Shown: one piece after another, positions 1 to 64,000 of the stretch
Numbering within the stretch: position 1 is the stretch's first letter
How the letters are laid out: every line of letters starts with the position of its first letter
DNA from: Verrucomicrobiia bacterium
GTDB lineage: Bacteria > Verrucomicrobiota > Verrucomicrobiia > Limisphaerales > UBA11358
Direction of reading: 5' to 3'
Assembly (NCBI GenBank): GCA_035577265.1
Contig: DATLVR010000119.1
Span: 68,436 to 132,435, forward strand
Length of the DNA stretch: 64,000 bases
Program-made: the position numbers and the translations under genes
The notes under the pieces: model-generated
Database searches by the model: none
Told to the model about the DNA's origin: nothing
Seen by the model: the letters and a program-made list of their open reading frames with translations, nothing else

Positions 1-3000
1 GGGATTGGAACAATACCGGATCTTATGTCATAGATACCGGCGGGGCTGCTCAAAAACTGGATCTTCAGAGAAATAATGATGTTCCGAGTTCATTGGCGGT
101 TCCGGCCACCGGCACAGTGGCTATTTGGGTGGGCGGATTTGACGGCTCGTTAAAATATGTCGGTCAGATTACGTCTGCCTCGAGTAATATCGTCAGCAGT
201 GCGGATACTCAGGGCAACTTTAACATAAACCGGATCGGCGTTGGCGGTCGTTTCGACGGTCCGGACGGCAACGGCTCAAGCAAATGGCCCGGCGAAGTCG
301 CGGAAGTTCTTGTTTACAACTCGTGGCTGGCTGGTTCGGATCGTGCCGCTGTCTTGAATTATCTCTCAAACAAATGGATAAGCGCTTCCTATCCCTTGGG
401 GCCGGTCGCCTCAACCAGTTCGGCTTTCACGGTGGATACCGCAGCATTGTCCATCACGGCCAGCAATCAGAGCAAGGCGTATGGACAGGCAATGACGTTT
501 GGCAGTGGCAGCACGGCGTTCACTTCCTCCGGCCTGGTTAATGGCGAGACCATCGGCACGGTGACATTGGCCGTGGACAACAATGGCGATCTGGGCACCG
601 CGCCGGTCGGCGGCAGCTACACCATCACGCCCAGCGCGCCCACTGGCGGCACGTTCTCAGCGGCCAATTACAATATCGGTTATACTAGCGGCACGCTGAC
701 GGTGAATCCGGCGGCATTGTTGATCACCGCCACGAACCAGAGCAAGATATATGGCCAGACGGTGACGTTCGGCAGCGGCAGCACGGCGTTCACATCGAGT
801 GGATTGCAAAACAGTGAGACGATCGGGTCGGTGACACTCGCTGTGGACAACAATGGCAACCTGGCCACCGCACCGGCCGGTGGCAGCTACACCATCACGC
901 CCAGCGCGGCGGTGTTCGCTACGGGTTCGGACGCCAATTACACGATCACCTACGCCACCGGCTTGTTGACAGTAAACAAGGCGACGCCAACGGTCACAAC
1001 GCCGCCGACAGCAGGCACGATTATTTATGGTCAGACCCTGGCTGATTCCATTTTGAGCGGCGGTGCAGCAACGAATGTGAACAACGGCGATTCCGTCGCC
1101 GGTAACTTCGCCTTCACCACCCCGGGCATCGCGCCACTGGCGGGAAGCCCGAACGTGTCGGTGACCTTCATGCCGACGGACACGGCTAATTACAACCCGG
1201 CCATGGCCACGACGAGTGTGATGGTGAATCCGGCAGTGCTGACCATCACGGCCAGCGACACGAACAAGGCCTATGGCCAGACGGTGAGCTTTGCCGGGAC
1301 GGAATTCACGCCCGCCGGACTGATCAACGGTGACAGCGTGACGAATGTGACGCTGGACAGCGACGGGGCGACGAACACGGCCTTGGCGAACACCTATGCG
1401 ATCACGGTCACCAACGCCATGGGCAACGGCTTGGCGAATTACGTCATCAATTATGTCAATGGCACGTTGACGGTTAGCAAGGCGACGCCGGTGTTAACGG
1501 CCCCGACGGCCGCGGCGATCACTTACGGCCAGACCCTGGCCGATTCCATTTTGAGCGGCGGCACGGCGACGAATGCCAACAACGGCGATCCAGTCGCCGG
1601 CAGCTTCGCCTTCACGACGCCAGCCACCGCACCGAGTGTGGGCACGGCTCCGCAGGACGTGACTTTTACCCCGACGGACACCGCCAATTACAGCAATGCC
1701 ACCACCACGGTCAGCGTGACAGTCAACTCGGCCTGCTCGGTGCCGACCATTGTGGGTGGGATTGATCCGAATGGCACAAACGTAACGGCTTTCAGCCTGG
1801 TGGCGTTTGCCTTGACCAACGTGACAGGCACGATGCCGGTGGCTTATCAGTGGCGCAACAATGATGTGGACATCGTTAACGCCACCAACAGCAGCTACAC
1901 GAACCTGTCGCTCACGGTGGCTGACGCCGGCAATTATGTGTGCGTGGTGAGCAACGACTGCGGTGCGATCACCTCCAGTATCGTGGTATTGACGGTCAAC
2001 CCGCAAACACCGTTGATTGCGACGGCACCGACGGCGACGACAAGCATCACCTACGGGCAGACCTTGTTCAACGCGGGCTTGACCGGTGGTTCCGTCACCA
2101 ATGCCGAGGGGGCGACCGTGACCGGGACATTCGCCTACACGAGTCCTTCCGCCACGCCGAATGCGGGGACGGCTTCGCAGGGTGTGACCTTCACGCCGGA
2201 CGACACGGTCAACTACACCACCGCCGCAACCACGGTCAGCGTGACGGTGAACAAGGCGACGCCGACGGCGACACTGGCCGTCAACAATTCGCCGGTGACG
2301 TATGGCGGCCTGGGCGAGGCGGCGACGGTGAGCGTCACGGCAAGCAACACGCCGGGCGCGGTCGCGAACATTCTGACCGGCGGCACGGCCAGTCAGACCA
2401 ACGCCGGAACCTATGTGGTGACAGCGGACTATGTGCCGGACGACACGGCCAACTACAACACGCTGACCGCGGTTGCCGCCGGCAATTTCATCATCCAGAC
2501 CGCTCCAGCCTCGGTGACGGCGAACAGCGCGAGCAAGACCTACGGCGACGCGAACCCGGCGCTGACGGCGGCGACCGCAGGGACAGTCAACGGCGACACG
2601 TTGAACTACACTTTGGCGACGGATGCGACGCAGTTCTCGAGTGTGGGTGTCTCCAACATCACGGTGACCTTGGGCAGCAACCCGAACTACAGTGTGTTGG
2701 CAACCAACAGCACGCTGACAATCAGCGCGAAGACGGCATCGGTGACGGCGGACAACGCAACCAAGATTTATGGGCAGACGATCACCTTTGCTGGAACGGA
2801 GTTCACGACCAGCGGGTTCGTGGGCGGTGATACGGTAACCAGTGTGACGCTGGCCAGTGACGGAGCGGTGAATACGGCGGCGGTGAACGATTATCCGATC
2901 ACGGCCAGTGCGGCAGCTGGCAGCGGGCTGGGCAACTATAACATCAGTTATGTGGACGGCACGCTGGCGGTGACTGCGGGCACACCGCTCACGATCAATA

Positions 3001-3212
3001 CGCCGGTCATTCTGGTGGACGGCAACGTTCAGTTGACCTTTACCGGTGGTGATGCCGGGGTGAGCTACGAAATTCAGGCCAGCACGAACTTGAGCAACAC
3101 GGTTTGGAACTCGCTGGTCACCAATACGGCGGGCATCAGCGGTCTGTCCAGCTACACGGACCTGGACGCGACCAATCATGCCATCCGGTTTTACCGGACG
3201 GTGACGCCGTGA
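1..3212 (+). CDS. Secreted surface repeat protein, 5' end outside the window. Contains a LamG-like region, tandem MBG-type repeats, one Ig-like domain and a C-terminal W...FYR module.
   Basis: The frame of ORF 93..3212 stays open back to nt 3 (DWNNTGSYVIDTGG...), so the start lies upstream. Units of ~90 aa recur (ITASNQSKAYGQ..TFGSGSTAFTSSGL.NGETIG.VTLAVDNNG...YTITPSA...NY.I.Y..GTLTV). YQWRNNDVDIVNATNSSYTNLSLTVADAGNYVCVVSNDCG looks Ig-like. The protein ends ...NHAIRFYRTVTP. Confidence 0.85.
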   Translation, partial: DWNNTGSYVIDTGGAAQKLDLQRNNDVPSSLAVPATGTVAIWVGGFDGSLKYVGQITSASSNIVSSADTQGNFNINRIGVGGRFDGPDGNGSSKWPGEVAEVLVYNSWLAGSDRAAVLNYLSNKWISASYPLGPVASTSSAFTVDTAALSITASNQSKAYGQAMTFGSGSTAFTSSGLVNGETIGTVTLAVDNNGDLGTAPVGGSYTITPSAPTGGTFSAANYNIGYTSGTLTVNPAALLITATNQSKIYGQTVTFGSGSTAFTSSGLQNSETIGSVTLAVDNNGNLATAPAGGSYTITPSAAVFATGSDANYTITYATGLLTVNKATPTVTTPPTAGTIIYGQTLADSILSGGAATNVNNGDSVAGNFAFTTPGIAPLAGSPNVSVTFMPTDTANYNPAMATTSVMVNPAVLTITASDTNKAYGQTVSFAGTEFTPAGLINGDSVTNVTLDSDGATNTALANTYAITVTNAMGNGLANYVINYVNGTLTVSKATPVLTAPTAAAITYGQTLADSILSGGTATNANNGDPVAGSFAFTTPATAPSVGTAPQDVTFTPTDTANYSNATTTVSVTVNSACSVPTIVGGIDPNGTNVTAFSLVAFALTNVTGTMPVAYQWRNNDVDIVNATNSSYTNLSLTVADAGNYVCVVSNDCGAITSSIVVLTVNPQTPLIATAPTATTSITYGQTLFNAGLTGGSVTNAEGATVTGTFAYTSPSATPNAGTASQGVTFTPDDTVNYTTAATTVSVTVNKATPTATLAVNNSPVTYGGLGEAATVSVTASNTPGAVANILTGGTASQTNAGTYVVTADYVPDDTANYNTLTAVAAGNFIIQTAPASVTANSASKTYGDANPALTAATAGTVNGDTLNYTLATDATQFSSVGVSNITVTLGSNPNYSVLATNSTLTISAKTASVTADNATKIYGQTITFAGTEFTTSGFVGGDTVTSVTLASDGAVNTAAVNDYPITASAAAGSGLGNYNISYVDGTLAVTAGTPLTINTPVILVDGNVQLTFTGGDAGVSYEIQASTNLSNTVWNSLVTNTAGISGLSSYTDLDATNHAIRFYRTVTP

Positions 3213-3853
3213 GTTGAGGTTAATTTGAAGGACTTGGTTTTGGGTTCCGTCACAGAGACCGGATGCGGTTTTCGGATTGGGGTGGGTGGTGGCGTCAGGG
3301 ACGGCGTCGCCACTCGAACCCGGCAGAAAAGAGCAGACGATAACAATATGATGACAATTTTAATCGCGCTCTCGTTGGCGGCGGACTGACGGCAGATCCA
3401 GCCCGTTGTCATCGCCCGGCAATTTTAATGGGACGGGACGTGGACGCTGTTAACTGCCAGGAAACCTTTGATCTTAGCCGGAACCATGCGTTGAATTAAC
3501 CACGAAATACACGCGCGAAAGCCGGAACGATTGGCTCGGTATGGCGCGGAAGCAACCGGCACCAAATCGGTAAACTCGGATTTGAAACCTGCAAGCGTGG
3601 ATGTTGGCCTTCCCGGGCCTTGGCTTTCCTTTTGTGTGTTTCGTGGTTGAACGGAATTCTTCCGGCTTAGCGCCAAAGTTACCTCCGGCCTGCGAGATGA
3701 GGAATGAGGACGCAATTCGTGCGGTGTGGACAAATGACGCCCATTCCAAGTTCCGAAGCGCGCATGTGACTTTGCCGCCCTAAACCGCTTTAGGTTTCAG
3801 ATCTCCAGTTTGGAGCGCAAAGACAAAGCGGACGACCGCGATAAAACCAAAGA

Positions 3854-5182
3854 CTATGCCAGCTTCCAAGGCTCACGGTATTCTCGCGTGAGCCACGCGG
3901 TTTCTCCGGTGCCTCCCACAAACTGCTCGTGGGCCGGATCCCACTTGATTAATTTCCCGTGGAAATAGGCGAGATTGACCAAGTTGCAAACGGTTGCCGA
4001 GCGTTGACCGGTTTCAACATCGCAAATGGGTGGCTTGCGGGTTTGAATGCTGGTCAACCAATCGCTCAGATGATTGTTGCTGCGATACAGGCGAACGGCA
4101 TTTGTGGGCAGCATCTCCTTCAGCAGATTGATGTAACTATCCAGATTTTCCGCCTTAAGTTGATCGCCAATCCAAAGTTGGAATTTGCCCCGGTTGACAT
4201 AGATCTTGCCTTTGTCCCCGTAGAATGTGATGCCGTTGCCGTCCACGTGCGTGACCTCCAGACCTGTAGCATAGCGCAATCGAACCCCGTGTGTGGCCTT
4301 GGGTGTTTCGGCGGGGATGATCTCCACCGGCCCCGTGTTATCAAAGCCGAACGCCCATTGCACAATGTCGAAATGATGAGCGCCCCAGTCCCCCACCATG
4401 CCGGCGGCGTATTCCGTGTAGTTACGCCAGTTCGGAAAACCTTTATGAACACCGCGCGGACTCAGGATCGAGTTATACGGACGCATCGGTGCGGGACCCA
4501 GCCAAAACCCCCAATCCAATCCCGGTTCATCCGGTTCGCCAGGCAGATCGCACGGACGGGGCGGACCGCCGACGGCCACGTCCGCCTTGTTCACGGTGCC
4601 GATCACTCCGTTGCGAACCAGTTCGCAGGCCGCCCGGAATTCGGCGGACGACCGCTGCATGCTGCCAACCTGCAGCACCCGCTGGTGGGAACGCACGGCA
4701 TTCACCATGGCTCGTCCTTCAAGAATCGTGTGCGCCATCGGCTTCTCGCAGTAAACATCCTTGCCCGCCTGAACCGCGGCGATGGCAATCAGGGCATGCC
4801 AATGATCCGGGGTCGCGATGACGACCGCATCAATGTCCTTTCGGGCCAGCAGTTCGCGAAAATCATTGTAGCCGGCGCAACCTTTGTAGGTGCCCGCCGC
4901 GGTTGCTTCCGCATAACGGCCTTCGACAATTGATTTCGCATTTTCCCGGCGGGTGGTGTCCACATCACACACGGCCACCACGCGAACGTCGTTGCGGCCG
5001 ATGAATCCTTGCATCAGTCCCCGGCCTTGTGTCCCCAGTCCAATGAAACCCAGGGTAATCTGGTTGTTCGAGGCATTCTCAGCCGCCCACAGACCAGAAC
5101 GCAGGATCAGCGGCGCGGCGGCGGCAAGTCCCGCGCACTGGATAAATTTGCGACGTGAAATGGAGGAGTTCATTTGTTGCAT
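3854..5182 (-). CDS. Tat-exported Gfo/Idh/MocA-family oxidoreductase
   Basis: Twin-arginine leader SISRRKFIQCAGLAAAAPLIL. Rossmann motif LGFIGLGTQGRG, then CEKPM, as in Gfo/Idh/MocA enzymes. The track start at 5212 is TTG; ATG candidates lie at 5194, 5182 and 5173. Confidence 0.9.
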   Translation of the reverse strand: MQQMNSSISRRKFIQCAGLAAAAPLILRSGLWAAENASNNQITLGFIGLGTQGRGLMQGFIGRNDVRVVAVCDVDTTRRENAKSIVEGRYAEATAAGTYKGCAGYNDFRELLARKDIDAVVIATPDHWHALIAIAAVQAGKDVYCEKPMAHTILEGRAMVNAVRSHQRVLQVGSMQRSSAEFRAACELVRNGVIGTVNKADVAVGGPPRPCDLPGEPDEPGLDWGFWLGPAPMRPYNSILSPRGVHKGFPNWRNYTEYAAGMVGDWGAHHFDIVQWAFGFDNTGPVEIIPAETPKATHGVRLRYATGLEVTHVDGNGITFYGDKGKIYVNRGKFQLWIGDQLKAENLDSYINLLKEMLPTNAVRLYRSNNHLSDWLTSIQTRKPPICDVETGQRSATVCNLVNLAYFHGKLIKWDPAHEQFVGGTGETAWLTREYREPWKLA

Positions 5183-5271
5183 TTTTAAAACCATAACCAA
5201 AAGGCCGGACAAATACCAATACCCGAAAACGGGGATGGCACCCGCCTTCGGTATTCGAACAGAAGCCGGAT

Positions 5272-6150
5272 TCAGTTTTTTGTCCCAGCCGCCAGCCCGG
5301 CACAGGCAGAATTGAAGAATTTTACCGACTCGGCGATTTCCGGGCTGGAATTTTCCCAGTGGTATTCATATTCGACGCAAATGGCGCCGTGGTATTGCTG
5401 CCGCTTGAGTTCTTCCAGCAGCGCCTTGGAATTACAGACGCCGGTGCCCCAGGGAACATCGTGCGTTCCCGGCGACTTCTCCGCGAGGTCTTTGAAATGC
5501 ACGGCCAGCACATGGCCGTCATATTTTTTCAAACACTCGACCGGATCCAATCCTGAACGGACCCAATGGCCGACATCCGCGCACGCGCCCATGAGCGGCC
5601 CGCGACCCTTGATGGCGGCCAGCACCGTGTCGGGATTCCAGTAATACGAAGGCTTGGGATGATCGTGAATGGCGACCTTGATGTGGTATTCTTTGCAAAG
5701 CTTCTCCACCAAATCCAACGCTTCGTCCGCCGGCTCGGCCACGAGCGTATCAATGCCCCACTTTCTCGCGAACTCGAACACTTTCCGGCTTTTCACTTCG
5801 TTGGTGGTCAACTGCACGACGCCCAGGTTGACGAACGGCCAGCTGATGCCGGCGGAAAGCATCCTGGCCTTGATCGCTTCCATGTCCTTGTCAGCCAGGC
5901 CGACCGAGCTGACGGGTTTGGCGTCCTTGTCCAGCAGGACGCTTCCCGAAAGGCTCATCTGCTTGACGCCCAGCGCGGCGGTCTTGTCGATGGCGTCATA
6001 AATGGTGAACAACCGGAAGGTGTAGGAATGAACCGCCAGGGTCCAACCGAGTTTTTCCGCGGCAGTCGGTGGCGGCGCGTCCGCCGCGCGCACCGCGGCG
6101 AACGCGAGGATGATGGCGAGGAACGTGAATGATAATTTTTTCATAGTCAT
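5272..6150 (-). CDS. Secreted sugar phosphate isomerase/epimerase-like protein (xylose-isomerase-like TIM barrel)
   Basis: Signal peptide MTMKKLSFTFLAIILAFAAVRA. Body motifs HSYTF..., KVAIHDHP, ADVGHW, HFKD and CVEYE are typical of AP_endonuc_2/xylose-isomerase-like barrels. The start was moved to the ATG 22 nt after the upstream stop. Confidence 0.85.
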   Translation of the reverse strand: MTMKKLSFTFLAIILAFAAVRAADAPPPTAAEKLGWTLAVHSYTFRLFTIYDAIDKTAALGVKQMSLSGSVLLDKDAKPVSSVGLADKDMEAIKARMLSAGISWPFVNLGVVQLTTNEVKSRKVFEFARKWGIDTLVAEPADEALDLVEKLCKEYHIKVAIHDHPKPSYYWNPDTVLAAIKGRGPLMGACADVGHWVRSGLDPVECLKKYDGHVLAVHFKDLAEKSPGTHDVPWGTGVCNSKALLEELKRQQYHGAICVEYEYHWENSSPEIAESVKFFNSACAGLAAGTKN

Positions 6151-6172
6151 TTTCGGGACGTTAAATGGAGCG

Positions 6173-7537
6173 TCAGACCTCGGGTTTCCAGCCTGGCGCA
6201 TAATCGCGCTGCCAGAGTTTCATGGCGTCGGCATCGTCCTGAATGTGACCGTTCGTGTTGTCCAGATGCAGCGCGCGTCCGGTGCGCCAGGCGATGTTGC
6301 CAAGCTGGAGCATGGTCACGCTCTTGTTGGCTTCGAGGATGGGCGAGTTCAGCGGAACATCCAGCCGGATGGCATCCATGAAATTTTTGAAATGCAGGGT
6401 GTCAAGATTCGCCCCGGTGCTGCTGAGCGTGTTGGTGGGATCGGCAACTTCGCTGCTTTTCAACTGTTTCATGATCTTCCCGGCCTTGTCGTAAATGGTG
6501 CAATTATCTCCTTCCAGCAGCGCCGAACCTTCGGTGCCGTAGATCATGACGCCGCGGCTCAATCCATCAATCGGGTAGTTGTTGCAACTGCGCCCTTCCC
6601 AGGACATGGACTTGCCCCCGGCAAAATCCCAACTGATCACTTGGGTGTCGGGCGTTTCCCAATCGTCTTGAAATGCGTAACGCCCGCCGTTGGACGTGAC
6701 GCGTGATGGATAATCAAGCCCCAGTGCCCACCGGCAGACGTCCACTTCGTGCGTGCCGTTGTTGAGCGCCTCGCCGGTGCCATAACGCCAGAACCAATGC
6801 CAGTTGTAATGGATGAGATTGCTCAGGTAAGGCTGGCGCGGCGCCGGGCCCTGCCACAATTCATAGTCCAGCCATTCCGGCACGGCGGCCGGTGTTCCAT
6901 GACCGATGGAGACGCGGTTGTTGACATACCAGCAATTTCCGAAATACGCCTTGCCGATGATGCCTTCGCGGATCGCCTTGACGGCATTCTGTGTGTTGGG
7001 AAAGGAACGCCGTTGGTTGCCCATCTGGCAGAGGCCCCCGGTTTTTTCCACCGCTGCGATGAGCATTTCCCCTTCGCCCGGATTATGGCTGCACGGTTTT
7101 TCCACGTAAACGTGCTTGCCGGCCTGGAGCGCGAGAATGGCCATCGGCGCGTGCCAGTGGTCGGGGGTCGCAATCGTGACGACATCAATGCTTTTGTCCT
7201 CGAGAATTTTCCGGAAATCCTTGACGCCCTTCGGCTCGGTTTTCTGATTCTTGAGGGTCGCTTTGACGCCTTTCGCGATCGCACGATCGTCCACGTCACA
7301 GATGTGGGTGATCTCCACGCCCGGCAGACTGGTGAGGCATCCCACATGGGCCAACCCGCGCCCGTTCGTTCCAATCACGGCGGCGGTGATCTTGTCGTTC
7401 GGCCCCAGTTTGCGCCGGACGATCGGCGCCTGCGCCTTGGCGTTTGCAACTGAACCGAAATAGCCGGCCATGCCCAGGCCGATGCCGACTGCGCCCGCTT
7501 GTTTCAAAAAATTCCGACGATTGATGGAGTCATTCAT
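6173..7537 (-). CDS. Tat-exported Gfo/Idh/MocA-family oxidoreductase (paralog of 3854..5182)
   Basis: MNDSINRRNFLKQAGAVGIGLGMAG is a Tat leader. AAVIGTNGRG is a Rossmann motif, followed by VEKPC. Same strand as, and tightly spaced with, the two genes downstream. Confidence 0.9.
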   Translation of the reverse strand: MNDSINRRNFLKQAGAVGIGLGMAGYFGSVANAKAQAPIVRRKLGPNDKITAAVIGTNGRGLAHVGCLTSLPGVEITHICDVDDRAIAKGVKATLKNQKTEPKGVKDFRKILEDKSIDVVTIATPDHWHAPMAILALQAGKHVYVEKPCSHNPGEGEMLIAAVEKTGGLCQMGNQRRSFPNTQNAVKAIREGIIGKAYFGNCWYVNNRVSIGHGTPAAVPEWLDYELWQGPAPRQPYLSNLIHYNWHWFWRYGTGEALNNGTHEVDVCRWALGLDYPSRVTSNGGRYAFQDDWETPDTQVISWDFAGGKSMSWEGRSCNNYPIDGLSRGVMIYGTEGSALLEGDNCTIYDKAGKIMKQLKSSEVADPTNTLSSTGANLDTLHFKNFMDAIRLDVPLNSPILEANKSVTMLQLGNIAWRTGRALHLDNTNGHIQDDADAMKLWQRDYAPGWKPEV

Positions 7538-7581
7538 AAAATGGTTGGTCTGATTGTGCGTTATGTTTTGTCAAAAATAAA

Positions 7582-7878
7582 TCAATGGTTGCGCCGAGTC
7601 GGGGTTAACATTGACCGAGAATCCACCAAACCGGCTGCCAGCGCAATCGCACAAAAGGATGACGGATCGTTCGACGGGCGCAACGCTGCTTTCAGTTGGC
7701 CCGCCGTCCGATTCACTGACAGCAACTTGTCAAAAAACCCAGTGCGTCCGGCTCTGAGTTGCTCGATGAGACAATCCTTGCCTTGGTTCGCAATTTTCAA
7801 ATCCATGATTTCAAGCTCTTGAAGCTTCTGGCCAGCCACCAGGCCAGCCATCCTTCCGGGATGTTTCACCTGTGCCAC
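7582..7878 (-). CDS. Hypothetical 98-aa protein with a coiled-coil-like centre, possibly a gene remnant
   Basis: This is the only ORF in the 600-nt gap 7538-8147. The LQELEIMDLKIANQGKDCLIEQLRAGRTGFF stretch looks protein-like. No family was recognised and no partner gene is present. Confidence 0.25.
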   Translation of the reverse strand: MAQVKHPGRMAGLVAGQKLQELEIMDLKIANQGKDCLIEQLRAGRTGFFDKLLSVNRTAGQLKAALRPSNDPSSFCAIALAAGLVDSRSMLTPTRRNH

Positions 7879-8147
7879 GGAACTTCCGAACCATTCCGAA
7901 GCGGACGCATCGGCTGGTTCGTTGCCGTTCAGGTTTGCAGCAAAATCCTAATTTCAATCCAATCCAAACCCAATACCCGTAAACGGGTATTCTGAGACGT
8001 TCACGTTTCAAAGTATGCTCAATTTCCTCCAGTCAGAAACTGGTAGGAAAGCCATCAAATTTTAATGAATCAGTTCACCCGCATCCCCCCGATTAACGCT
8101 CATGATGGTTTGCCTTCAAATGAGCCGCCAAGTTGGCTTTGATATTT

Positions 8148-10394
8148 ATGAGAAACCTTGTTGTGGCGGTGATTATTATTGGAATTGATTGCTCCCCTGT
8201 TTGCCGGGGAGCCATGCTCCAGCCTGTGGATGAAGCCCTCCCGATGGTTGGCACGGGCGGACATGGCCATGCCTTTCCCGGAGCCACGGTGCCGTTCGGG
8301 ATGGTGCAGTTAAGTCCGGACACCCGCACCCACGATTGGGATGCCTGCGCCGGCTACCATTACTCCGACAATACCATCATGGGATTCAGCCACACCCATT
8401 TATCTGGAACCGGTATTCGGGAATATGGCGACTTGCTCGTCATGCCGGTCACGGGCCCATTGAACGACGGTGCAGGTGACCAGTCATTGGCCGCCAAACG
8501 ATTTGTTTCCGGCTTCTCACATGACCGGGAGTTGGCGCAACCTGGCTACTATCGTGTGCTGCTCGACAAATATGACGTCGTGGCCGAACTGACCGCCACC
8601 GCGCACGCCGGCATGCACCGCTACACGTTTCCCGCCTCACCACAAAGCCACATCCTGCTCGACCTGGTGCACGGCTTGGAAAATAAACCAACGGCGGCGT
8701 CTTTGAATATCGAGCGCGGCAACTTGTTGACCGGCTTTCGGCGTAGCGACGGCTGGGCCAAAAACATTGTCATCTACTTCGCAATTGAAAGCTCCCAGCC
8801 GTTCAAGTCGTTCGGGCTGGAACTGGATGGGAAGCCGCTATCGACAGGTGCAACCCATGCGGAAGGCAGGGAAATCCGCGCGCATCTGGATTATGAAACC
8901 GCCGCCGGGCAGCAGATTCTTTTGCGCGTCGGCCTTTCACCCACCAGCGTCGAAGAGGCGAAGAACAATCTGGCGGCGGAAATCCCCGCGTGGGATTTTG
9001 ATGCCGTCCGCCTGGCCGCCCGGAACACCTGGAACAAGCAGCTCTCACGCATCCAGATCGAATCGCCCAATCCCCAGATTCGCCAGACCTTTTATTCCGC
9101 GCTCTACCACACGATGACTGCGCCAACCCTCTACAATGACAGCGACGGTTCTTATCGCGGCGCGGACGGCGCCGTCCACACCAACGCCGCGTTCCAATAC
9201 TATTCCACCTTCTCACTGTGGGACACGTTCCGCGCCGAACATCCCCTGCTCACTTTGACCCAACCGGAGCGGATCAATGATTTCATCCGATCCATGCTGG
9301 CATTCTACCAGGAATCGCCCGATCACTCGCTGCCGATGTGGCCGCTGGCCAGTTATGAAACCTGGTGCATGATCGGCTACCATTCGATGCCGGTCATTTG
9401 GGATGCTTACCGCAAAGGGTTTCGCGGCTTTGACACCGGGCTGGCGTTCCAGGCGATGCGTGAAACCGCGCTGGGCAATCGCAACCGGCAGGATGAATAT
9501 GCCCGGAAAGGTTATGTCTCATCTGAAACCGGTCAACATTGGCGGGGTGCGGCCCGCACCCTGGAATTTGCGTATGACGATTGGTGCATCGCCCAAATGG
9601 CGGCAGCACTTGGCAAAACCAATGATGCGGATCTTTTCACCAGGCGTGCAGAGAACTTCACAAATATTTTCGATCCGGCCTCAGGATTTTTCCGTGGCAA
9701 AACCGCCGCCGGTCCCTTTCGCGAGCCATTCGATCCGAAGGCGGTGAATGGTGATGACTTTGCCGAGGCCAATGCCTGGCAATATACGTTCGCCGTTTTT
9801 CACGACGTGCCCGGCATGATCCAGCTGTATGGTGGGAAGGAAGCGTTCATCCGCAAGCTCGACGAACTGTTTGATCAGGAATCTGACATTCATAATCACC
9901 AGGTGGATATTTCCGGATTGACCGGTCAATACGCCCACGGCAATGAACCCTGCCATCATGTCCCTTATCTTTATGCGTTGGCGGGCGCGCCCTACAAAAC
10001 CGCGCCTCGCGTGCATCAAATCATGCTCACGCAATATGACAACACACCGTCGGGCATCTGCGGCAACGACGATTGCGGCCAGATGTCCGCCTGGTATGTC
10101 TGGAGCGCCATCGGCCTCTATCCCGTGAATCCGGCGGACGGAAAATACATTTTTGGCAGCCCGCTCATGGAAAAAGCCACCATCCAACTGGATCCGAAAT
10201 TTTATCCGGGCGGCACATTCACCATCGTCGCTCACCATGTTTCCAATCAGAACATTTACATTCAATCCGCCAGGCTCAACGGCCGGATGCTGAACCGGCC
10301 CTGGATTACCCACGACGAAATCACCCGCGGCGGAACCCTGGAATTTGAAATGGGAAATTTGCCGGACAAGACGTGGGGAACCGGTGTGAATTGA
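8148..10394 (+). CDS. GH92-family alpha-mannosidase
   Basis: The N-terminal motif GTGGHGHAFPGATVPFGMVQLSPDT is the hallmark GH92 motif, and the ~750-aa length fits. The track start at 8133 is TTG. The ATG at 8148 gives a signal-like start, MRNLVVAVIIIG. Confidence 0.9.
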   Translation: MRNLVVAVIIIGIDCSPVCRGAMLQPVDEALPMVGTGGHGHAFPGATVPFGMVQLSPDTRTHDWDACAGYHYSDNTIMGFSHTHLSGTGIREYGDLLVMPVTGPLNDGAGDQSLAAKRFVSGFSHDRELAQPGYYRVLLDKYDVVAELTATAHAGMHRYTFPASPQSHILLDLVHGLENKPTAASLNIERGNLLTGFRRSDGWAKNIVIYFAIESSQPFKSFGLELDGKPLSTGATHAEGREIRAHLDYETAAGQQILLRVGLSPTSVEEAKNNLAAEIPAWDFDAVRLAARNTWNKQLSRIQIESPNPQIRQTFYSALYHTMTAPTLYNDSDGSYRGADGAVHTNAAFQYYSTFSLWDTFRAEHPLLTLTQPERINDFIRSMLAFYQESPDHSLPMWPLASYETWCMIGYHSMPVIWDAYRKGFRGFDTGLAFQAMRETALGNRNRQDEYARKGYVSSETGQHWRGAARTLEFAYDDWCIAQMAAALGKTNDADLFTRRAENFTNIFDPASGFFRGKTAAGPFREPFDPKAVNGDDFAEANAWQYTFAVFHDVPGMIQLYGGKEAFIRKLDELFDQESDIHNHQVDISGLTGQYAHGNEPCHHVPYLYALAGAPYKTAPRVHQIMLTQYDNTPSGICGNDDCGQMSAWYVWSAIGLYPVNPADGKYIFGSPLMEKATIQLDPKFYPGGTFTIVAHHVSNQNIYIQSARLNGRMLNRPWITHDEITRGGTLEFEMGNLPDKTWGTGVN

Positions 10395-10493
10395 TTTTCA
10401 CAGCCGGATCATGCCCGGAACCCGGCTCCAGCCAACGCACATGAATGGATGACGGATACCAATAATACAAGCGACGGCTGCGCGTCGTGAGGG

Positions 10494-10850
10494 CTATAGC
10501 GGATCAATTAAAATATAATCGACATTTACCCCGCCGTTGCCACCGGTCTGTTGGATGACATTGGTCGTGCCGGGCGCAAGCGGAACCGTCGTTTGGTTCC
10601 AGTCTGTGCCGCTGGGATGCGGAAAATAGAAATAATGCTTTCCATCCTTGCAAGCACGGTCGGGCGCCCACATGAAGCCGCCTTCCTTCCTGCCCCACGT
10701 CACCTGATTGGCCTGGAGAATCTGTCGCCGACTGACCCCATTCCACCAATCTTCCAGCAGCAGATCGCTCTTGATCCGCTCCCGTGCTTTGCCCCCATGG
10801 TCTTGAGAATCTCCACCACCCGCGCCGCGCCGCGCCGGGCTCACATACAA
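10494..10850 (-). pseudogene. Remnant of a GH43-like hydrolase fused to a CBM-like tail
   Basis: Only EGGFMWAPDRACKDGKHYFYFPHPSG resembles the GH43 'WAPD..(K/D)GKYY.YF' block. It runs straight into a short tail (NVIQQTGGNGGVNVDYILIDPL). There is no signal peptide or catalytic domain around it. Confidence 0.35.
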
Positions 10851-11115
10851 CGGCCAGCAGCTTGACTCGTGGACTTTCCCCGCCTATGGCGTTCACTACG
10901 GCTTCACCACTTTTAACGAAAAAACCGCCCGCACCCAACGAGGAGCGGACGGTTTTTTCCAACACTGCGAATCCCCACTTTTGCATCAACCGCAGAAAAG
11001 TGCCCTTCGGAACCGCACAAATTGCAATTCACCCGGCCCCGCCGAGCTTCCTACTCGTTTGGGACGGGCGACGAGGGAATTAATCTATCCCCCGTCGCCC
11101 CAACGCTCGCGTATA

Positions 11116-12459
11116 TTACGGTAGAATCACTCGATAAAACTTCGCCGTGCTCAGCGGCGAAGTGGTGTCAATAACGAATATCGGGCCAGCTCCGGCTGTG
11201 TTCGTCGAAAACGAGGTCCAAGGCCCGCTCACTGAGGGGGCAGACTGCGACACATACGTGGTGCCGTTGACGCCGTTAATTGTGATGACGGGATCCAGGG
11301 TAAATGAATCAGCTGACACTGAGGCTGATGTGCTTGTAGTATAGCTACGATCGTTCGGGCTAGCAGCAGCGTTGGTAGCCACCACGGAATAGATCCCAGT
11401 CTGGGCGGCGCTGAAATTTGCAATAGTTAGATTGGCTGTCGTTGCTCCGGAAACCCCGCCGCCGTTCGCGAGGGGCACGGAATTAAACATCCATTGATAA
11501 CCGGTTGCGGGCGAGGCAGCCGATGTTAAGTTGAGCGTGCTGCCTAACCCAACAACCGCATTTGAAGGGTTAAGGCTGAATACTGGCGTGGTGGGGCCAG
11601 CGGGTGGAAGTGCTGTGAGGACGGTGATGTTAGCCGCCGGATTATAGACCGCAGAGATTGTGCCATTGCCCTCGAAAGCGACGAGCTGATGATTTGTAAT
11701 CACATAATTCATCGCATTTACTCCCCCGAAAGTTATTGTTAATGCATTGTTTGTGATCACCACTTTGGAGTTGGCTCCGATGTCCATATAACCAAAGCTT
11801 CCGACCTGCTGAGGCGCGCCAAGTGTTTGGGCAGACCAATCACGCATGTAAACTGAACCGCCGTTGGTGACGTAACAATAGTTGGTGACGCCAGGGTTTC
11901 CATTCCAACCTATGCCAAATTCCCCACCTGGAACGTGAATCGTGCCGCCGTTAACGACTACCGTGCCTATTGTGTTGTTCTGCCCCACCCAAATATGTCC
12001 AGCACCAGTGAAGTCTGCACCCGGGTTAACAATCAAAGTCCCGGGCCCAGCCACAAAGCCTATTCCAGTCCAAGAGTCTCCAAAACCCGAAAAGCCCGCC
12101 TGAAGTTGACCATGGTCGATCTCCAGCACTCCGCCTCCTCCGAAGCCACACATAATCTGGCCGACCTGGGTGTCGTTGGTTACGACACAGATGACAGCGG
12201 CGCTGTCAAATGCGGCATTGTAAAAAGTGGACACTGCGTTTGTGTCAACAACGACAGGCACGACAAGGAGGCCCCAGTTGGCAGGGTCGTTCCAATAAGC
12301 GGCTTGGTTGCCGTGGACGTCAGTGAAAACGTTTGACGGGGACCAATGGTCGTCTTCTCGACTCGCGGCCATGGCATTGTATGCCAGCATCGGCCCGGCG
12401 AGCAGGCCGGTCAGAAGCAGGGATTTGAACATTCGGGAGGATTTTACCATTCTTTTCAT
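11116..12459 (-). CDS. Secreted protein with a beta-helix-like N-terminal module, an Ig-like domain and a C-terminal FYR module
   Basis: Signal peptide MFKSLLLTGLLAGPMLAYNAMA. The N-terminal ~230 aa is paralogous to the N-terminus of 13591..15774 (both start W(N/S)P..N...........W..GxxP). Ig-like stretch YQWMFNSVPLANGGGVSGATTANLTIANFSAAQTGIYSVVATN. Ends AKFYRVILP. Confidence 0.85.
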   Translation of the reverse strand: MKRMVKSSRMFKSLLLTGLLAGPMLAYNAMAASREDDHWSPSNVFTDVHGNQAAYWNDPANWGLLVVPVVVDTNAVSTFYNAAFDSAAVICVVTNDTQVGQIMCGFGGGGVLEIDHGQLQAGFSGFGDSWTGIGFVAGPGTLIVNPGADFTGAGHIWVGQNNTIGTVVVNGGTIHVPGGEFGIGWNGNPGVTNYCYVTNGGSVYMRDWSAQTLGAPQQVGSFGYMDIGANSKVVITNNALTITFGGVNAMNYVITNHQLVAFEGNGTISAVYNPAANITVLTALPPAGPTTPVFSLNPSNAVVGLGSTLNLTSAASPATGYQWMFNSVPLANGGGVSGATTANLTIANFSAAQTGIYSVVATNAAASPNDRSYTTSTSASVSADSFTLDPVITINGVNGTTYVSQSAPSVSGPWTSFSTNTAGAGPIFVIDTTSPLSTAKFYRVILP

Positions 12460-12609
12460 ATGTGGGTTTGTGTTGATGTTAATGATTTTTTTGCGGCATT
12501 TTTATGCCTCAACAGTTTTGGAACAATGTAAGAATAACTGAAAGGCGGCGCATCGGTATCCCCTCTTTCGGGGATGGTAAACTGATTGGAGCGGGTCTAC
12601 TCTGAAACC

Positions 12610-13485
12610 ATGAAAACCCCCTCTCGTCGAACGGATATTTTTTTGCCTTTCCCGCGTGGTTTTACGTTGATTGAATTACTGGTGGTCATTGCCATTATTG
12701 CCATTCTTGCGGCCATGTTGTTGCCAGCCTTGAGCAAGGCAAAGCAGAAAGCCTGGGCAATCAACTGCATGAACTGCACAAAGCAACTGACGCTGGGCTG
12801 GACCATGTATTCGGGTGACAATAACGACAGGACAGTGCCTGAATATGCCAACGGCGGTGATAACGGATCGTATACTCCAGGACAGGTTAACGTTGCTGAC
12901 ACCAATTGGTGCGGTGGAAACATGGGCGCCAACTTTGCTCAGAGCAACACCAACACCGCGAACTTAGTGCATGGACTGTTATACCCTTATATAAACAATG
13001 TGGGTGTTTATCATTGTGCCGCTGACTATGCCGTCCAAGGTTATCCAGGTAAAGTCCTCAGCGGCGGGGGGCTCAAGGTCCGCAGTTATTCCATGGCCCA
13101 AACGTTTATTCCATACACCCCAGGGCAAAGTGGTTGGCTTCCGGCTCCCAGATACAAAACATACGGAAAGCTGGGCAGCATTGTGAAACCGTCGGACACT
13201 TGGGTTTTCATTGATGAAAATGAGAATAGCATCAACGATGCCGCCTTCGGAATTGTAATGGTGGGCCAGACGGGTTTTACTCCAACGTCGTATAACCCAG
13301 TTGACGTTGTATCGGGCCGCCATGCTGGCTCGACCGGCTTGTCATTCTCTGATGGACATTCGATCGTCCACAAATGGCAATCAGCCTCGACCTACACAGT
13401 TGGCCCAGGACTTCAAATTTCGGATTCAGGTGGGGTTAGCGATTACGTGTGGCTTTCTTCGGTAACTACGGTTCTTAGTAATTAA
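12610..13485 (+). CDS. Prepilin-type N-terminal cleavage/methylation protein with H-X9-DG motif (pseudopilin-like, DUF1559-type)
   Basis: [29 protein letters not shown] is the GFxxxE type IV pilin leader. The C-terminal [14 protein letters not shown] gives H-X9-DG. The start was taken at the ATG at 12610 (MKTPSRR...). Confidence 0.9.
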
Positions 13486-13590
13486 AGATGGCGCAGGGCA
13501 TTTCTTGTGCGCGGCTGGAGGATTAGAGACCTCTTCAATTGTTCTGAATTAAAACCATGTCATCGCGCGTCACCCTAAATATATTTTGAG

Positions 13591-15774
13591 ATGAAAGAAC
13601 TGCGCAAGCTTTGTAAACTTGTCATGTGGGCTCTGCTTTGCCTTGGAATTTCCGTGAAAGCGCAACTCACGGCAACAACTTGGAATCCGGCTGGCAACCC
13701 CAGCCAGCCATCGGATAATTTATGGGCCACAGCTGGAAACTGGAACGGGGGCGTCGTCCCTGCACACGGGTATAAGGCCTATTTCAATGTCGGCGCCGCA
13801 CCGTGCCTCGTGAACAGTGCGGTTGGCGGTTGCCAGGTATCCATCGGTGATGGCGGATCGGGGTGCGTTCTCATTGTCACCAATGGTGGCAGCCTGTCTG
13901 CCGGAGACACCACGGCAGGCAATAATGACAATTATGCTTGGACGGCCATTGGCTATAGCAATACCGGTGAAATGGACATTGAGAACGGCGGCTCAGTAAC
14001 CTTCAACTATCACCTGTGGATTGGCCTGAATACCGGGGCAACTGGCACGTTCATCATGCGTGGCGGGACGGCGTCGGTTGCGGGCGCTTTTGGGTTGGGC
14101 TTTAGCGGCGGCACGGGCATCATGCACATCAACGGCGGCACATTGACTCTTTCCCAATGGGCTGCCAACTCGATTCAGGGCACCGGTTCTGTGCTGGACA
14201 TTGGAGGTGGAACGGTGGTTATTGCGGGCAATCAAATGGCCTCGGTGAACGGTTTTATCGCCAGTGGCAAAATCACCGGTTACGGTGGCACCGGCACCGT
14301 TGCGTGCAGTTACAACGGAACCGCCAATACCACCACAATCACCGCCACTAAAGGTAGCAGCGCCTCCAGCAACAGCGCTTATCTTTCCATCCAACTATCG
14401 GGGATCAATCTAACGCTTTGCTGGCCGACTTCTTCCGTCTACTATGGATTGCAGTCCACCACCAATCTCATCGCGCCGGCTGTCTGGAAATCCCTGACCA
14501 ACACTGTCATCACCGCCAACGGGACTAACGAGGTCATTTTACCTTTGTCGAGTCAGACAATTTTCTTCAGTCTGAATCATGGGGTTGATGCCACCACCAT
14601 GAATGGCAAATTGTTGATGGGCTATCAAGGCTGGTTCGCCTGTCCGAATGATGGTTCGGCGCCTGATCAATGGTGGCATTGGTTTCACAACCAGACGCCG
14701 ACGGCGGCCAACGTTAACACGGATTTTCTCCCGGACACATCCGAGTTCACCGCGAACGAGCTTTTTAACACGGGAATGACCTACTCGAATGGCAGTCCGG
14801 TTCAATTCTATTCGGACGCCGTGCAAAAAACTACCCTCCGCCATTTCCAATGGATGCAAGAGAATCAACTGGACGGCGTATTTCTACAACGTTTCCTGAC
14901 CGATCTTTCCAGTCCGCAATTTTATTCTTTCCGCAACCAGGTTACTGCCAATGTCCGTGCGGGAGCGGAAGCCTCCGGGCGGGTGTATGCCATCATGTAT
15001 GACGTCAGCGGACAGCCCGCCAACACCCTCATCAGCAACCTCACCAATGACTGGCTTTACCTGGTGAATACCATGCACATTACCAACAGCACACGGTATC
15101 TTTATCACAAAGGCAAACCCGTGGTGGCTCTCTGGGGCTTTGGCTTTAATGACGGGCGCCATCTGGCTTCGCCGCAGCAGGCGCAAACGGTGATCAATTG
15201 GTTCAAATCCCAAGGTGTCACCGTGATGGGCGGTGTGCCGACGTATTGGCGCACGCTGCAGAATGATTCGTATACCAATGCCGCGTGGACCCCCGTCTAT
15301 CTTTCGTTCGATGCCATAAGTCCGTGGGCGGTTGGCAGGTTTGGCAACAACGCGGGCGCAGACAGTTATACGGCGAACATCACCATACCGGATCTCGCCA
15401 CCTGCAAAACGAACGGAATTGATTATATGCCCGTGATTTTCCCCGGCTTTTCCTGGTATAATGAAAATGGCGGCCCACTCAACCAGATTCCACGGAATGG
15501 CGGCTCGTTCTATTGGAGACAGGTTTATGACGCTGTGCATGCGGGCTGTAACATGATTTACGGCGCGATGTTTGATGAGGTCAACGAAGGAACGGCCATG
15601 TATAAGCTTGTGCCAACGGCTGCCCAACTGCCTGCTCAAGGCCAATTCCTGTCGCTGGATGCTGATGGAGCAACTCTTAACAGCGACTGGTATTTGCGGC
15701 TGGCCAATCAGGCTGGCAAGATGTTACGCGGCGAAATTCCCTTGCAAACCACCATCCCCATCTCACCGCCGTGA
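13591..15774 (+). CDS. Secreted enzyme with a beta-helix-like N-terminal module, an internal copy of the W...FF(S/R)L module and an unassigned GYQGWF hydrolase-like domain
   Basis: Signal peptide MKELRKLCKLVMWALLCLGISVKA. Residues ~262-330 (LTLCWPTSSVYYGLQSTTNL...VWKSL...TIFFSLNHG) match the C-terminal module of the other enzymes. The C-terminal half (LLMGYQGWFACPNDGSAPDQWWHW ... ISPWAVGRF ... MFDEVNEGTAMYK) is paralogous to the N-terminal halves of 24786..27218 and 27220..30630. Confidence 0.9.
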   Translation: MKELRKLCKLVMWALLCLGISVKAQLTATTWNPAGNPSQPSDNLWATAGNWNGGVVPAHGYKAYFNVGAAPCLVNSAVGGCQVSIGDGGSGCVLIVTNGGSLSAGDTTAGNNDNYAWTAIGYSNTGEMDIENGGSVTFNYHLWIGLNTGATGTFIMRGGTASVAGAFGLGFSGGTGIMHINGGTLTLSQWAANSIQGTGSVLDIGGGTVVIAGNQMASVNGFIASGKITGYGGTGTVACSYNGTANTTTITATKGSSASSNSAYLSIQLSGINLTLCWPTSSVYYGLQSTTNLIAPAVWKSLTNTVITANGTNEVILPLSSQTIFFSLNHGVDATTMNGKLLMGYQGWFACPNDGSAPDQWWHWFHNQTPTAANVNTDFLPDTSEFTANELFNTGMTYSNGSPVQFYSDAVQKTTLRHFQWMQENQLDGVFLQRFLTDLSSPQFYSFRNQVTANVRAGAEASGRVYAIMYDVSGQPANTLISNLTNDWLYLVNTMHITNSTRYLYHKGKPVVALWGFGFNDGRHLASPQQAQTVINWFKSQGVTVMGGVPTYWRTLQNDSYTNAAWTPVYLSFDAISPWAVGRFGNNAGADSYTANITIPDLATCKTNGIDYMPVIFPGFSWYNENGGPLNQIPRNGGSFYWRQVYDAVHAGCNMIYGAMFDEVNEGTAMYKLVPTAAQLPAQGQFLSLDADGATLNSDWYLRLANQAGKMLRGEIPLQTTIPISPP

Positions 15775-15939
15775 GAAGACTGATGTGTTGCAGGGGACGG
15801 ATTTTTTCACAACAACCATCGTGACGCTTACGTGTGTGATCGTCGTCAGCGAATTTATCAGGAGATACCAAGGAGATAATGGAAGCGCCAATATTATTTC
15901 CGCTTTGAAAAGGTTTTTAAATCAAACTAGTATTGTGAA

Positions 15940-16863
15940 TCAATTTTTTACGGTGCCATGCACGGCAATCCATTTAACATCCTCTCCAACAGTTGTACTA
16001 TTAATGTTTAGATATGTATCCTGCCATTTATGAAGCGCGACATGGCCGTCGCAAAAAGAGAAAGAACTGGAAGACCCATGATTGACGGCTGGCCGGTCTT
16101 TAATGGCGAGAGCGAAAGGATTGGCAACATATTCAAAGTATCCATCATTACATGACGCAGGATTTTCATCTAAAAACTCAAAACAATCTGACGAACCTAG
16201 GTTCGCATTAAAATCAGAATACTTGGTAAAATTTTTAAACCGGGGATCAATATCATATTTACCTTTATCCGCCAACATTTCAGCGGGACTCATTCCTACA
16301 TACATGTTGGCAGAAACCGACCTCACTCGCGGCACCTGCCATTTTGTATCTATGGACTTATCCGCCGGACATTTATAAGACCCGGCCGCCTTGGTATAAC
16401 TACCAATAGAGCCAACCAAGGTTCCCACGCCGGGAATACTGTCTCCTAACGCTCCCGTAAAATAAGCGTTAGTTGCACAGCCTTTAGGGTCATCCCCTGA
16501 CCCATTGAGAGCGAATCCCATCGTTCCTGCCGACCAGCTTGGGTATCCTTGAGGGGCGTTAGGATCAAAAGCCTGGCCAGTCAGAAGAAATCCGCCCTGG
16601 TTCAGCGGCCAATTCCCAGGCATAAGGTCATTGTTGTCACCCGCATAGAGAATGCTGCCCAATTGCAACTGTTTCATGTTGTTGACACAGGAGATGCCTT
16701 GCGCCCGGATCTTGGCTTTCGACAACGCCGGCAAAAGCATGGCTGCCAAAATGGCAATAATGGCAATCACCACCAGAAGTTCAATCAGTGTAAAGCCGTT
16801 GTTTCTGGAACCAGTCTTCACGGAATGCCCGCTTGACAAATCAACACACAATACTCGTTTCAT
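15940..16863 (-). CDS. Prepilin-type N-terminal cleavage/methylation protein with H-X9-DG motif
   Basis: [29 protein letters not shown] leader. C-terminal [14 protein letters not shown] gives H-X9-DG. Confidence 0.9.
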
Positions 16864-17478
16864 AACTCGGATCTAAACTACATTTATAACTGATAGATTT
16901 TATCTTAAAACATTCTCCGGCAGCCAGCCACCCCTGGACGCAACCAGCGGCCAAGGCGGCGGTCACTGATGCCGGCAGCCTTGTGGGGGATTTGACGACG
17001 GTAATTTTTCATATGCTTCTTCGTTTCGGATGGGTCTTGAGCAGGATGAATTAAATTTAATCGCGGCGGCATCCCCTTTTTAGGGGAGGGTGCCTGTCAG
17101 CGGCATTCCCACCTTGAAAAACCAGCCAGATGGCTGGTTATAAACGCCGGAGCAAAGAATTTCATGGATGCTTTCATGTGTTAAGCCCGCAGGGGAATAA
17201 TCATCCCGGCGGCGGATCGGCTCAAAGGTTGCTGAATACTCCAGCACCATCGCAAACGCAAAACCAGTTTTCCCCGGCCGCCTTTGCCCTGGACAATCTC
17301 CCAACACAGATCGGACACCGGATTCCCATTTTATGCATGGTGGATCAGTCAGTCCCCGTTTTAGGGGAGTATCGGTCCGCGCTGCATTCTCATAGCGTTT
17401 TGCCTCGTCGCTCCGCGTTCAAGATGGTAGAAGATCGACGATGGCAAAAACCCATGCGCTGGCGCAACCTTGAATTCT

Positions 17479-19767
17479 ATGAAAACCAAAATTGTTTCCT
17501 TTATTTTCATGCTGGCGGCGATGGCATTGCCGGCACAGCAAAACCATTTTGTCGCGTTGAACGACGTCACCTGGCATTCCCCCGGCACCAATGAAAACAA
17601 TTCAATGCCGCTCGGCAATGGCGACATTGCACTGAATGTCTGGACCGAACCGAACGGCGACATCGTCCTGCTGCTGGCGAAATCCGATGCCTGGAGCGAG
17701 AACGGGCAGTTGCTCAAGCTGGGTCGCGTGCGCGTCAAGCTGGCACCCAACCCGTTTGGTTCGTCATCCTCCTTCATCCAAACGTTGAAACTGGCGACGG
17801 GTGAAGTTCAAATCCAGGACGGCAAGAATGTTGCCCGCATCTGGGTGGATGCGAATCATCCGGCGGTTCATCTCGAAGTTCACGCCCAACAACCCGTGCA
17901 AATGGAGGCGATATCTGAATTGTGGCGCACGAACCATCATCACCTCGGTCAACGAGCGGTTGCGCAGGCGGGCTTCTTTGAATGGGGCAGCAACCCCGAC
18001 GGGCTCGACTTCAATGCCGACACGGTCCTGCCGGCGCAAACTGATCAGGTCACCTGGTGTCACTTCAACTCCAAGAGTATTTATCCGTTGGTTTTTGAAC
18101 GTGAGCATTTGGAATCGTTGCTGTCAAAATATCCGGATCCCCTGCTCCATCGTTGCTTTGGCGTGGCCATGAAAGGCCCCGGCCTGGTGAGCGGCGACAA
18201 TCTGACATTGAAATCAACCGCCGCTTCCAAATCGCTCCGGCTCGATCTGTATGCGCTGACTCAGCAGGCCGATTCCCCGGAATCCTGGCAGGCAGCTTTG
18301 AACAAAGTGGTCGCTGCAACCGACGCCGTCAAAATGAACGCGGCGTGGAAGGCCCATCAGCAATGGTGGACTGGATTCTGGAATCGGAGCTGGGTTCATG
18401 TCAGCGGGACACCTGAAGCTGACAAGGTCTCCCAAAGTTATGCCATCCAGCGTTACCTGACCGCGTGCGCGGGACGCGGCGCGCAGCCGATCAAGTTCAA
18501 CGGCTCGCTCTTCACCGTCGGCCACGATCTTCCGGAAGGCAAAAGCTCCAGCGAAAACAATCACGATCCGGATTACCGGGCTTGGGGCAATTCGTTTTGG
18601 AATCAGAACACGCGACTAATCTATTGGCCGCTGCTCGCCAGCGGAGATTTTGACCTGCTCGCACCATGGTTTGACATGTATGTGTCGGCACTGCCTTTGG
18701 TCAAGGCTCGGACCAGGTTGTATTTTCATCATGACGGCGGTGCATTTATCGAGACAATCTATTTCTGGGGATTGCCAAATGTGAACGATTTCGGCTGGAA
18801 CAACAAAGGCCCCGAACTACAGAGTTCATGGATGCGTTATCACGTTCAAGGCGGGTTGGAAGTGCTGGAGCAAATGCTGGATCGCTATGACTACACGTCC
18901 GACACCAATTTTTTGCCGACCATTTTGCTGCCGATGGCAGATGCCACGATCACTTACTACGATCAACACTGGAAGCGCGGTCTTGATGGCAGTATCCGGA
19001 TGGATCCGGCGCAGGCGATTGAAACGTATCAGGAGACCGCCATCAATCCCACGCCGGATGTCGCCGGATTGATGAGCGTTTTGACGCGGCTGCTTGCCCT
19101 TCCACCCGGATTGACCGATGAAGCCCGGCGAGATTCATGGGCCAGGGTTTTGAAGGATTTACCGCCACTGCCGATGGGCACGACCGCAAAAGACAAATTG
19201 CCGCCCAAGGGTCAGGGCGACCCGGATGGCAAACGCGTGATTCTGCCGGCGCAAAAATATGACGGGCCGAAAAATGACGAGAATCCGGAACTTTACGCCG
19301 TGTTCCCCTACCCTCTCTATGGCATGGGCAAACCCGACCTGGCGATGGCGCGGGATACGTTCATGGCACGCATCAAGCCGTATGGAAAATGCTGGGGACA
19401 GGATGGGATTCACGCGGCGCTCTTGGGATTGACTGGCGAAGCCAAAAAATCGCTCCTAGAAGAATTTACCTCCTACGGTGACCAGCAGTTCAAATGGTTC
19501 TGGTCGAAAAACCGCGACTGGATACCCGACATGGACAACGGCGGCGCAGGAATGATGACGCTCCAACTCATGCTCATGCAATGTGACGGCAAGCGCATCC
19601 AGCTGTTGCCCGCCTGGCCGGCGGATTGGACGGCTGATTTCAAATTACACGCACCTTATCAAACCACTGTTGAAGGCCATGTCGAAGGCGGAAAAGTAAC
19701 CCGGCTTAAAGTGGTTCCTGCCAGTCGCGCCAAGGATGTGGTTGTGCTCGGGCAACAGAGCAATTAA
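17479..19767 (+). CDS. Secreted GH95-like (DUF5703-type) glycoside hydrolase
   Basis: Signal peptide MKTKIVSFIFMLAAMALPA. SMPLGNGDIALNVWTEPNGDIVLLLAKSDAWSENG resembles the GH95 N-terminal 'PxGNG...W' block. NQNTRLIYWPLLASGDFDLLAPWFDMY resembles the (alpha/alpha)6 core. Paralog of the N-terminal 740 aa of 21076..24777. The family name is from memory. Confidence 0.8.
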   Translation: MKTKIVSFIFMLAAMALPAQQNHFVALNDVTWHSPGTNENNSMPLGNGDIALNVWTEPNGDIVLLLAKSDAWSENGQLLKLGRVRVKLAPNPFGSSSSFIQTLKLATGEVQIQDGKNVARIWVDANHPAVHLEVHAQQPVQMEAISELWRTNHHHLGQRAVAQAGFFEWGSNPDGLDFNADTVLPAQTDQVTWCHFNSKSIYPLVFEREHLESLLSKYPDPLLHRCFGVAMKGPGLVSGDNLTLKSTAASKSLRLDLYALTQQADSPESWQAALNKVVAATDAVKMNAAWKAHQQWWTGFWNRSWVHVSGTPEADKVSQSYAIQRYLTACAGRGAQPIKFNGSLFTVGHDLPEGKSSSENNHDPDYRAWGNSFWNQNTRLIYWPLLASGDFDLLAPWFDMYVSALPLVKARTRLYFHHDGGAFIETIYFWGLPNVNDFGWNNKGPELQSSWMRYHVQGGLEVLEQMLDRYDYTSDTNFLPTILLPMADATITYYDQHWKRGLDGSIRMDPAQAIETYQETAINPTPDVAGLMSVLTRLLALPPGLTDEARRDSWARVLKDLPPLPMGTTAKDKLPPKGQGDPDGKRVILPAQKYDGPKNDENPELYAVFPYPLYGMGKPDLAMARDTFMARIKPYGKCWGQDGIHAALLGLTGEAKKSLLEEFTSYGDQQFKWFWSKNRDWIPDMDNGGAGMMTLQLMLMQCDGKRIQLLPAWPADWTADFKLHAPYQTTVEGHVEGGKVTRLKVVPASRAKDVVVLGQQSN

Positions 19768-19819
19768 GCATTGTCCAATGTAACAACCGGATGAATCCTG
19801 GCAGTTCGGAGCAAAACCA

Positions 19820-21073
19820 TCACCGCTTCGTCGCTGCCGGGACGTTGGTGATTCCCCAAATCTCGCGGATGGTTTCCTCGGTGTTGAAGCCGTTGGGGCA
19901 CGCCGCGCTGCGCGTGTTGGCCCAATACCACTGCGGATCCGTGCGATTTCCCGGCCTGAGAACCCGGCTGCCCGGCATTTCCAGATGACCGTTCGGATCG
20001 GTTTTCCTCACCCAATCCCAGGCGTAATGCAGCCACTGGTTGCGTTTCGCCTCCGGCATCAGGGCGAACCAAGTGATTTCATCCCAACCCCAGATGAATG
20101 GCGACGAACTGGGTTTTCCAGGATTGTGACTGCCAAAATTATCGAACTCGACCACATACGGCAAATGGTCACACCCCCAACCGCTGGGAGTGATGCCGCC
20201 TTTGCTGCGTTGAAAAATCGAATCAGCATAACCGACTTGCAGCACTCCCTGATACGGCTGGTTCGTCACCGCCACGATGCGCAGCGGAAAAGAATGAAAA
20301 TCGAAAAGCAGCTTCCCCTGCTCCACATATCCACCGGTGGGCGTATGCGCATCGCAAATCAAAAGATGTCTGCGGGCATGTTGATGAGCGTAAGCACGCA
20401 CACGCTGCAGCATATCCAACCAGCCGGCGTGGCCCGGATCGTTGCCATCCATGAGCCCCACCTGCCCAAAATGGATGGCTTCGATTCCCGCATCAATGTA
20501 ACTGGTGGCAAGAAAATAAAACCACATGCGCGTTTCCAAACGGCTCATGTCCGGAACCGACGCGCCATTGCCCCAGTGATTCACAAAACGGCCATTGGCA
20601 TACAGCATGTCCTCGTATACAAAGTTGCGGTTCGTGACCGCCTGGCCGAATTCCAGAAACACCCGTTCGGGAATCGAAACCGTTGCGATGTCTTTGGTGA
20701 CAATTTCAAATGCCGCCGCCTGCAAAACAATGTCGGGATCGGCCTGATGCAGCGCTGCCGCATAAGGCGTGGCCATCTTCAGAAACCGGGCAAGATTGCT
20801 TTCGTGGCCCCAAAGCATCAGCGCCCGTCCGACAAATTTCGTCTTGGTGTCCAGAATCAGGCGCAGGTTGTCGCGCGGATCCACACCACGGGCGTCACGC
20901 GGCTGGGTCAAATCATCGTGCAACAATTCCGTAAACGAGATGGAACGGGACAGATAATTCTCCAACACCGGTCTGGAAATGACGGAATCAAAATGAAAAT
21001 CCTGCGCGATTGCAGGAACCGTCCCCGAAAAAAGCGTGCTGATCAGGATGCCAAGCAGACTGTAACTTTTCAT
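19820..21073 (-). CDS. Secreted hypothetical protein, last gene of the giant-enzyme operon
   Basis: Signal peptide MKSYSLLGILISTLFSGTVPAIA. The start lies 2 nt after the stop of 21076..24777. No family was recognised; alternating hydrophobic/polar blocks could fit a TIM-barrel-like fold, but this is untested. Confidence 0.8.
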   Translation of the reverse strand: MKSYSLLGILISTLFSGTVPAIAQDFHFDSVISRPVLENYLSRSISFTELLHDDLTQPRDARGVDPRDNLRLILDTKTKFVGRALMLWGHESNLARFLKMATPYAAALHQADPDIVLQAAAFEIVTKDIATVSIPERVFLEFGQAVTNRNFVYEDMLYANGRFVNHWGNGASVPDMSRLETRMWFYFLATSYIDAGIEAIHFGQVGLMDGNDPGHAGWLDMLQRVRAYAHQHARRHLLICDAHTPTGGYVEQGKLLFDFHSFPLRIVAVTNQPYQGVLQVGYADSIFQRSKGGITPSGWGCDHLPYVVEFDNFGSHNPGKPSSSPFIWGWDEITWFALMPEAKRNQWLHYAWDWVRKTDPNGHLEMPGSRVLRPGNRTDPQWYWANTRSAACPNGFNTEETIREIWGITNVPAATKR

Positions 21074-21075
21074 AT

Positions 21076-24000
21076 TTATGGATAAACCAACCGGAAAAAA
21101 GCACCACCTGTTGTCGGATCAATTAGATATGTCATTTGGTTCGTAGCCGCGGAACCAGGCAGCGTCACCCAATTTGTCCCCAGGCCGGCCCCCGGTGAGT
21201 TCGTCTGAATTTGTAACTGCCAGCCTGTGTGGTCCTGCGGCCAACTGAGTTGTATCTGGCCATTACTGACTCCAAAACCGAATTGAGGTGGGGTCGTTGA
21301 TACCGGTTGCGCAGCAACTGAAATAGAATTGGCGCTCTCGCCTACCGAGTTTATAGCAGACACGACAAAGTAATAAGTGATTCCATTCGTCAGCCCGGTA
21401 TTCGTGAAATTCAATGTTGTTAGATTTGTCGCGATGACGAGGTAGGTTCCGTTTGATATTGCAGCACGTTTTACATTGTAATTCGTGGCGTTACTGGAAG
21501 GATTCCAAGCCAAAACTACCCCCTCATCGCCGGCGATAGCTGTCAGTCCAGTCGGGGTAATGGCAAGCGGAGTCCCTAGCAGGCCTATTGCATAGTTCGT
21601 CTCAACATCGCCAGCCGTCAACACACCACTTTCAACGCGGGCGGATGCCACATAGCCCACAAATGGGTTGCCTCCGTTAACTGACGAGCCAACCCATAGT
21701 AGCGTTTGCGGAGTATTAAGGCTGCCTCCAACCGATCCATCCGGATGACCATCCTGATAAAGGCGCACGGTCGAACCATCAAACGTGCAAGCCAGATAGT
21801 GCCACCCAACCGTGGGCGGAGTGGACCATCCGACGTCCGGGCCAAAATTACCCGTGAAACCACCATAACCTGTGTTCAAATATGCCATTTCGCGAGCCTC
21901 ATGCGGGTTTGAACTTCCACCATCAACTCCATAACCCACAACGAAACTGCTTGCGGTGCCTGAGGTGGCATAAACCCAAGCCTCCACCGAGTATGGCGCA
22001 TTTCCAATAACCTCATTCGGCACCAGATTGCCTGATTTCACAGAATTGCCACTCACGCCGTTAACATAAACGGCTTTTATCAGACCAGACCCAAAGGCGA
22101 TGTTGGCCAAGTTCAGGTTGCCGCCGCCAAGCATGGAAAAATTTCCGACGCTATTGGCATTACTGGTCCGGTTCGTCCACACCTTGCTGCCAGTGGTCAG
22201 GTCCGCCGATTGGAGGTTTGCAATCAGGTTTCCTTCGAACCGCACCGCCAAATTGGTTCCAGGGGTAGCAGTGGCCTGCGTGGAACTGACACCCTGGCCC
22301 CAAAGGTTGACGGCCGAAACCACATAATAGTAGCTCGTGCCGTTTGTCAAACCAGTGTCGAGATAGCCCGGGCTGGTGATATTGGTCGCGATGGTGACAT
22401 AGAACCCGCCATTGGTGGTGGAGCGACCGATGTTGTAGCTGCCGGCACCGGAGGACGCAATCCAGTTCAAACTAACACGGGCGTTTCCAGGGGTGGCCGT
22501 CAGGCCCGTCGGCGCCGGGGGCGTGGCCCTAACCACATCATTGCTGCGAGAGGTGGGACTGACTGTTAACAGCGAAATGGCCCCATTGGTGTAGATGAGC
22601 CGAACCGTCGTGTTGCTTGCCGCGCATAACTTATAGTCAACGTTCCAGGTAGCGGGCCACGCCGGAAGAGGTCTAATTTCGCTTCCATTGCACTGCATTA
22701 ACATATACTGCAATCCCATCATAGCCGCGCCGCCGTTGTCCAGATCCGGCAAATAATCGTTATGTGATGTCCAAAAGGCGGGAAATCTGCACTGGCTGTC
22801 TTTCTGCGAAAAATTACTGATGACATCGGCCTGCGCGCTGCCGGTCAACCCGACCAGCGGCTCTTCAATGACATCCTGGGTCCAACAATTTTTATTATTT
22901 TGAACCACGCGGTTGTTGAAGGTGGCCAGACCAACATTGAAATTTGGCTTGCCGATCCCGTAAATCCGATAGGGAAATATGCAATAACATTCCGGGTTCT
23001 CCGAGTTGTGGGAAGCGCCGTAAGTCTGCGCGGGTATTACATAGGTGCCAGTGGCGTTCGTTGGCAATGGCGGGAGGGCGGCATGGCAATTGGTCCATTC
23101 ATTGATCAACGCCGGAGTGGTGAAATTGGTGGGCAAGGCCATGAGCTTTGGAATGTCGTTCATCAAACCCGAGATGTAATCCGTGGAGTTGGTGCAGTCC
23201 CAATACATTTCAATCGCATTGGCGGGGTAAAATTTAATTTTGCCATTCACCCGCGGCCAATGCTGGTCAAAAAAACGGATTGTCTGCGTCGCAAAGGGCA
23301 CAATATAGTTGGTGGCAAAGGCGCTGTCGCGCGTGTAATCGTAGTAGTCCAGCATCATGGCCAGCGTTTCCAGCGCACCCTGATAGTGATACCGGATGTA
23401 TTGATTGCCGGCGTTGGTGGCCGTGCTGCTGCCCCCCCAGTCAGTCAGCAGATACTGGCCAAAATAATTAAACGTTTCGGGAAAGAACGCGCCGCCGTGT
23501 CCATAATACTTGAGCGTTGCCGCTGTCTGAGAACCCATCATGTTGGTGTAACAATCAAACCACGGCTGCATCAGATCGAAGTCTCCCGAAGCCAGCAACG
23601 GCCAATAGAGATGACGGGTGTTTTGATGCCAATATCCCGGCCCCCATCTGCGGTAGTCACCATTTTGTCCGTTATAGTCAAATGTAAAGGTGCCGCCGTT
23701 GAACTTTATCGGATACTTTCCCCTGCCCTGACAGGCTTCCATAAAACGCTGTTCGAGATATCCACGTGTAACAGCAACGGCATTGGCATCGCCGCTGATA
23801 AAAATCCAACTCCGATTCCAAAACGCATCCCACCAGTTGAAGTGATTGGTCCTGGCCGTTTCGAGGTCCGTTGCATCCACCTGCGCGACCAGGTTGCTCA
23901 TCTGGTTCTGCCAGCCGGTCGCCGTGCCGGTTTGCGCGGTATAAGGATAAATGGACACCATGAAATGGGTGCCGGCTGCGGATTGCAAAGTGTAATTGCT

Positions 24001-24777
24001 CACCTTGCTCAAGTTGGTGGATTTAATGGTCGCGCCAAAAGTGCGGTTGATATACGGATCGGGAACGCTTGTCCAGAGACCGTTTAAATTCTCTCCGGCC
24101 AGAATCGTCTGATACAACGAAGTGGCATTGCGATGATACGAAACCAACCGGTCAGGCAACGACAAGACGGCATCCGCGGTTTCCGTCCAGCCATTGTTCA
24201 CGCCCCGCCAGCCGCCGGACGGCGGATCGTTGCCGTCGGTCGCCGTGTAAGGCGAACTCCGCCAGACTTCATTCGAACAAGTCATGGTGAACGACTGATC
24301 GCCAGTCGCCTCCACTCGAATCACCGGCTGGTTGGCATCAATCCAAACACGAAGATAAATCTGCGAACCGGGTGGTCCCGCGGCAACGTCAATCTCCCCG
24401 TGATAAAAATCCAGCGTCTGCTTAAAAGACGCGCCCAGCGCAAATGGATTTGGCGTGAAATGAATCCGGGTCCGGCCGATTTTCAACAGTCGCGTGCCTT
24501 CGCTCCAGCTATCCGACTTGCCGATATACATCATCAAATCGCCGCCGTTTTCCACCCAGACATTGGCGGTGACGTCGCCGTTACCGATGGGCATTGACCC
24601 TGGCGATCCATTGGTGCTGGGAGTAGTCCACACTTCATTGTAGTTGTTCAACTGAGATAGCACATCCGCCGGCAAACTGGCCGCGCGGACTTGTCCATTG
24701 CTGGCAAGAAGAAGACTGAACAACAAAATAAAAACCCGAAACGGCTTATCAGATTGCACTTTTTTGTTGTTACTCAT
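21076..24777 (-). CDS. Multidomain secreted enzyme: GH95-like/DUF5703-like catalytic region, FN3, LamG-like, FN3, C-terminal FFRLVYP module
   Basis: SMPIGNGDVTANVWVENGGDLMMYIGKSDSWSEG is paralogous to 17479..19767. FN3 units carry ...SYNIGRSTTNGGFYVTIA...GLTNGTSYYYVVSAVN. The concanavalin/LamG-like block contains YSVEAWVYAT...WHYLACTFDGSTVRLYQDG. Ends GGAFFRLVYP. Confidence 0.9.
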   Translation of the reverse strand: MSNNKKVQSDKPFRVFILLFSLLLASNGQVRAASLPADVLSQLNNYNEVWTTPSTNGSPGSMPIGNGDVTANVWVENGGDLMMYIGKSDSWSEGTRLLKIGRTRIHFTPNPFALGASFKQTLDFYHGEIDVAAGPPGSQIYLRVWIDANQPVIRVEATGDQSFTMTCSNEVWRSSPYTATDGNDPPSGGWRGVNNGWTETADAVLSLPDRLVSYHRNATSLYQTILAGENLNGLWTSVPDPYINRTFGATIKSTNLSKVSNYTLQSAAGTHFMVSIYPYTAQTGTATGWQNQMSNLVAQVDATDLETARTNHFNWWDAFWNRSWIFISGDANAVAVTRGYLEQRFMEACQGRGKYPIKFNGGTFTFDYNGQNGDYRRWGPGYWHQNTRHLYWPLLASGDFDLMQPWFDCYTNMMGSQTAATLKYYGHGGAFFPETFNYFGQYLLTDWGGSSTATNAGNQYIRYHYQGALETLAMMLDYYDYTRDSAFATNYIVPFATQTIRFFDQHWPRVNGKIKFYPANAIEMYWDCTNSTDYISGLMNDIPKLMALPTNFTTPALINEWTNCHAALPPLPTNATGTYVIPAQTYGASHNSENPECYCIFPYRIYGIGKPNFNVGLATFNNRVVQNNKNCWTQDVIEEPLVGLTGSAQADVISNFSQKDSQCRFPAFWTSHNDYLPDLDNGGAAMMGLQYMLMQCNGSEIRPLPAWPATWNVDYKLCAASNTTVRLIYTNGAISLLTVSPTSRSNDVVRATPPAPTGLTATPGNARVSLNWIASSGAGSYNIGRSTTNGGFYVTIATNITSPGYLDTGLTNGTSYYYVVSAVNLWGQGVSSTQATATPGTNLAVRFEGNLIANLQSADLTTGSKVWTNRTSNANSVGNFSMLGGGNLNLANIAFGSGLIKAVYVNGVSGNSVKSGNLVPNEVIGNAPYSVEAWVYATSGTASSFVVGYGVDGGSSNPHEAREMAYLNTGYGGFTGNFGPDVGWSTPPTVGWHYLACTFDGSTVRLYQDGHPDGSVGGSLNTPQTLLWVGSSVNGGNPFVGYVASARVESGVLTAGDVETNYAIGLLGTPLAITPTGLTAIAGDEGVVLAWNPSSNATNYNVKRAAISNGTYLVIATNLTTLNFTNTGLTNGITYYFVVSAINSVGESANSISVAAQPVSTTPPQFGFGVSNGQIQLSWPQDHTGWQLQIQTNSPGAGLGTNWVTLPGSAATNQMTYLIDPTTGGAFFRLVYP

Positions 24778-24785
24778 GGCTGGCT

Positions 24786-27218
24786 CTATGGATAGACCAA
24801 CCGGAAGAACACACTGCCATCGGTGGTGTTGATGGGCGCAGAGAACTGATTAGTCAGGTTTGAATTCGGCACGTTCACCCAGTTGGTGCCGATTCCGGCA
24901 TTCAACGAATTGGTTTGAATCTGCACACGCCAACCGAGGTGATCCACTGGCCAGCTAAATTGCATCAGGTTGCCGGCAGTCGTGAGACTGAGCTGGGGCA
25001 AAGCGGTGGACACGGTCTGCGCGCTGGCTTCAAGTGAATTCGGGCTTTCGCCAAACGAGTTCGTGGCCGTGACGACAAAATAATAAACCGTTCCGTTCGC
25101 CAGGCCGTTGTTGGTGTAAGCGAGACCGGCCACGTTGGGAGCGACGGTCGTGTAAGGCCCGTTGCTTACGGTTGCTCGCTTTACATTGTAGCCGGTTGCC
25201 CCGGAATTGGGAGGCCATGACACGCGAATTTGGCTCGACGACAGCGTCGTCGCCGTTAAACCAGCGGGCGCGGACGGTGGGAATGGCGGGAAGAGGCGAT
25301 TCGCCGGAATGATTTCTTTGGGCTGACTCGGACTTGACCAGGACAAACCGGCCGCCGCACCGCCCCCGTCTTCGTAGTAATCCATCTGGATGGAATATCG
25401 GGTGCCGGCGGCCAGCGCAATCGTCCCGCTGTTCTCGGTGGGCGAATGCCCCGTCCAATTGTTGACGAGTTGGACGCCGTTGACCCACAACCTCACGCCA
25501 TCATCAGATAACGTGTAAAATGTGTAAGTCTGGGAGAAAAGCGGCTGCACCTGGCCGGTCCAGCGCACGGAAAAGGTATCCACGCCGATGGAGGGGGCGG
25601 GCGAACCAGTGCCCCAATCAAAGTTCACGCCTGAATCCACGCGCGATAAAACAAATCCGGTCAGGTCAATGTTGTTGTAGTAATCACCCTTCAGTCCGAG
25701 CAGAACCGGCGCGGCCAAAACTTCCGCAGAGTCCGTGCTTTCTCCCAGCGAATTTACTGCTCTGACGGTGTAATAATAAATCGTGTCGTTGACCAATCCA
25801 GTATCGATATAGCTCACGAAACCCACATTCGTCGCGACGGTCGTGTAAGGTCCTCCGCTCACCGTTGCGCGCCGGACAGTATAGCTGGCGGCCTGCGCCG
25901 TTGCCGCCCACGTCAACCGGACTTGCGAGTTCCCGGATTCGGCCGCCAGATTCGTCGGCGCAGAGGGAATGATCGGTGGCAGCACAAACGGAGTGGTATG
26001 CGTCGCGTGAAAGGGAACCTGACCTTTGAACATGCGGCCTGCATCGCGCATTAATCGCAAATAAAAATCCGCGGAACAGTGGACTCCATCGGCATCCCAG
26101 TTGATAAACGATGACCCCAGCGGAGTCATGGACGCATCCTCGGCGGTGGGAATAAGCTGGGTCGCTTCATTAAATTCGTCATACATGGAAACATAAAGGC
26201 CATGAGATCCGATCTGCATCATGTTGACGACTTGATGCCACAGGTAGTCTCCATGCATCCGGCCGCCGGTCGGCGGGGTTTGCCAGCTGTGACCGGGCAC
26301 AATACAGGGCTGATAATCCAGGCCGTGGCTGTTGCAATAGGTCATGTCTCCCTGGTTCACACTGGAACGATACGAATCCGATCCGGCGGCATCGTTGAAT
26401 CTTCCGACCATCCACGGCGAGATCATGTGGAAGTTGGTGTAAACGTTCAGGAAATTCGTTTTGGAATCATTGATTGAATTGCGCCACCAGGTCGGCACGC
26501 CGCCAATCACGTAACAGCCCTGATTCTTGAACCAGTTGATCACCTCCGTGCAGGTGGCCTCATCTCCGGGCCGGTCCGTGAAGCCCATTCCCCAGATGCA
26601 CACGACTGGCTTGCCATTTTGCATCGCGTAGGCGGGGGAATTGGTGATGTTAATCTGGGCAATCATGTAGTTGGTCCAATCCGTCTTGATCTGCGTGGCG
26701 AAACTGTTCCAGCCGCTGATGTCATACATGATGTAGAACTTGCGGTTATAGGTCTCCGCCGCGCTTCGCACTTTGAGCGTCATTCCATTGCGAGTCGGGC
26801 CTTCGCCGCCAAACGGGTTGAAGCGTTGCAAGGCCGCCGTATCAATTTCGTTTTCCTGCATCCAGCGAAAATGCGTGTCCACCACCTGCTGATCATACGA
26901 AGAGAACAGGGTTGCGGGCTGTCCGTTGCCAAGATTCGTGAACGCCGTTTGAAAGCCCCTGGCATACTGCCGCATGTCGGGCCAGCCATAGATGCTGATA
27001 TTGTTCGACGACGGCGTTTGCGAGTTGGGCGTCCAATGCCACCAGGCGTTGATCGGCGATCCATCCGACGTGCAGGCGAACCAACCTTGATAGCCTACGC
27101 TTACCTTGCCAACGACGTCGCCGACGGGGCTGGCCGCAAACAACGAATTGCCGATGCACAAGAAGAGGCCGATGACAGGGACCGCCAGTAACCGGGTGCT
27201 GAAGCGAATGGTTTTCAT
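24786..27218 (-). CDS. Multidomain secreted enzyme: GYQGWF hydrolase-like domain, FN3, PA14, FN3, C-terminal FFRLVYP module
   Basis: The start was reset to MKTIRFSTRLLAVPVIGLFLCIG (ATG at 27218, 1 nt after the upstream stop). VGYQGWFACTSDGSPINAWWHW ... ISPWMVGRF ... MYDEFNEATQ marks the hydrolase-like domain. The PA14-like block is GLKGDYYNNIDLTGFVLSRVDSGVNFDWG...FSVRWTGQ...YTFYTLSDDGVRLWVNG. Ends GSVFFRLVYP. Confidence 0.9.
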   Translation of the reverse strand: MKTIRFSTRLLAVPVIGLFLCIGNSLFAASPVGDVVGKVSVGYQGWFACTSDGSPINAWWHWTPNSQTPSSNNISIYGWPDMRQYARGFQTAFTNLGNGQPATLFSSYDQQVVDTHFRWMQENEIDTAALQRFNPFGGEGPTRNGMTLKVRSAAETYNRKFYIMYDISGWNSFATQIKTDWTNYMIAQINITNSPAYAMQNGKPVVCIWGMGFTDRPGDEATCTEVINWFKNQGCYVIGGVPTWWRNSINDSKTNFLNVYTNFHMISPWMVGRFNDAAGSDSYRSSVNQGDMTYCNSHGLDYQPCIVPGHSWQTPPTGGRMHGDYLWHQVVNMMQIGSHGLYVSMYDEFNEATQLIPTAEDASMTPLGSSFINWDADGVHCSADFYLRLMRDAGRMFKGQVPFHATHTTPFVLPPIIPSAPTNLAAESGNSQVRLTWAATAQAASYTVRRATVSGGPYTTVATNVGFVSYIDTGLVNDTIYYYTVRAVNSLGESTDSAEVLAAPVLLGLKGDYYNNIDLTGFVLSRVDSGVNFDWGTGSPAPSIGVDTFSVRWTGQVQPLFSQTYTFYTLSDDGVRLWVNGVQLVNNWTGHSPTENSGTIALAAGTRYSIQMDYYEDGGGAAAGLSWSSPSQPKEIIPANRLFPPFPPSAPAGLTATTLSSSQIRVSWPPNSGATGYNVKRATVSNGPYTTVAPNVAGLAYTNNGLANGTVYYFVVTATNSFGESPNSLEASAQTVSTALPQLSLTTAGNLMQFSWPVDHLGWRVQIQTNSLNAGIGTNWVNVPNSNLTNQFSAPINTTDGSVFFRLVYP

Positions 27219-27219
27219 T

Positions 27220-30200
27220 TCATGGATAAACGAGACGGAAGAACGCGCTGCCGTTGGCGGAATCAATTGGGACAAAGACCTGATTGGTAAGAGCCGAACC
27301 GGAGACGGTTACCCAATTCGTTCCAAGTCCGGCGGCAATGGAATTAGTCTGCACTTCGAGCCGCCAGCCAAGGTGATCCGTCGGCCAGTTGAATTGCATC
27401 GTGCCGCTGCTCATTCCAAAGCCAAGTTGAAGCGGAGCGGTGGAAACCGGACGCACGCTGGCTTCGACTGAATTGGTGCTTTCGCCAAACGAGTTCGTGG
27501 CCGTGACGACAAAGTAGTAAGCCGTTCCGTTCAGCAATCCGGTATTGGTGCAAGCAAGCCCAGTCAGGTTGGTGGCAACGACAGCATAAGCTCCATTTGA
27601 AATAGTGGAGCGCTTCAAATTATAGCCGGTCGCGCCCGAAGCCGCCGCCCAATTCAACACCGCCTGGCTGTCGCCAGCCGTGGCTGTCAAACCTGTCGGC
27701 GTGGCGGGAGGCACACCCACCAAGAAAGTGAACGCCAATTCGGACAGTTGAAGGTTGCTGGCATCGCCGTTGTTGGTCGTGATGTTCAGCCGGTAATATT
27801 CATAACCGATGGTGTTGCTGATGGGATACTGCTTGGTCAGGAAACGGGTGGCAAACGTTTCTCCCGTGCGTGTGTCCAGCGCGGTCCAGGTCGTTCCATC
27901 GTGCGAGCCTTGGAATTGCCAGCTCTTGGGATCGCGTCCGGGCACATCGTTGGCGCTGGATAAATCGTAGCGAACGACAATCTTTGCGATTCCTCTGAAG
28001 TAATACTGCAACCACGCCGTGGTGCCGGAAGCCAGCCACTTGGTGCCCGTCGAACCATCGAACGCCTTGGCCGCCGTTTCGCTGGGAGCGTTCTCTGAAC
28101 TGGCCGACGCAATGCCAACCGATGGCAGTCCTGAAACTTCCAGGGAGTTTGTGCTCCCCCCGGCCGCATTCGTCGCACTGACCACGTAGTAATAGGTCGT
28201 GTTATTGACCAATCCGGCATTGGTGTAAGTGGTCGTGGTCGGACTGGCGATGGTTGCGTAAGGTCCGCCGCTCACGGTGGCGCGCTTGACGTTATAGCTG
28301 GCCGCGCCACTGGAAGACCTCCAGCTTAAGGTCACCACGCCATCGCCCGACGTAGCGGTCAGCCCGACTGGAATGGTGGGTGGCGGTTGAGGTTGAGTCG
28401 TCGCGCTGGCTTGGATGCTGTTGGTGCTTGGGCCGCCCGAGTTCACGGCCAAGACCACATAGTAATAGGTCGTATTGGGAACCAACCCAGTATCCCAATA
28501 TCCAGTCGCCGCGATGCCCGTGGCGATGTTGGTGTAAGGCCCGCCGTCAACCGTCGCCCGCTTGACATTATAGCTCGTCGCCGCAGCCGGAGCCGTCCAG
28601 CTCAAACTAACCTCGGTGCTGGAGACCGGCGTGGCCGCGAGATCAGTCGGAACAAGCAGCGGGGCGGCATTCAGGGGCAGAATTTCCACCCCGCTGGATT
28701 TTGCATTATCCGATGCGCCATTGGCATATTGAATGACGATCTGTCCGCTGCCATTGGCCGCGATGGTGTATTCCTTGATGGTGGCCTTGTTCTTGGCTCC
28801 GGCATCGGCAAAAATGTCATAGTTCGCCAATACTTGAGTCCCATTGATGAAAACGTTGAAGCGGCGCACGCCGGCAGCATTGTAAAAGATTTCCGCGAAA
28901 TGCAGCCGCACCTTGTAGCTGGTTCCAGCAACCAGATTGGTAAAGGTGTAAGTGTTATTATTCCAGCGTTCGGTCTGATAGACCGCCTGGGGTGCCGGAT
29001 TGGTCACACCGCTCGTGTCAATGGCTGAAGAAGTTGAGCCGGCATTTCCGCCAGAAAAACAAGCGTCGGCCGTGAACGGGCTCGCCGCGCTGCCACCCGA
29101 GTTCACCGAATAAAAAGCCGCCGGCGTAACGCTGATTTGCGTCGAGTCCGGACCCTCTCCCAGCGAGTTCACCATGCTGATGACATAGTAATAGGTCGTG
29201 CCATTGACCAGCCCGGCGTCAATGTAGCCGATCGCTCCCACATTCGTGGCGATGGTCGTGTAAGCTCCGCCGCTTACGACGGCCCGCTTGATATTGTAAC
29301 TGGTCGCGCCAGCAGACGCCGTCCAGCTCAAAGCAACCTGCGCGTTGCCACCATTGGCAGTCAAACCCTTCGGGGCGGCCGGGGCGGCGACCGGCAACAT
29401 GGGAAGAGTTGGCCGGGTTGCGGTCAGGGCCATTTGGCCTTTAAACATCCGGCCACCATCGCCGGTGAGTCTCAGGTAGTAGTCCGACGAGCAGGGCGTA
29501 CCATCTTGATCCAGTGTAAAATAAAGAGCCGGGGTTCCGATCGGACTCATAGAGGCGTTTTCCGCCGTGCAGGCGATCTGGTTTCCCTCGTTGAACTCAT
29601 CATACATGGAAATGTAAATCCCCTGGCAACCAGCCCGTTGCATGTTGTAGAACTGCCGCCACATGAAATTCCCATGCGCCCGCTGTCCCGTGTCGCCGGG
29701 CAAGACACACGGCTGATAATCAATCCCATTGGCGTTGCAATACGCTTGATCCGGCAGGTTCACGTTGTTGTAAAAATTATCCACATCGCCGGTGTTTCCA
29801 ATTCTGCCAACCATCCACGGCGAAATCATATTAAGCGCACTATATGCGCTCAGAAAATTCGTCCTGGAATCGCCATCCTCGGTCCGCCAATGAGTCGGCA
29901 CCCCGCCGATGACGTAGCAGCCCTGACCCTTGAACCAGTTGATCACTTCGCCGCAGGTAATCGCGTCCCAGGGATGATTGCCGTCGTTGAAGCCAAAGCC
30001 CCAGATGCACACAACCGGCTTGCCGTTTTGCGTCGCGTATGCCGGCGACACGGTCAGGGCTGACATTTTATTGGTCCAGTCAGCCTTGATTTCCGCCTGC
30101 ATGGTCGTCCAGCCGCTGACGTCATACATGATGTAAAATTTCCGGCCGTAAGTTTCCGCAGCCTTCCTGACTTTTATCGCCATCACATCACGAGTCGGAC

Positions 30201-30630
30201 CTTCACCTCCAGTTGGATTGAAACGTTGCAGGGCGGCGGTATCAATCCCGTTCTCCGCCATCCACCGGAAATGCGTGTCCACCGTCTGCTGGTCGTAGGA
30301 GGAAAACAGCGTGGCCGGCTGGCCATTGCCAAGATTGGTGAAACCGGTTTGATAGCCTTTGACGAACTGTCGCATGTCGGGCCAGCAGTGGATGCTGTTT
30401 GAGAGCGTGATGGGCGTGGGCGGCTGGGTTCCGCCGCTGTAATGCCACCAAGTGCCGATGGGAGCGCCATCGCCGGTGCACGCAAACCACCCCTGATAAC
30501 CCACGGTCACCTTGCCCACAACGTCGCCCACCGGACTTCCTCCCCGTGCCGGCTGGCCAAAACACGCCAGGGCAACAGCACCCAGAAATAAAATTAACCG
30601 GTGGGAATAATTGTTACGCATAGACTTCAT
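27220..30630 (-). CDS. Multidomain secreted enzyme: GYQGWF hydrolase-like domain, FN3, malectin-like, 2x FN3, F5/8 type C, FN3, C-terminal FFRLVYP module
   Basis: VGYQGWFACTGDGAPIGTWWHY ... ISPWMVGRI ... MYDEFNEGNQ marks the hydrolase-like domain. The malectin-like block is FYSVNSGGSAASPFTADACFSGGNAG...VYQTERW...YKVRLHFAEIFY...RRFNVFINGTQV. The discoidin-like block is AAKAFDGSTGTKWLAS. Ends GSAFFRLVYP. Confidence 0.9.
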   Translation of the reverse strand: MKSMRNNYSHRLILFLGAVALACFGQPARGGSPVGDVVGKVTVGYQGWFACTGDGAPIGTWWHYSGGTQPPTPITLSNSIHCWPDMRQFVKGYQTGFTNLGNGQPATLFSSYDQQTVDTHFRWMAENGIDTAALQRFNPTGGEGPTRDVMAIKVRKAAETYGRKFYIMYDVSGWTTMQAEIKADWTNKMSALTVSPAYATQNGKPVVCIWGFGFNDGNHPWDAITCGEVINWFKGQGCYVIGGVPTHWRTEDGDSRTNFLSAYSALNMISPWMVGRIGNTGDVDNFYNNVNLPDQAYCNANGIDYQPCVLPGDTGQRAHGNFMWRQFYNMQRAGCQGIYISMYDEFNEGNQIACTAENASMSPIGTPALYFTLDQDGTPCSSDYYLRLTGDGGRMFKGQMALTATRPTLPMLPVAAPAAPKGLTANGGNAQVALSWTASAGATSYNIKRAVVSGGAYTTIATNVGAIGYIDAGLVNGTTYYYVISMVNSLGEGPDSTQISVTPAAFYSVNSGGSAASPFTADACFSGGNAGSTSSAIDTSGVTNPAPQAVYQTERWNNNTYTFTNLVAGTSYKVRLHFAEIFYNAAGVRRFNVFINGTQVLANYDIFADAGAKNKATIKEYTIAANGSGQIVIQYANGASDNAKSSGVEILPLNAAPLLVPTDLAATPVSSTEVSLSWTAPAAATSYNVKRATVDGGPYTNIATGIAATGYWDTGLVPNTTYYYVVLAVNSGGPSTNSIQASATTQPQPPPTIPVGLTATSGDGVVTLSWRSSSGAASYNVKRATVSGGPYATIASPTTTTYTNAGLVNNTTYYYVVSATNAAGGSTNSLEVSGLPSVGIASASSENAPSETAAKAFDGSTGTKWLASGTTAWLQYYFRGIAKIVVRYDLSSANDVPGRDPKSWQFQGSHDGTTWTALDTRTGETFATRFLTKQYPISNTIGYEYYRLNITTNNGDASNLQLSELAFTFLVGVPPATPTGLTATAGDSQAVLNWAAASGATGYNLKRSTISNGAYAVVATNLTGLACTNTGLLNGTAYYFVVTATNSFGESTNSVEASVRPVSTAPLQLGFGMSSGTMQFNWPTDHLGWRLEVQTNSIAAGLGTNWVTVSGSALTNQVFVPIDSANGSAFFRLVYP

Positions 30631-30658
30631 TTAATTGCACAAAATTAATTAACGCTTA

Positions 30659-33600
30659 TTAATTCCCGGGGTATACCAGCCGGAAAAAGACACTGCCAGA
30701 GGTTGGATTAACCGGGAACGTCATCCGGTTGGTGTTGGTTGATGCGGGAATGGTCATCCAATTGGTTCCAAGCCCCTCATTCAACAAATTTGTCTGCACC
30801 TGCAAACTCCAGCCCGTGCGATCCGCCGGCCAGTCCATCTGTATCTGCCCGTTACTGGTCGTGAAGTTGAGTGGTGGCGAGGTCGTGGATACGGGTCGCG
30901 CACTGGCTTGAATGGAAATCGGACTCTCGCCGTAGAGGTTCGTCGCCGTGACGACATAATAATACAATGTTCCATTGGTCAGACTGCTGTCCGAGTAACT
31001 GAGATATGCCAGATTGGTGGCGATGGTCGTGTAGGGCCCGCCGCTTAAAGTGGACCGTTTCAAGTTGTAGCCGGAGGCGCTCACACTGGCGGCCCATGAT
31101 AGATTGACCTGCCCGCCGACGGCAGTCCCGGTCAGGCCGGCTGGAGCCGGCGGCGATGTTCCGAAAACGTTGAACTCGTCAATGCTCCAAAAAGTTCCCG
31201 GGGCGCTGCCGGTCTGGAGGATCCGGATGTAACGCGCCGACTGCGGAACAAACGTGATGGTGGTGATGCTCGAAGAACCGGTTCCGGTTGCAATGGAGCC
31301 ACCCCAAGTAACACCGTCGTTGGAGACATAAACCTGATAGCCGCGCGGATAATCATTGGCCGAATTGACATAATTCAAAACGATTTTGTTAAACGCATTG
31401 GCCGAACCCAGGTCCACTTGAAACCACTGACCATTGACTTGCGATGTGCCCGTGGACCAGCGCGTGGTGAGATTGCCGTCCAGTGCATTGCCCGGCGCAT
31501 CGCTTCCCGTGGTGCTGGAACTGGCCACCCACATCGTCCGGCTCAGCGTGCCGGGCATGGCGTAAACCTGCGATGAATTGACACTCTCGCCGGCCAGGTT
31601 CTGGGCGGAGACCACATAGTAATAGGTCGTGCCGTTGACCAGTCCGGTGTCAGTGTAGCCAGAGCTTGGCACATTGGTGGCGATGACCGTGTAAGATCCG
31701 CCGCTGGTCGTGGAACGTTTGACGTTGTAACTGGTCGCGCCGACGGAAGCGATCCAGCTTAAGGTGGTCTGGGCATTGCCCGCGGTCGCGACCGGGTTGG
31801 CGGGCGTCGCGGGCGGCACGCCGCTGACAAATCCGACGATGAAGGATTCGGCGGTCCCAATCGTGGTGCTCTGAGCGATCAACGGATTGTCCCCGCCATT
31901 GGGCGCGGTGACATATTTGCCATCGTTCATGGCGCGAATGCCAATATTGCCGCCACCGGCATCAAATTCGGTAAACGTCTCCCAACTGCCGACGCCAGTC
32001 CGGTTGGCGATCAGCGGGCTGGCACCGTTGTTTTCCGCGCAGACATACTGGGTGTTGACCAGAGCAAGCAAGCCGATGTTGCCGCCACCCGCATCCACCA
32101 CCTGAAATTGCTCTGGCGTGCCGGCCGAGACGCTTGAAGCAATCAATGAATCGGCGCCGCCGTTGGGTGCCGTGACATATTCGCCATTGATCAGGGATTT
32201 CAAGGAATAGGTGTTACCAACGATCAATTGATGTGAAAGCGTTGGTGGCGCGGTAAAGAAACCGAAGAATTGGACGTTGAATAAAACTCCGCCACCGCCA
32301 GTGTAAACCAGATAAACCGCATGCGTTCCACTCGCACCGGTGATATTGCAATACGCATTCAAGTAGGTTTGTCCGCCGCCGGTTCCTGGAACCACGCAGG
32401 TTCCGACCAATGTTCCCACTGGACTGTCGAGCCGGATTTCAATATTGCCACCGGAACCGACGCCGGCCACCCGGGCGACAAAGGTATTTGCGCCCGTCAG
32501 ATTGATATTGTTGTAAGCCGACCAATCGCCTGCTTCGAGGCTGGTGATGTCCTGCCCGCCTTCGGCGCATCGCTCAATCACCACGCCCGACATGGTGTTG
32601 TAATTTGCCGCCGCCGTTGGGAAAGTTATGGCATAGCCAACGGCGCTGTTGGTAAAGGCCACGCGTCCGACGTTGAGTCCGGTCACGGAATTGGAATTGA
32701 TGATGGCATTTCCCGTGACACCCGTCCCCAAACTGCCGCCCCCGACCATGATGCCATCCTGGCCGGGGTGGATGATCGTGTTGTATTGAAAAACATTGTT
32801 CGTGCCGGTTGTGAATCCCACCGCGCTGAAGAGTGAATCCGTGATGATGTTCGAAGCGCAATAGGTATTCGCGACCGTGCCGACGCTTTGCCCATCGCCG
32901 CCATTGCCGATCATCATGGCGGGCTGTTGTTGCAGATAACCATTGCCACCACAGCGCAAGACGACATTTCCCAGAACCGTCGCGGAAATCAGATCGGAAC
33001 CGTTCACGCCGAACTTGCCCACGCCCAACCCGACGTAACGCGCCGTGTCATGCAGATAATTATTGGTGACTGTCTGATTGATGCCGCCGTAGATTGCCAT
33101 GTTCTTGCCACCCCACGCCCCGATCGCCGTGTTGTTGATATAAGCGATGTTGCTCATCATCGTGTAGTAAGTGGCGGTCGATCCATTCACGTTGTAATTA
33201 ACGGAATTGATGGCCATGGCGTCATCACCGGTGCCCCGGACGAAATTGTTGGAATAGGTCAGGTTCATCCCAATGCCGGAACTGCCCTCCACGTTATTGA
33301 AGTTGCCACCGTCCGACCACACACTCAGCACGCGGCAATTTTGCGCCGTGCCGCCGACACCGGAACACCAGAAGGCGGAAGTCACATGCTGGATCCAGAC
33401 ATTATCTACGAGCCAATTGTTGCCGCTGAAATTGACCGCCCCGTTATTGTTGTTGCCCGCCCGGCTGGAAGAATTGCAGTCCAAAGCAACTCCCCGCAAT
33501 GTGGAAGAGGTGGTCGTGATGATATTATTCACGCCCTGTGAATTGTTGTTCGGTGTGACGCGATACAGCGTGCTATACCATGGCCCGGCGCCCTCAATTT

Positions 33601-34399
33601 TTATTCCCGACGCTTTAATTCCGCCGCTGATCGCGCTGAAGTAATAGGTTCCCGGCGGTATCCAGGCGCTTTTGCCCTGTGACTGGGCCGCGATGAAGCA
33701 GTTATTGATCGCAGCGGTATTATCCACGGCGATGTTGTTCGACACCGCAAAGTAGCTTGCGATGGAAAGTGAATTAGCCGGTTGCGTCAGCGGTGCAGGC
33801 GGATTTTCCAAATCAACCACGTCCAGGTAATAAAACGAGGCGGTGTTGGTTGAATCCTTACGCAACATGATGGTATCGCCCGGCGCAACGGCGGCACCCG
33901 TGATGAAGGCATGCGTGTCGTTCCAGAAACCGCGCGGATTGCCATCCGCCGGATTTTTATCGGCCTGGCCGTTGTAGTTGGTACCTTCGTAACAGTAACT
34001 TTGCAGCGAGTTGACGCTGAAGGCCTGGCGGAACGTGCCGTTGACATACAAGTCAATCGTATTGGTAATGCCCCCACCTGTGGGCGCATCGGGAATACAG
34101 GATCGTAAATTCAGCGCCGTGAAATTTTGGCCGGTGGTGTTCGTCCACGTCACCGACTGGCCGGTGACAGTGAGTTGAACATAGGCATGACCTGACGCCT
34201 CGAGCTCTGGACTTGAATACTGGGTCGTGGGAGCCGACGTGAGTGAAACTACCGCGGCCCCGCCGCCAAGGATGCCGCTTTCGGCCTCCACACTCGTGAA
34301 AGGAGTTGTCGCGCCGACTCCGGCATGGGCCTTGTCTCCAAGACACAGACCTGTCATCACCACCATCAGCGAACCCCAAAAGCGAAGCGAGCGGGTCAT
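30659..34399 (-). CDS. Multidomain secreted beta-helix enzyme (possibly GH87-like alpha-1,3-glucanase/mycodextranase): N-terminal beta-sandwich, right-handed beta-helix, CBM6-like, beta-trefoil (3 repeats), FN3, F5/8 type C, FN3, C-terminal module
   Basis: Signal peptide MTRSLRFWGSLMVVMTGLCLGDKAHA. TTPFTSVEAESG...EASGHAYVQL...NLRSCIPDAPTGGG...IDLYVNG resembles the N-terminal sandwich of mycodextranase-type proteins (from memory). Long NxxG/NN-rich beta-helix turns follow. The CBM6-like block is DWSAYNNINLTGANTFVARVAG. A three-fold repeat YVTAPNGG...LIA...FxV fits a beta-trefoil. NALDGNLTTRWSTG is discoidin-like. Ends GSVFFRLVYPGN. Confidence 0.85.
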   Translation of the reverse strand: MTRSLRFWGSLMVVMTGLCLGDKAHAGVGATTPFTSVEAESGILGGGAAVVSLTSAPTTQYSSPELEASGHAYVQLTVTGQSVTWTNTTGQNFTALNLRSCIPDAPTGGGITNTIDLYVNGTFRQAFSVNSLQSYCYEGTNYNGQADKNPADGNPRGFWNDTHAFITGAAVAPGDTIMLRKDSTNTASFYYLDVVDLENPPAPLTQPANSLSIASYFAVSNNIAVDNTAAINNCFIAAQSQGKSAWIPPGTYYFSAISGGIKASGIKIEGAGPWYSTLYRVTPNNNSQGVNNIITTTSSTLRGVALDCNSSSRAGNNNNGAVNFSGNNWLVDNVWIQHVTSAFWCSGVGGTAQNCRVLSVWSDGGNFNNVEGSSGIGMNLTYSNNFVRGTGDDAMAINSVNYNVNGSTATYYTMMSNIAYINNTAIGAWGGKNMAIYGGINQTVTNNYLHDTARYVGLGVGKFGVNGSDLISATVLGNVVLRCGGNGYLQQQPAMMIGNGGDGQSVGTVANTYCASNIITDSLFSAVGFTTGTNNVFQYNTIIHPGQDGIMVGGGSLGTGVTGNAIINSNSVTGLNVGRVAFTNSAVGYAITFPTAAANYNTMSGVVIERCAEGGQDITSLEAGDWSAYNNINLTGANTFVARVAGVGSGGNIEIRLDSPVGTLVGTCVVPGTGGGQTYLNAYCNITGASGTHAVYLVYTGGGGVLFNVQFFGFFTAPPTLSHQLIVGNTYSLKSLINGEYVTAPNGGADSLIASSVSAGTPEQFQVVDAGGGNIGLLALVNTQYVCAENNGASPLIANRTGVGSWETFTEFDAGGGNIGIRAMNDGKYVTAPNGGDNPLIAQSTTIGTAESFIVGFVSGVPPATPANPVATAGNAQTTLSWIASVGATSYNVKRSTTSGGSYTVIATNVPSSGYTDTGLVNGTTYYYVVSAQNLAGESVNSSQVYAMPGTLSRTMWVASSSTTGSDAPGNALDGNLTTRWSTGTSQVNGQWFQVDLGSANAFNKIVLNYVNSANDYPRGYQVYVSNDGVTWGGSIATGTGSSSITTITFVPQSARYIRILQTGSAPGTFWSIDEFNVFGTSPPAPAGLTGTAVGGQVNLSWAASVSASGYNLKRSTLSGGPYTTIATNLAYLSYSDSSLTNGTLYYYVVTATNLYGESPISIQASARPVSTTSPPLNFTTSNGQIQMDWPADRTGWSLQVQTNLLNEGLGTNWMTIPASTNTNRMTFPVNPTSGSVFFRLVYPGN

Positions 34400-35328
34400 T
34401 ACTTCAATCCTTTCACTGAATTCTGTATTTCCAGAGGGAAATTGGTGATGGCTTGAATCTCCATGCGGCGATAACAGGCTTCAGCACCTTCGGACTGAAG
34501 TTGAATCTGTCCCGCCGTGAGCGGCTTCTTAATATCCGGCGGGCCGTCGATGATGCAGGCGTTCTGCAAGACCTGGACCACGTGGCCATTGACCACGCTG
34601 ACGGCGGTTTGGCCAATCGTGTAAATCTCCAGCACATTCCATTCACCGTTGGGTTTCTCAAAATCTCCAATCAGGTGGGCGGACTTGAAGCCGACTCCGC
34701 CCGGCCCGTTGCCGAACTTTTGAACTTCACCGCCGGGATCATAGGACCAGTCACGCGCGCCTTTGCGCGCCGTGATATCAGCACCGGTTCCACCGAGACA
34801 ATACAAGTCGCCCATGTTGTTCTCCTCGACCTGAAATTCCAGACAGCGTTTCCAAGCGTGCCAAAAGACACCGTGCGGCCCGGTGCAATGGTAGAGAATG
34901 CCGTTGTCGCGCGCCTCCGTCAATTTGGGCTCCCATTTGCGTTCACCCCATTTGAACTGCGTGCGGAAATGATAATTGGAAAAACTCTCGCGGGTGGTCA
35001 GGCCCCCGAAGATTTCGCCGCTGATGTGAAGCACCGGCTCACCCTCTTCCAGCTGCACGGTGAACACATGCTTGGGATCATGATTTAATCCCAGCGGTAT
35101 TCCTTCGTGGCCATCCGGACTGGTTGGCGTGCCGGCCGGCAGATTGGTGACGGTTGCGTGGGGGACCCCCATCCACAGTTCCCAGTCGGAAAGCTTTTCG
35201 TCGAAGAGCGGCCGCCAGCCATTTGTGGTTGTCTGCGCGGCGGCAGCCATCGCGATCATCATCGCGCTGATCACGATCAACGAGGATGGCTTGAATAATG
35301 GCGACTGCGCGGGGCGGCTGGTTTGCAT
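34399..35328 (-). CDS. DUF1080-family protein (3-keto-disaccharide-hydrolase-like), first gene of the operon
   Basis: The start was reset to MQTSRPAQSPLFKPSSLIVISAMMIAMAAAAQ (ATG at 35328), which looks like a signal peptide. WRPLFDEKLSDWELWMG ... FSNYHFRTQFKWG ... NGILYHC ... LEFQVEE ... IQLQSEGAEACYRRMEIQAI is the DUF1080 pattern. The stop overlaps the next gene's start by 1 nt. Confidence 0.85.
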   Translation of the reverse strand: MQTSRPAQSPLFKPSSLIVISAMMIAMAAAAQTTTNGWRPLFDEKLSDWELWMGVPHATVTNLPAGTPTSPDGHEGIPLGLNHDPKHVFTVQLEEGEPVLHISGEIFGGLTTRESFSNYHFRTQFKWGERKWEPKLTEARDNGILYHCTGPHGVFWHAWKRCLEFQVEENNMGDLYCLGGTGADITARKGARDWSYDPGGEVQKFGNGPGGVGFKSAHLIGDFEKPNGEWNVLEIYTIGQTAVSVVNGHVVQVLQNACIIDGPPDIKKPLTAGQIQLQSEGAEACYRRMEIQAITNFPLEIQNSVKGLK

Positions 35329-35497
35329 GATGATATGAGTGAACAATCTTATGGGGAAGCAGAGGGCCGCGTGGCTTGATGGATTACGTCGGTTGATTGG
35401 GTCATTGATCAAACGGTAACCGCGAATGAGCCGGCCCGCCATCCCCCAAAACGGGGACTTACCAAAAATCACTTTCACACAACAATGTCATTAACGC

Positions 35498-37813
35498 ATG
35501 ACTATCGAACCCAGAAAATTTGCGCCGGCGAACCAGAAATTCTCCGGCGACAAGCGACACACATTCTTTTTCACCCTGTCCGTGATGGCTGCAGCCCTGA
35601 CAGGCGGGATGCCGGCCTTGCAAGCACAGGACGCTCCGCCGCCCTATAAAAATGCAAGCCTCACCGTGGATGCACGCATTGCGGATCTTGTTGGGCGCAT
35701 GACACTGGAGGAAAAAGCGCGGCAGCTCGACATGTATTTTGGCTGTGAATCAGTTCTGGAAGCGAATCAATTCGTCGCCAGAACCCACGCCAGGCCGGAT
35801 GCCGGTTTCAATATGGCGATGGCGGAGAAAAATCTGGGAACGCTCGGCATCGGCTCGATTCACGATCTTTATCCCCGCGCCAAACTCTACAATCAGGTGC
35901 AAGCCTGGATCATAAAATCCAACCGCCTCGGCATTCCCGCCCTGTTCCTGGAAGAGGGTTTGCACGGTTACATGGATTCTGACGAAACGGTGTTTCCCCA
36001 AAGCGTCAATCTCGCGACGACGTGGAATCCAGAATTGGCGCGGCAAACCGGCGCGGCCATCGCCGCCCAGGCCCGTGCCAACGGCGTGGCCATGATCCTT
36101 GGGCCGGTGCTGGATGTCGCCCGCGATCCGCGCTGGGGACGCGTGGAGGAAAACTTTGGCGAAGACCCGTATCTCACCGGCCAGCTCGGCCTGGCTTACG
36201 TGGAAGGCATGCAGGGTGATTCGCTGAACACGGATCACACCGTCATCGCCGAGCCGAAACATTTTGCCGGCCACGGCAGCCCGGAAGGCGGACTCAACAT
36301 GTCGCCCGTCCACGCCGGCGAACGCGAAGTCCGTTCCATCATGCTGAAGTCGTTTGAACCCGCCATCCGCGAAGGCAAGGTGAATGGCATCATGGTGGCC
36401 TACCACGACCTTGACGGCGTCCCCTGCACGGGCAATCCCTGGCTGCTCAACACTGTTCTCCGCGACGAATGGGGCTTTCAAGGATTTGTCCTGTCCGACC
36501 TCGGCGCGATCCGCCGGCTCTACGACACCCATCACGTCGTGGATTCGCCCACCAACGCGGTCTTGCTCGCGCTCAATTCCGGCGTGGACATGCAGTTCTA
36601 CGATTTCGATCACGACATTTTTCAAGACGCCATCGTCAACGGCGTTAAAAATGGCAAGCTCAGCGAAGCCACCTTGAATCAGGCGGTCGCACGCGTGCTG
36701 CGCGTCAAGTTTATGCTCGGATTATTTGATCGTCCGTTCGTGGATGAAAACCTCGACGCCACCGTCCGGCACTCACCGCAACAAGCCGGCCTCGCGCTCG
36801 AATCCGCGCGCCAGTCCATGTGCCTGCTCAAAAACGAAGGCCATCTTCTGCCTTTGGGAAAAAATCTCAAACGCATCGCCGTCATCGGACCGAACGCCAG
36901 CCTTGCCCGGCTGGGCGACTATTCCGAAGGTGCGCAGGAAGGCTCCAAGGAAGGAATGCTCGAACAAATCAAGCAGCGGGTTAAATCGAACACCGAGGTG
37001 ACTTTCGCCGATGGCGGGAATATCAAAGAGGCCGTCGCACTGGCCAGAGCAGCCGACGTCGTGATTCTTGGCCTCGGTGAATGGCAGAAAATTTCCGGCG
37101 AAGGTTTTGATCGCTCCGACTTGAATCTTCCCGGCAAACAGGAGGACCTGCTGGAAGCCGTCGCTGCCACCGGCAAGCCGGTGGTGCTGGTCTTGCAGAA
37201 CGGCCGGCCGCTGACCATCACCTGGGCGGCCAAACACGTTCCGGCCATCTTGGAAGCGTGGTATCCCGGTGAATCCGGCGGACGCGCCATCGCTGAAACT
37301 TTATTGGGCGACAACAACCCGGCGGGCCGGTTGCCGATCACCTTCCCGCGTAGCGTCGGACAAATCCCGATTTTCTACAATCATTTCCCCTCCAAGAAAG
37401 ATTCCTACATCGAAGGCGACAGCTCCCCGCTGTTTGTCTTCGGGCACGGATTGAGTTACACGACCTTCAAATACGATGGCCTCAAAGTCACCGCGCCTTC
37501 GGCCCGCAGCACCGAAGATGTCCTGATCACCTGCAAAATCACCAACACCGGCAAACGTGAAGGTGATGAAGTGGCGCAGCTTTACGTGCATCAGGAAACC
37601 GCGAGCGTGGCCACGCCGGTCAAAGCCCTCAAGGGGTTTTCAAGGATTCATCTGAAGCCTGCAGAGTCGAAGGTCGTCACGTTTCAATTGAAGCAGTCAG
37701 ACCTTGCGGTTTGGAATGCGAATCAGAAATGGCAGGTGGAACCGGGCAAATACACGGTCATGATGGGCGGCGATTCATCCGGCGGTCTATCGGCTAAGTT
37801 CGCTTTGGAATGA
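35498..37813 (+). CDS. GH3-family beta-glucosidase (BglX-like)
   Basis: EEGLHGY, KHFAGHGSPEGG and GFVLSDLGAI (the nucleophile Asp context), then a C-terminal Fn3-like region with VAQLYV. Divergent from the giant-enzyme operon. Confidence 0.9.
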   Translation: MTIEPRKFAPANQKFSGDKRHTFFFTLSVMAAALTGGMPALQAQDAPPPYKNASLTVDARIADLVGRMTLEEKARQLDMYFGCESVLEANQFVARTHARPDAGFNMAMAEKNLGTLGIGSIHDLYPRAKLYNQVQAWIIKSNRLGIPALFLEEGLHGYMDSDETVFPQSVNLATTWNPELARQTGAAIAAQARANGVAMILGPVLDVARDPRWGRVEENFGEDPYLTGQLGLAYVEGMQGDSLNTDHTVIAEPKHFAGHGSPEGGLNMSPVHAGEREVRSIMLKSFEPAIREGKVNGIMVAYHDLDGVPCTGNPWLLNTVLRDEWGFQGFVLSDLGAIRRLYDTHHVVDSPTNAVLLALNSGVDMQFYDFDHDIFQDAIVNGVKNGKLSEATLNQAVARVLRVKFMLGLFDRPFVDENLDATVRHSPQQAGLALESARQSMCLLKNEGHLLPLGKNLKRIAVIGPNASLARLGDYSEGAQEGSKEGMLEQIKQRVKSNTEVTFADGGNIKEAVALARAADVVILGLGEWQKISGEGFDRSDLNLPGKQEDLLEAVAATGKPVVLVLQNGRPLTITWAAKHVPAILEAWYPGESGGRAIAETLLGDNNPAGRLPITFPRSVGQIPIFYNHFPSKKDSYIEGDSSPLFVFGHGLSYTTFKYDGLKVTAPSARSTEDVLITCKITNTGKREGDEVAQLYVHQETASVATPVKALKGFSRIHLKPAESKVVTFQLKQSDLAVWNANQKWQVEPGKYTVMMGGDSSGGLSAKFALE

Positions 37814-37863
37814 ATCAACCATTCACCTAGCACTGGACTGATGAATCCTAATTGAAGGGACCT

Positions 37864-38115
37864 TCATTGTAGAAAATGAAATCCGCCGACAGAATATCCA
37901 ACGCCCGCAACCAAAAGTCCGAATATAGAAATGAGCATCGGCTTCCATGTTTTCTTAAAATTGAGGACAAGGTAAATCAGGTCAATAAATGGAATAAACA
38001 AGCATCCAAGGAACCAAGCCAGACTGTGGCGAAAAACGATAGCCAGGAACATCACGTTACCAGCGATCCCAATTATCATACCCAGCCAGAACAATATGTA
38101 ACCAACTGTTGTCAT
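37864..38115 (-). CDS. Small membrane protein (83 aa, 3 predicted TM segments)
   Basis: Hydrophobic runs ILFWLGMIIGIAGNVMFLAIVF, FLGCLFIPFIDLIYLVL and MLISIFGLLVAGVGY. The ATG lies 12 nt after the GTTAGGC core of repeat c0. Confidence 0.7.
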   Translation of the reverse strand: MTTVGYILFWLGMIIGIAGNVMFLAIVFRHSLAWFLGCLFIPFIDLIYLVLNFKKTWKPMLISIFGLLVAGVGYSVGGFHFLQ

Positions 38116-38125
38116 ACTCGGTGAT

Positions 38126-38218
38126 GCCTAACGTCCCGGCTCAGGCACGCCGGGCCGATGATAATCGATTGTCAATCGAGACGCGATCTCGGCATTGCCT
38201 GCAGCCGGTTTGTTGGCT
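38126..38218 (-). repeat. attC-like structured repeat c0, overlapping the GNAT gene 3' end
   Basis: Minus strand: AGCCAAC-aaaccg-GCTGCAGGCAATGCC...GGCGTGCCTGAGCC-gggac-GTTAGGC. The arms pair over 13 bp with one mismatch plus two unpaired bases, at the same positions as in c1. Confidence 0.5.
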
Positions 38219-38730
38219 GGCAGAACAAGCCATTCGTCCCGCAAACAACCCATGATCACAATGTCATCCTCAGCGCCATCCAGAAACCGCGCGCACCGCT
38301 TTCGGCCCTCAATCACAAAGCCCTCTCGCTCGTAAAGTCCAACAGCGATCTTGTTTGAAGCAAACACTTCCAATTCGACGCGCTTTAAGGCTTTGGCAAA
38401 GACCCAGCTCAATGCTTCACGAACAAGTCGGCGTCCTAGACCCTGGCCACGAAAAGACGGCAGCAGCCCCATGCCCAAGCGGCCCACATGGCGCATCCCC
38501 TCAAAAGGAACTGGGGTCACATCGCACCACCCTACAATCCTGGCGTCGGCGACCACTACAATCTGAATCCCGCCGCTGTCCGAGAGTGAGGCTATGAACG
38601 CACGAGTTTGCTCTGCGCTGAACCCGGAGGTATTCCCCAAATACCGCCGCTCTCTAGAAACAGCATCGACACAAGCAGAGACAGCGTCGGCATCCTCCGG
38701 AGTACTGGAACGCATTGTAATCATCGTCAT
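38128..38730 (-). CDS. GNAT-family N-acetyltransferase
   Basis: The RGQGLGRRLVREAL motif (Q/RxxGxG/A acetyl-CoA loop) and overall GNAT pattern (LEVFASNKIAVGLYEREGF). The start was reset to MTMITMRSST (ATG at 38730) because the track start at 38772 reads through repeat c1. Confidence 0.85.
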   Translation of the reverse strand: MTMITMRSSTPEDADAVSACVDAVSRERRYLGNTSGFSAEQTRAFIASLSDSGGIQIVVVADARIVGWCDVTPVPFEGMRHVGRLGMGLLPSFRGQGLGRRLVREALSWVFAKALKRVELEVFASNKIAVGLYEREGFVIEGRKRCARFLDGAEDDIVIMGCLRDEWLVLPANKPAAGNAEIASRLTIDYHRPGVPEPGR

Positions 38731-38748
38731 GGCAGAAAATGCTCCCAC

Positions 38749-38844
38749 AGCCAACGTCCAGAGCTCAGGCACGCGGGACCAAGAGCTGTGAACCGCGAAG
38801 CGGAACTGAGAGCGGCATCCCGCGTTGCCTGCAGCGATTTAGGC
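38749..38844 (-). repeat. attC-like structured repeat c1
   Basis: Minus strand: GCCTAAA-tc-GCTGCAGGCAACGCGGGA...TCCCGCGTGCCTGAGC-tctggac-GTTGGCT. The stem is 16 bp with two unpaired bases on one arm. The centre CAGTTCCGCTTCGCGGTT is shared with c2 and c3. Confidence 0.5.
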
Positions 38845-38944
38845 ATCATCATGCTGGCATATTCTCTTTCTTCGTTTGGTAATCCACTGTGCGACAAAAA
38901 ACAGAGCGACTGCAATAAAAATCTCTGCCGGAATCGTGCGCGCT

Positions 38945-39047
38945 GCGAAAACAAGTGCAGTCGAACGATCCGCAAGGGACAACAATGTCAACCGCGAAGG
39001 CGGAACTGAAAGCGCTCCCCGGCGTTGGCTGCAGCGCCTGGTTAGTC
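38945..39047 (-). repeat. attC-like structured repeat c2 (3' arm decayed)
   Basis: Minus strand starts GACTAAC-caggc-GCTGCAGCCAACGCCGGGGA. The centre CAGTTCCGCCTTCGCGGTT is conserved. The distal arm is only partly complementary and no clean core heptamer remains. Confidence 0.4.
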
Positions 39048-39057
39048 AAAAAATACG

Positions 39058-39552
39058 TCACCGCTTCTTGCTTGCAGCAACGAGTGCTTTTACCAGCTCA
39101 TCCGCAACTTCTTGAGTCCATCTGGCCGGATCATATTGATACCAATACTGGGTTGATTTAATCCCCGCAGCAGTCCAAAGAATGCCGCCTGTCTTCCGAT
39201 CAATAGCCTTGAGATCAATTCCAACGGTCGTATATCCCCTCGTAAATGAACCTTGGTAATAAGCCGTCACAATTCCTGCTATTTCAATGTCTCCTTTTTC
39301 TTGAACGACATGCTTTCCATACCTAACGAATGCTGACTCAACCGCCGCGCGGACAATGATTGCTGCGTCCGGATACACTGCTTTTTCACTTTTTAAATTG
39401 GCATCTTGAAACGCCGCGAAAAAATATGTAGCCTGGTTGTCTTCTGTCGTTGGCGTTCGTGTGGCTAATGCAACATATGGGTTCTGAGTTGCGCAACCTG
39501 ATATAACAACAGCAATGGCCACAAACGCCAGTAATGGTATCAATTTTTTCAT
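39058..39552 (-). CDS. Lipoprotein (164 aa)
   Basis: MKKLIPLLAFVAIAVVISGCATQ carries a lipobox (ISGC). The start was reset from the track's 39591. Repeat c2 begins 7 nt after the stop. Confidence 0.8.
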   Translation of the reverse strand: MKKLIPLLAFVAIAVVISGCATQNPYVALATRTPTTEDNQATYFFAAFQDANLKSEKAVYPDAAIIVRAAVESAFVRYGKHVVQEKGDIEIAGIVTAYYQGSFTRGYTTVGIDLKAIDRKTGGILWTAAGIKSTQYWYQYDPARWTQEVADELVKALVAASKKR

Positions 39553-39628
39553 GGTAGATTTTGCCTGATAACAACAGCTGAGCCATCCCAAATCTTTTTA
39601 GGTGCATCGACCATTAACTGGTTTCTGC

Positions 39629-39844
39629 TCATTGATTCATATTGTCAAAAAGATTATCTTCAAAAGCTGCACGTTCTGCCTCCTGATGACTGACACCCCG
39701 ATTTTCGTAATACTCTACAGCTTCGTGGTGCTCCACACCACTCAGTGGATCAAATGAAAAATTAGGGCCAATGGCGCACCCGCCTGCAAGAAGGCATAGA
39801 ATGCCGAACGAGCAACTCAATACAAGGTGTCGTTGAAACTTCAT
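39629..39844 (-). CDS. Small lipoprotein (71 aa)
   Basis: MKFQRHLVLSCSFGILCLLAGGCAIG carries a lipobox (AGGC). Confidence 0.65.
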   Translation of the reverse strand: MKFQRHLVLSCSFGILCLLAGGCAIGPNFSFDPLSGVEHHEAVEYYENRGVSHQEAERAAFEDNLFDNMNQ

Positions 39845-39949
39845 ATCTGCCGGTTTTGACGCCAGACCTGGCAGTCGTATTCATCGGCGTCACAAGCGTC
39901 AACGCCGACCGATTCGGAATACTTAAAATAGTCATAAATATTTACCGTC

Positions 39950-40042
39950 GCCTAACGAACAAAGCTGAACCACGCCGGACCAAAAACCGTGGACCGCGCA
40001 GCGGAACTGTCAGCGCCAACCCGCGTCGGCGACTGGTCAGGC
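39950..40042 (-). repeat. attC-like structured repeat c3 (arms diverged)
   Basis: Minus strand: GCCTGAC-cagtcgccgacgcggg...CAGTTCCGCTGCGCGGTC...ggtccggcgtggttcagc-tttgttc-GTTAGGC. It aligns with c1 end to end, but arm complementarity is weak. Confidence 0.4.
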
Positions 40043-40468
40043 ACTTTGTGTATATCGAAATGGGCGCGGGCGGAATTTCAACCAGCTGCCGATAACCACT
40101 AAGCCGAAAAGCGTGTAGCACACGATAAAGACCCAAGACGGAGCCTCATAATACAGCTGTTTCTGCAACCAGTGCGCGATGAATGTGCCCCCATAAGTTG
40201 AGTCGCCAGCCTTTTCGCGCAGATGCATCTCCAAAGTGGTAAGGGGGCAGATGACGCCGAGCCAAGCTTGGACCACCACCAAACTGATACCGGCAAGATG
40301 CACCGCGCGAAACCACGGATTGCAAACCCACCGCCAACCGGCGAATCCACCGCAAAGTATTGCGAGTAAACCAACGGTTATAAACGAGACAAAGCTGACA
40401 TGTGTTATCAACACGAGATCAGCAAACGTGCGATATGCGCTGGCGCTCATTCTTGCCCAGTGTCTCAT
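40037..40468 (-). CDS. DUF2784-family membrane protein
   Basis: LITHVSFVSFITVGLLAI ... WLGVICPLTTLEMHLR matches the DUF2784 'CPLT..E..LR' pattern. The start is uncertain: 40528 (track), 40468 or 40450. Confidence 0.75.
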   Translation of the reverse strand: MRHWARMSASAYRTFADLVLITHVSFVSFITVGLLAILCGGFAGWRWVCNPWFRAVHLAGISLVVVQAWLGVICPLTTLEMHLREKAGDSTYGGTFIAHWLQKQLYYEAPSWVFIVCYTLFGLVVIGSWLKFRPRPFRYTQSA

Positions 40469-40584
40469 GTAATTTGTAGCGGTTCCAGCCGGAAATGAGA
40501 GCTCCGCCCTTGCACGTGGACCGGCCAAAAGTACAGTTTTACCCTCAACCTGAAGAGCCTAGACTTGCTGCCGAACCGATTACC

Positions 40585-40622
40585 CGGAAAACAACAAAGG
40601 CCATTCAATCAAGAATGGCCTT
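40585..40622 (-). terminator. Rho-independent terminator of 40644..40985
   Basis: Perfect 9-bp stem AAGGCCATT/AATGGCCTT (40597-40605 / 40614-40622) with an 8-nt loop. On the minus strand it is followed by TGTTGTTTTCC, and it lies 22 nt after the stop. Confidence 0.6.
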
Positions 40623-40643
40623 CGCTCTAAAATGTTCTGCAAA

Positions 40644-40985
40644 TCACTTCTTCGCAGCCTTGATCTTCGCCCATCTCGCCTTGGCCGCGGCACTAATCTT
40701 GGCTTTGGCCGCAGCACTCATCGTAAATTTCTTCTTAGCGGGTTTGGGAGCAGTCTTGGCCACAGGCTTACCGGCTTTGATTTTTGCCCAACGCAGTTTT
40801 TGAGCGGCTGCAATCCTGGCTTTTCCTGCTGCACTCATTCCACCCCTTTTAGCAGGTTTGGCTGTAGCAGTTGAAGCAGCCTTTGTTCCCATTAACTGAG
40901 CGAGCTCGTTTTCAAGGCCAGCAATCTTTTCTTTAAGATTAGCGGCTTGGCGTAATTGAGAAGCTGTTAAATTTATCATGTTCAT
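40644..40985 (-). CDS. Lys/Ala-rich small basic protein with a coiled-coil N-terminus and two 'MSAA.KA.I.AA.K.RWAKIKA' repeats (possibly nucleoid-associated)
   Basis: LTASQLRQAANLKEKIAGLENELAQL, then GGMSAAGKARIAAAQKLRWAKIKAGK and FTMSAAAKAKISAAAKARWAKIKAAKK. It has its own terminator. Confidence 0.75.
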   Translation of the reverse strand: MNMINLTASQLRQAANLKEKIAGLENELAQLMGTKAASTATAKPAKRGGMSAAGKARIAAAQKLRWAKIKAGKPVAKTAPKPAKKKFTMSAAAKAKISAAAKARWAKIKAAKK

Positions 40986-41191
40986 GTGGCTATTAAATGA
41001 AAGGAGATGGAGCTAGACAAGGGAAAAATGAGCGGTTGTGGGTCCGAACCAATCAAATCCAATCACTTTCTCAAGATCATTGCTCCCATCAATGTTCCCT
41101 CAAAAACATCAATTTTACCAGCGGGCCTCAGCCTGCTGATGTGATTTGTGAAAGTTGAAAAATGAATTAATCTAAAAATGGAGACACCCGT

Positions 41192-41557
41192 ATGAAAACA
41201 ATCACATCTCGATTCTTGATATGGACTCCGAGGATTCTTTGCCTGGTCTTTGCCGGCTTCATCAGCATGTTCGCGTTGGACGTTTTTCAAGCATCCCACG
41301 GTTTCTGGAACATCGTCCTCGCACTGCTGATACATCTCATACCAACGGGCATCCTGTTGATCATCTTAGCGGCGTCCTGGCGTTGGGAATGGATCGCCGG
41401 CATACTGTTCCCAGCGCTGGGTGCATTTTACATCTTCGCCTTCTGGGGTAGGTTCCACTGGCCGGTTTATCTGGTTATTGCGGGACCGCTGTTCCTGGTC
41501 GGTGCGCTATTTTGGCTGAGCTGGAATATTCGGAGACAGAACTTCGTGAAGACCTGA
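41192..41557 (+). CDS. Membrane protein (121 aa, ~4 TM segments)
   Basis: Four hydrophobic segments (ILCLVFAGFISMFAL, IVLALLIHLIPTGILLIILA, IAGILFPALGAFYIFAF, VYLVIAGPLFLVGALFWL). Confidence 0.7.
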   Translation: MKTITSRFLIWTPRILCLVFAGFISMFALDVFQASHGFWNIVLALLIHLIPTGILLIILAASWRWEWIAGILFPALGAFYIFAFWGRFHWPVYLVIAGPLFLVGALFWLSWNIRRQNFVKT

Positions 41558-41583
41558 CAACTGACGGCTCATAAGAGCGAGTC

Positions 41584-42093
41584 ATGAATGCACATTTCAT
41601 AGTTGGTGCGGTCGTCGTCATAGTTGTGCTGGCATTTGGAGTGTTTTTCCGCCGTCTCTACAAGCGGATTGCCCGGCGGTGTCGCAAGAAGGACTGTGGA
41701 CGCACGGACGTGAAGCGGGTCTCCAAGATATTACTTCCGCCCGATGAATTCGTATCTGCCCGCAGTCCGCAAGGCAAGTGGCGCTGGTTCATCCGGCGCC
41801 CCATCAAACTGACGTTTACCGTCTGTAAATGTGGCTGGATCGAGCTCGTGAAAATCGACACCGATCCCATTTCGTTGTGGCACGCTCTTTGGGTAACGTG
41901 GTTCCATCGGGAACAATATCATCTCGAAGACCCGCCGCTTATCGAAGCAGCTCAACGGAAACTTCGGCAGCTATACCTAGGAGGCAAACATTCCAGCCTT
42001 GACCCGCAAGCCAGCGATACACCACCTCTCTCCTTGAGATCTTTGTTCCGAGATTATTACCGGGAAATTTCTGAAGCGATTGAAAATAAATGA
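41584..42093 (+). CDS. Hypothetical protein with an N-terminal TM anchor
   Basis: MNAHFIVGAVVVIVVLAFGVFF, then a basic stretch. No family was recognised. Confidence 0.55.
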   Translation: MNAHFIVGAVVVIVVLAFGVFFRRLYKRIARRCRKKDCGRTDVKRVSKILLPPDEFVSARSPQGKWRWFIRRPIKLTFTVCKCGWIELVKIDTDPISLWHALWVTWFHREQYHLEDPPLIEAAQRKLRQLYLGGKHSSLDPQASDTPPLSLRSLFRDYYREISEAIENK

Positions 42094-42170
42094 AGCAGGT
42101 TTGACCTGACCCCGAAAAGATGGACGTGACAAAGGTGGAGTTCTGCTGCGAAAAGAAAGGCAGCAGAACT

Positions 42171-42248
42171 ATGAAGCAGAGCAAATTCAGCGAAGAGCAG
42201 ATCATCGGGATTCATTGCGGGCTTTACCGAAACGGCGCGCTGGTGTAA
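42171..42248 (+). pseudogene. Remnant of an IS3-family transposase OrfA (first ~14 codons only)
   Basis: MKQSKFSEEQIIGI matches the usual start of IS3-family OrfA (MK.SRFSEEQIIG.L...). It diverges afterwards and stops after 25 codons. A perfect 10-bp hairpin GTTCTGCTGC/GCAGCAGAAC lies at 42140-42169, just upstream. Confidence 0.35.
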
Positions 42249-42257
42249 CAGTGGATC

Positions 42258-42448
42258 ATGCAAAGCATCCGCTATGTGTATTGGCAGGATGGTGACGAGT
42301 GGCTTGGTCATCTGGAGGATATCCCGACTACCTGACACAGGGTGAATCGCTGGCCGACCTGGAAGAACATCTCCGCGACCTTCTCAATGACCTGTCCAGC
42401 GGCGTCATCCCCTGCGTGCGCAAACTGGGTGAACTTCAGGTCGCGTGA
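42258..42448 (+). pseudogene. hicB: HicB-like antitoxin with a frameshift
   Basis: MQSIRYVYWQDGDEWLGHLEDIPTT* in frame 0. It continues in the next frame as DYLTQGESLADLEEHLRDLLNDLSSGVIPCVRKLGELQVA*. The join GAGGATATCCCGAC looks like GAGGATTATCCCGAC minus one T (about 42319-42325). Confidence 0.6.
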
Positions 42449-42626
42449 AGCAGGTCACCCTCATTCAGGAACTCACACAGATGGGTTGCGTGTTCCTCCG
42501 GCACGCGGCAAGCATGACTGGTATCAAAACCCCCGCACCAAAATGTGCCAGCCGATTCCACGTCATCGCGAGATCAAAGAATAGCTTGCGCGTTCCGTCA
42601 TCAAAAAATTGAGTGATCCGGTTTGA
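42445..42626 (+). pseudogene. hicA: HicA-like toxin with a frameshift and an in-frame TAG
   Basis: The GTG overlaps the hicB stop (GTGA). VKQVTLIQELTQMGCVFLRH is followed by a shift near 42504-42508 (CACGCGGCAAG versus the expected CACGGCGGCAAG), then GKHDWYQNPRTKMCQPIPRHREIKE. A TAG at 42582 is followed by LARSVIKKLSDPV*, which is the usual HicA tail. Confidence 0.6.
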
Positions 42627-42713
42627 TTTGTTTCTCTGTGCCTTTGCGTCTCTGCGGCAAAATAAAACCGTTGAACCCAGAAACCTTCACGCTCATCACC
42701 GGTGCGGCGGGCG
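42625..42713 (+). repeat. Copy A of an ~88-nt imperfect direct repeat (relic of the lpxB 5' end and leader)
   Basis: GATTTGTTTCTCTGTGCCTTTGCGTCTCTGCGGC...GAACCCAGAAACCTTCACGCTCATCACCGGTGCGGCGGGCGG aligns with 43114-43199. The lpxB ATG is ACG here. Confidence 0.6.
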
Positions 42714-42750
42714 GCTTTACTAATCGGCAGAACGGGTGTAAAACATAGCC

Positions 42751-43008
42751 ATGAGCATCACGCTCGACCTTCCGGACAACATCCACGAGGCGTTGCACGT
42801 CACGCCCGCCGAGACCGAACCGCGCCTCAAGCTGGAACTGGCCGTGGCGCTTTACGCGCAACACGCCTTAAGCCAGGGCAAAGCTGCCGAACTGGCGGGC
42901 ATGGACTGGTTTGATTTCAACGACGTGCCGGCAGCGCGTGGCATACCGATGCACTACGGTCAAAAGGAACTCGACGAAGACCTCGCGTATGCCCGCAGTC
43001 GTCAGTGA
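42751..43008 (+). CDS. UPF0175-family antitoxin
   Basis: ETEPRLKLELAVALYAQHALSQGKAAELAGMDWFDFNDVPAARGIPMHYGQKELDEDL matches the UPF0175 pattern. It overlaps the downstream PIN-like ORF by 20 nt. Confidence 0.8.
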   Translation: MSITLDLPDNIHEALHVTPAETEPRLKLELAVALYAQHALSQGKAAELAGMDWFDFNDVPAARGIPMHYGQKELDEDLAYARSRQ

Positions 43009-43159
43009 CACTTCGGTCATCAATTATCTCGCCGCCCTCGGTCAGGCGGAACTTTTCACAGCCAAAGAATTTAACGCCAAGACGCCAAGATGCAGAGACG
43101 CCAAGATGAAAATGATTTGCTTTGCGCCTTTGCGTCTTTGCATTGAAATGATTGAGTGA
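42989..43159 (+). pseudogene. Truncated DUF3368/PIN-like toxin
   Basis: MPAVVSDTSVINYLAALGQAELF matches the DUF3368 N-terminus (VVSDTSPLI.L...G.L.LL). After ~22 codons the frame runs into a palindromic element (43076-43141) and stops. Full-length family members are ~150 aa. Confidence 0.55.
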
Positions 43160-43199
43160 AACCGAAAACCTTCATGCTCATCGCCGGGGAGGCGAGCGG
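43114..43199 (+). repeat. Copy B of the ~88-nt direct repeat (functional lpxB leader and first codons)
   Basis: See copy A. Copy B contains the lpxB start codons. Confidence 0.6.
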
Positions 43200-44412
43200 G
43201 GATTTGCTCGCGGCGGAACTGGTTTCCGCGCTGCGCGAGAAGCTTCCATCCTCCATCCTTGATTCTCCATCCTCGCCGGCCTTCTTCGGCGCGGGCGGCG
43301 CGAAGATGTCCGCCGCCGGCGTGGATCTGGCCTTTGACCTGACGCAGCACTCGGTCATCGGCCTCACAGACGTGCTGAAAAATATTTTGAAGTTTCGCCG
43401 GCTATTCAATGAACTGCTCGCGCTGGCGATTGAGCGCAAGCCGGACGTGGTCGTCGGCGTGGATTATGGTGGGTTCAACCTGCGCTTCGGCCAGGCGGTC
43501 AAAGCCTATGTCCGCGACAATCCGTTTGTGAACTGGAATCCGAAAATCGTGCAGTTCGTCTCGCCGCAGGTCTGGGCGTCGCGCCCGGGTCGCGCCAGGA
43601 AGCTGGCCCGCGATTACGACCTGCTCCTGAGCATTTTCCCGTTCGAGAAGGCCTGGTATGCCCAACGCGTCCCCCAATTGCGCGTGGAATTTGTCGGGCA
43701 TCCCATGATCGGGAGATTTGCGCATGACGATTTACTTTCGACGCGACGCGCATCTGGAGTTCGTAGCAGCCGAGGTGACGAGGCTCAAATCCGAAATCCG
43801 AAATCCGAAATCCGAAATCAGTCAGAGCCTCCTCACGTCGTCTCCTGCGAATCGAAAATTTTATTGCTACCCGGCAGCCGTAAGAGTGAATTGCAGCGGC
43901 ATTTGCCGGTGATGCTCGACGCGCTGAAGGCGATCCGTGAAAAACTACCGACGGCAAGGGCGAAAATGGTTTTGCCGAATCCGTCGCTGGTGCAGCTCGC
44001 GAAATCACTCGGGGCGACCCTGGAAATCCAAATCGGCGAGCTGCCTTGGGCCCTGGCGGAGTCGGATGTCGCCATCGCCTCGACGGGCACGGTGACGATG
44101 GAGTGCGCATTCTTCGGCGTGCCGACGGTGACGCTCTACAAAACCTCGTGGCTCACCTATCAGATCGCCCGGCGCATCATCACCGTGAAATCGCTCACGA
44201 TGCCAAACTTGCTGGCGGGCGAGACGGTTTATCCGGAATTTGTCCAGAAAGACGCCACACCGGAAAATCTTTCGCGCGCCGTGCTGGAATTGTTGCAGGA
44301 CGAAGCGCGCCGGACTGAAATCAAAGCTCAACTAAAAAAAATCATTGCCTCGCTCGGCGAACCCGGCGCGGCGGGACGTGCGGCGGAGGCGATTTTACAT
44401 TTGTTCAAATGA
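43156..44412 (+). CDS. lpxB: Lipid-A-disaccharide synthase
   Basis: MLIAGEASGDLLAAELVSALRE, VGVDYGGFNL, FVSPQVWASRPGR, FPFE, FVGHPM, LLPGSRKSEL and ASTGTVTMECAFFGVPTV are LpxB hallmarks. The start is GTG at 43156 or ATG at 43174. There is a ~25-aa extra segment between FVGHPM and LLPGSR. Confidence 0.9.
   Translation: MKPKTFMLIAGEASGDLLAAELVSALREKLPSSILDSPSSPAFFGAGGAKMSAAGVDLAFDLTQHSVIGLTDVLKNILKFRRLFNELLALAIERKPDVVVGVDYGGFNLRFGQAVKAYVRDNPFVNWNPKIVQFVSPQVWASRPGRARKLARDYDLLLSIFPFEKAWYAQRVPQLRVEFVGHPMIGRFAHDDLLSTRRASGVRSSRGDEAQIRNPKSEIRNQSEPPHVVSCESKILLLPGSRKSELQRHLPVMLDALKAIREKLPTARAKMVLPNPSLVQLAKSLGATLEIQIGELPWALAESDVAIASTGTVTMECAFFGVPTVTLYKTSWLTYQIARRIITVKSLTMPNLLAGETVYPEFVQKDATPENLSRAVLELLQDEARRTEIKAQLKKIIASLGEPGAAGRAAEAILHLFK
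43770..43840. repeat. Hairpin plus AAATCCG heptamer array inserted in frame in lpxB
   Basis: The stems CCGAGGTGACGAGGCTC (43770-43786) and GAGCCTCCTCACGTCG (43825-43840) are 14/16 complementary. They flank four perfect AAATCCG units (43787-43814) plus a partial unit. The translation is ...RGDEAQIRNPKSEIRNQSEPPHVV... Confidence 0.8.
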
Positions 44413-44428
44413 CAATTTCGCCCAATGA

Positions 44429-44493
44429 CGTAGCGGCTCGTCGGCAGACAGCCGCATTTTGGATTTGCGGCGCTCTGCCGAGACGCCGCTACG
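44429..44493. repeat. Long imperfect palindrome downstream of lpxB (terminator or REP-like)
   Basis: CGTAGCGGCTCGTCGGCAGACAGCCGC (44429-44455) and GCGGCGCTCTGCCGAGACGCCGCTACG (44467-44493) match at about 22 of 27 positions. The loop is ATTTTGGATTT. Confidence 0.6.
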
Positions 44494-44497
44494 ATAA

Positions 44498-44767
44498 ATG
44501 GAGGATTTCGCTATGAAAGACCTGTCGAATCCGTTTTGGATCAAATTGAAGGGGCTGCTCTTCCTGTTCATCGGGATTGTCGCCGTCGTTTTGCTTTTCC
44601 TCGGCAGTCCGACGTGGAACACCGCCGTGTTGCTGGCCGTGGCGGTGTGGAGTTTCTGCCGGGCTTACTATTTCGCGTTCTACGTCATCGAGAAATACGT
44701 GGACCCAAGCTACAAATTCTCCGGGCTGATTTCCTTCGCGCGCTATTTCTTCAGCCGACGGAAGTGA
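44498..44767 (+). CDS. Small membrane protein (89 aa)
   Basis: Two or three TM segments (LKGLLFLFIGIVAVVLLFL, AVLLAVAVWSFCRAYYFAFYVI). An alternative ATG lies at 44513. The 3' end overlaps the convergent transglutaminase gene. Confidence 0.6.
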   Translation: MEDFAMKDLSNPFWIKLKGLLFLFIGIVAVVLLFLGSPTWNTAVLLAVAVWSFCRAYYFAFYVIEKYVDPSYKFSGLISFARYFFSRRK

Positions 44768-45581
44768 TTTTGACCTCGACCTCCATGGTGCGTTCGAGCG
44801 TGCCGCGGTAGTTGCCGCTGATGGGCGACACGTCGGCATAATCGCGTCCGTGCCCGATCTTCACATAGGTTTCGTCCACCTGACGGTTGTGCGTGGGGTC
44901 GAACGCACGCCAGCCGACGCCGGGGATGAACGCCTCCACCCAGGCGTGCGTGGCGCTGGCGGTTTCCGTGGCCAGATAACCGCTGATATAGCGCGCGGGA
45001 ATCTTCACGCTGCGGCACAAGCCGATCATCAGATGCGCGAAATCCTGGCAGACGCCGCGCCGGTCCTGGATGACGGTGCTCATGTGCGTGTGGACGTGGG
45101 TGGAGTTGGCTTCGTATTTCAGAAATCCGCTGATGAACCGCATGATGGCGAGCACGGCCTGCCAAACGTCGGTCTGGCCGTCGGTCGCATCCAGCGCGAG
45201 TCGCCACGCGTCGGCCTCCATTTCGATGAACCGGCTCGACTGCAAATAATCAAAACACCGCTCGATGTTGGCAACTTCGCCGATTTTGGCGAGCGGACAC
45301 AGCATCGCATCGTCGGGGATGGCCGATGGCCAATGGGTGATGACGCGCGACTGGCTTTCGATGAGCAGATAGCCATGCGGTTCGGGAATCTCGAAGTGGT
45401 GAACCCAGTTGGAATAAAAATCCGTGTAATGCTTCATGCGCACCGCGGGCAGCACGCGCAGCAGAAAGGATTCGACGGTCTGCTCGGGAATCGAAGGTGG
45501 CTCAAGCCGGACGTCATTGAAGCTGTCGCGGACGGGCGACGCATAGACGTAACGGGTGCGATGCAGAATATCGAATTTCAT
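44751..45581 (-). CDS. Transglutaminase-like family protein (COG1305-type)
   Basis: The N-terminal Bact_transglu_N-like region starts MKFDILHRTRYVYASPV. The core RGVCQDFAHLMIGLCRSVKIPARYISGY...HAWVEAF...FDPT gives a Cys-His-Asp triad. Confidence 0.9.
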   Translation of the reverse strand: MKFDILHRTRYVYASPVRDSFNDVRLEPPSIPEQTVESFLLRVLPAVRMKHYTDFYSNWVHHFEIPEPHGYLLIESQSRVITHWPSAIPDDAMLCPLAKIGEVANIERCFDYLQSSRFIEMEADAWRLALDATDGQTDVWQAVLAIMRFISGFLKYEANSTHVHTHMSTVIQDRRGVCQDFAHLMIGLCRSVKIPARYISGYLATETASATHAWVEAFIPGVGWRAFDPTHNRQVDETYVKIGHGRDYADVSPISGNYRGTLERTMEVEVKITSVG

Positions 45582-46466
45582 TCAAACAGTTTCGGCCAAT
45601 GGTTCCACGTCCACCGAGACTTTGACAACGTGCTTGCCGCCGCCGGTCAGAATACCGGCCACCGGGCTCACATCACCAAAGTCGCGGCCGAAGGCGACCA
45701 CGATATGTTCCTCGCCGGGCTGCACATTGTTCGTCGGGTCAAAATCCGTCCAGCCGATACCCGGACAGAAAATCCGGAACCACGCGTGCGAGGCATCCGC
45801 GCCTACGAGCCGGGGTTTGCCTTCGGGCGGACGGGTGCGCAGATAGCCGCTCACGTAACGCGCGGGCAAGCCGAGCGAGCGCAGGCAGGCGATGCCGAGA
45901 TGCGCGAAGTCCTGGCAGACGCCGCGCCGCTTCTCCCAGACTTCCTCCAACGGGGTCGCGACGGTAGTGGCCTTGGGATCAAATTTGAAATCTTCAAAAA
46001 TGCGCCGCGTCAGATCCCGCGCGCCGGCCAGCAGCGGCGTGTCCTTGCCGAAACTTTCGCGGGCGTAATCGGCCAGTTCGAACGAGGCGCGCACCTGCGG
46101 CGAGTCAAAAATGAATTGATACGGATCGACCACCTCCGGCGAAACCGGATCGCGGAACATCTGGGCGGCGACTTCCCACGCCGGGGAGGATTCCGGCGCG
46201 GGCGGCTTTTTTGCGGTCACGGTCACGCGGCTGTGCGTGATGATTTCAAGTTTGCTGTGAACCTCCTGCACGCTGAACACGCAAAGCCGGTTGCCGAAAT
46301 AATCCGCGCGCGCCTTGCGGAGCGCGGGTTCGGGAAAAATCTTCAGGGAGAAATTTTCCAACGTCTGCGTGGCCATGCTGCACGGTTCGAGCCGCGCCAC
46401 ATGGTGCGACATCGTGACCGGTGCAGAGTATTCGTAAACGGTGCGATGGGTGATGCTGTAGTTCAT
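45582..46466 (-). CDS. Transglutaminase-like family protein (second copy)
   Basis: MNYSITHRTVYEYSAPV... RGVCQDFAHLGIACLRSLGLPARYVSGY...HAWFRIF...FDPT. It abuts the downstream gene with no gap and overlaps the upstream gene by 4 nt. Confidence 0.9.
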   Translation of the reverse strand: MNYSITHRTVYEYSAPVTMSHHVARLEPCSMATQTLENFSLKIFPEPALRKARADYFGNRLCVFSVQEVHSKLEIITHSRVTVTAKKPPAPESSPAWEVAAQMFRDPVSPEVVDPYQFIFDSPQVRASFELADYARESFGKDTPLLAGARDLTRRIFEDFKFDPKATTVATPLEEVWEKRRGVCQDFAHLGIACLRSLGLPARYVSGYLRTRPPEGKPRLVGADASHAWFRIFCPGIGWTDFDPTNNVQPGEEHIVVAFGRDFGDVSPVAGILTGGGKHVVKVSVDVEPLAETV

Positions 46467-49132
46467 GGCGCATTTTCGCGCCCCGTGCGCGAGATGGAGG
46501 AGTGCGCAAAACAGCCCGCGGCGATGGCATCGGAAAACTTGGGCAGTTCGAGCAAGATGAACCGGATCGTCTCGCTAATCTTGCTCGCGTGCCAGGCCGC
46601 TTTCAACCCGGCCAGCTCGCGTGCGTCGGAAAGGTTCAGCCGCGAGATGCATTCCCGCAAAATCGCGCGACCCGACCCCACGCCGTCATTGTCACGATCA
46701 TGCGGCAGGCGCTCGACGTGCTTGAGCAGCTGGTTCAATTGAAACAAAACCGAGCGCGGATTTTTGTCGTCGAGCAGCACCAGATCATAGACCGCCGCGA
46801 TGTGCGGCAGCAGGCTGTAGCGCGAGCGATACGTGATGGAACTGTCGTCCACCTCCAAAATGGTTTCGAGGACGCTGGCATTGTCGGCTTCCGGCGAATG
46901 CAGCTTGGCATCCAGCAGTGTGCAAAGATAGATGGCGCGTTCGATCCGCACGCCCATGTCCAGAAAGCGCCACGCCTGCGCCCGCGTCATGTTCTCGCGC
47001 GCGAGTCCGTGAAACGCCGCGATGCCGAGCAGGGTTTGATTCAATACGCTCACGGCGTCGCCCACGAGCATCACGCGGCGTGGTGGCGACGCCTCGTCGC
47101 CGGAGGTCCTGACGCCCGCATCGCGGGAAGCCGCGTCAGGCTGATCGTTGCTCCGCAAAGGCGACGAGGCGTCGCGGCCACTCAGCTGTTCATTGAGCTG
47201 GCTGATGACGCGCCACATGTCGTTCGACGTGCGGTCGCGCACCTGCACGGCGAGCCGGTGCAGATTATCCACGGTGCTCCGCAGACTTCCGGGCCGCGAC
47301 GGATCAAAAACGGCTGCGAGCAGTTCCGCCTCGAACGCCTCGGCGTTCTGCCGGAGGTCCGGCTTTTCCGAAATGCCCGGCAGCTGTCCCTGCACTTCCA
47401 GGGTTTTCAACAACGGCGCCAGCAACTGGGTCGAACTGCCGGCGCGTTCCGGATTGAACCGCAGCAATGCCGTCCGCAGCAGACGCGCGGTGGCGTCGGC
47501 CCGTTCCGAGTAGCGGCCGAGCCAGAAAAAAAAGTCGGCCAGACGCGACGGCAGATTGTTTCCAGTGCGCCGCAGCTCGATGTTTTCGCCCTTCAAATAC
47601 AAGAGCGAGACATCCTCCACCGGGGTTTCCGAACCGATCCAGGTATCCTTGCTGCTGCCGCCCAGTTGCATCGCCAGCAAACGCCCGCCGCTGCTGGGAG
47701 CAACGCGGGTGAGTCCGCCGGGCATGACATGATACCCGTCGCCGCTGGCGACCAGATAGACCCGAAAACTCACCGGCTGCGCCACCAACCCGCTGCCGTT
47801 CCAGGACGGCGCGGTGGAGAGTTCCACGCGCTCTTGGGCGACGAACAGGTCGGGGTCGAATTCAATGTGGCGCTGTAACGCTTCACGTTCTTTCGCGCTT
47901 AACGGTTTTTCGGGATCGGGCGCGCGGAAGTGGGTGCGAAACGCCGGTTTCAAGACCAGTTTGTCGAGATGCTCCAACACATATTTCCGCGCGGAATCCT
48001 GGCCGCACCACCACGTGGCCACCGACGGCAGTTTTAATTTTTCGCCGAGCAGATGCTTGCACAACCCCGGCAGAAACGACATGAACGCCGGACTTTGCAG
48101 CAGGCCGCAGCCGAGCGCGTTGGCGACGACGACATTGCCCGCCCGCAGCGCCTCGACCAAGCCGGGCACGCCGAGCATGGAGTCATTGCGCAACTCCAAC
48201 GGATCACAGAAATCATCGTCCACCCGGCGCAGAATCACGTCCACCGGTTCCAGGCCGCTCAAGGTTTTCAGGAAGACGCGATTGTCGCGCACGGTCAAAT
48301 CCTGTCCCTCGACCAGCATGTAACCGAGATAACGCGCAATATAGGCCTGTTCAAAATAAGTTTCGTTGTGCGGACCGGGCGTGAGCATGACCACGCGCGC
48401 CTCGTTCGCCGGACGCGGCGCGAGCTGCGCCAGGGTGTTGCGGACGGAGCGGAAAAATCCCGCCAACCGATGCACATGATTGTCGCGGAACGGCTCGGGC
48501 AAAATGCGCGAGGTCACCAGACGGTTGGCCAGCGCGTAACCCGCGCCGGTGGGAATCTGCGTTCGGTCCGAAACCACCCACCAACGTCCATCTTTGGAGC
48601 GCGCCAGATCAGCGGAATAAAAATGGAGAAACGTTCCCTGCGGCGGGCGGATGCCATGGCAGGGACGCAGAAAATCCGGCTGCCCGAAAACCATCGCCGG
48701 CGAAAGCCAGCGCGAACGGATGAGTTCCTGGGCGCCGTAGCAGTCGGCGAGAATCTTGTTCAGCAGCGTCGCGCGTTGAATCAAACCCTCTTCGAGCGAT
48801 CGCCATTCGTCCGGCGCGATGACGAACGGAATCGGATCGAGCTGCCAGGGACGTTCCATGCCGCGCGGATCGCCATAGACATTGTAAGTGATGCCCTGCT
48901 CGTGAACGAGCCGCTGGCAGGTTTCCTGGCGGCGTTTGAGTTCCGCCGAGCCGAGGCCCTTGAGCGCCGAGAACAGGCCGGTGTAATGCGCGCGAGGCTT
49001 GCCGTCGTCGCCGAGGAACTCGTCGAACACCGACGCGCTCTGCTTGTAGCCGGACAATAAATCATCCGTTGCCGCCGCCTTTTCGGCGGCGCTGGGTTCA
49101 CCCGTCGCAGATTGGGATTGCGATTGCAGCAT
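46463..49132 (-). CDS. Fusion protein: circularly permuted type-2 ATP-grasp domain plus alpha-E domain
   Basis: The N-terminal ~480 aa is paralogous to 53857..55293 (ITYNVYGDPRGMERPWQLDPIPFV, ADLARSKDGRWWVVSDRTQIPTGAGYALANR, NALGCGLLQS). The C-terminal ~350 aa is paralogous to 52681..53715 (FFWLGRYSERADATARLLR ... AWRFLDMGVRIERA). Confidence 0.9.
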   Translation of the reverse strand: MLQSQSQSATGEPSAAEKAAATDDLLSGYKQSASVFDEFLGDDGKPRAHYTGLFSALKGLGSAELKRRQETCQRLVHEQGITYNVYGDPRGMERPWQLDPIPFVIAPDEWRSLEEGLIQRATLLNKILADCYGAQELIRSRWLSPAMVFGQPDFLRPCHGIRPPQGTFLHFYSADLARSKDGRWWVVSDRTQIPTGAGYALANRLVTSRILPEPFRDNHVHRLAGFFRSVRNTLAQLAPRPANEARVVMLTPGPHNETYFEQAYIARYLGYMLVEGQDLTVRDNRVFLKTLSGLEPVDVILRRVDDDFCDPLELRNDSMLGVPGLVEALRAGNVVVANALGCGLLQSPAFMSFLPGLCKHLLGEKLKLPSVATWWCGQDSARKYVLEHLDKLVLKPAFRTHFRAPDPEKPLSAKEREALQRHIEFDPDLFVAQERVELSTAPSWNGSGLVAQPVSFRVYLVASGDGYHVMPGGLTRVAPSSGGRLLAMQLGGSSKDTWIGSETPVEDVSLLYLKGENIELRRTGNNLPSRLADFFFWLGRYSERADATARLLRTALLRFNPERAGSSTQLLAPLLKTLEVQGQLPGISEKPDLRQNAEAFEAELLAAVFDPSRPGSLRSTVDNLHRLAVQVRDRTSNDMWRVISQLNEQLSGRDASSPLRSNDQPDAASRDAGVRTSGDEASPPRRVMLVGDAVSVLNQTLLGIAAFHGLARENMTRAQAWRFLDMGVRIERAIYLCTLLDAKLHSPEADNASVLETILEVDDSSITYRSRYSLLPHIAAVYDLVLLDDKNPRSVLFQLNQLLKHVERLPHDRDNDGVGSGRAILRECISRLNLSDARELAGLKAAWHASKISETIRFILLELPKFSDAIAAGCFAHSSISRTGRENAP

Positions 49133-49169
49133 TTGCGGTTAATTGCGGTTCCGGTGTGGATCGTCCGCG

Positions 49170-52100
49170 TCAAACATTGCGCAAATCCAGCGTAAAAGGA
49201 AAGTCACTGTTCAAGGTTTCCACCGGTGGTGTGAACTTGCCCTGCTGATGGCCGTGCCGGAAAAACCGCGCGAGGCGCCGTGACTCAGCTTCGTAAGAAT
49301 TCACCGGGAATGTGTCGTAGCTGCGGCCGCCCGGATGCGCGACATTGTAAGTGCAGCCACCGAGCGAACGCTGGTTCCACGTGTCGTAAAGATCGAAGCG
49401 CAATGGCGCGTGCGATTTGATCGTCGGCTGCAGACAGATCGGCGGCTGCCACGCGCGATAGCGCACGCCCGCGACGCCCTCACCATTCGTGCCGGTCGGA
49501 TGCAATGGAACCTTGTGGCCGTTGCAGGTGATGGCAAAACGATCGCCGGCGAGACCGCGCGCCTTGATCTGCAGACGCTCGACGGAACTGTCCACGTAAC
49601 GCACCGTGCCGCCGCCGCCGGGTTCTTCGCCGAGGACGTGCCACGGTTCAAGCGCGGTGCGGAGTTCGATTTGCACATCGCGCTGCTCCAAGTCGCCGAT
49701 GCGCGGAAAACGGAATTCAAAATGCGGCGCGAACCATTCCGCCTGGAACGGATAACCCGATTCGCGCAGATCGTGGATGACGTCCTTGAAATCGGTCTCG
49801 CAAAAATGCGGCAGCATCCAGCGGTCGTGGATGTCCGTGCCCCAGCGCACGAGTTCGTTCTTGTAAGGCTCTTTCCAGAATTTCGAGACCAGGCCGCGCA
49901 ACAACAGATGCTGCGCGAGGCTCATCTCGGCATGCGGCGGCATTTCAAACGCGCGCATCTCCACGAGCCCGAGGCGGCCGGTGCTGCTTTCCGGCGCGTA
50001 AAGTTTATCAATCGAAAACTCGGCGCGATGCGTATTCCCGCTGGCATCGATGAGCAAGTTGCGGAACAACCGGTCCACCAGCCAGGGCGGCGTCTGGCCG
50101 AGGATGCCGACCTGCTTGTCCATTTCCTTGAACGCGACCTCAAGTTCGTAAAGAGCGTCATTGCGGGCCTCGTCAATGCGCGGCGCCTGCGAGGTCGGAC
50201 CGATGAACAGGCCGCTGAACAGCCAGCTCAACGACGGATGATTCTGCCAATACGTCAACAGTGAGCGCAGCAAATCGGGCCGGCGCAGAATTGGCGAATC
50301 CGTCGGCGTTTCGCCGCCGATGATGATGTGGTTGCCGCCACCGGTACCGGTATGGCGCCCGTCCACCATGAATTTTTCCGTGCCGAGCCGTGTCTGGCGC
50401 GCCTCCTCGTAAAGCACCGTCGTGCGCTCGACAAGTTCGTCCCAGGTCTTGCTCGGGTGCATGTTCACTTCGATCACGCCGGGGTCGGGCGTGACGGCGA
50501 GCTTGTTCAGACGCGGATCGCGCGGCGGTGTCTCGCCTTCGATGACAACCGGCAAACCAGCTTGGGCGGCGGAAGTTTCGATGCCCGCGATGAGGTCCAG
50601 ATAATCCTCCGTCTTCTCCACCGGCGGCATGAAGACGTGCAGACGTCCATCGCGCGGCTCGACGCAGAGCGCGGTGCGGATGATCCACGGCGCACTTTCG
50701 CCCTGCATTGGCCGGCGATTTGGATCCTCGTCCGGCTTGAGCGGCTCCGGTTTTGGTTCCGGCTTGCCGAGCTTTTGGGCGCGTTGACCCGGCCCGTAGC
50801 CGGGCGGCAACGGCGCGTTGCGTTGACCGACGACTTGTTGCCGATACGGAAATTCCTTCGGTAGCTCCGGCAGGTCGGGTTCCGACGGGTCTTGCGGGCG
50901 CAGCCACGGATATTGTTTCTCCGAAACCCACGGCACGGAATCCAGCGGCAGGCGCAGGCCCATTGCGGAATCACCGGGGATCAGCCAGAGCGTGTTGTCG
51001 TCGCGCAAGAACCACGAGCCCGACATCCAGCCCTGCTCATTGCCATACCACGCGCGCTTGATCGGCAGCGTGTAGCCGACGACCGAGCCGAGTCCCTGCT
51101 GGAAAATCCGCGCAATACGTTCGCGCTCCTGCTTGTCCTTGAGATTCGATTTCTCCGGCGTAACATTCGACGGAAACCGGCGTTCCTTCCACGTGTAATA
51201 AAACGCGTCTTCGTAAGCGGGAATGAGGTGCTCCGGCTTGACGCCAATCGTCTTGGCGAGGCGCGTCGCGAGTTCCTTGGCTTCCTTCGGGCCGTGGCCG
51301 TAATTTTTGGATTCGTCGGCGATGAGCGAATCGTCTTTCCAGATCGGCACGCCGTCTTTGCGCCAGTAACAGCCGAGCGCGTAACGCGGCAGCGGTTCGC
51401 CCGGATACCATTTGCCCTGGCCGTAATGCAGCAAGGCGCCGGGCGCGAATTTTCCGCGCAACCGCCGGATCAGTTCGCCGGAGAGAATCCGCTTCTGGTG
51501 CGACATCGCGGTGAAATTCCATTCCGGGCCGTCGGGATCATCCACGGAAACGAACGTCGGCTCGCCGCCCATCGTGAGGCGCACGTCGCCCTTTTTCAGG
51601 TCCACGTCAATCGTATTGCCAAGCTTCTTGATTTCCGCCCACTGCTCCTCGGTATAGGGCTTGGTGACGCGCGGCGATTCATAAACACGCGTCACGGTCA
51701 TGTCGAACTCGAACTCGGTTTCGCATTCGTCCACGCCACCGCTGATGGGCGCGGCGCTGGAAGGATCGGGCGTGCAGGCGAGCGGGATGTGACCCTCGCC
51801 CGCGAGCAGACCGGAGGTCGGATCAAGACCGATCCAGCCGGCGCCGGGCAGATACACTTCCGTCCAGGCGTGCAGGTCGGTGAAATCCTTTTCCGCGCCG
51901 CTCGGACCGTCGAGCGATTTTACATCGGGCTTGAGCTGGATCAAGTAACCGCTGACAAAGCGGGCCGCGATGCCAAGATGACGAAAGAGTTGGACCAGCA
52001 GCCACGAAGAATCGCGGCAGGAACCGCTCATTTTCGTCAGCGTTTCCTCCTGCGTCTGCACGCCGGGTTCCAGGCGGATGGTGTATTTGATGTCCTTCCA

Positions 52101-52607
52101 CAGGCGCTGGTTCACCGCCACGATGAAATCGTTGGTCGTCAGCCTGTCATCGGCGGGCGAATCCGGCTTCGCCCGTTTTTTTGCTTCGCCCTGCAGTTCG
52201 CGACGCAGATTCGCCAGATACCGCATGAAGTTTGGCGTCAGGTGACACTTGCGCTGGAATGGCGCAAGCTCATGCTCCAGCAGCGGGTCGTAGGTGAATG
52301 GAAATTTCTGCGCGTCCGGTTCCAGAAAAAAGTCGAACGGATTCAGCACCGACATCTCGGCGACCAAGTCCACCTCAACGCAAAATTCGCGGGTGGGCTT
52401 TTCAAAAACCAGCCGCGCGGCGTAGTTCGACTGCGGGTCCTGCTGCCAGTTGATGAAATGTTTTTCCGGTTTGATCTTCAGCGAGTAGCTCAGGATGCGC
52501 GTGCGCGAATGCGGCGCGGGCCGGAGCCGCACGACCTGCGGGCCGAGGTTGACGAGCCGGTCGTATTTGTAATGCGTCTTGTGGTGGAGGGCAACGTGGA
52601 TAGACAT
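49170..52607 (-). CDS. Large transglutaminase-family protein (DUF2126-type, 1145 aa)
   Basis: The N-terminus MSIHVALHHKTHYKYDRLV is Bact_transglu_N-like. The core is SGSCRDSSWLLVQLFRHLGIAARFVSGY...HAWTEVY...LDPT. A ~800-aa C-terminal extension is typical of DUF2126 proteins. Confidence 0.9.
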   Translation of the reverse strand: MSIHVALHHKTHYKYDRLVNLGPQVVRLRPAPHSRTRILSYSLKIKPEKHFINWQQDPQSNYAARLVFEKPTREFCVEVDLVAEMSVLNPFDFFLEPDAQKFPFTYDPLLEHELAPFQRKCHLTPNFMRYLANLRRELQGEAKKRAKPDSPADDRLTTNDFIVAVNQRLWKDIKYTIRLEPGVQTQEETLTKMSGSCRDSSWLLVQLFRHLGIAARFVSGYLIQLKPDVKSLDGPSGAEKDFTDLHAWTEVYLPGAGWIGLDPTSGLLAGEGHIPLACTPDPSSAAPISGGVDECETEFEFDMTVTRVYESPRVTKPYTEEQWAEIKKLGNTIDVDLKKGDVRLTMGGEPTFVSVDDPDGPEWNFTAMSHQKRILSGELIRRLRGKFAPGALLHYGQGKWYPGEPLPRYALGCYWRKDGVPIWKDDSLIADESKNYGHGPKEAKELATRLAKTIGVKPEHLIPAYEDAFYYTWKERRFPSNVTPEKSNLKDKQERERIARIFQQGLGSVVGYTLPIKRAWYGNEQGWMSGSWFLRDDNTLWLIPGDSAMGLRLPLDSVPWVSEKQYPWLRPQDPSEPDLPELPKEFPYRQQVVGQRNAPLPPGYGPGQRAQKLGKPEPKPEPLKPDEDPNRRPMQGESAPWIIRTALCVEPRDGRLHVFMPPVEKTEDYLDLIAGIETSAAQAGLPVVIEGETPPRDPRLNKLAVTPDPGVIEVNMHPSKTWDELVERTTVLYEEARQTRLGTEKFMVDGRHTGTGGGNHIIIGGETPTDSPILRRPDLLRSLLTYWQNHPSLSWLFSGLFIGPTSQAPRIDEARNDALYELEVAFKEMDKQVGILGQTPPWLVDRLFRNLLIDASGNTHRAEFSIDKLYAPESSTGRLGLVEMRAFEMPPHAEMSLAQHLLLRGLVSKFWKEPYKNELVRWGTDIHDRWMLPHFCETDFKDVIHDLRESGYPFQAEWFAPHFEFRFPRIGDLEQRDVQIELRTALEPWHVLGEEPGGGGTVRYVDSSVERLQIKARGLAGDRFAITCNGHKVPLHPTGTNGEGVAGVRYRAWQPPICLQPTIKSHAPLRFDLYDTWNQRSLGGCTYNVAHPGGRSYDTFPVNSYEAESRRLARFFRHGHQQGKFTPPVETLNSDFPFTLDLRNV

Positions 52608-52619
52608 TCGTAAAAAGGG

Positions 52620-52700
52620 ATGAATTATGAATTGTGAATTATGAATGAGCCGGAATTCGGCGCGCTGAAGAGTTCATCCTTCATAATTCATCCTTCATAC
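52620..52700. repeat. Heptamer-array inverted repeat (E2)
   Basis: (A/G)TGAATT/G x4 at 52620-52647, a GC-rich 25-nt spacer, then TTCATNN x4 at 52673-52700. A 12-nt perfect complement (ATGAATTATGAA) links the arms. The right arm encodes the alpha-E protein C-terminus (...SMKDEL). Confidence 0.75.
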
Positions 52701-53715
52701 TTTGCTGTTGCTGTTCCTCCTGCTGCACCATGATCTCTTCCTCAAGCGTGCTGAAGGGCTGGAAAATATACGTGTTGAACATCGCCGCACCGATGTTGTT
52801 CAACTTCAATTGCAACAAGTCCAGGTAGTCATGCAGGCCGGCCTCAAAGATTTCGTCAATGGTGCTGAACTGCAATTCCGCCACGAGCCGGCCCGCGAGT
52901 TTTTCCGCGTCGTTGCAAAAACGATCCTCGGCCACGCCGGAAATCCGCCGCAACGCGACATTGAGTTCGCCGATGCAAAAACGGACGGAGCGGGGAAAAT
53001 CCTCGTTCAACAACAGAAATTCGGCGACGAGGCCCGGGTTGACCTCCGCGCCGTGGATGGATTTGTAGGCGTCCCACGCGCTGCAGGAACGGAGGATGGC
53101 CGACCATTCGAGCACGTCCGTCTGATTGACCGTCTTGGGCGCGCCTTTTTCGGGCAGCGATTTGTAGCGCAGGTCGAGGATACGCGACGTCTTATCGGCA
53201 CGCTCGATGAACTTGCCGACCTGCGCAAACCACCAGCCTTCATTGTGGATGAGCGTGGAGTAGGAAAGCCCGATGATGTGGAGCGAGGCGGCCTTGATCT
53301 GCTGGAAAAAATCGCCAGGGCTGTCCTTCCAGACCTGCCGCGCGGTCGGCGTGCGGACGAACCAGTAGAGCCGGTTCAATTCCTCCCACAGTTCGAGCGT
53401 GATCTGGTCGCGCACCATGCGGGCGTTTTCCCGCGCGGAAAAGATGGACTGCACGATGGAATTGGGATTCTCCATCTGGAACACGAGGAATTCCGTGACC
53501 GCGTGGCCGCTGGCGTGAGGATGGAGTTTGAAAAATGCCTCCTCGTCGCCGGTCGCCTGCACGATGGGCAGCCAGTAGGCCACGAGCCGTTTCTCATCCA
53601 GGTTGCGGATGTCGAGGAGCAGTTGCAGGTTGACATCCACGATGCGCGCGATGTTCTCGGCGCGCTCGATGTAACGGGCCATCCAGTAGAGCGAGTGGGC
53701 GACGCGGGATAACAT
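52681..53715 (-). CDS. Alpha-E domain protein (COG2307-type)
   Basis: MLSRVAHSLYWMARYIERAENIARI is the standard alpha-E start (ATG at 53715). The track start at 53748 lies inside repeat E3. An internal GWWFAQVGKFIERADKTSRILD motif is also present. Confidence 0.9.
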   Translation of the reverse strand: MLSRVAHSLYWMARYIERAENIARIVDVNLQLLLDIRNLDEKRLVAYWLPIVQATGDEEAFFKLHPHASGHAVTEFLVFQMENPNSIVQSIFSARENARMVRDQITLELWEELNRLYWFVRTPTARQVWKDSPGDFFQQIKAASLHIIGLSYSTLIHNEGWWFAQVGKFIERADKTSRILDLRYKSLPEKGAPKTVNQTDVLEWSAILRSCSAWDAYKSIHGAEVNPGLVAEFLLLNEDFPRSVRFCIGELNVALRRISGVAEDRFCNDAEKLAGRLVAELQFSTIDEIFEAGLHDYLDLLQLKLNNIGAAMFNTYIFQPFSTLEEEIMVQQEEQQQQSMKDEL

Positions 53716-53729
53716 ATTTTCAAAGGGGA

Positions 53730-53852
53730 AACATTCAACATTCAACATTCAACATTCAACATTCAACATTCAACATCGAACGTCCAAGTGAACGCGGTGC
53801 CAAACGGTCTTTCCATTGGGTGTTGGGCGTTGAATGTTGAATGTTCGATGTT
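53730..53852. repeat. Heptamer-array inverted repeat (E3)
   Basis: AACATTC x6 (53730-53771) plus AACATCG, a 53-nt GC-rich spacer, then GAATGTT x2 plus CGATGTT (53832-53852) in inverted orientation. It fills the gap between the ATP-grasp and alpha-E genes. Confidence 0.8.
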
Positions 53853-53856
53853 GTTT

Positions 53857-55293
53857 TCATTCATCTCCATAAAGCACCCAGGTGTCCTTGCTGCCGCCGC
53901 CCTGCGAGGAGTTGACCACGAGCGAACCTTTGCGCAACGCGACGCGCGTGAGGCCGCCGGGGATGATGCTGGTGCGTTCGCCGGACAAGATGAACGGGCG
54001 CAGGTCCACATGGCGGCCGTCGAATTCGTCGCCGCAGAACGTTGGATGCTGCGAGAGAAAAATCATCGGCTGCGCGATGTAATTGCGCGGGTCGGCGACG
54101 ATGAGTTCGCGGAACTTTTCGATTTCCTCCCTGGACGCCTTCGGCCCCATCAACATGCCGTAACCGCCGGATTCGTTGGCCGCCTTGACGACGAGTTCCG
54201 GCAGGTGTTCCAGAATGTATTTGAGATCCTTTTCCTCATTGGCGAGATACGTCGGCACGTTCGGCAGGATCGGTTCCTGATCGAGGTAATACTTGATCAT
54301 GCGCGGCACGAAATAATACATCACCTTGTCATCCGCCAGGCCGGTGCCGATGGAGTTGGCCAGTGAAACATTTCCGGCACGATAGGCATGCACGAGTCCC
54401 GGCACACCCAGCATCGAGTCGCGGCGGAAAACCGTCGGGTCAATAAAGTCATCGTCAATGCGCCGGTAGATCACGTGGACCGGCTGCGGGCCTTTCGTGG
54501 TGCGCATGAACACGCGCGAATTGCGCACAAACAGATCGCGGCCTTCCACAATTTCAATGCCCATCTGCCGCGCGAGATAGGTATGCTCGAAATAGGCGCT
54601 GTTGTAGGCACCGGGCGTCAGCACCACCACCGTCGGATCCGCCACGCCGGCGGGCGCGATGTATTTGAGCGACTTCAAAAGTTCCTGCGGATAATTCTCC
54701 ACCGGCCGCACGCCGATGCCTTCGAACATTCCCGGAAATGCGCGCTTCATCGCCCGGCGGTTTTCCAAAACGTAGCTCACGCCCGAAGGACAACGGCCGT
54801 TGTCCTCCAGCACGAGGTAATTGCCATCCTTGTCGCGGATCAGATCCGTGCCGCAGACATGGATGTAAATGCCCTTCGGCACCTCAAAGTTGATGAACTC
54901 GCGCCGGAAATGCCGCGCGGACAGGATATAGTATTCCGGGATGACCCCGTCCTTCAGGATTTTCTGGTCGTGATAAATGTCGTGGAGAAACAGGTTCAAG
55001 GCGGTGATCCGCTGCGCGAGGCCGCGTTCGAGCACTTCCCACTCTTTCGCCGGGATGATGCGCGGCAACAGGTCGAACGGGAAAACTTTTTCCGCGCCCG
55101 CCGCGTCGCCATAGACGTTGAACGTGACGCCCTGCCGGAGAAACGCCGTGTCCACCGCCTGCCGCTTGGCTTCAAACTCGGCCGGGGACAGCGCGTTGAA
55201 CAGCTGGTGAAATTTATCATAATGCGACCGGACGCCGGCCTTCTGGTCGATCATTTCGTCAAACCCGCCTTGGATCTTGTAATCTTTCAGCAT
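53857..55293 (-). CDS. Circularly permuted type-2 ATP-grasp protein (COG2308-type)
   Basis: [68 protein letters not shown] and [11 protein letters not shown]. First gene of the six-gene minus-strand set. Confidence 0.9.
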
Positions 55294-55513
55294 ATCAGCC
55301 AGTCATTTTTTGAACTGCATGGACAATTTCCACCATCCGCCGGCCCTGAAAAAAATTTCATCGCCAGCCTGATAAAAAAGCACAATGAACGACTTCGCAA
55401 GCCATTTCGCAGGTTTTAGGAACTCGGCACCCTGCGCGGCCGCTGCCGTTAAACCACTGCGATTGAACCTTCCCGAATAGTTTAGCAACCGGCTTGCCGA
55501 ACGACGATAATTC

Positions 55514-55531
55514 TTGTGAATTATTTCACGA
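55514..55531. promoter_or_regulatory. Rex operator-like palindrome
   Basis: TTGTGAA-TTAT-TTCACGA matches the Rex consensus TTGTGAA-N4-TTCACAA at 13 of 14 defined positions. It lies 40 nt upstream of rex and ~220 nt upstream of the divergent ATP-grasp operon start. Confidence 0.6.
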
Positions 55532-55570
55532 ACGCTTGCCGCGCACGGACGCCTCGCGTAATTTCGCGGC

Positions 55571-56203
55571 GTGAAGAAAACCGAACGCCCCGTCATTCCG
55601 CGTAAAACGATTTACCGGCTTTCGATCTATTTGCGCTGCCTTGCGCGTCTGCACGAGAATGGCATCGGCACCGTTTCGAGCGAAGCGCTGGCGAAGGCCG
55701 CCGGCGTCAAGTCCACGCAGTTGCGCAAGGACCTCGCCTACTTCGGCACGTTCGGCACGCGCGGCCTCGGCTATGATGTCCCGGAACTTTTCAAAAAGAT
55801 CGCGGACGAACTCGGCACGTCGCGGTTGCAACCGGTCATCTTGGTCGGCGTCGGCAATCTCGGCCTCGCGCTGCTGTCGTATCGCGGCTTCGAGAAAGAG
55901 GGATTCGAGATCGTCGCCGCGTTCGACGCCGCGCCCGCCCGCAAACGCGACAAGGAAATCAAGCAGCCGATCTACGGCATGGAGGCCTTGCCGGCATTTG
56001 TCGAGCAGCATGGCGTCAAGATGGCCATTCTCACCGTGCCGGTGGCCGTTGTGCAGGAAGTGACGAACTCGCTGGTGAACTGCGGCATCGTCGGCATCCT
56101 CAACTTCGCGCCCATCGTGCTCGCCGTGCCGGAAGATGTGATGGTCAACAACGTCAACCTCGCCATCGAGTTGGAAAACCTGAGCTACTTCATTCAGGAG
56201 TGA
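55571..56203 (+). CDS. rex: Redox-sensing transcriptional repressor Rex
   Basis: IPRKTIYRLSIYLRCL...VSSEALAKAAGVKSTQLRKDLAYFGTFGTRGLGYDV is a winged helix. ILVGVGNLGLALLSY is a Rossmann motif. The start codon is GTG. Confidence 0.9.
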   Translation: MKKTERPVIPRKTIYRLSIYLRCLARLHENGIGTVSSEALAKAAGVKSTQLRKDLAYFGTFGTRGLGYDVPELFKKIADELGTSRLQPVILVGVGNLGLALLSYRGFEKEGFEIVAAFDAAPARKRDKEIKQPIYGMEALPAFVEQHGVKMAILTVPVAVVQEVTNSLVNCGIVGILNFAPIVLAVPEDVMVNNVNLAIELENLSYFIQE

Positions 56204-57116
56204 CCGGAATAACCGCCGCCGTCTGTTTGGCCGCCGGGCCAGGAGTGACGGGATGTTGCTGCCAGAAGGCCAGCAGTTCCTGCCACCACTCGGGGGATTC
56301 GGTGGTGGTGCTGCTGTGGCGGGCCCAGGAAATGACCTCAAGCGTTTTGGGGCCGGCGTAGCCCTCATACAGCTGCTCGCCCAACCTGGGCGGGATGATT
56401 TCATCCCTGCCGGCGACGATGACCTTCACCGGCCCGTGATAATCTTTCAACCAATCCGCCGGATCATACCGATCCCACAACAAATAATAAGCCGGAATAA
56501 ACGGGACATGATTTCCCGCCACCGAAGCCAGCTTGTCGTAAGGCACGAACATCGCCAACCCCGCCACGCCGGCTGGATATTTTTGGGCGAGATGCGCCGC
56601 CACACCGGTGCCCAGCGATTCGCTGATGACATAGATCGGCAGATTTTTCGGCAGCAACTCGAAAGCCTCGTCCGCCGCCGCCAGCAGGCTGGCCTCGCCC
56701 GGCGAACCGCCGCGCGCGCCGTAGCCGGGATATTCCAGAATATAGATATCGAGCGACGCCGCATCGTGGATCGGCGTGGTCATGTAGGCGCGGTCCAGCG
56801 CCCAGCCGCCATTGCCGTGCACGATCAGGATGCTGCCGACGGGCTGCGAACGCGCCGCTGATTTCCAGCCGATCAATTGACCTGCCGCATTGCGCCACGG
56901 CGTGAATCCCACCACCGCCGCCGACTCCTCGGCGGATTGTGTCGTCAGCCTGGTCGGAACATAGATCAGATAGCGTTGCAGCAGCGTGAACAAAACGAGC
57001 ATCACGGCATAACCGGCGACAAACGTCCACAGGGCAAGCTTGATCCATCGGCGCCAGGGCAGTTGGAGCTTTGTTGACGCAGTATCGGTGGACACGGTAT
57101 TGATTTTTTTTGCCAC
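56190..57116 (-). CDS. Alpha/beta-hydrolase-fold protein with an N-terminal TM anchor
   Basis: TM segment WIKLALWTFVAGYAVMLVLFTLL. HGNGG is an oxyanion motif, and ISESLGTGVA is a nucleophile elbow variant. Confidence 0.8.
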   Translation of the reverse strand: MAKKINTVSTDTASTKLQLPWRRWIKLALWTFVAGYAVMLVLFTLLQRYLIYVPTRLTTQSAEESAAVVGFTPWRNAAGQLIGWKSAARSQPVGSILIVHGNGGWALDRAYMTTPIHDAASLDIYILEYPGYGARGGSPGEASLLAAADEAFELLPKNLPIYVISESLGTGVAAHLAQKYPAGVAGLAMFVPYDKLASVAGNHVPFIPAYYLLWDRYDPADWLKDYHGPVKVIVAGRDEIIPPRLGEQLYEGYAGPKTLEVISWARHSSTTTESPEWWQELLAFWQQHPVTPGPAAKQTAAVIPVTPE

Positions 57117-57129
57117 TTGATTTCACCCG

Positions 57130-58326
57130 CTAGCTGACTGGCGGCGCTGCCGGCATTTTTGGCTTGCGGCGAAAGGGATATTTGAACTGTGCCCAGTAAC
57201 CCAGCGGCACAGGATGTCCCTCCAAACCGTAACCGGACGGCCATTTGTCCTTGGGCAGATGATAAGTGCCGAACAAACGGTCGAACAAGGGAAAATGGAT
57301 CGCAAAATTCACATCCACCGCCTCGCGTTCAATGCCATGATGCCAGTGATGGAAACGCGGCGTCACCAGCAGTTTTTCGGTCAAGGGAAAACGCCAGTTC
57401 AAGTTGGCATGAACGAACGTGGAGTAGAGATAGACCACCAGAATGTAGGTGTTCATTGCCCCGACACTGAAGCCGAGCACAAACATCGGAATCACCGTCG
57501 TGCTGCGCAGTGCCAGAATTTCCAGAAAGTGCATCCGCGCCCCGGCCATCCAATCCATGCTTCGCGCCGAGTGATGCACCGCGTGAAATTTCCACAACCA
57601 CGGAATCCGGTGGAAAGCGCGATGAACCCAATACTGCACCAGATCGGTCAGGAACATGATGGCCACGAGTTGCACGACGAACGGCAGGCTGCCCACCCAT
57701 GCGCGCACATCGGTCAGCGTCGCCAGGGCCAGGATGGATTTGGCCGGGGCGAATGTGAGAAACGTCAAAACCTGAACCATCAAACTGCTGACCAGATAAT
57801 AAAACAGATCCTCACGCCATTCTTCCCGGAAGACCGGTTGTTCGTCCCGATGCGAGAAAATCCGTTCCAATGGGATAAAAAGAAAACCGGTAAAAAGAAT
57901 CCTTAGAACAAAAAAGTCCAGGCCGAAAAACAAGGGCGCCTGCTCGGGCACCGCTGCCGTGACCTGCGAGCCGCCAATCAAAGCAGCCAGCAATGTCACC
58001 GCCACACCACACGTTCCCAATGTCCGGTCTTTGCGAAGTGCCAGACTCAAGGCCGACAGGCCGAAGGCGGCCAGCAGCAGCACATGAAGCCCGACCCGGA
58101 ACCAGGGATTCGACCGTAACGGCTGTGTCTCCGGCAACGCAAACACCCCCGGCGCCCAAAGTGAAATCACCAGCAACAAACCGGCGATGCCCAGCACCAG
58201 ACCGAGAACGCCACTGATCCAACCACTGCCAAAATGGCGTAACGCCGGAGGCACTTCCAACTCGCCCCGCACCTTCATCCGGATCTCATGAAGCTTGCTC
58301 ATGTGAATAGGGTCATCACGGTGCAA
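57130..58326 (-). CDS. Sterol desaturase / fatty acid hydroxylase family membrane protein
   Basis: Histidine boxes HRAFH, HAVHH and HHWHH, preceded by multiple TM segments. Confidence 0.85.
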   Translation of the reverse strand: MHRDDPIHMSKLHEIRMKVRGELEVPPALRHFGSGWISGVLGLVLGIAGLLLVISLWAPGVFALPETQPLRSNPWFRVGLHVLLLAAFGLSALSLALRKDRTLGTCGVAVTLLAALIGGSQVTAAVPEQAPLFFGLDFFVLRILFTGFLFIPLERIFSHRDEQPVFREEWREDLFYYLVSSLMVQVLTFLTFAPAKSILALATLTDVRAWVGSLPFVVQLVAIMFLTDLVQYWVHRAFHRIPWLWKFHAVHHSARSMDWMAGARMHFLEILALRSTTVIPMFVLGFSVGAMNTYILVVYLYSTFVHANLNWRFPLTEKLLVTPRFHHWHHGIEREAVDVNFAIHFPLFDRLFGTYHLPKDKWPSGYGLEGHPVPLGYWAQFKYPFRRKPKMPAAPPVS

Positions 58327-58350
58327 ATGCTGAATGTGAGTCGAAAGCAG

Positions 58351-60150
58351 CTATTCCTTTTTTGCCACTTTCAATTCCAGATGCAGATCGCGCAACTGTT
58401 TAGGTTCAACCGTGCTCGGTGAATCCGTCATGAGGCAGGTGCCCTTCGCGGTCTTCGGAAACGCGATCACGTCGCGAATGCTCGGCGTGTGGCAGAGCGT
58501 CGCGATGAGCCGGTCGAAGCCCAGCGCGATGCCGCCGTGCGGTGGCGCGCCGTATTTGAACGCTTCGAGCATGTAACCGAAACGCGCCTGCACCATCTCC
58601 GGCGGAATCTGCAGCACTTCCTCGAACACCGTTTTCTGCACGTCGGGCTGATGGATGCGGATCGAGCCACCGCCGAGTTCCACGCCGTTGACCACGATGT
58701 CGTAGTGCTGGCCGCGGACTTTCTTCGGGTCGGTCTTGAGCAACGGAATGTCTTCCGTGACCGGCGCGGTGAACGGATGATGGCTCGAATACCAGCGGTT
58801 CTGTTCACGATCAAACCCGAGCAGCGGAAATTCGATGACCCAGAGGAAATTGAACTGGTCAGCCGGAACCGTCAGTTTCCCCTGCCCCTTCAAAACGTCG
58901 GCGCAATAAAGCCGGATCTTGCCGAGTATCTCGCACGCGGTCAGCCATTGGTCGGCGGCGAACAGAATCAAATCGCCTTCCTCGATTTTTAGTTTTGAAA
59001 CAAGCGCGGCCTTCTCCGCCTCGTTGAAAAATTTCACGATGGGCGATTTCCATTCTCCGCCTTCGACTTTGATGAACGCCAGTCCTTTCGCGCCGAAACT
59101 TTTGGCGTATTCGGTCATCGTCTCGATCTGGCCCTGCGTGGCGCCGGCCATGCCTTTGGCGTTGAGCGCTTTCACCACGCCGCCGTTGGCGATCGCGCCG
59201 CTGAACACCTTGAACGTGCTCGTCTTGAACTCTTCCGTGAAGTCCACCAGTTCCATGCCGAAGCGCGTGTCCGGCTTGTCAATGCCGTAACGGTTCAACG
59301 CTTCCTCGAATGTGATGCGCTTGAACGGCGTGGGAATGTCCACGTTGAGCGCGGTCTTCCAGACGCGTTTTAGCAGGCCTTCGATCAGCGCGTAAATGTC
59401 TTCGCGTTCGATGAAGCTCATCTCGATGTCCACCTGCGTGAACTCCGGCTGGCGGTCGGCGCGCAGATCTTCGTCGCGATAGCAGCGGGCGAGCTGGAAA
59501 TATTTTTCCACGCCGGCGACCATGAGAATCTGTTTGAATTGCTGCGGCGACTGCGGCAGCGCGTAGAACTGGCCGACGCTCGTCCGGCTCGGCACGAGGA
59601 ATTCGCGCGCGCCTTCGGGCGTGGACTTGAACAGCGTGGGCGTCTCGACTTCGAGGAAACCCTGCTCGTCGAAAAACACGCGCGCCGTCGTGGCGACTTT
59701 GCTGCGCACGCGCAGGTTGCGCATCATCTCGGGACGGCGCAGATCGAGGTAGCGATACTTCAGGCGCAATTCCTCGTTCACCTTGCTCGCGGCTTCGGGA
59801 TCGTCCACCGGGAACGGCAGCACCTCCGCCATGTTCAGCACCTCGAGCGACGCCACGCCGATCTCGATTTCACCGGTGGGGATTTTGGAGTTGTTCGTGC
59901 CCTCGGGCCGATGACGCACCTTGCCGGTGACGGTCACGACGCATTCGCTGCGGAGCGCGGCGGCCTGATCAAAAAGTTCCTTTGTCAGGTCGGAGGGATC
60001 AAACACCGTCTGCGTGCGGCCTTCGCGGTCGCGGATGTCGATGAAGATGAGGCCGCCCAGATCACGCCGGGAATGGACCCAGCCGGACAAGGTGACGGTT
60101 TGCCCGATGTGTGCCGGGCGCAGTTCGTTGCAATGATGCGTGCGTTTCAT
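58351..60150 (-). CDS. aspS: Aspartate--tRNA ligase
   Basis: The N-terminal OB fold starts RTHHCNELRPAHIGQTVTLSGWVHSRRDLGGLIFIDIRDREG. Class II motifs FQLARCYRDEDLRADRQPEFTQVDIEMSF, GGGSIRIH and GIALGFDRL follow. The length is 599 aa. Confidence 0.95.
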   Translation of the reverse strand: MKRTHHCNELRPAHIGQTVTLSGWVHSRRDLGGLIFIDIRDREGRTQTVFDPSDLTKELFDQAAALRSECVVTVTGKVRHRPEGTNNSKIPTGEIEIGVASLEVLNMAEVLPFPVDDPEAASKVNEELRLKYRYLDLRRPEMMRNLRVRSKVATTARVFFDEQGFLEVETPTLFKSTPEGAREFLVPSRTSVGQFYALPQSPQQFKQILMVAGVEKYFQLARCYRDEDLRADRQPEFTQVDIEMSFIEREDIYALIEGLLKRVWKTALNVDIPTPFKRITFEEALNRYGIDKPDTRFGMELVDFTEEFKTSTFKVFSGAIANGGVVKALNAKGMAGATQGQIETMTEYAKSFGAKGLAFIKVEGGEWKSPIVKFFNEAEKAALVSKLKIEEGDLILFAADQWLTACEILGKIRLYCADVLKGQGKLTVPADQFNFLWVIEFPLLGFDREQNRWYSSHHPFTAPVTEDIPLLKTDPKKVRGQHYDIVVNGVELGGGSIRIHQPDVQKTVFEEVLQIPPEMVQARFGYMLEAFKYGAPPHGGIALGFDRLIATLCHTPSIRDVIAFPKTAKGTCLMTDSPSTVEPKQLRDLHLELKVAKKE

Positions 60151-60295
60151 TAAAAATTTCGCCGAAGCGAACGCAGAGGTTGGCAGGAAACGATGATGAT
60201 TTCAAAGCAAAAGCACGGTTGAAACCCATGGCCGAACGCAGGCAGGTTATCCGCCAATTCCCGCAACCGGTGATCCGGTCCAGGCCAATTTCCGC

Positions 60296-62251
60296 TCACG
60301 GCGTCAGCGGCCGCCCTTTTTCCATTGCCGGGTCAAATTTGTCGATTTGCACGGGAATCACGAACGGATTGGACAAGGTTTTAATGCGGGCAAAGCCGAC
60401 GTCCTGGGCACGGATGATGGAGTCAGCGAAATCACCGAAGTCGTAATACTTCGCCAGCTCGCTGATCTCGTTCTGGTTGTTGAGGTGGGAAACGATGATG
60501 TTTTCCGTGTTGGAAAGGATGTTCGGGTGGATGCTGGAAACCTCCTGCGTGGCATACACAAAGGCGATGCGGGCCTTCGCCCCTTCCTTGGCGAGGATGG
60601 GCCAGATTTCCGTGAGTGGCTCCTGCTTGCCAATCAGGTTATGAGCCTCTTCGACATACAGCACAATGTGCGGCGGCTGCCGGCCGGTGTTGAAGGTGGC
60701 CATCGAGTTGTGAAAAATATGGCGCGCAATGCGTTTGCTCAATCGCTCGCGCTGGACCGGGTCGCCCACGGAAAGGTCGAGGATCACAATCTTCCCGGCG
60801 TCCAGATGCTGGTAAATCTCCTCGCAGACATCCGTGTTGCGATTGGGCGCATGATAATCCTTGTAGGGCTGGAGCAGCCGGAAGCCGGGAATGTAGCCGC
60901 CCTGGTCATTTTTCTGAAGCAACAGGTTGATGAGGACGTTGGTGTCCGGTTCAACCCACGACCCGCCGGTGGGAGTGATGAGTTCATCCTGGATCTGCCG
61001 CACAAAATAAAACCATTGGCAGACCTGGGCGGCGCTCAGGCCTTCCGCCGGATTCACGGAAGGGTTTACTTTTTTGCTGATGACGGCATTCACCTCAAAG
61101 GTGATTTTGAAATTCGCGGGCGGCTCGTAGCCGGCGCAGAACAGCACGGCCTGATACGCGGCCAGCTTGATCTGAAAACGGGCCGACTGCCGCCGGAACT
61201 CCTCCTCGCCGCTGCAATTGTCCAAGCTGGGCGGCTCGAAATCCATGCTCAAAAACGCCTCCAGATCGGCCGACCGCGGCACCTTGCTGGCTTCGATCAA
61301 TCCACGCAACGTGTTATGCCCTTCCGCGGTCTGCCGGTAAAAATTGTTCAGGATCAATTCAAACCCCGGCGTCGGTGTCATCCGGTAACGCACCGTGTCG
61401 CCGGGAAACACCTCGGCGAGGGACCCCTTGTCCTGCTGGTTGGCGTTCGCATATTCACCGTTCGAGTCGTAGATGATCTGGCCGATTTTCAGTTTGAACG
61501 CATCACTGGTGCGCTTCACCACGGAGACCAGTTTTTTCACTGTGTTGGATTTGCCCGTGCGCGTCATGCCAAACACCGCCGTCCGCCGCGCCAGAAAATC
61601 CACCGCGTTCAAGTGGAACACCGCTCGCGCCGCGTCCGGGCTGCGATGCAGGCGCTCGGTGGAGGCATACCGCACCGTGCCGATGGGAAAGCGCGGCAAC
61701 GCCCCGGTCAACCCCAGCCGGCGGGCCTCCTCTTCCACCGCCGTCATCCGCGCCGGGCTGATGTAATTGATGATCGCCTCCAGCGCCGCGCCTTCGGGCC
61801 GGTAAACCGCCAGTCCCGCCGCTTGCGCATAATTCTCCACGTCGCTGCCGAGACGCAACCGGCCATCCTGCAAATAAAACGTTCCCAGCAACCGGCATTG
61901 CAACAGGCCGAATTGAAACTCCTCCACCGTCACCGGGGCCAACGTGTCATCCGTCACCGGCTTCCGAGCCTTCAGCTGTTGCAACCGGGCCTGAAGCTCC
62001 TTGTCCGCCGGATTGGCCGTGGCGGAGCCGGTCACCCGCAGCAGAAAAACTTCCGCGAACGGCCTGCCGTCGTCCGCCGCCGCGAGCAAAAAGCAATTGT
62101 GCGGCACGCCCTTCGCCTGCGCCTTCCAGACATCACTCGTGAGCAGCAGCGCCCGTTCGAAATCCACCGCGCCAAGCCAGCCGACAAATTGGTGTTTCTG
62201 GATCAGTCCGGCCAATGGGTCCGGCGACAAGGGGTGGGCAGTGTTGGACAT
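60296..62251 (-). CDS. HerA/DUF87-like P-loop ATPase with a long insertion between Walker A and Walker B
   Basis: Walker A is AVFGMTRTGKSNTVKKL. Walker B is PPHIVLYVEEAHNLI. ATQEVSSIHPNILSNTENIIVSHLNN is like HerA 'ATQRPS...N..I..RL.N'. The N-terminal barrel-like region includes FLLRVTG. The start was reset to MSNTAHPL (ATG at 62251). Confidence 0.8.
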   Translation of the reverse strand: MSNTAHPLSPDPLAGLIQKHQFVGWLGAVDFERALLLTSDVWKAQAKGVPHNCFLLAAADDGRPFAEVFLLRVTGSATANPADKELQARLQQLKARKPVTDDTLAPVTVEEFQFGLLQCRLLGTFYLQDGRLRLGSDVENYAQAAGLAVYRPEGAALEAIINYISPARMTAVEEEARRLGLTGALPRFPIGTVRYASTERLHRSPDAARAVFHLNAVDFLARRTAVFGMTRTGKSNTVKKLVSVVKRTSDAFKLKIGQIIYDSNGEYANANQQDKGSLAEVFPGDTVRYRMTPTPGFELILNNFYRQTAEGHNTLRGLIEASKVPRSADLEAFLSMDFEPPSLDNCSGEEEFRRQSARFQIKLAAYQAVLFCAGYEPPANFKITFEVNAVISKKVNPSVNPAEGLSAAQVCQWFYFVRQIQDELITPTGGSWVEPDTNVLINLLLQKNDQGGYIPGFRLLQPYKDYHAPNRNTDVCEEIYQHLDAGKIVILDLSVGDPVQRERLSKRIARHIFHNSMATFNTGRQPPHIVLYVEEAHNLIGKQEPLTEIWPILAKEGAKARIAFVYATQEVSSIHPNILSNTENIIVSHLNNQNEISELAKYYDFGDFADSIIRAQDVGFARIKTLSNPFVIPVQIDKFDPAMEKGRPLTP

Positions 62252-62415
62252 GGAAAATTCAACGGCACATTTCAGAACTCGAAAACATCTTTGCCGGAAG
62301 CTTGACGGCAAGCCCGGCGAATTTCAAAAGAATTATTTGAGAACCGCCGCCACGCGGGCCGGCCAACCGAAAATCCCCGCTCGCCACGCCTTCCGCTTTG
62401 GATTAACCTCCGGCC

Positions 62416-63357
62416 ATGATGGAACTGCCCAAGCCGGATATTATTTTCACCCACGAGAGCGACCTCGACGGCTTGGTGGCGGGCCTCATGTTGCAAAAGC
62501 TCGCGAAGAAAATTTACAACCGCGACGTCCCGCTGGAGGCGTATCATTACAATTACTGGAAGACGCGCGAGCTGCGCGAAAAGGCCGCATGGGTCACCGA
62601 CTTCACCTACGAACCGCGCCTCGACAAGGAGCAATGGGTCATCATTGATCATCACGTCACCGACGCCGTGCCGAAGAACGCGCACCTCATTCACGACGTG
62701 ACCAAATCCGCCGGACTGCTCTGCTACGAACTCTGCAAACGCAACGGCCTCGACTCGCCCGCGCTGGAACGGCTCGCGCACCTGAACAACGTCGCCGACC
62801 TGTTTCTCGAGGACGACCCCGATTTCGAGCTGGCGGTGGATTATGCGAATCTCGTCAAGATTTACCAGTTCTGGAACCTGCACGCGCTCATTGACGGTGA
62901 CGTCGAAAAGTTGCTGAACCATCCCTTGCTCGAAGTCATCGCCGTCAAACGCCGCATCGAAGATCCGCTGGGGTTTGAGTGGAGCAAAAACCACGTCACC
63001 GAAATCAGCGCGGCCGTCGGCTACGTCGAGACCGTCGTGGGCAACAACAACCTCATCGTGCATCAACTGCTTGAGCGGCAGGCGGTGAAATTTCCCGTGC
63101 TGGTCACGCTGTTCAAGCGCGCGAACAACGTCGTGATCGCCAGCTTCCGCAGCCGCAACGGCGAGGCGCTCAAGGTGGCGGAGAAATTTCAGGGCGGCGG
63201 CCACGCCAACGCCTCCGGCGCGATGTTCCCCAAATCCATCCGCAACATCCCCGAAGCCGTGGATTATCTGCGCACGGTCTTGAATCCGAAGCGCGGCGCG
63301 CCCTTGAACAACCTGGAAAGTTTGTTCGCGGGGATTGAGGCGGAACAGAGGAAATAA
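62416..63357 (+). CDS. DHH/DHHA1-family phosphoesterase (NrnA-like)
   Basis: THESDLDG (motif I), VIIDHH (the DHH motif) and GGGHANASGA (DHHA1). Divergent from the HerA-like gene across a 164-nt gap. Confidence 0.85.
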   Translation: MMELPKPDIIFTHESDLDGLVAGLMLQKLAKKIYNRDVPLEAYHYNYWKTRELREKAAWVTDFTYEPRLDKEQWVIIDHHVTDAVPKNAHLIHDVTKSAGLLCYELCKRNGLDSPALERLAHLNNVADLFLEDDPDFELAVDYANLVKIYQFWNLHALIDGDVEKLLNHPLLEVIAVKRRIEDPLGFEWSKNHVTEISAAVGYVETVVGNNNLIVHQLLERQAVKFPVLVTLFKRANNVVIASFRSRNGEALKVAEKFQGGGHANASGAMFPKSIRNIPEAVDYLRTVLNPKRGAPLNNLESLFAGIEAEQRK

Positions 63358-63389
63358 ACTACCATATTTTTCCTAGTTACTTGAATATT

Positions 63390-64000
63390 ATGCGTGCGCC
63401 AAGCTCAATTTCGATTGCAGTAAGTATCGCCTTCTTATTCACGTTCCACATAGAAGGATCCACCTTTTTGATCACCAATACGAATGATTCGACCAACCTA
63501 ACCAGCTTGCGCGGGGCAATTATTAAGGCAAATCGAAAAGGTGGAAACAATACGATCATACTTGGTCAGGCATTTGAACCACGCCGCAACAGCCAGCAAA
63601 GGCAGTGGATTTTTCCACTGAATATTTCCGGCGCAGATGAAGACGGCGCAAGAACTGGCGATTTGGACGTAACACGAGGCAATTTGACCATCATCGGCGC
63701 CACTTCCAACGTCATCGTTGATGCAACAGGTTTAGGGGATCGGGTTTTCCAAGTGTTTTCCAATGCTCATTTGACGCTTTCAGATTTGGTCATAAGAGGC
63801 GGCACTGCGCCCGGAAACGGTAGAAGCTATCTCGTCAATGGCGAAGCTGGCGGTGCGATTTACAATGCCGGAACTCTATTTTTGGAACACTGCACCGTCA
63901 CCAATAACTCAAGTGGCGGCGGGAATTTCTCTGAAGGCAACATCGGCGGCACGAGTGGTGGTGATGGCGGTGGCATTTATAGTTCAGGAAAACTGACTAT
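63390..64000 (+). CDS. Secreted beta-helix repeat protein (CSLREA/polymorphic-membrane-protein-like N-terminus), 3' end outside the window
   Basis: My translation from the ATG at 63390 is open to the window end: MRAPSSISIAVSIAFLFTF...ITNTNDSTNLTSLRGAIIKANRKGGNNTIILG...GDLDVTRGNLTIIGA...LTLSDLVIRGG...GGAIYNAGTLFLEHCTVTNNSSGGG. It is absent from the ORF track because it has no stop. The region is visibly more AT-rich. Confidence 0.7.
   Translation, partial: MRAPSSISIAVSIAFLFTFHIEGSTFLITNTNDSTNLTSLRGAIIKANRKGGNNTIILGQAFEPRRNSQQRQWIFPLNISGADEDGARTGDLDVTRGNLTIIGATSNVIVDATGLGDRVFQVFSNAHLTLSDLVIRGGTAPGNGRSYLVNGEAGGAIYNAGTLFLEHCTVTNNSSGGGNFSEGNIGGTSGGDGGGIYSSGKLT

Follow-up and report, generated by a model that had tools for sequence, protein, structure and literature searches.

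A predicted FN3-like domain family with extreme C-terminal bias on exported Verrucomicrobiota proteins: a candidate function in passage across the outer membrane or retention at the cell surface

[quoted passage not shown] Several such carriers are found per genome, their genes are often adjacent, and the domain has no transmembrane segment. As far as we are aware, the T9SS does not occur outside the Bacteroidota-Fibrobacterota-Chlorobiota group, and its CTDs are not known as internal copies or tandem arrays, whereas structural and binding domains are. The PEP-CTERM/exosortase signal, which tags many secreted Verrucomicrobia proteins at the C-terminus, consists of a motif of about 25 residues, then a transmembrane helix and finally a basic tail. 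The type I dockerin of Firmicutes, about 70 residues long and usually C-terminal on many different CAZymes, has a duplicated Ca-binding helical fold and a dedicated cohesin partner. The fn3 domain (PF00041) is a beta-sandwich with a buried Trp in its 'LxW' strand and an aromatic residue in the strand that follows, and we know of no extreme C-terminal bias for fn3 linker domains.

The module analyzed here resembles the T9SS CTD in all of these traits, from the predicted beta-sandwich at the extreme C-terminus of signal-peptide-bearing proteins to the length, the kinds of carriers, their number per genome, the frequent adjacency of their genes and the lack of a transmembrane segment. In contrast to the T9SS CTD, it occurs in Verrucomicrobiota and is also found internally and in tandem arrays; the two share no sequence or profile similarity, and the closest solved structures are FN3 domains of a generic kind. 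Like the PEP-CTERM signal, it is found at the C-terminus of many secreted proteins, and in the same genomes, but it is a soluble folded domain without a hydrophobic helix. It matches the dockerin in size, usual position and variety of CAZyme carriers and may, by analogy, likewise set the destination of an enzyme and not its activity; unlike the dockerin, it is a predicted beta-sandwich, and no partner family was seen in the neighborhoods of 80 loci. With fn3 it shares a predicted beta-sandwich topology and the two aromatic positions, while it is shorter, ends in an F[FY]R[LIV]xxP strand of its own, is extremely biased toward the C-terminus, and gives no Pfam fn3 match where true fn3 domains of the same proteins reach E 1e-29.

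The analyzed DNA, referred to as the window, is a stretch of 64,000 nucleotides from a Verrucomicrobiia genome (contig DATLVR010000119.1). An earlier note on it had described seven stretches of a recurrent module, and all seven (A to G) were recovered in the correct reading frame where the note had placed them. Four of them close the first four genes of a packed run on the minus strand (19820..34399), in which the carriers of G, F, E and D are followed by a 417-aa secreted protein without a family, with gaps of 28, 1, 8 and 2 nt. Copy G (30662..30883) takes up the last 74 aa of a 1246-aa protein (30659..34399) with alpha-1,3-glucanase (CatAgl_D1), CBM6, fn3 and F5_F8_type_C domains; this includes a 2-residue GN tail, and the protein ends in ...GSVFFRLVYPGN and a stop codon. 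Copy F (27223..27438), the last 72 aa of a 1136-aa protein (27220..30630) with an unnamed catalytic domain, malectin, four fn3 domains and F5_F8_type_C, ends in ...GSAFFRLVYP before the stop. Copy E (24789..25004) is likewise the last 72 aa, ending in ...GSVFFRLVYP and a stop, of a protein with an unnamed catalytic domain, PA14 and fn3 (ORF 24786..27275, likely ATG at 27218). Copy D (21079..21294), from which structure models were also made, forms the last 72 aa of a 1233-aa protein (21076..24777) with GH95-like (DUF5703_N), Laminin_G_3 and fn3 domains; its translated ORF ends in ...GGAFFRLVYP with the stop codon directly after, of which position 21076 is the first base.

The other three copies are more distant. 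Copy A (2994..3209, plus strand) is divergent and terminal on an MBG_2-repeat/Ig protein (ORF 3..3212) whose N-terminus lies beyond the left edge of the window; it aligns cleanly with the broad family and ends in ...AIRFYRTVTP followed by a stop. Copy B (11119..11334, minus strand) is terminal on a 447-aa Ig_3 protein (11116..12459) that ends in ...TAKFYRVILP and a stop, but its match is limited to the last ~52 aa and the 'LxWP' strand is absent. Copy C (14362..14583, plus strand) is internal, at residues ~262-334 of a 727-aa protein (13591..15774), between an N-terminal Gly/Thr-rich region and an unnamed catalytic-like domain common to E and F, and it ends in ...QTIFFSLNH. This architecture recurs in a protein from another locus, L022.

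The relatedness of the seven copies was assessed with HMMs built without any window sequence. Copies D to G matched at E of about 5e-32 to 2e-35 (D, 1.6e-34; E, 5e-32; F, 1.9e-34; G, 3.8e-32), C at 8.8e-11 with a broad HMM and 6.9e-17 with an HMM of tandem copies, and A at 9e-5 and 6.9e-7, while B reached only 0.45 and 0.01. The claim of a shared module therefore holds for D to G, C and A, and B is a marginal, shortened member of the family. The long consensus that had been proposed (WP.DH.GW.LQ.QTN...G.GTNW...FFRLVYP) describes D to G and fails for A, B and C, which are ~20% identical to D.

Pairwise protein identity among D to G is 49-63%, with a nucleotide identity of 55-64%, and among the codons for identical residues only 34-47% are identical. 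Recent duplication or gene conversion was rejected as the source of their similarity, as synonymous sites are scrambled; going by this codon record, the four copies are old paralogues. The low nucleotide and codon identity indicates that they have been kept similar at the protein level by purifying selection. Many positions of this subfamily are occupied by an invariant polar or aromatic residue (W, D, H, W, Q, T, N, N, W), a set that would also fit a small lectin or CBM and was counted against a sorting tag.

An exhaustive HMM search, as the earlier note had suggested, returned 5,423 cluster representatives at E≤1e-3, and 1,834 at E≤1e-10. The module is a real domain family of ~70 residues, and it is absent from curated libraries. 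Its documented members are from Verrucomicrobiota, and those of the D-G type from subdivision 3 (Pedosphaera/Limisphaerales). A set of 80 genome loci of Verrucomicrobiota subdivision 3 was collected by searching with the D-G alignment; for the wider family, a word-indexed search with the broad alignment gave short fragments only. Of the 150 best among the 5,423 representatives, 147 have at most 5 residues between the end of the module and that of the protein. In the 80 loci, where stop codons were read on the DNA, 95 of 96 complete copies ended 0-3 aa before the stop, and the same was true of 10 of 11 copies of a divergent subfamily, so that the C-terminal bias extends beyond the FFRLVYP subfamily. 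Across the family the terminal strand reads F[FY]R[LIV]xxP, and the polypeptide nearly always stops 0-3 residues later. The extreme C-terminal location is therefore stronger than had been claimed, and this bias sets the module apart from a generic Ig/FN3 Pfam family without positional preference. A bias of this kind can also come from the mode in which cassettes are acquired at gene 3' ends, and that was counted against a tag.

Scans of the seven copies alone against Pfam and NCBIfam gave no match even at E≤10, and scans of full carriers and tandem-array proteins gave no family over the module. These libraries, which we take to include the T9SS CTD models PF18962, TIGR04183 and TIGR04131, thus do not identify the module as a T9SS CTD. 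The sequence-profile search against the PDB matched only the upstream fn3 part, and a full-text literature search found nothing on the module. The statement that the module is not a named family was accordingly borne out.

Structure prediction, also suggested in the earlier note, gave an AlphaFold2 model of a small beta-sandwich of about 5-6 strands (pLDDT 89.7). Foldseek comparison of two models with the PDB returned FN3 domains as best matches, which were weak (E 0.012-0.05, TM 0.5-0.55, with fewer strands in the model), and no T9SS CTD structure was among the top 50. The Pfam fn3 matches on the carriers of D to G end upstream of the module, and hhalign comparison of the module with these neighboring domains gave a probability of 3%, with a faint match over strands A-C in the correct register. 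The models thus predict a compact FN3-like beta-sandwich, as in the structural alternative that had been offered alongside the tag.

Internal copies were found in C, L022 and a further locus protein, L079, and tandem arrays reach 8 copies; the greater part of P0001, P0002 and P0005 is made up of repeats of this fold. The FFRL strand and all core motifs are kept in internal and tandem copies, and the retention of F[FY]R[LI] there shows it to be part of the fold rather than a linear signal. The existence of such copies was counted against a tag. In each of the seven tandem-array proteins compared, no copy is as divergent as the terminal one; its identity to the internal copies is only ~21-22% in P0012 and P0080, where the internal copies average 65% and 79% identity among themselves. 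This was counted in favor of a tag, but edge repeats of tandem arrays often diverge most for purely mutational reasons, and for that reason it is weak evidence.

The carriers are mutually unrelated and include polysaccharide-degrading enzymes, subtilases, and adhesin-like proteins with PATR or GloVer repeats. Forty-six of them match 46 different Pfam families, among them GH28 (16), Laminin_G_3, CBM6, F5/8C, PATR, CatAgl, GH95, GH31, GH78, PL4, pectinesterase and cadherin, and the module is also found on subtilase and P-domain proteins. Of 87 copies, 48 have an fn3 domain directly upstream and 31 have none. A signal-peptide-like N-terminus was found in 64 of 71 complete carriers, and in the window it was found in the carriers of B to G. 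The module is therefore an independent unit fused to the 3' ends of genes for unrelated proteins with Sec signals, and the description of its hosts as otherwise unrelated secreted proteins, with signal peptides, was confirmed by the Pfam diversity and the N-termini.

The C-termini of these proteins carry no transmembrane anchor. None of the 71 carriers has a C-terminal hydrophobic helix, and 18-aa Kyte-Doolittle means taken over their last 40 aa reach at most 1.42 (mean 0.70). A tripartite signal of the PEP-CTERM, LPXTG or sortase type was rejected on this ground and because no motif matched on the carriers, and the comparison with these tags that had been drawn earlier was not upheld. A lipoprotein anchor was also rejected, a lipobox-like motif being present in only 2 of the 64 signal peptides. 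Matches to PATR and TIGR02601 occur in 5 of the 46 carriers, and these proteins end in the 70-aa module. No autotransporter barrel was found among the 25 most frequent of the 46 matched Pfam families or the 18 NCBIfam families listed, and a type V translocator was discarded on that basis. In P0001, eight modules come after seven GloVer 'choice-of-anchor' repeats (TIGR03803, E 3.9e-58). In these GloVer and PATR carriers the module takes the position that sorting signals normally hold, which was counted in favor of a tag.

Clustering of the neighbors within ±6 kb in the 80 loci, many of which are syntenic, revealed no conserved partner gene, and this was counted against a tag. The neighbors are of ordinary kinds: CAZymes, regulators, a two-component system, prepilin-like genes, and one protein each of the TPR and PEP-CTERM types. 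The PEP-CTERM protein adjoins a module carrier (L038:1552-2442), and the presence of PEP-CTERM-tagged proteins in the same genomes was likewise counted against a tag. No T9SS machinery (PorK/L/M/N, SprA/Sov, PorU, PorV) was found within ±6 kb in the 80 loci or in the left 38 kb of the window, where 17 ORFs were scanned.

By analogy with the T9SS, we tentatively favor the reading, at somewhat less than an even chance, that the module is a new C-terminal domain of FN3-like fold that serves to pass proteins across the outer membrane or to retain them at the cell surface, comparable to the T9SS CTD and of a different family. The carrier would be exported by Sec and would fold in the periplasm; the terminal domain would then be recognized as a folded unit, and this recognition would either pass the protein over the outer membrane or hold it on the cell surface, for example through binding of a surface glycan or protein. 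The logic would be that of the T9SS CTD of Bacteroidota with an unrelated sequence. Internal and tandem copies would be further uses of this fold, as a stalk or to gain avidity, with the terminal copy functionally constrained. Of the tag-like behavior that had been proposed, the position is indeed like that of a T9SS CTD, while the sequence is not.

It is possible, although we rather doubt it, that the module is an ordinary accessory beta-sandwich, either a spacer ('X module') or a small lectin- or CBM-like binder, with no sorting role. Such a role would agree with the FN3-like fold, with the core motifs kept in tandem and internal copies, with the place upstream of the catalytic domain in C and L022, with the frequent company of fn3, and with the lack of a partner gene nearby; the conserved residues (Trp, His, Asp, Gln and Asn) are reminiscent of sugar-binding sites, and the position might reflect cassettes added at gene 3' ends, after which nothing need follow. 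What it explains poorly is how strictly the module is terminal, in about 97-99% of ~250 independent cases with more than 40 unrelated architectures and with a tail of at most 3 residues in the stop-checked loci, as bacterial fn3 domains and CBMs are expected to be far less strictly terminal. The substrates of the carriers are moreover chemically unrelated (pectin, alpha-1,3-glucan, fucosides, proteins), which makes a common substrate-binding role unlikely, and the place of the module at the anchor position of the GloVer and PATR proteins was also counted against an accessory role.

A role in outer-membrane passage or surface retention also admits a bolder version, which we consider unlikely at present: the module might be the cargo tag of an undescribed Verrucomicrobiota pathway for outer-membrane export or surface attachment, a counterpart of the T9SS in function that arose independently within the PVC group.

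The ~70-aa C-terminal module on many side-by-side CAZymes, four of them in one packed run, also brings to mind protein-protein assembly, in which enzymes would dock on each other or on repeat scaffolds through homotypic or strand-augmentation contacts to form a cellulosome-like surface complex. The mostly tandem proteins P0001, P0002 and P0005 could serve as scaffolds, but 'enzyme' and 'scaffold' would then carry the same type of domain, unlike the dockerin-cohesin pair, and with no complementary partner family seen within ±6 kb in the 80 loci, we judge this role improbable. That the module is a divergent CTD in bacteria that have a T9SS can be dismissed almost entirely: the deployment is the same (a signal peptide and a C-terminal beta-sandwich of ~70 aa on multidomain CAZymes), but neither the Pfam/NCBIfam scans nor the top 50 Foldseek matches connect the two, tandem and internal copies exist, and the T9SS is, as far as we know, restricted to other phyla.

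Verrucomicrobiota of soil and peat are regarded as major polysaccharide degraders, and we know of no account of how their very large CAZymes cross the outer membrane or stay on it. A domain that is present on thousands of such proteins, with a near-absolute rule that it must be last, provides a handle on this question. The HMM of the module can be used to annotate secretomes and as a query for co-occurring partner machinery, and the module is a candidate tag for reporter fusions. Even if it is only a binding domain, it deserves a family entry, as ~70 terminal residues of these proteins are now unannotated. If the module does mark the cargo of a dedicated pathway, several and possibly many enzymes and adhesins per genome would use the tag, and its recognition partner would be discoverable by phylogenetic profiling with the module HMM.

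Related C-terminal sequences, copies of a ~70-residue module, are present on six ORFs of the window (proteins A, B, D, E, F and G; metagenomic contig, window GC 56%), and protein C carries an internal copy at aa 262-330. FFRLVYP immediately precedes the stop codon in proteins D, E and F, and the C-termini of G, A and B are FFRLVYPGN, RFYRTVTP and KFYRVILP, respectively. The D-G copies share 49-63% identity over 72 residues, and the A, B and C copies are ~20% identical to that of D. Homology was tested without circularity by scoring HMMs built from outside sequences only on the six-frame translation of the window. Copies D-G scored E values of 4e-32 to 2e-35 with a broad HMM and 3e-10 to 2.1e-7 with a tandem-copy HMM, copy C 8.8e-11 and 6.9e-17, copy A 9e-5 and 6.9e-7, and copy B 0.45 and 0.01; no additional copies were found in the window by this search. 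The seven related copies claimed in the earlier note are therefore valid for six (A, C and D-G), and B is a marginal, shortened member. Recent duplication as the origin of the D-G copies is ruled out by their nucleotide identity of 55-64% and by differing codons, the codon being identical at fewer than half of the identical-residue positions. Protein D has an exact match on ENA assembly ERZ27256706, contig k141_201010 (139 kb). The region 38000-64000 lacks module copies and contains large minus-strand ORFs (46463-52607 and others); the ORF at 63381-64000 continues past the right edge of the window.

Proteins G, F, E and D and a 417-aa secreted protein form a head-to-tail run with gaps of 28, 1, 8 and 2 nt. 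Ahead of the module, protein D (21076-24777, minus strand) has DUF5703_N (GH95-like), Laminin_G_3 and fn3 domains, and G has alpha-1,3-glucanase (CatAgl_D1), CBM6, fn3 and F5/8C domains. E and F have in common an unnamed N-terminal domain of ~400 aa, to which PA14 and fn3 are added in E and malectin, four fn3 and F5/8C in F. The 417-aa protein (19820-21073, minus), last in the run, starts 2 nt past the D stop codon with a signal-peptide-like N-terminus and has no Pfam or PDB-sequence match. The genes around the run encode GH92, GH3, a second GH95-like protein, GFO/IDH/MocA oxidoreductases, a 3-keto-disaccharide hydrolase and two prepilin-type N_methyl proteins, and the locus is a polysaccharide-utilisation cluster. 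The two DUF5703_N/GH95-like paralogues lie close together on opposite strands (17470-19767, plus; 21076-24777, minus); Laminin_G_3, fn3 and the module occur on D only, so the two paralogues form a natural pair, one tagged and one untagged, to compare. The ~400-aa domain (GKV.VGYQGWFAC...) also forms the C-terminal half of C (14590-15771, plus), where it is 41% and 59% identical to its counterparts in E (25900-27218, minus) and F (29281-30630, minus). Neither Pfam nor PDB sequences match this domain, nor does NCBIfam on protein C, and it probably represents a glycoside-hydrolase-like catalytic domain not yet curated. N_methyl genes lie on either side of C (12586-13485, plus; 15940-16863, minus). 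Protein A (93-3212, plus), whose N-terminus is beyond the window edge, has five MBG_2 (YGX-type) repeats (E 7e-44) and Ig-like domains followed by a divergent module, and B has an Ig_3 domain.

When 1.84 billion cluster representatives were scanned exhaustively with HMMER, 5,423 module proteins were identified at E<=1e-3 and 1,834 at <=1e-10. Of the best 150 of the 5,423, 147 have no more than 5 residues between the last module and the protein end; P0114, one of the other three, has an apparent frameshift. The most frequent final heptads in this set are FFRLVYP, FYRLVYP, FYRLIYP and FYRMVYP. This position, together with the lack of a Pfam match, runs counter to a generic Ig/FN3 Pfam family without positional bias, which would have told against the proposal of the earlier note. 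Patterns derived from D-G, run over GTDB with one genome for each species, hit 279 loci, of which the best 80 were analysed. As labelled, nearly all are MAGs of Verrucomicrobiota, Verrucomicrobiia, Verrucomicrobia subdivision 3, Pedosphaera or Limisphaerales, and about a dozen bear other labels. When the DNA of these 80 loci (819 kb) was read, 97 copies were found in 97 ORFs, with the stop codon in view for 96: 80 copies end at the stop, nine one residue before it, five two before and one three before, and one is internal, in a 728-aa protein (locus L022) with the architecture of protein C. A broader HMM added 11 copies from divergent subfamilies (endings FYRVQVQ, FFRIRTQ, FFRLEE or FYRVVR), 10 of them at the very end. 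Neither a peculiarity of the FFRLVYP subfamily nor gene calling therefore explains the positional rule. Two module-only orphan reading frames of ~91 aa (L076:6436-6708 and L023:9784-10056), conserved between two related MAGs, have no carrier domain or clear ATG and have AT-rich DNA upstream; they may represent remnants or free cassettes.

A set of 46 complete carriers from the loci matched 46 different Pfam families, including GH28 (16), fn3 (10), Laminin_G_3 (8) and PATR (5), as well as CBM6, F5/8C, Ig, CatAgl, PL4, GH95, RicinB, GH31, GH78, cadherin and pectinesterase. Subtilase and P-domain giants also terminate in the module, and in one protein seven GloVer repeats (TIGR03803, E 3.9e-58) precede eight modules; GloVer is a "choice-of-anchor" family, the NCBIfam term for families whose members bear lineage-dependent C-terminal sorting signals. 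Judged by a crude hydrophobicity criterion, the N-terminus resembles a signal peptide in 64 of 71 complete carriers (63 with a preceding basic residue); two carriers are lipobox-like, and no C-terminal hydrophobic helix was found in the 71 by this criterion. Of 87 copies, 48 are immediately preceded by an fn3 domain and 31 lack one; these 31 follow beta-helix, Laminin_G or Ig regions via a conserved "N(P)TNI" entry strand. The module is accordingly an independent, mobile unit.

The earlier note did not recognise the module as a named family, and this was borne out: there was no match in Pfam or NCBIfam even at E<=10, including for proteins built mostly of tandem copies, and a profile searched against every PDB sequence matched only the fn3 domain just upstream. 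An AlphaFold2 model from a 110-sequence alignment has five main strands (pLDDT 89.7, pTM 0.76), and an earlier model from seven sequences was similar (pLDDT 83). The structural beta-sandwich offered beforehand as the alternative to a tag agrees with this predicted FN3-like sandwich. Foldseek against the PDB ranked FN3 domains first, weakly (E 0.012-0.05, TM 0.5-0.55), with no T9SS CTD structure in the top 50, and hhalign, run against genuine fn3 domains from the carrier proteins themselves, placed strands A-C in register at a low probability (3%). Together, these results make the module a distinct sequence family with a predicted FN3-like fold.

Tandem arrays of two to eight copies occur in 10 of the 150 best proteins. 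The internal copies retain the LSWP, Y.LQ, TNL, W and F[FY]R[LI] positions, and the FFRL strand is therefore an element of the fold rather than a linear signal at the terminus. In each of the seven arrays examined, it is the terminal copy that diverges most (mean identity 47-79% internal-internal versus 21-50% internal-terminal), and in P0012 and P0080 it is of a different subfamily. This fits a specialised terminal copy, although edge repeats often diverge regardless.

Clustering of neighbours at 81 loci revealed no conserved partner gene adjacent to the carriers. Prepilin-like N_methyl proteins, the family that also flanks protein C, were the commonest non-CAZyme neighbours (19 of 81 loci); as many of the 81 loci are syntenic and there is no background rate for comparison, this count is not taken as enrichment. 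Also among the commonest neighbours were pectinesterase/esterase, untagged GH28, a histidine kinase paired with a response regulator, a TPR protein, GH43 and a small PEP-CTERM protein. The last (~297 aa, E 1.5e-7; L038:1552-2442, plus, and seven related loci) adjoins GH28 module carriers, so that these genomes appear to combine exosortase-type sorting with the module.

The module is shown to be a real and large family of FN3-like domains, not yet curated and kept under purifying selection, and is the last domain of diverse Sec-exported Verrucomicrobiota proteins, with a tail of <=3 residues after the last strand in the stop-checked loci. By analogy with the T9SS CTD, to whose family the module would not belong, we tentatively favour a role in which the carrier would fold in the periplasm and the terminal module would then take it across or onto the outer membrane. 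The main rival, somewhat less likely, is that the module is an ordinary spacer or lectin-like domain whose position reflects the mode of cassette acquisition. In the D-G subfamily, numerous invariant Trp, Asp, His, Gln and Asn residues would fit binding of a common ligand; because the carriers attack unrelated substrates, such a ligand would more plausibly be the cell's own surface, which would amount to anchoring. A dockerin-like assembly function, which we consider improbable, and a true T9SS CTD, which is most improbable, rank below these two readings.

A full-text literature search found no description of the module, and the function we infer for it is open to direct testing. What is new is the sequence family and the phylum; a C-terminal beta-sandwich on secreted multidomain proteins is of a kind already known.

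Follow-up and report, generated by a model that had tools for sequence, protein, structure and literature searches.

The locus lies in a 64-kb stretch of DNA from a Verrucomicrobiia bacterium, hereafter the window, and the ORFs around it encode a GNAT acetyltransferase, DUF2784 and DUF7670 proteins, a UPF0175 antitoxin and LpxB. A preliminary description of this DNA, prepared from the letters alone, proposed an integron-style cassette array in which attC-like repeats follow small ORFs within a patch more AT-rich than its flanks. This compositional difference is real, with a GC content of 0.47–0.51 at 39–42 kb compared with 0.54–0.60 in the flanking regions. The proposed cargo included a GNAT protein, an assignment that the Pfam match bears out (Table 1), and decayed toxin-antitoxin modules were thought to lie alongside. 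Of the latter, only the UPF0175 antitoxin was confirmed by Pfam; the HicA/HicB-like remnants at 42.3–42.6 kb found no Pfam support.

Table 1. Coordinates of the array units, repeats and neighbouring features in the window.
Feature	Position	Strand	Basis or remark
Last array unit	37864-38131	-	Begins TTAGGC; small membrane-protein ORF 37864-38115
attC c0	38126-38218	-	Site of the GNAT cassette; covariance model R1, geometry scan, fold
GNAT acetyltransferase gene cassette, complete	38132-38754	-	Pfam Acetyltransf_1, 4.9e-17
attC c1	38749-38844	-	R1 alignment and fold
attC remnant c2	38958-39049	-	R1, gaps in 5' arm
Two-ORF unit between c3 and c2	39050-39955	-	Begins TTAGGC; ORF list
attC remnant c3	39950-40042	-	R1, 6-nt gap
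DUF2784 membrane-protein ORF	40037-40450	-	Pfam DUF2784, 2.1e-28; c3 directly after
UPF0175 antitoxin	42751-43008		Pfam

The DUF2784 protein (137 aa in the gene call of locus L001) belongs to the first unit that can be recognised in the array, and neither an attC nor an attI was found upstream of it. The two-ORF unit encodes a lipoprotein-like product of 71 aa (39629-39844) and a second one of 164–177 aa (39058-39591); neither matched a Pfam family. The stretch between c2 and c1 contains no ORF, as had been described. On the minus strand the GNAT cassette begins with TTGGCT and ends with c0 plus a G, and its ORF (38128-38730; 38128-38715 in the gene call) runs through c0 to a stop codon formed by the TAG within the R' box GTTAGGC. 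The last unit encodes a small membrane protein of 83 aa (71 aa in the gene call). No covariance-model match was found 3' of this ORF and the unit thus lacks an attC of its own, which identifies it as a truncated cassette.

The repeats were located with a covariance model (R1) trained on 60 copies of the repeat from public sequences, with the window sequence kept out, and run with filters off over both strands of the 64 kb. This search returned exactly four matches, with nothing else below E = 0.01 on either strand: c1 at 38748-38846 (88.5 bits, E 2e-23), c3 at 39948-40044 (62.5 bits, E 1e-15), c0 at 38124-38220 (54.1 bits, E 3e-13) and c2 at 38958-39049 (31.7 bits, E 1e-6). The positions given in the preliminary description were thereby recovered for all four repeats, except that c2 starts nearer 38958 than had been indicated. 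A scan of the window against Rfam gave no matches; attC is not an Rfam family and this result is hence uninformative. Judged by sequence and predicted structure, the four repeats are attC sites of a family that is common in soil and peat Verrucomicrobia.

Among these, c0 is the sole site with complete canonical geometry, and a sequence-agnostic scan of the window for attC geometry returned this site only, on the expected strand. Its top strand is the minus strand of the window and its folding, bottom strand the plus strand. The boxes R' (GCCTAAC, 38126-38132) and R'' (GTTGGCT, 38212-38218) enclose a stem in which 38139-38153 pairs with 38189-38205, separated from the boxes by spacers of 6 and 6 nt. 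T38195 and C38202 are extrahelical, a single C.A mismatch (A38194) lies beside the extrahelical T, and the fold has an energy of -24.6 kcal/mol (z = -2.6). In c1, the R' box is AGCCAAC (38749-38755), and the stem with its extrahelical T38825 and C38832 is intact. The R'' box of c1 is short by 3 nt (GTT), reading GATT-TAGGC against the family sequence GATTTGTTAGGC at a gap in the R1 alignment. The GCCTAAA that had been taken for a variant inverse core is therefore the family R'' with this deletion, GATTT[GTT]AGGC. The inverted repeats reported for c0 and c1 do fold into long imperfect hairpins, and the two unpaired bases noted on the same arm of both copies correspond to the extrahelical pairs named above.

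The hairpin is kept by c0 and c1 among the four sites; folding of c2 and c3 gave no stable hairpin. In c2, the arm on the R'' side and the central part are undamaged, with GTTAGTC at 39041-39047, and most of the R'/L' arm is deleted (12 nt missing); GTCGAAC at 38960-38966 may be a surviving, variant R' box. Both boxes are present in c3 (R' GCCTAAC, 39950-39956; R'' GTCAGGC), from which 6 nt in the TGGCTC/TGCCTG block of the 3' stem arm have been lost. The decay of the c2 and c3 arms had thus been recognised correctly, and to it must be added the damage in c1. All four sites have some defect: c0 carries its mismatch, the R'' of c1 lacks GTT, and c2 and c3 are unfoldable.

The published attC layout, from which our geometry rule is taken, consists of an R' box (RYYYAAC) and an R'' box (GTTRRRY), unpaired spacers of 5–6 nt, and, on the arm facing the AAC triplet, two extrahelical bases (positions 16 and 23) that flank a 6-bp stem; position 16 is usually G, and the T at 23/24 is conserved (PMC5027507). 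A loose scan, accepting any RYYYAAC...GTTRRRY with low folding energy, gave 1052 candidates, mostly in GC-rich coding sequence, and was replaced by a strict geometry scan. In public genomes we found 640 copies of the family at 213 loci. On the bottom strand the family consensus reads GCCTAAC, 7 nt, GCT-CAGGCA-CGCGGG ... CCCGCG-T-TGCCTG-C-AGC, GATTT, GTTAGGC, with a main stem of 15 bp and extrahelical bases at 16 and 23, 6 bp apart, and it fits the published layout, on the plus (bottom) strand in the window. Exact GCCTAAC occurs in 400 of 593 R' boxes and exact GTTAGGC in 344 of 550 R'' boxes. The strict scan was passed by 443 of the 480 full-length public copies (92%). All 443 have T at position 23 and 428 (97%) have C at position 16, so that the position is right and the base unusual relative to the published G. 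The spacers measure 7 nt on the R' side and 5 nt on the R'' side in 395 of these copies, the former being 1 nt beyond the cited range, and the site lengths of 93–103 nt lie inside the 57–141 bp range of attC sites.

Structure, beyond sequence, is conserved in the family. In the family alignment, 96% of the cells show pairing, and both partners vary in 11 pairs; within the main helix this applies to 9 of the 15 pairs. The covariation score was 0.238, compared with 0.085 for shuffled alignments (0 of 500 reached the observed value) and 0.03–0.05 for slid partners, and is to be read with the caveat that the subfamilies are related and the events therefore fewer than the cells. For a comparison with a single known site we used what we take to be the sequence of attC(aadA7), which belongs to a mobile-integron cassette. 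The bottom-strand order is the same in both (RYYYAAC, spacer, 3 bp, 6 bp and stem, 5-nt spacer, GTTRRRY), as are the extrahelical bases at 16 and 23 and the T at 23. The family differs in its length of ~93–103 nt as against 60 nt, in its structured variable terminal region, and in having C rather than G at position 16. In forming a lineage-specific attC family of ~100 nt, conserved in sequence as well as structure, it resembles the VCR of the Vibrio cholerae superintegron.

The arrangement of the copies is that of cassettes. No public locus contains copies on both strands, the median spacing between copies is 490 bp, and in 365 of 411 intervals the top strand carries the longest ORF. R'' is a perfect match to the R' on the far side of its cassette in 346 of 391 cases (88%), and to its own adjacent R' in 266 of 522 (51%), which is the random level (random mean 3.15 of 4 positions). 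In the informative subset the corresponding counts are 86 of 120 across the cassette and 8 of 114 for the adjacent box. Such cassette-wise pairing of R'' and R' arises only from crossover at G|TT. The same bookkeeping had been proposed for two units of the window, and it holds: read along the ORF strand, the R'' of c0 is AGCCAAC and complements the c1 R' GTTGGCT at every position (7/7), and for the two-lipoprotein unit the c2 R'' agrees with the c3 R' at 6/7 positions. The GNAT cassette recurs at two further contigs (L040 and L100) with 92–94% identity. In each case the similarity runs as far as the two R' boxes, GCCTAA|C and AGCCAA|C, and gives way to unrelated neighbours beyond them, a pattern showing that the cassette as a whole has been transferred from one context to another. 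When the cassette proteins of the window were compared by tblastn with the retrieved public loci, the GNAT cassette alone matched, and the lipoprotein, DUF2784 and 83-aa units gave no match; the evidence of mobility thus concerns the GNAT cassette.

The preliminary description had left it to be seen whether any intI exists in the lineage; we found that intI adjoins the same attC family in other Verrucomicrobia genomes. At least 13 loci carry IntI homologues, full or contig-truncated, that are 43–54% identical to IntI1, and the three tested on TIGR02249 scored 417–465 bits (cutoff 265). In these loci intI is always adjacent to the array and always divergent from it. One locus (L124) has a co-oriented array of at least 12 sites in 8 kb, and in MFD05502.bin.2.46 arrays of the family occupy three contigs, one of them with intI. 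This linkage and the crossover signature lend indirect support to the prediction that an integron integrase binds and recombines the family sites as folded single strands.

Taken together, geometry, covariation, co-orientation, intI linkage, R''/R' pairing and the three contexts of the GNAT cassette support the reading of this locus as integron cassettes. It had been noted that the window is without an integrase, and we found neither an IntI gene nor a recognisable pseudogene in the 64 kb; a tblastn search with IntI1 as query, covering the full window, gave a best E of 0.27, with nothing between 26 and 48 kb. The window does not contain a complete integron, which would comprise an intI with its IntI-specific domain, an attI beside it and a Pc upstream of the cassettes. 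The region 37864-40450 is very probably a short chromosomal cluster of integron gene cassettes without an adjacent integron integrase, that is, a CALIN, in a member of the Verrucomicrobiota, probably of Limisphaerales (subdivision 3) type. Both CALINs and verrucomicrobial integrons have been on record since 2016 (PMC4889954); the element type is already known, and this array is one more example that changes no concept. A CALIN as defined with IntegronFinder (Cury et al, 2016) comprises two or more attC sites that share a strand, are spaced by less than 4 kb and have no intI nearby. Here a stretch of 1.9 kb holds four family matches, all on the same strand, with no intI within 4 kb, or within 10 kb under the relaxed limit. 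As in other CALINs, the cargo is small, mostly of unknown function and free of antibiotic-resistance genes, and the attC sites within the cluster are alike. The array differs in that three of its four sites are damaged, so that strict model-based calling might count only 2–3, and in its uncultured Verrucomicrobiota host, the published set being dominated by Proteobacteria. Its public relatives resemble sedentary chromosomal integrons, being long, co-oriented and beside a divergent intI, whereas the window array is a partly decayed 2.6-kb piece without the platform (intI, attI and Pc). The C at position 16 in 97% of family sites also departs from sedentary chromosomal integrons, whose published sites usually have G.

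On this reading, the hairpin formed by the bottom strand, plus in the window, would be the structure recognised by an IntI tyrosine recombinase, and crossover at G|TT in the R' box would insert or excise each ORF together with its attC. The array would have been built by an IntI, either one acting in cis and subsequently lost or moved away through rearrangement, or one working in trans, and the array now appears to be decaying. Given that c0 is the one structurally complete site, at best the GNAT cassette boundary may still be recombinogenic, provided that an IntI is encoded elsewhere in the genome. Without a platform Pc promoter, the cassettes would presumably depend on their own or on read-through transcription. 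Genomes with GH3 orthologues 82–84% identical are not syntenic downstream of GH3, where they have a response regulator and a histidine kinase, and they contain no family attC. Since gene order after GH3 is not shared, no cassette gain or loss is visible at the window locus.

This rearranged junction downstream of the GH3 gene would also fit a history in which the array is a piece split off a complete sedentary chromosomal integron of the same genome, with the resident IntI still reshuffling its cassettes in trans. Single MAGs of the lineage, such as the one with family arrays on three contigs, do hold several separate arrays, and Cury et al, who reported that about half of CALINs lie in replicons with an IntI gene, proposed such an origin for them (PMC4889954). 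However, three of the four window sites are damaged, compared with 92% of public full-length copies intact, which suggests relaxed selection or no recent recombination. We regard this history as possible though somewhat unlikely.

The cluster might instead derive not from an earlier platform but from IntI-mediated insertion into a secondary, non-attI ('attG') site followed by attC x attC insertions. That CALINs can form in this way has been documented (PMC4889954; Loot et al, 2024, as cited in PMC13323075), and an intI remnant, like attI and attC, is absent upstream of the DUF2784 unit. Nevertheless, the distal end, where the c0 R' box GTTAGGC is followed by the small ORF, resembles a normal cassette start rather than a chromosomal hybrid, and upstream of DUF2784 no G|TT hybrid junction that would match the c3 R'' can be recognised. 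This origin seems unlikely.

That the repeats are REP/BIME-like or terminator hairpins with a superficial likeness to attC is extremely improbable: like REP/BIME palindromes they are short, GC-rich, imperfect hairpins directly 3' of ORFs, they have no Rfam family and 78 public loci (many on short contigs) contain a single copy, but REP/BIME palindromes occur in both orientations and genome-wide, without a link to IntI or cassette-wise pairing of end boxes, and the family contrasts with them in each of these respects. The scatter in two orientations that the preliminary description had named as the mark of a REP family is absent (one strand in 213 of 213 loci), genuine intI stands in the canonical divergent layout, and R''/R' complementarity tracks cassette rather than hairpin boundaries. 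In addition, the extrahelical bases at 16 and 23 are conserved, and the GNAT unit has its limits precisely at G|TT in each of its three contexts. None of these five features is expected under a REP or terminator model, which we rejected on the first three of them.

Reading the locus as a CALIN has consequences for annotation: the patch is to be treated as horizontally acquired cassette DNA and not as core genome, and the GNAT gene as a mobile cassette with at least three contexts. A CALIN in an uncultured soil Verrucomicrobium could be recognised and verified from sequence alone, and one attC family is common to hundreds of cassettes, with integrases, in MAGs of peat, soil and freshwater Verrucomicrobia. 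These little-studied bacteria hold a sizeable cassette pool, whose cargo consists mostly of small membrane proteins, lipoproteins and acetyltransferases. As a tentative proposal, which we consider rather doubtful, the Limisphaerales-type attC family, with its invariant T23, C16 in place of G and several arrays per genome, may represent a lineage-specific integron system whose integrases are co-adapted to the C-type extrahelical base. The clusters without intI would then be a live, trans-mobilised reservoir in soil and peat Verrucomicrobia rather than dead remnants.

The four attC-like repeats (c0–c3; attC being the recombination site of integrons) lie where the preliminary description had placed them, each 3' of a minus-strand ORF, and the repeat region is AT-richer than its flanks, as judged from window composition. 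As also described, the unit between c2 and c1 contains no ORF, and no integron integrase (IntI) was identified in the 64-kb window (tblastn with IntI1, best E-value only 0.27). The last unit of the array has no attC, and neither attI nor attC was found upstream of the DUF2784 unit in the window. The window sequence is identical to part of a 139-kb ENA metagenome contig; a JGI and a Logan assembly contain the same strain.

Features of the array patch and its flanks (window coordinates)
Feature	Position	Strand	Remark
GH3 beta-glucosidase gene	35498-37813		flank of array patch
Membrane protein, 83 aa	37864-38115	minus	ORF beside repeats
c0	38126-38218		54.1 bits
GNAT acetyltransferase	38128-38730	minus	Pfam 4.9e-17
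c1	38749-38844		88.5 bits
c2	38958-39049		31.7 bits
Lipoprotein-like ORF	39058-39591	minus	ORF beside repeats
Lipoprotein-like ORF	39629-39844	minus	ORF beside repeats
c3	39950-40042		62.5 bits
DUF2784 protein	40037-40450	minus	ORF beside repeats
lpxB	43156-44412		other flank of array patch
Bits are scores on a covariance model built from 60 public copies, window sequence excluded.

Two search patterns, built on the arms and on the centre that the repeats share, each matched more than 118 stretches in public collections. Among those listed, the genome-collection matches are mostly Verrucomicrobiae, Limisphaerales or subdivision 3 metagenome-assembled genomes (MAGs) from peat, soil and lakes. 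A profile search of 241 fetched loci identified 640 copies in 213 loci, with a median start-to-start spacing of 490 bp (quartiles 403–645), and the longest ORF occupies the strand that puts the repeat at its 3' end in 365 of the 411 intervals between repeats. A REP or terminator family scattered genome-wide, the alternative to an attC family, is argued against by the strand distribution, as none of the 213 repeat-bearing fetched loci carries copies on both strands. In one Verrucomicrobiae MAG, MFD05502.bin.2.46, three contigs (loci L124, L134+L154 and L225) together hold no fewer than three dense, separate arrays of the family, with 10–12 or more sites per 8 kb and, within the stretches fetched, intI beside only one of them; having several arrays in a genome may be typical of this lineage. 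Family attC sites were also present in contigs of MAGs labelled as other phyla (loci L195, L144, L178, L205, L217, L226, L235 and others): several, one of them with intI, are in MAGs labelled “uncultured Bifidobacteriaceae” from binchicken co-assemblies, and a few are in MAGs labelled delta-proteobacteria, Acidobacteria or Thermoplasmata. These odd-phylum contigs are probably mis-binned or mislabelled, rather than the result of cross-phylum spread.

The family consensus on the window plus strand reads GCCTAAC, 7 nt, GCT-CAGGCA-CGCGGG ... CCCGCG-T-TGCCTG-C-AGC, GATTT, GTTAGGC. It matches the published bottom-strand layout of attC, in which the terminal boxes R' (RYYYAAC) and R'' (GTTRRRY) are accompanied by a spacer of 5–6 nt and by extrahelical bases at position 16 and at a conserved T at 23 or 24, separated by a 6-bp stem (PMC5027507). 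On the window plus strand the extrahelical bases of the family are in the 3' arm, which makes plus the bottom strand and minus the cassette top strand, in agreement with the ORF orientation. In an alignment of 60 public copies, with the window sequence left out, 96% of cells were paired and both sides changed in 9 of the 15 main-helix pairs (for example, CAGGCA/TGCCTG versus GAGCCA/TGGCTC and CGCGGG/CCCGCG versus CCGCCG/CGGCGG). The covariation score was 0.238, versus 0.085 in shuffled alignments (0 of 500 reaching 0.238) and at most 0.05 with slid partners. A scan for canonical attC geometry only, with family sequence unused, was passed by 443 of 480 full-length public copies and identified 123 further same-strand sites in the fetched loci. 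Position 23 is a T in all 443 passing copies and position 16 a C in 428 of them, whereas published attC sites usually carry a G at position 16.

Because integron cassettes are cut at the G|TT of R', the expected partner of R'' is the TTRRRY that opens its own cassette, and not the R' to which it is physically joined. When the four variable box positions were compared in public arrays, 346 of 391 cross-cassette pairs matched perfectly (mean 3.80), versus 266 of 522 pairs of adjacent boxes (mean 3.25; random mean 3.15 +/- 0.05); where R'' departs from consensus, 86 of 120 match across the cassette and 8 of 114 match the adjacent box. The public arrays carry the IntI crossover signature, and the window follows the same rule, as the preliminary description had proposed for two units. 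In the GNAT unit, c0 R'' (GTTGGCT, plus strand) and c1 R' (AGCCAAC), which are 530 nt apart, are perfectly complementary, and c0 R'' agrees with the R' of its own site (GCCTAAC) at only 4 of the 7 positions; in the two-lipoprotein unit, c2 R'' and c3 R' agree at 6 of 7.

Window positions 38125–38756 match two unrelated metagenome contigs (L040 and L100) at 92–94% identity. These alignments begin at the c0 R' box (GCCTAA|C; GACTAA|C in L040) and end at AGCCAA|C, and beyond both boundaries the sequence is unrelated; in L040 the upstream neighbour of the GNAT unit resembles a different attC. Because homology stops at the R' boxes and the flanks are unrelated, the segment 38132–38754 (TTGGCT ... 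GNAT ... c0 ... G) is a discrete mobile cassette, present in three contexts. The GNAT ORF is stop-free before the attC and terminates at a TAG inside the c0 R' core GTTAGGC, so that the last ~30 GNAT residues are encoded within c0 (window 38128–38218); tblastn with this tail gave matches to many attC sites of the c0 type at other loci.

A search for intI in the lineage located it beside family arrays: at least 13 fetched loci contain full or contig-truncated IntI homologues (43–54% identity, tblastn with IntI1), every one next to an array and reading outward from it, the arrangement canonical for integrons. Three of these integrases scored 417–465 bits on the NCBIfam model TIGR02249 “integron integrase” (cutoff 265).

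The window sites themselves are damaged to different degrees. Long imperfect hairpins are formed by c0 and c1, in which an inverted repeat had been described, but not by c2 and c3, for which decayed arms had been noted. In the model alignments c0 is complete except for a C.A mismatch beside the extrahelical T; missing are 3 nt of R'' in c1 (GATT-TAGGC), a 6-nt stem block on the R'' arm in c3 and 12 nt of the R' arm in c2. One of the four sites passed the geometry test, versus 92% of full-length copies in public arrays; in the geometry-only scan of both window strands c0 was the single site, versus 0.3 expected from shuffles. Given the damaged sites, the last unit without attC, the c2–c1 unit without ORF and the lack of attI or attC ahead of the DUF2784 unit, the window cluster is a decaying fragment of a cassette array. 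Beyond c0–c3, the covariance-model search of the 64 kb gave no match with E < 0.01. One weak match at 27244–27339 (16.4 bits, E 0.039) falls within the long ORF 27220–30630 on the minus strand, in a stretch where the fetched locus L001 has no gene call; it lacks R boxes and is most likely due to chance. Among public copies, a 3-nt loss like that of c1 recurs (GACTT-TAGGC, GCGTT-TAGGC), and in recurrent variants (e.g., locus L131) the R'' end is swapped for the same foreign sequence (…AGCGAGAGGCTGTGTGAAAA…, …GATTTGATACTCCC…, …GACTTCCATGAGAAGG). The repeated occurrence of the same replacement and the same loss suggests that specific junction or deletion events recur at the family R''.

Other features were observed elsewhere in the window. 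About 110 nt comprising the lpxB upstream region and first codons are duplicated at ~80% identity (42630–42740 and 43117–43225), bracketing a UPF0175 antitoxin gene (42751–43008) and a 56-aa ORF with no Pfam family, which may be a truncated partner of the antitoxin. This duplication resembles a scar left at the lpxB 5' end by insertion or recombination, distinct from the cassette array. Within the lpxB reading frame, between its two Pfam LpxB matches, lies a perfect tandem repeat (AAATCCG x 4.7, 43787–43819); because the unit is not a multiple of 3, gain or loss of a copy would shift the frame. A long perfect hairpin at 53730–53856, between two minus-strand ORFs, consists of an AACATTC x 6.7 repeat, readable as ATTCAAC, and of GTTGAAT repeats that form its inverted copy, and may be a terminator.

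In genomes with GH3 orthologues (82–84% identical), a response regulator and a histidine kinase follow GH3, and no family attC was found downstream of it. The array junction is thus confined to the lineage of the window. [quoted passage not shown] The proposed integron-style cassette array is borne out by attC geometry, covariation, the intI-linked family, the crossover signature and the moved GNAT cassette, and the element corresponds to the definition of a CALIN. Verrucomicrobia were already listed among integron-bearing phyla by Cury et al. (PMC4889954). Two details are unusual, the C at position 16 and how abundant a single attC family is in Limisphaerales-type MAGs, and both leave the category of the element unchanged.
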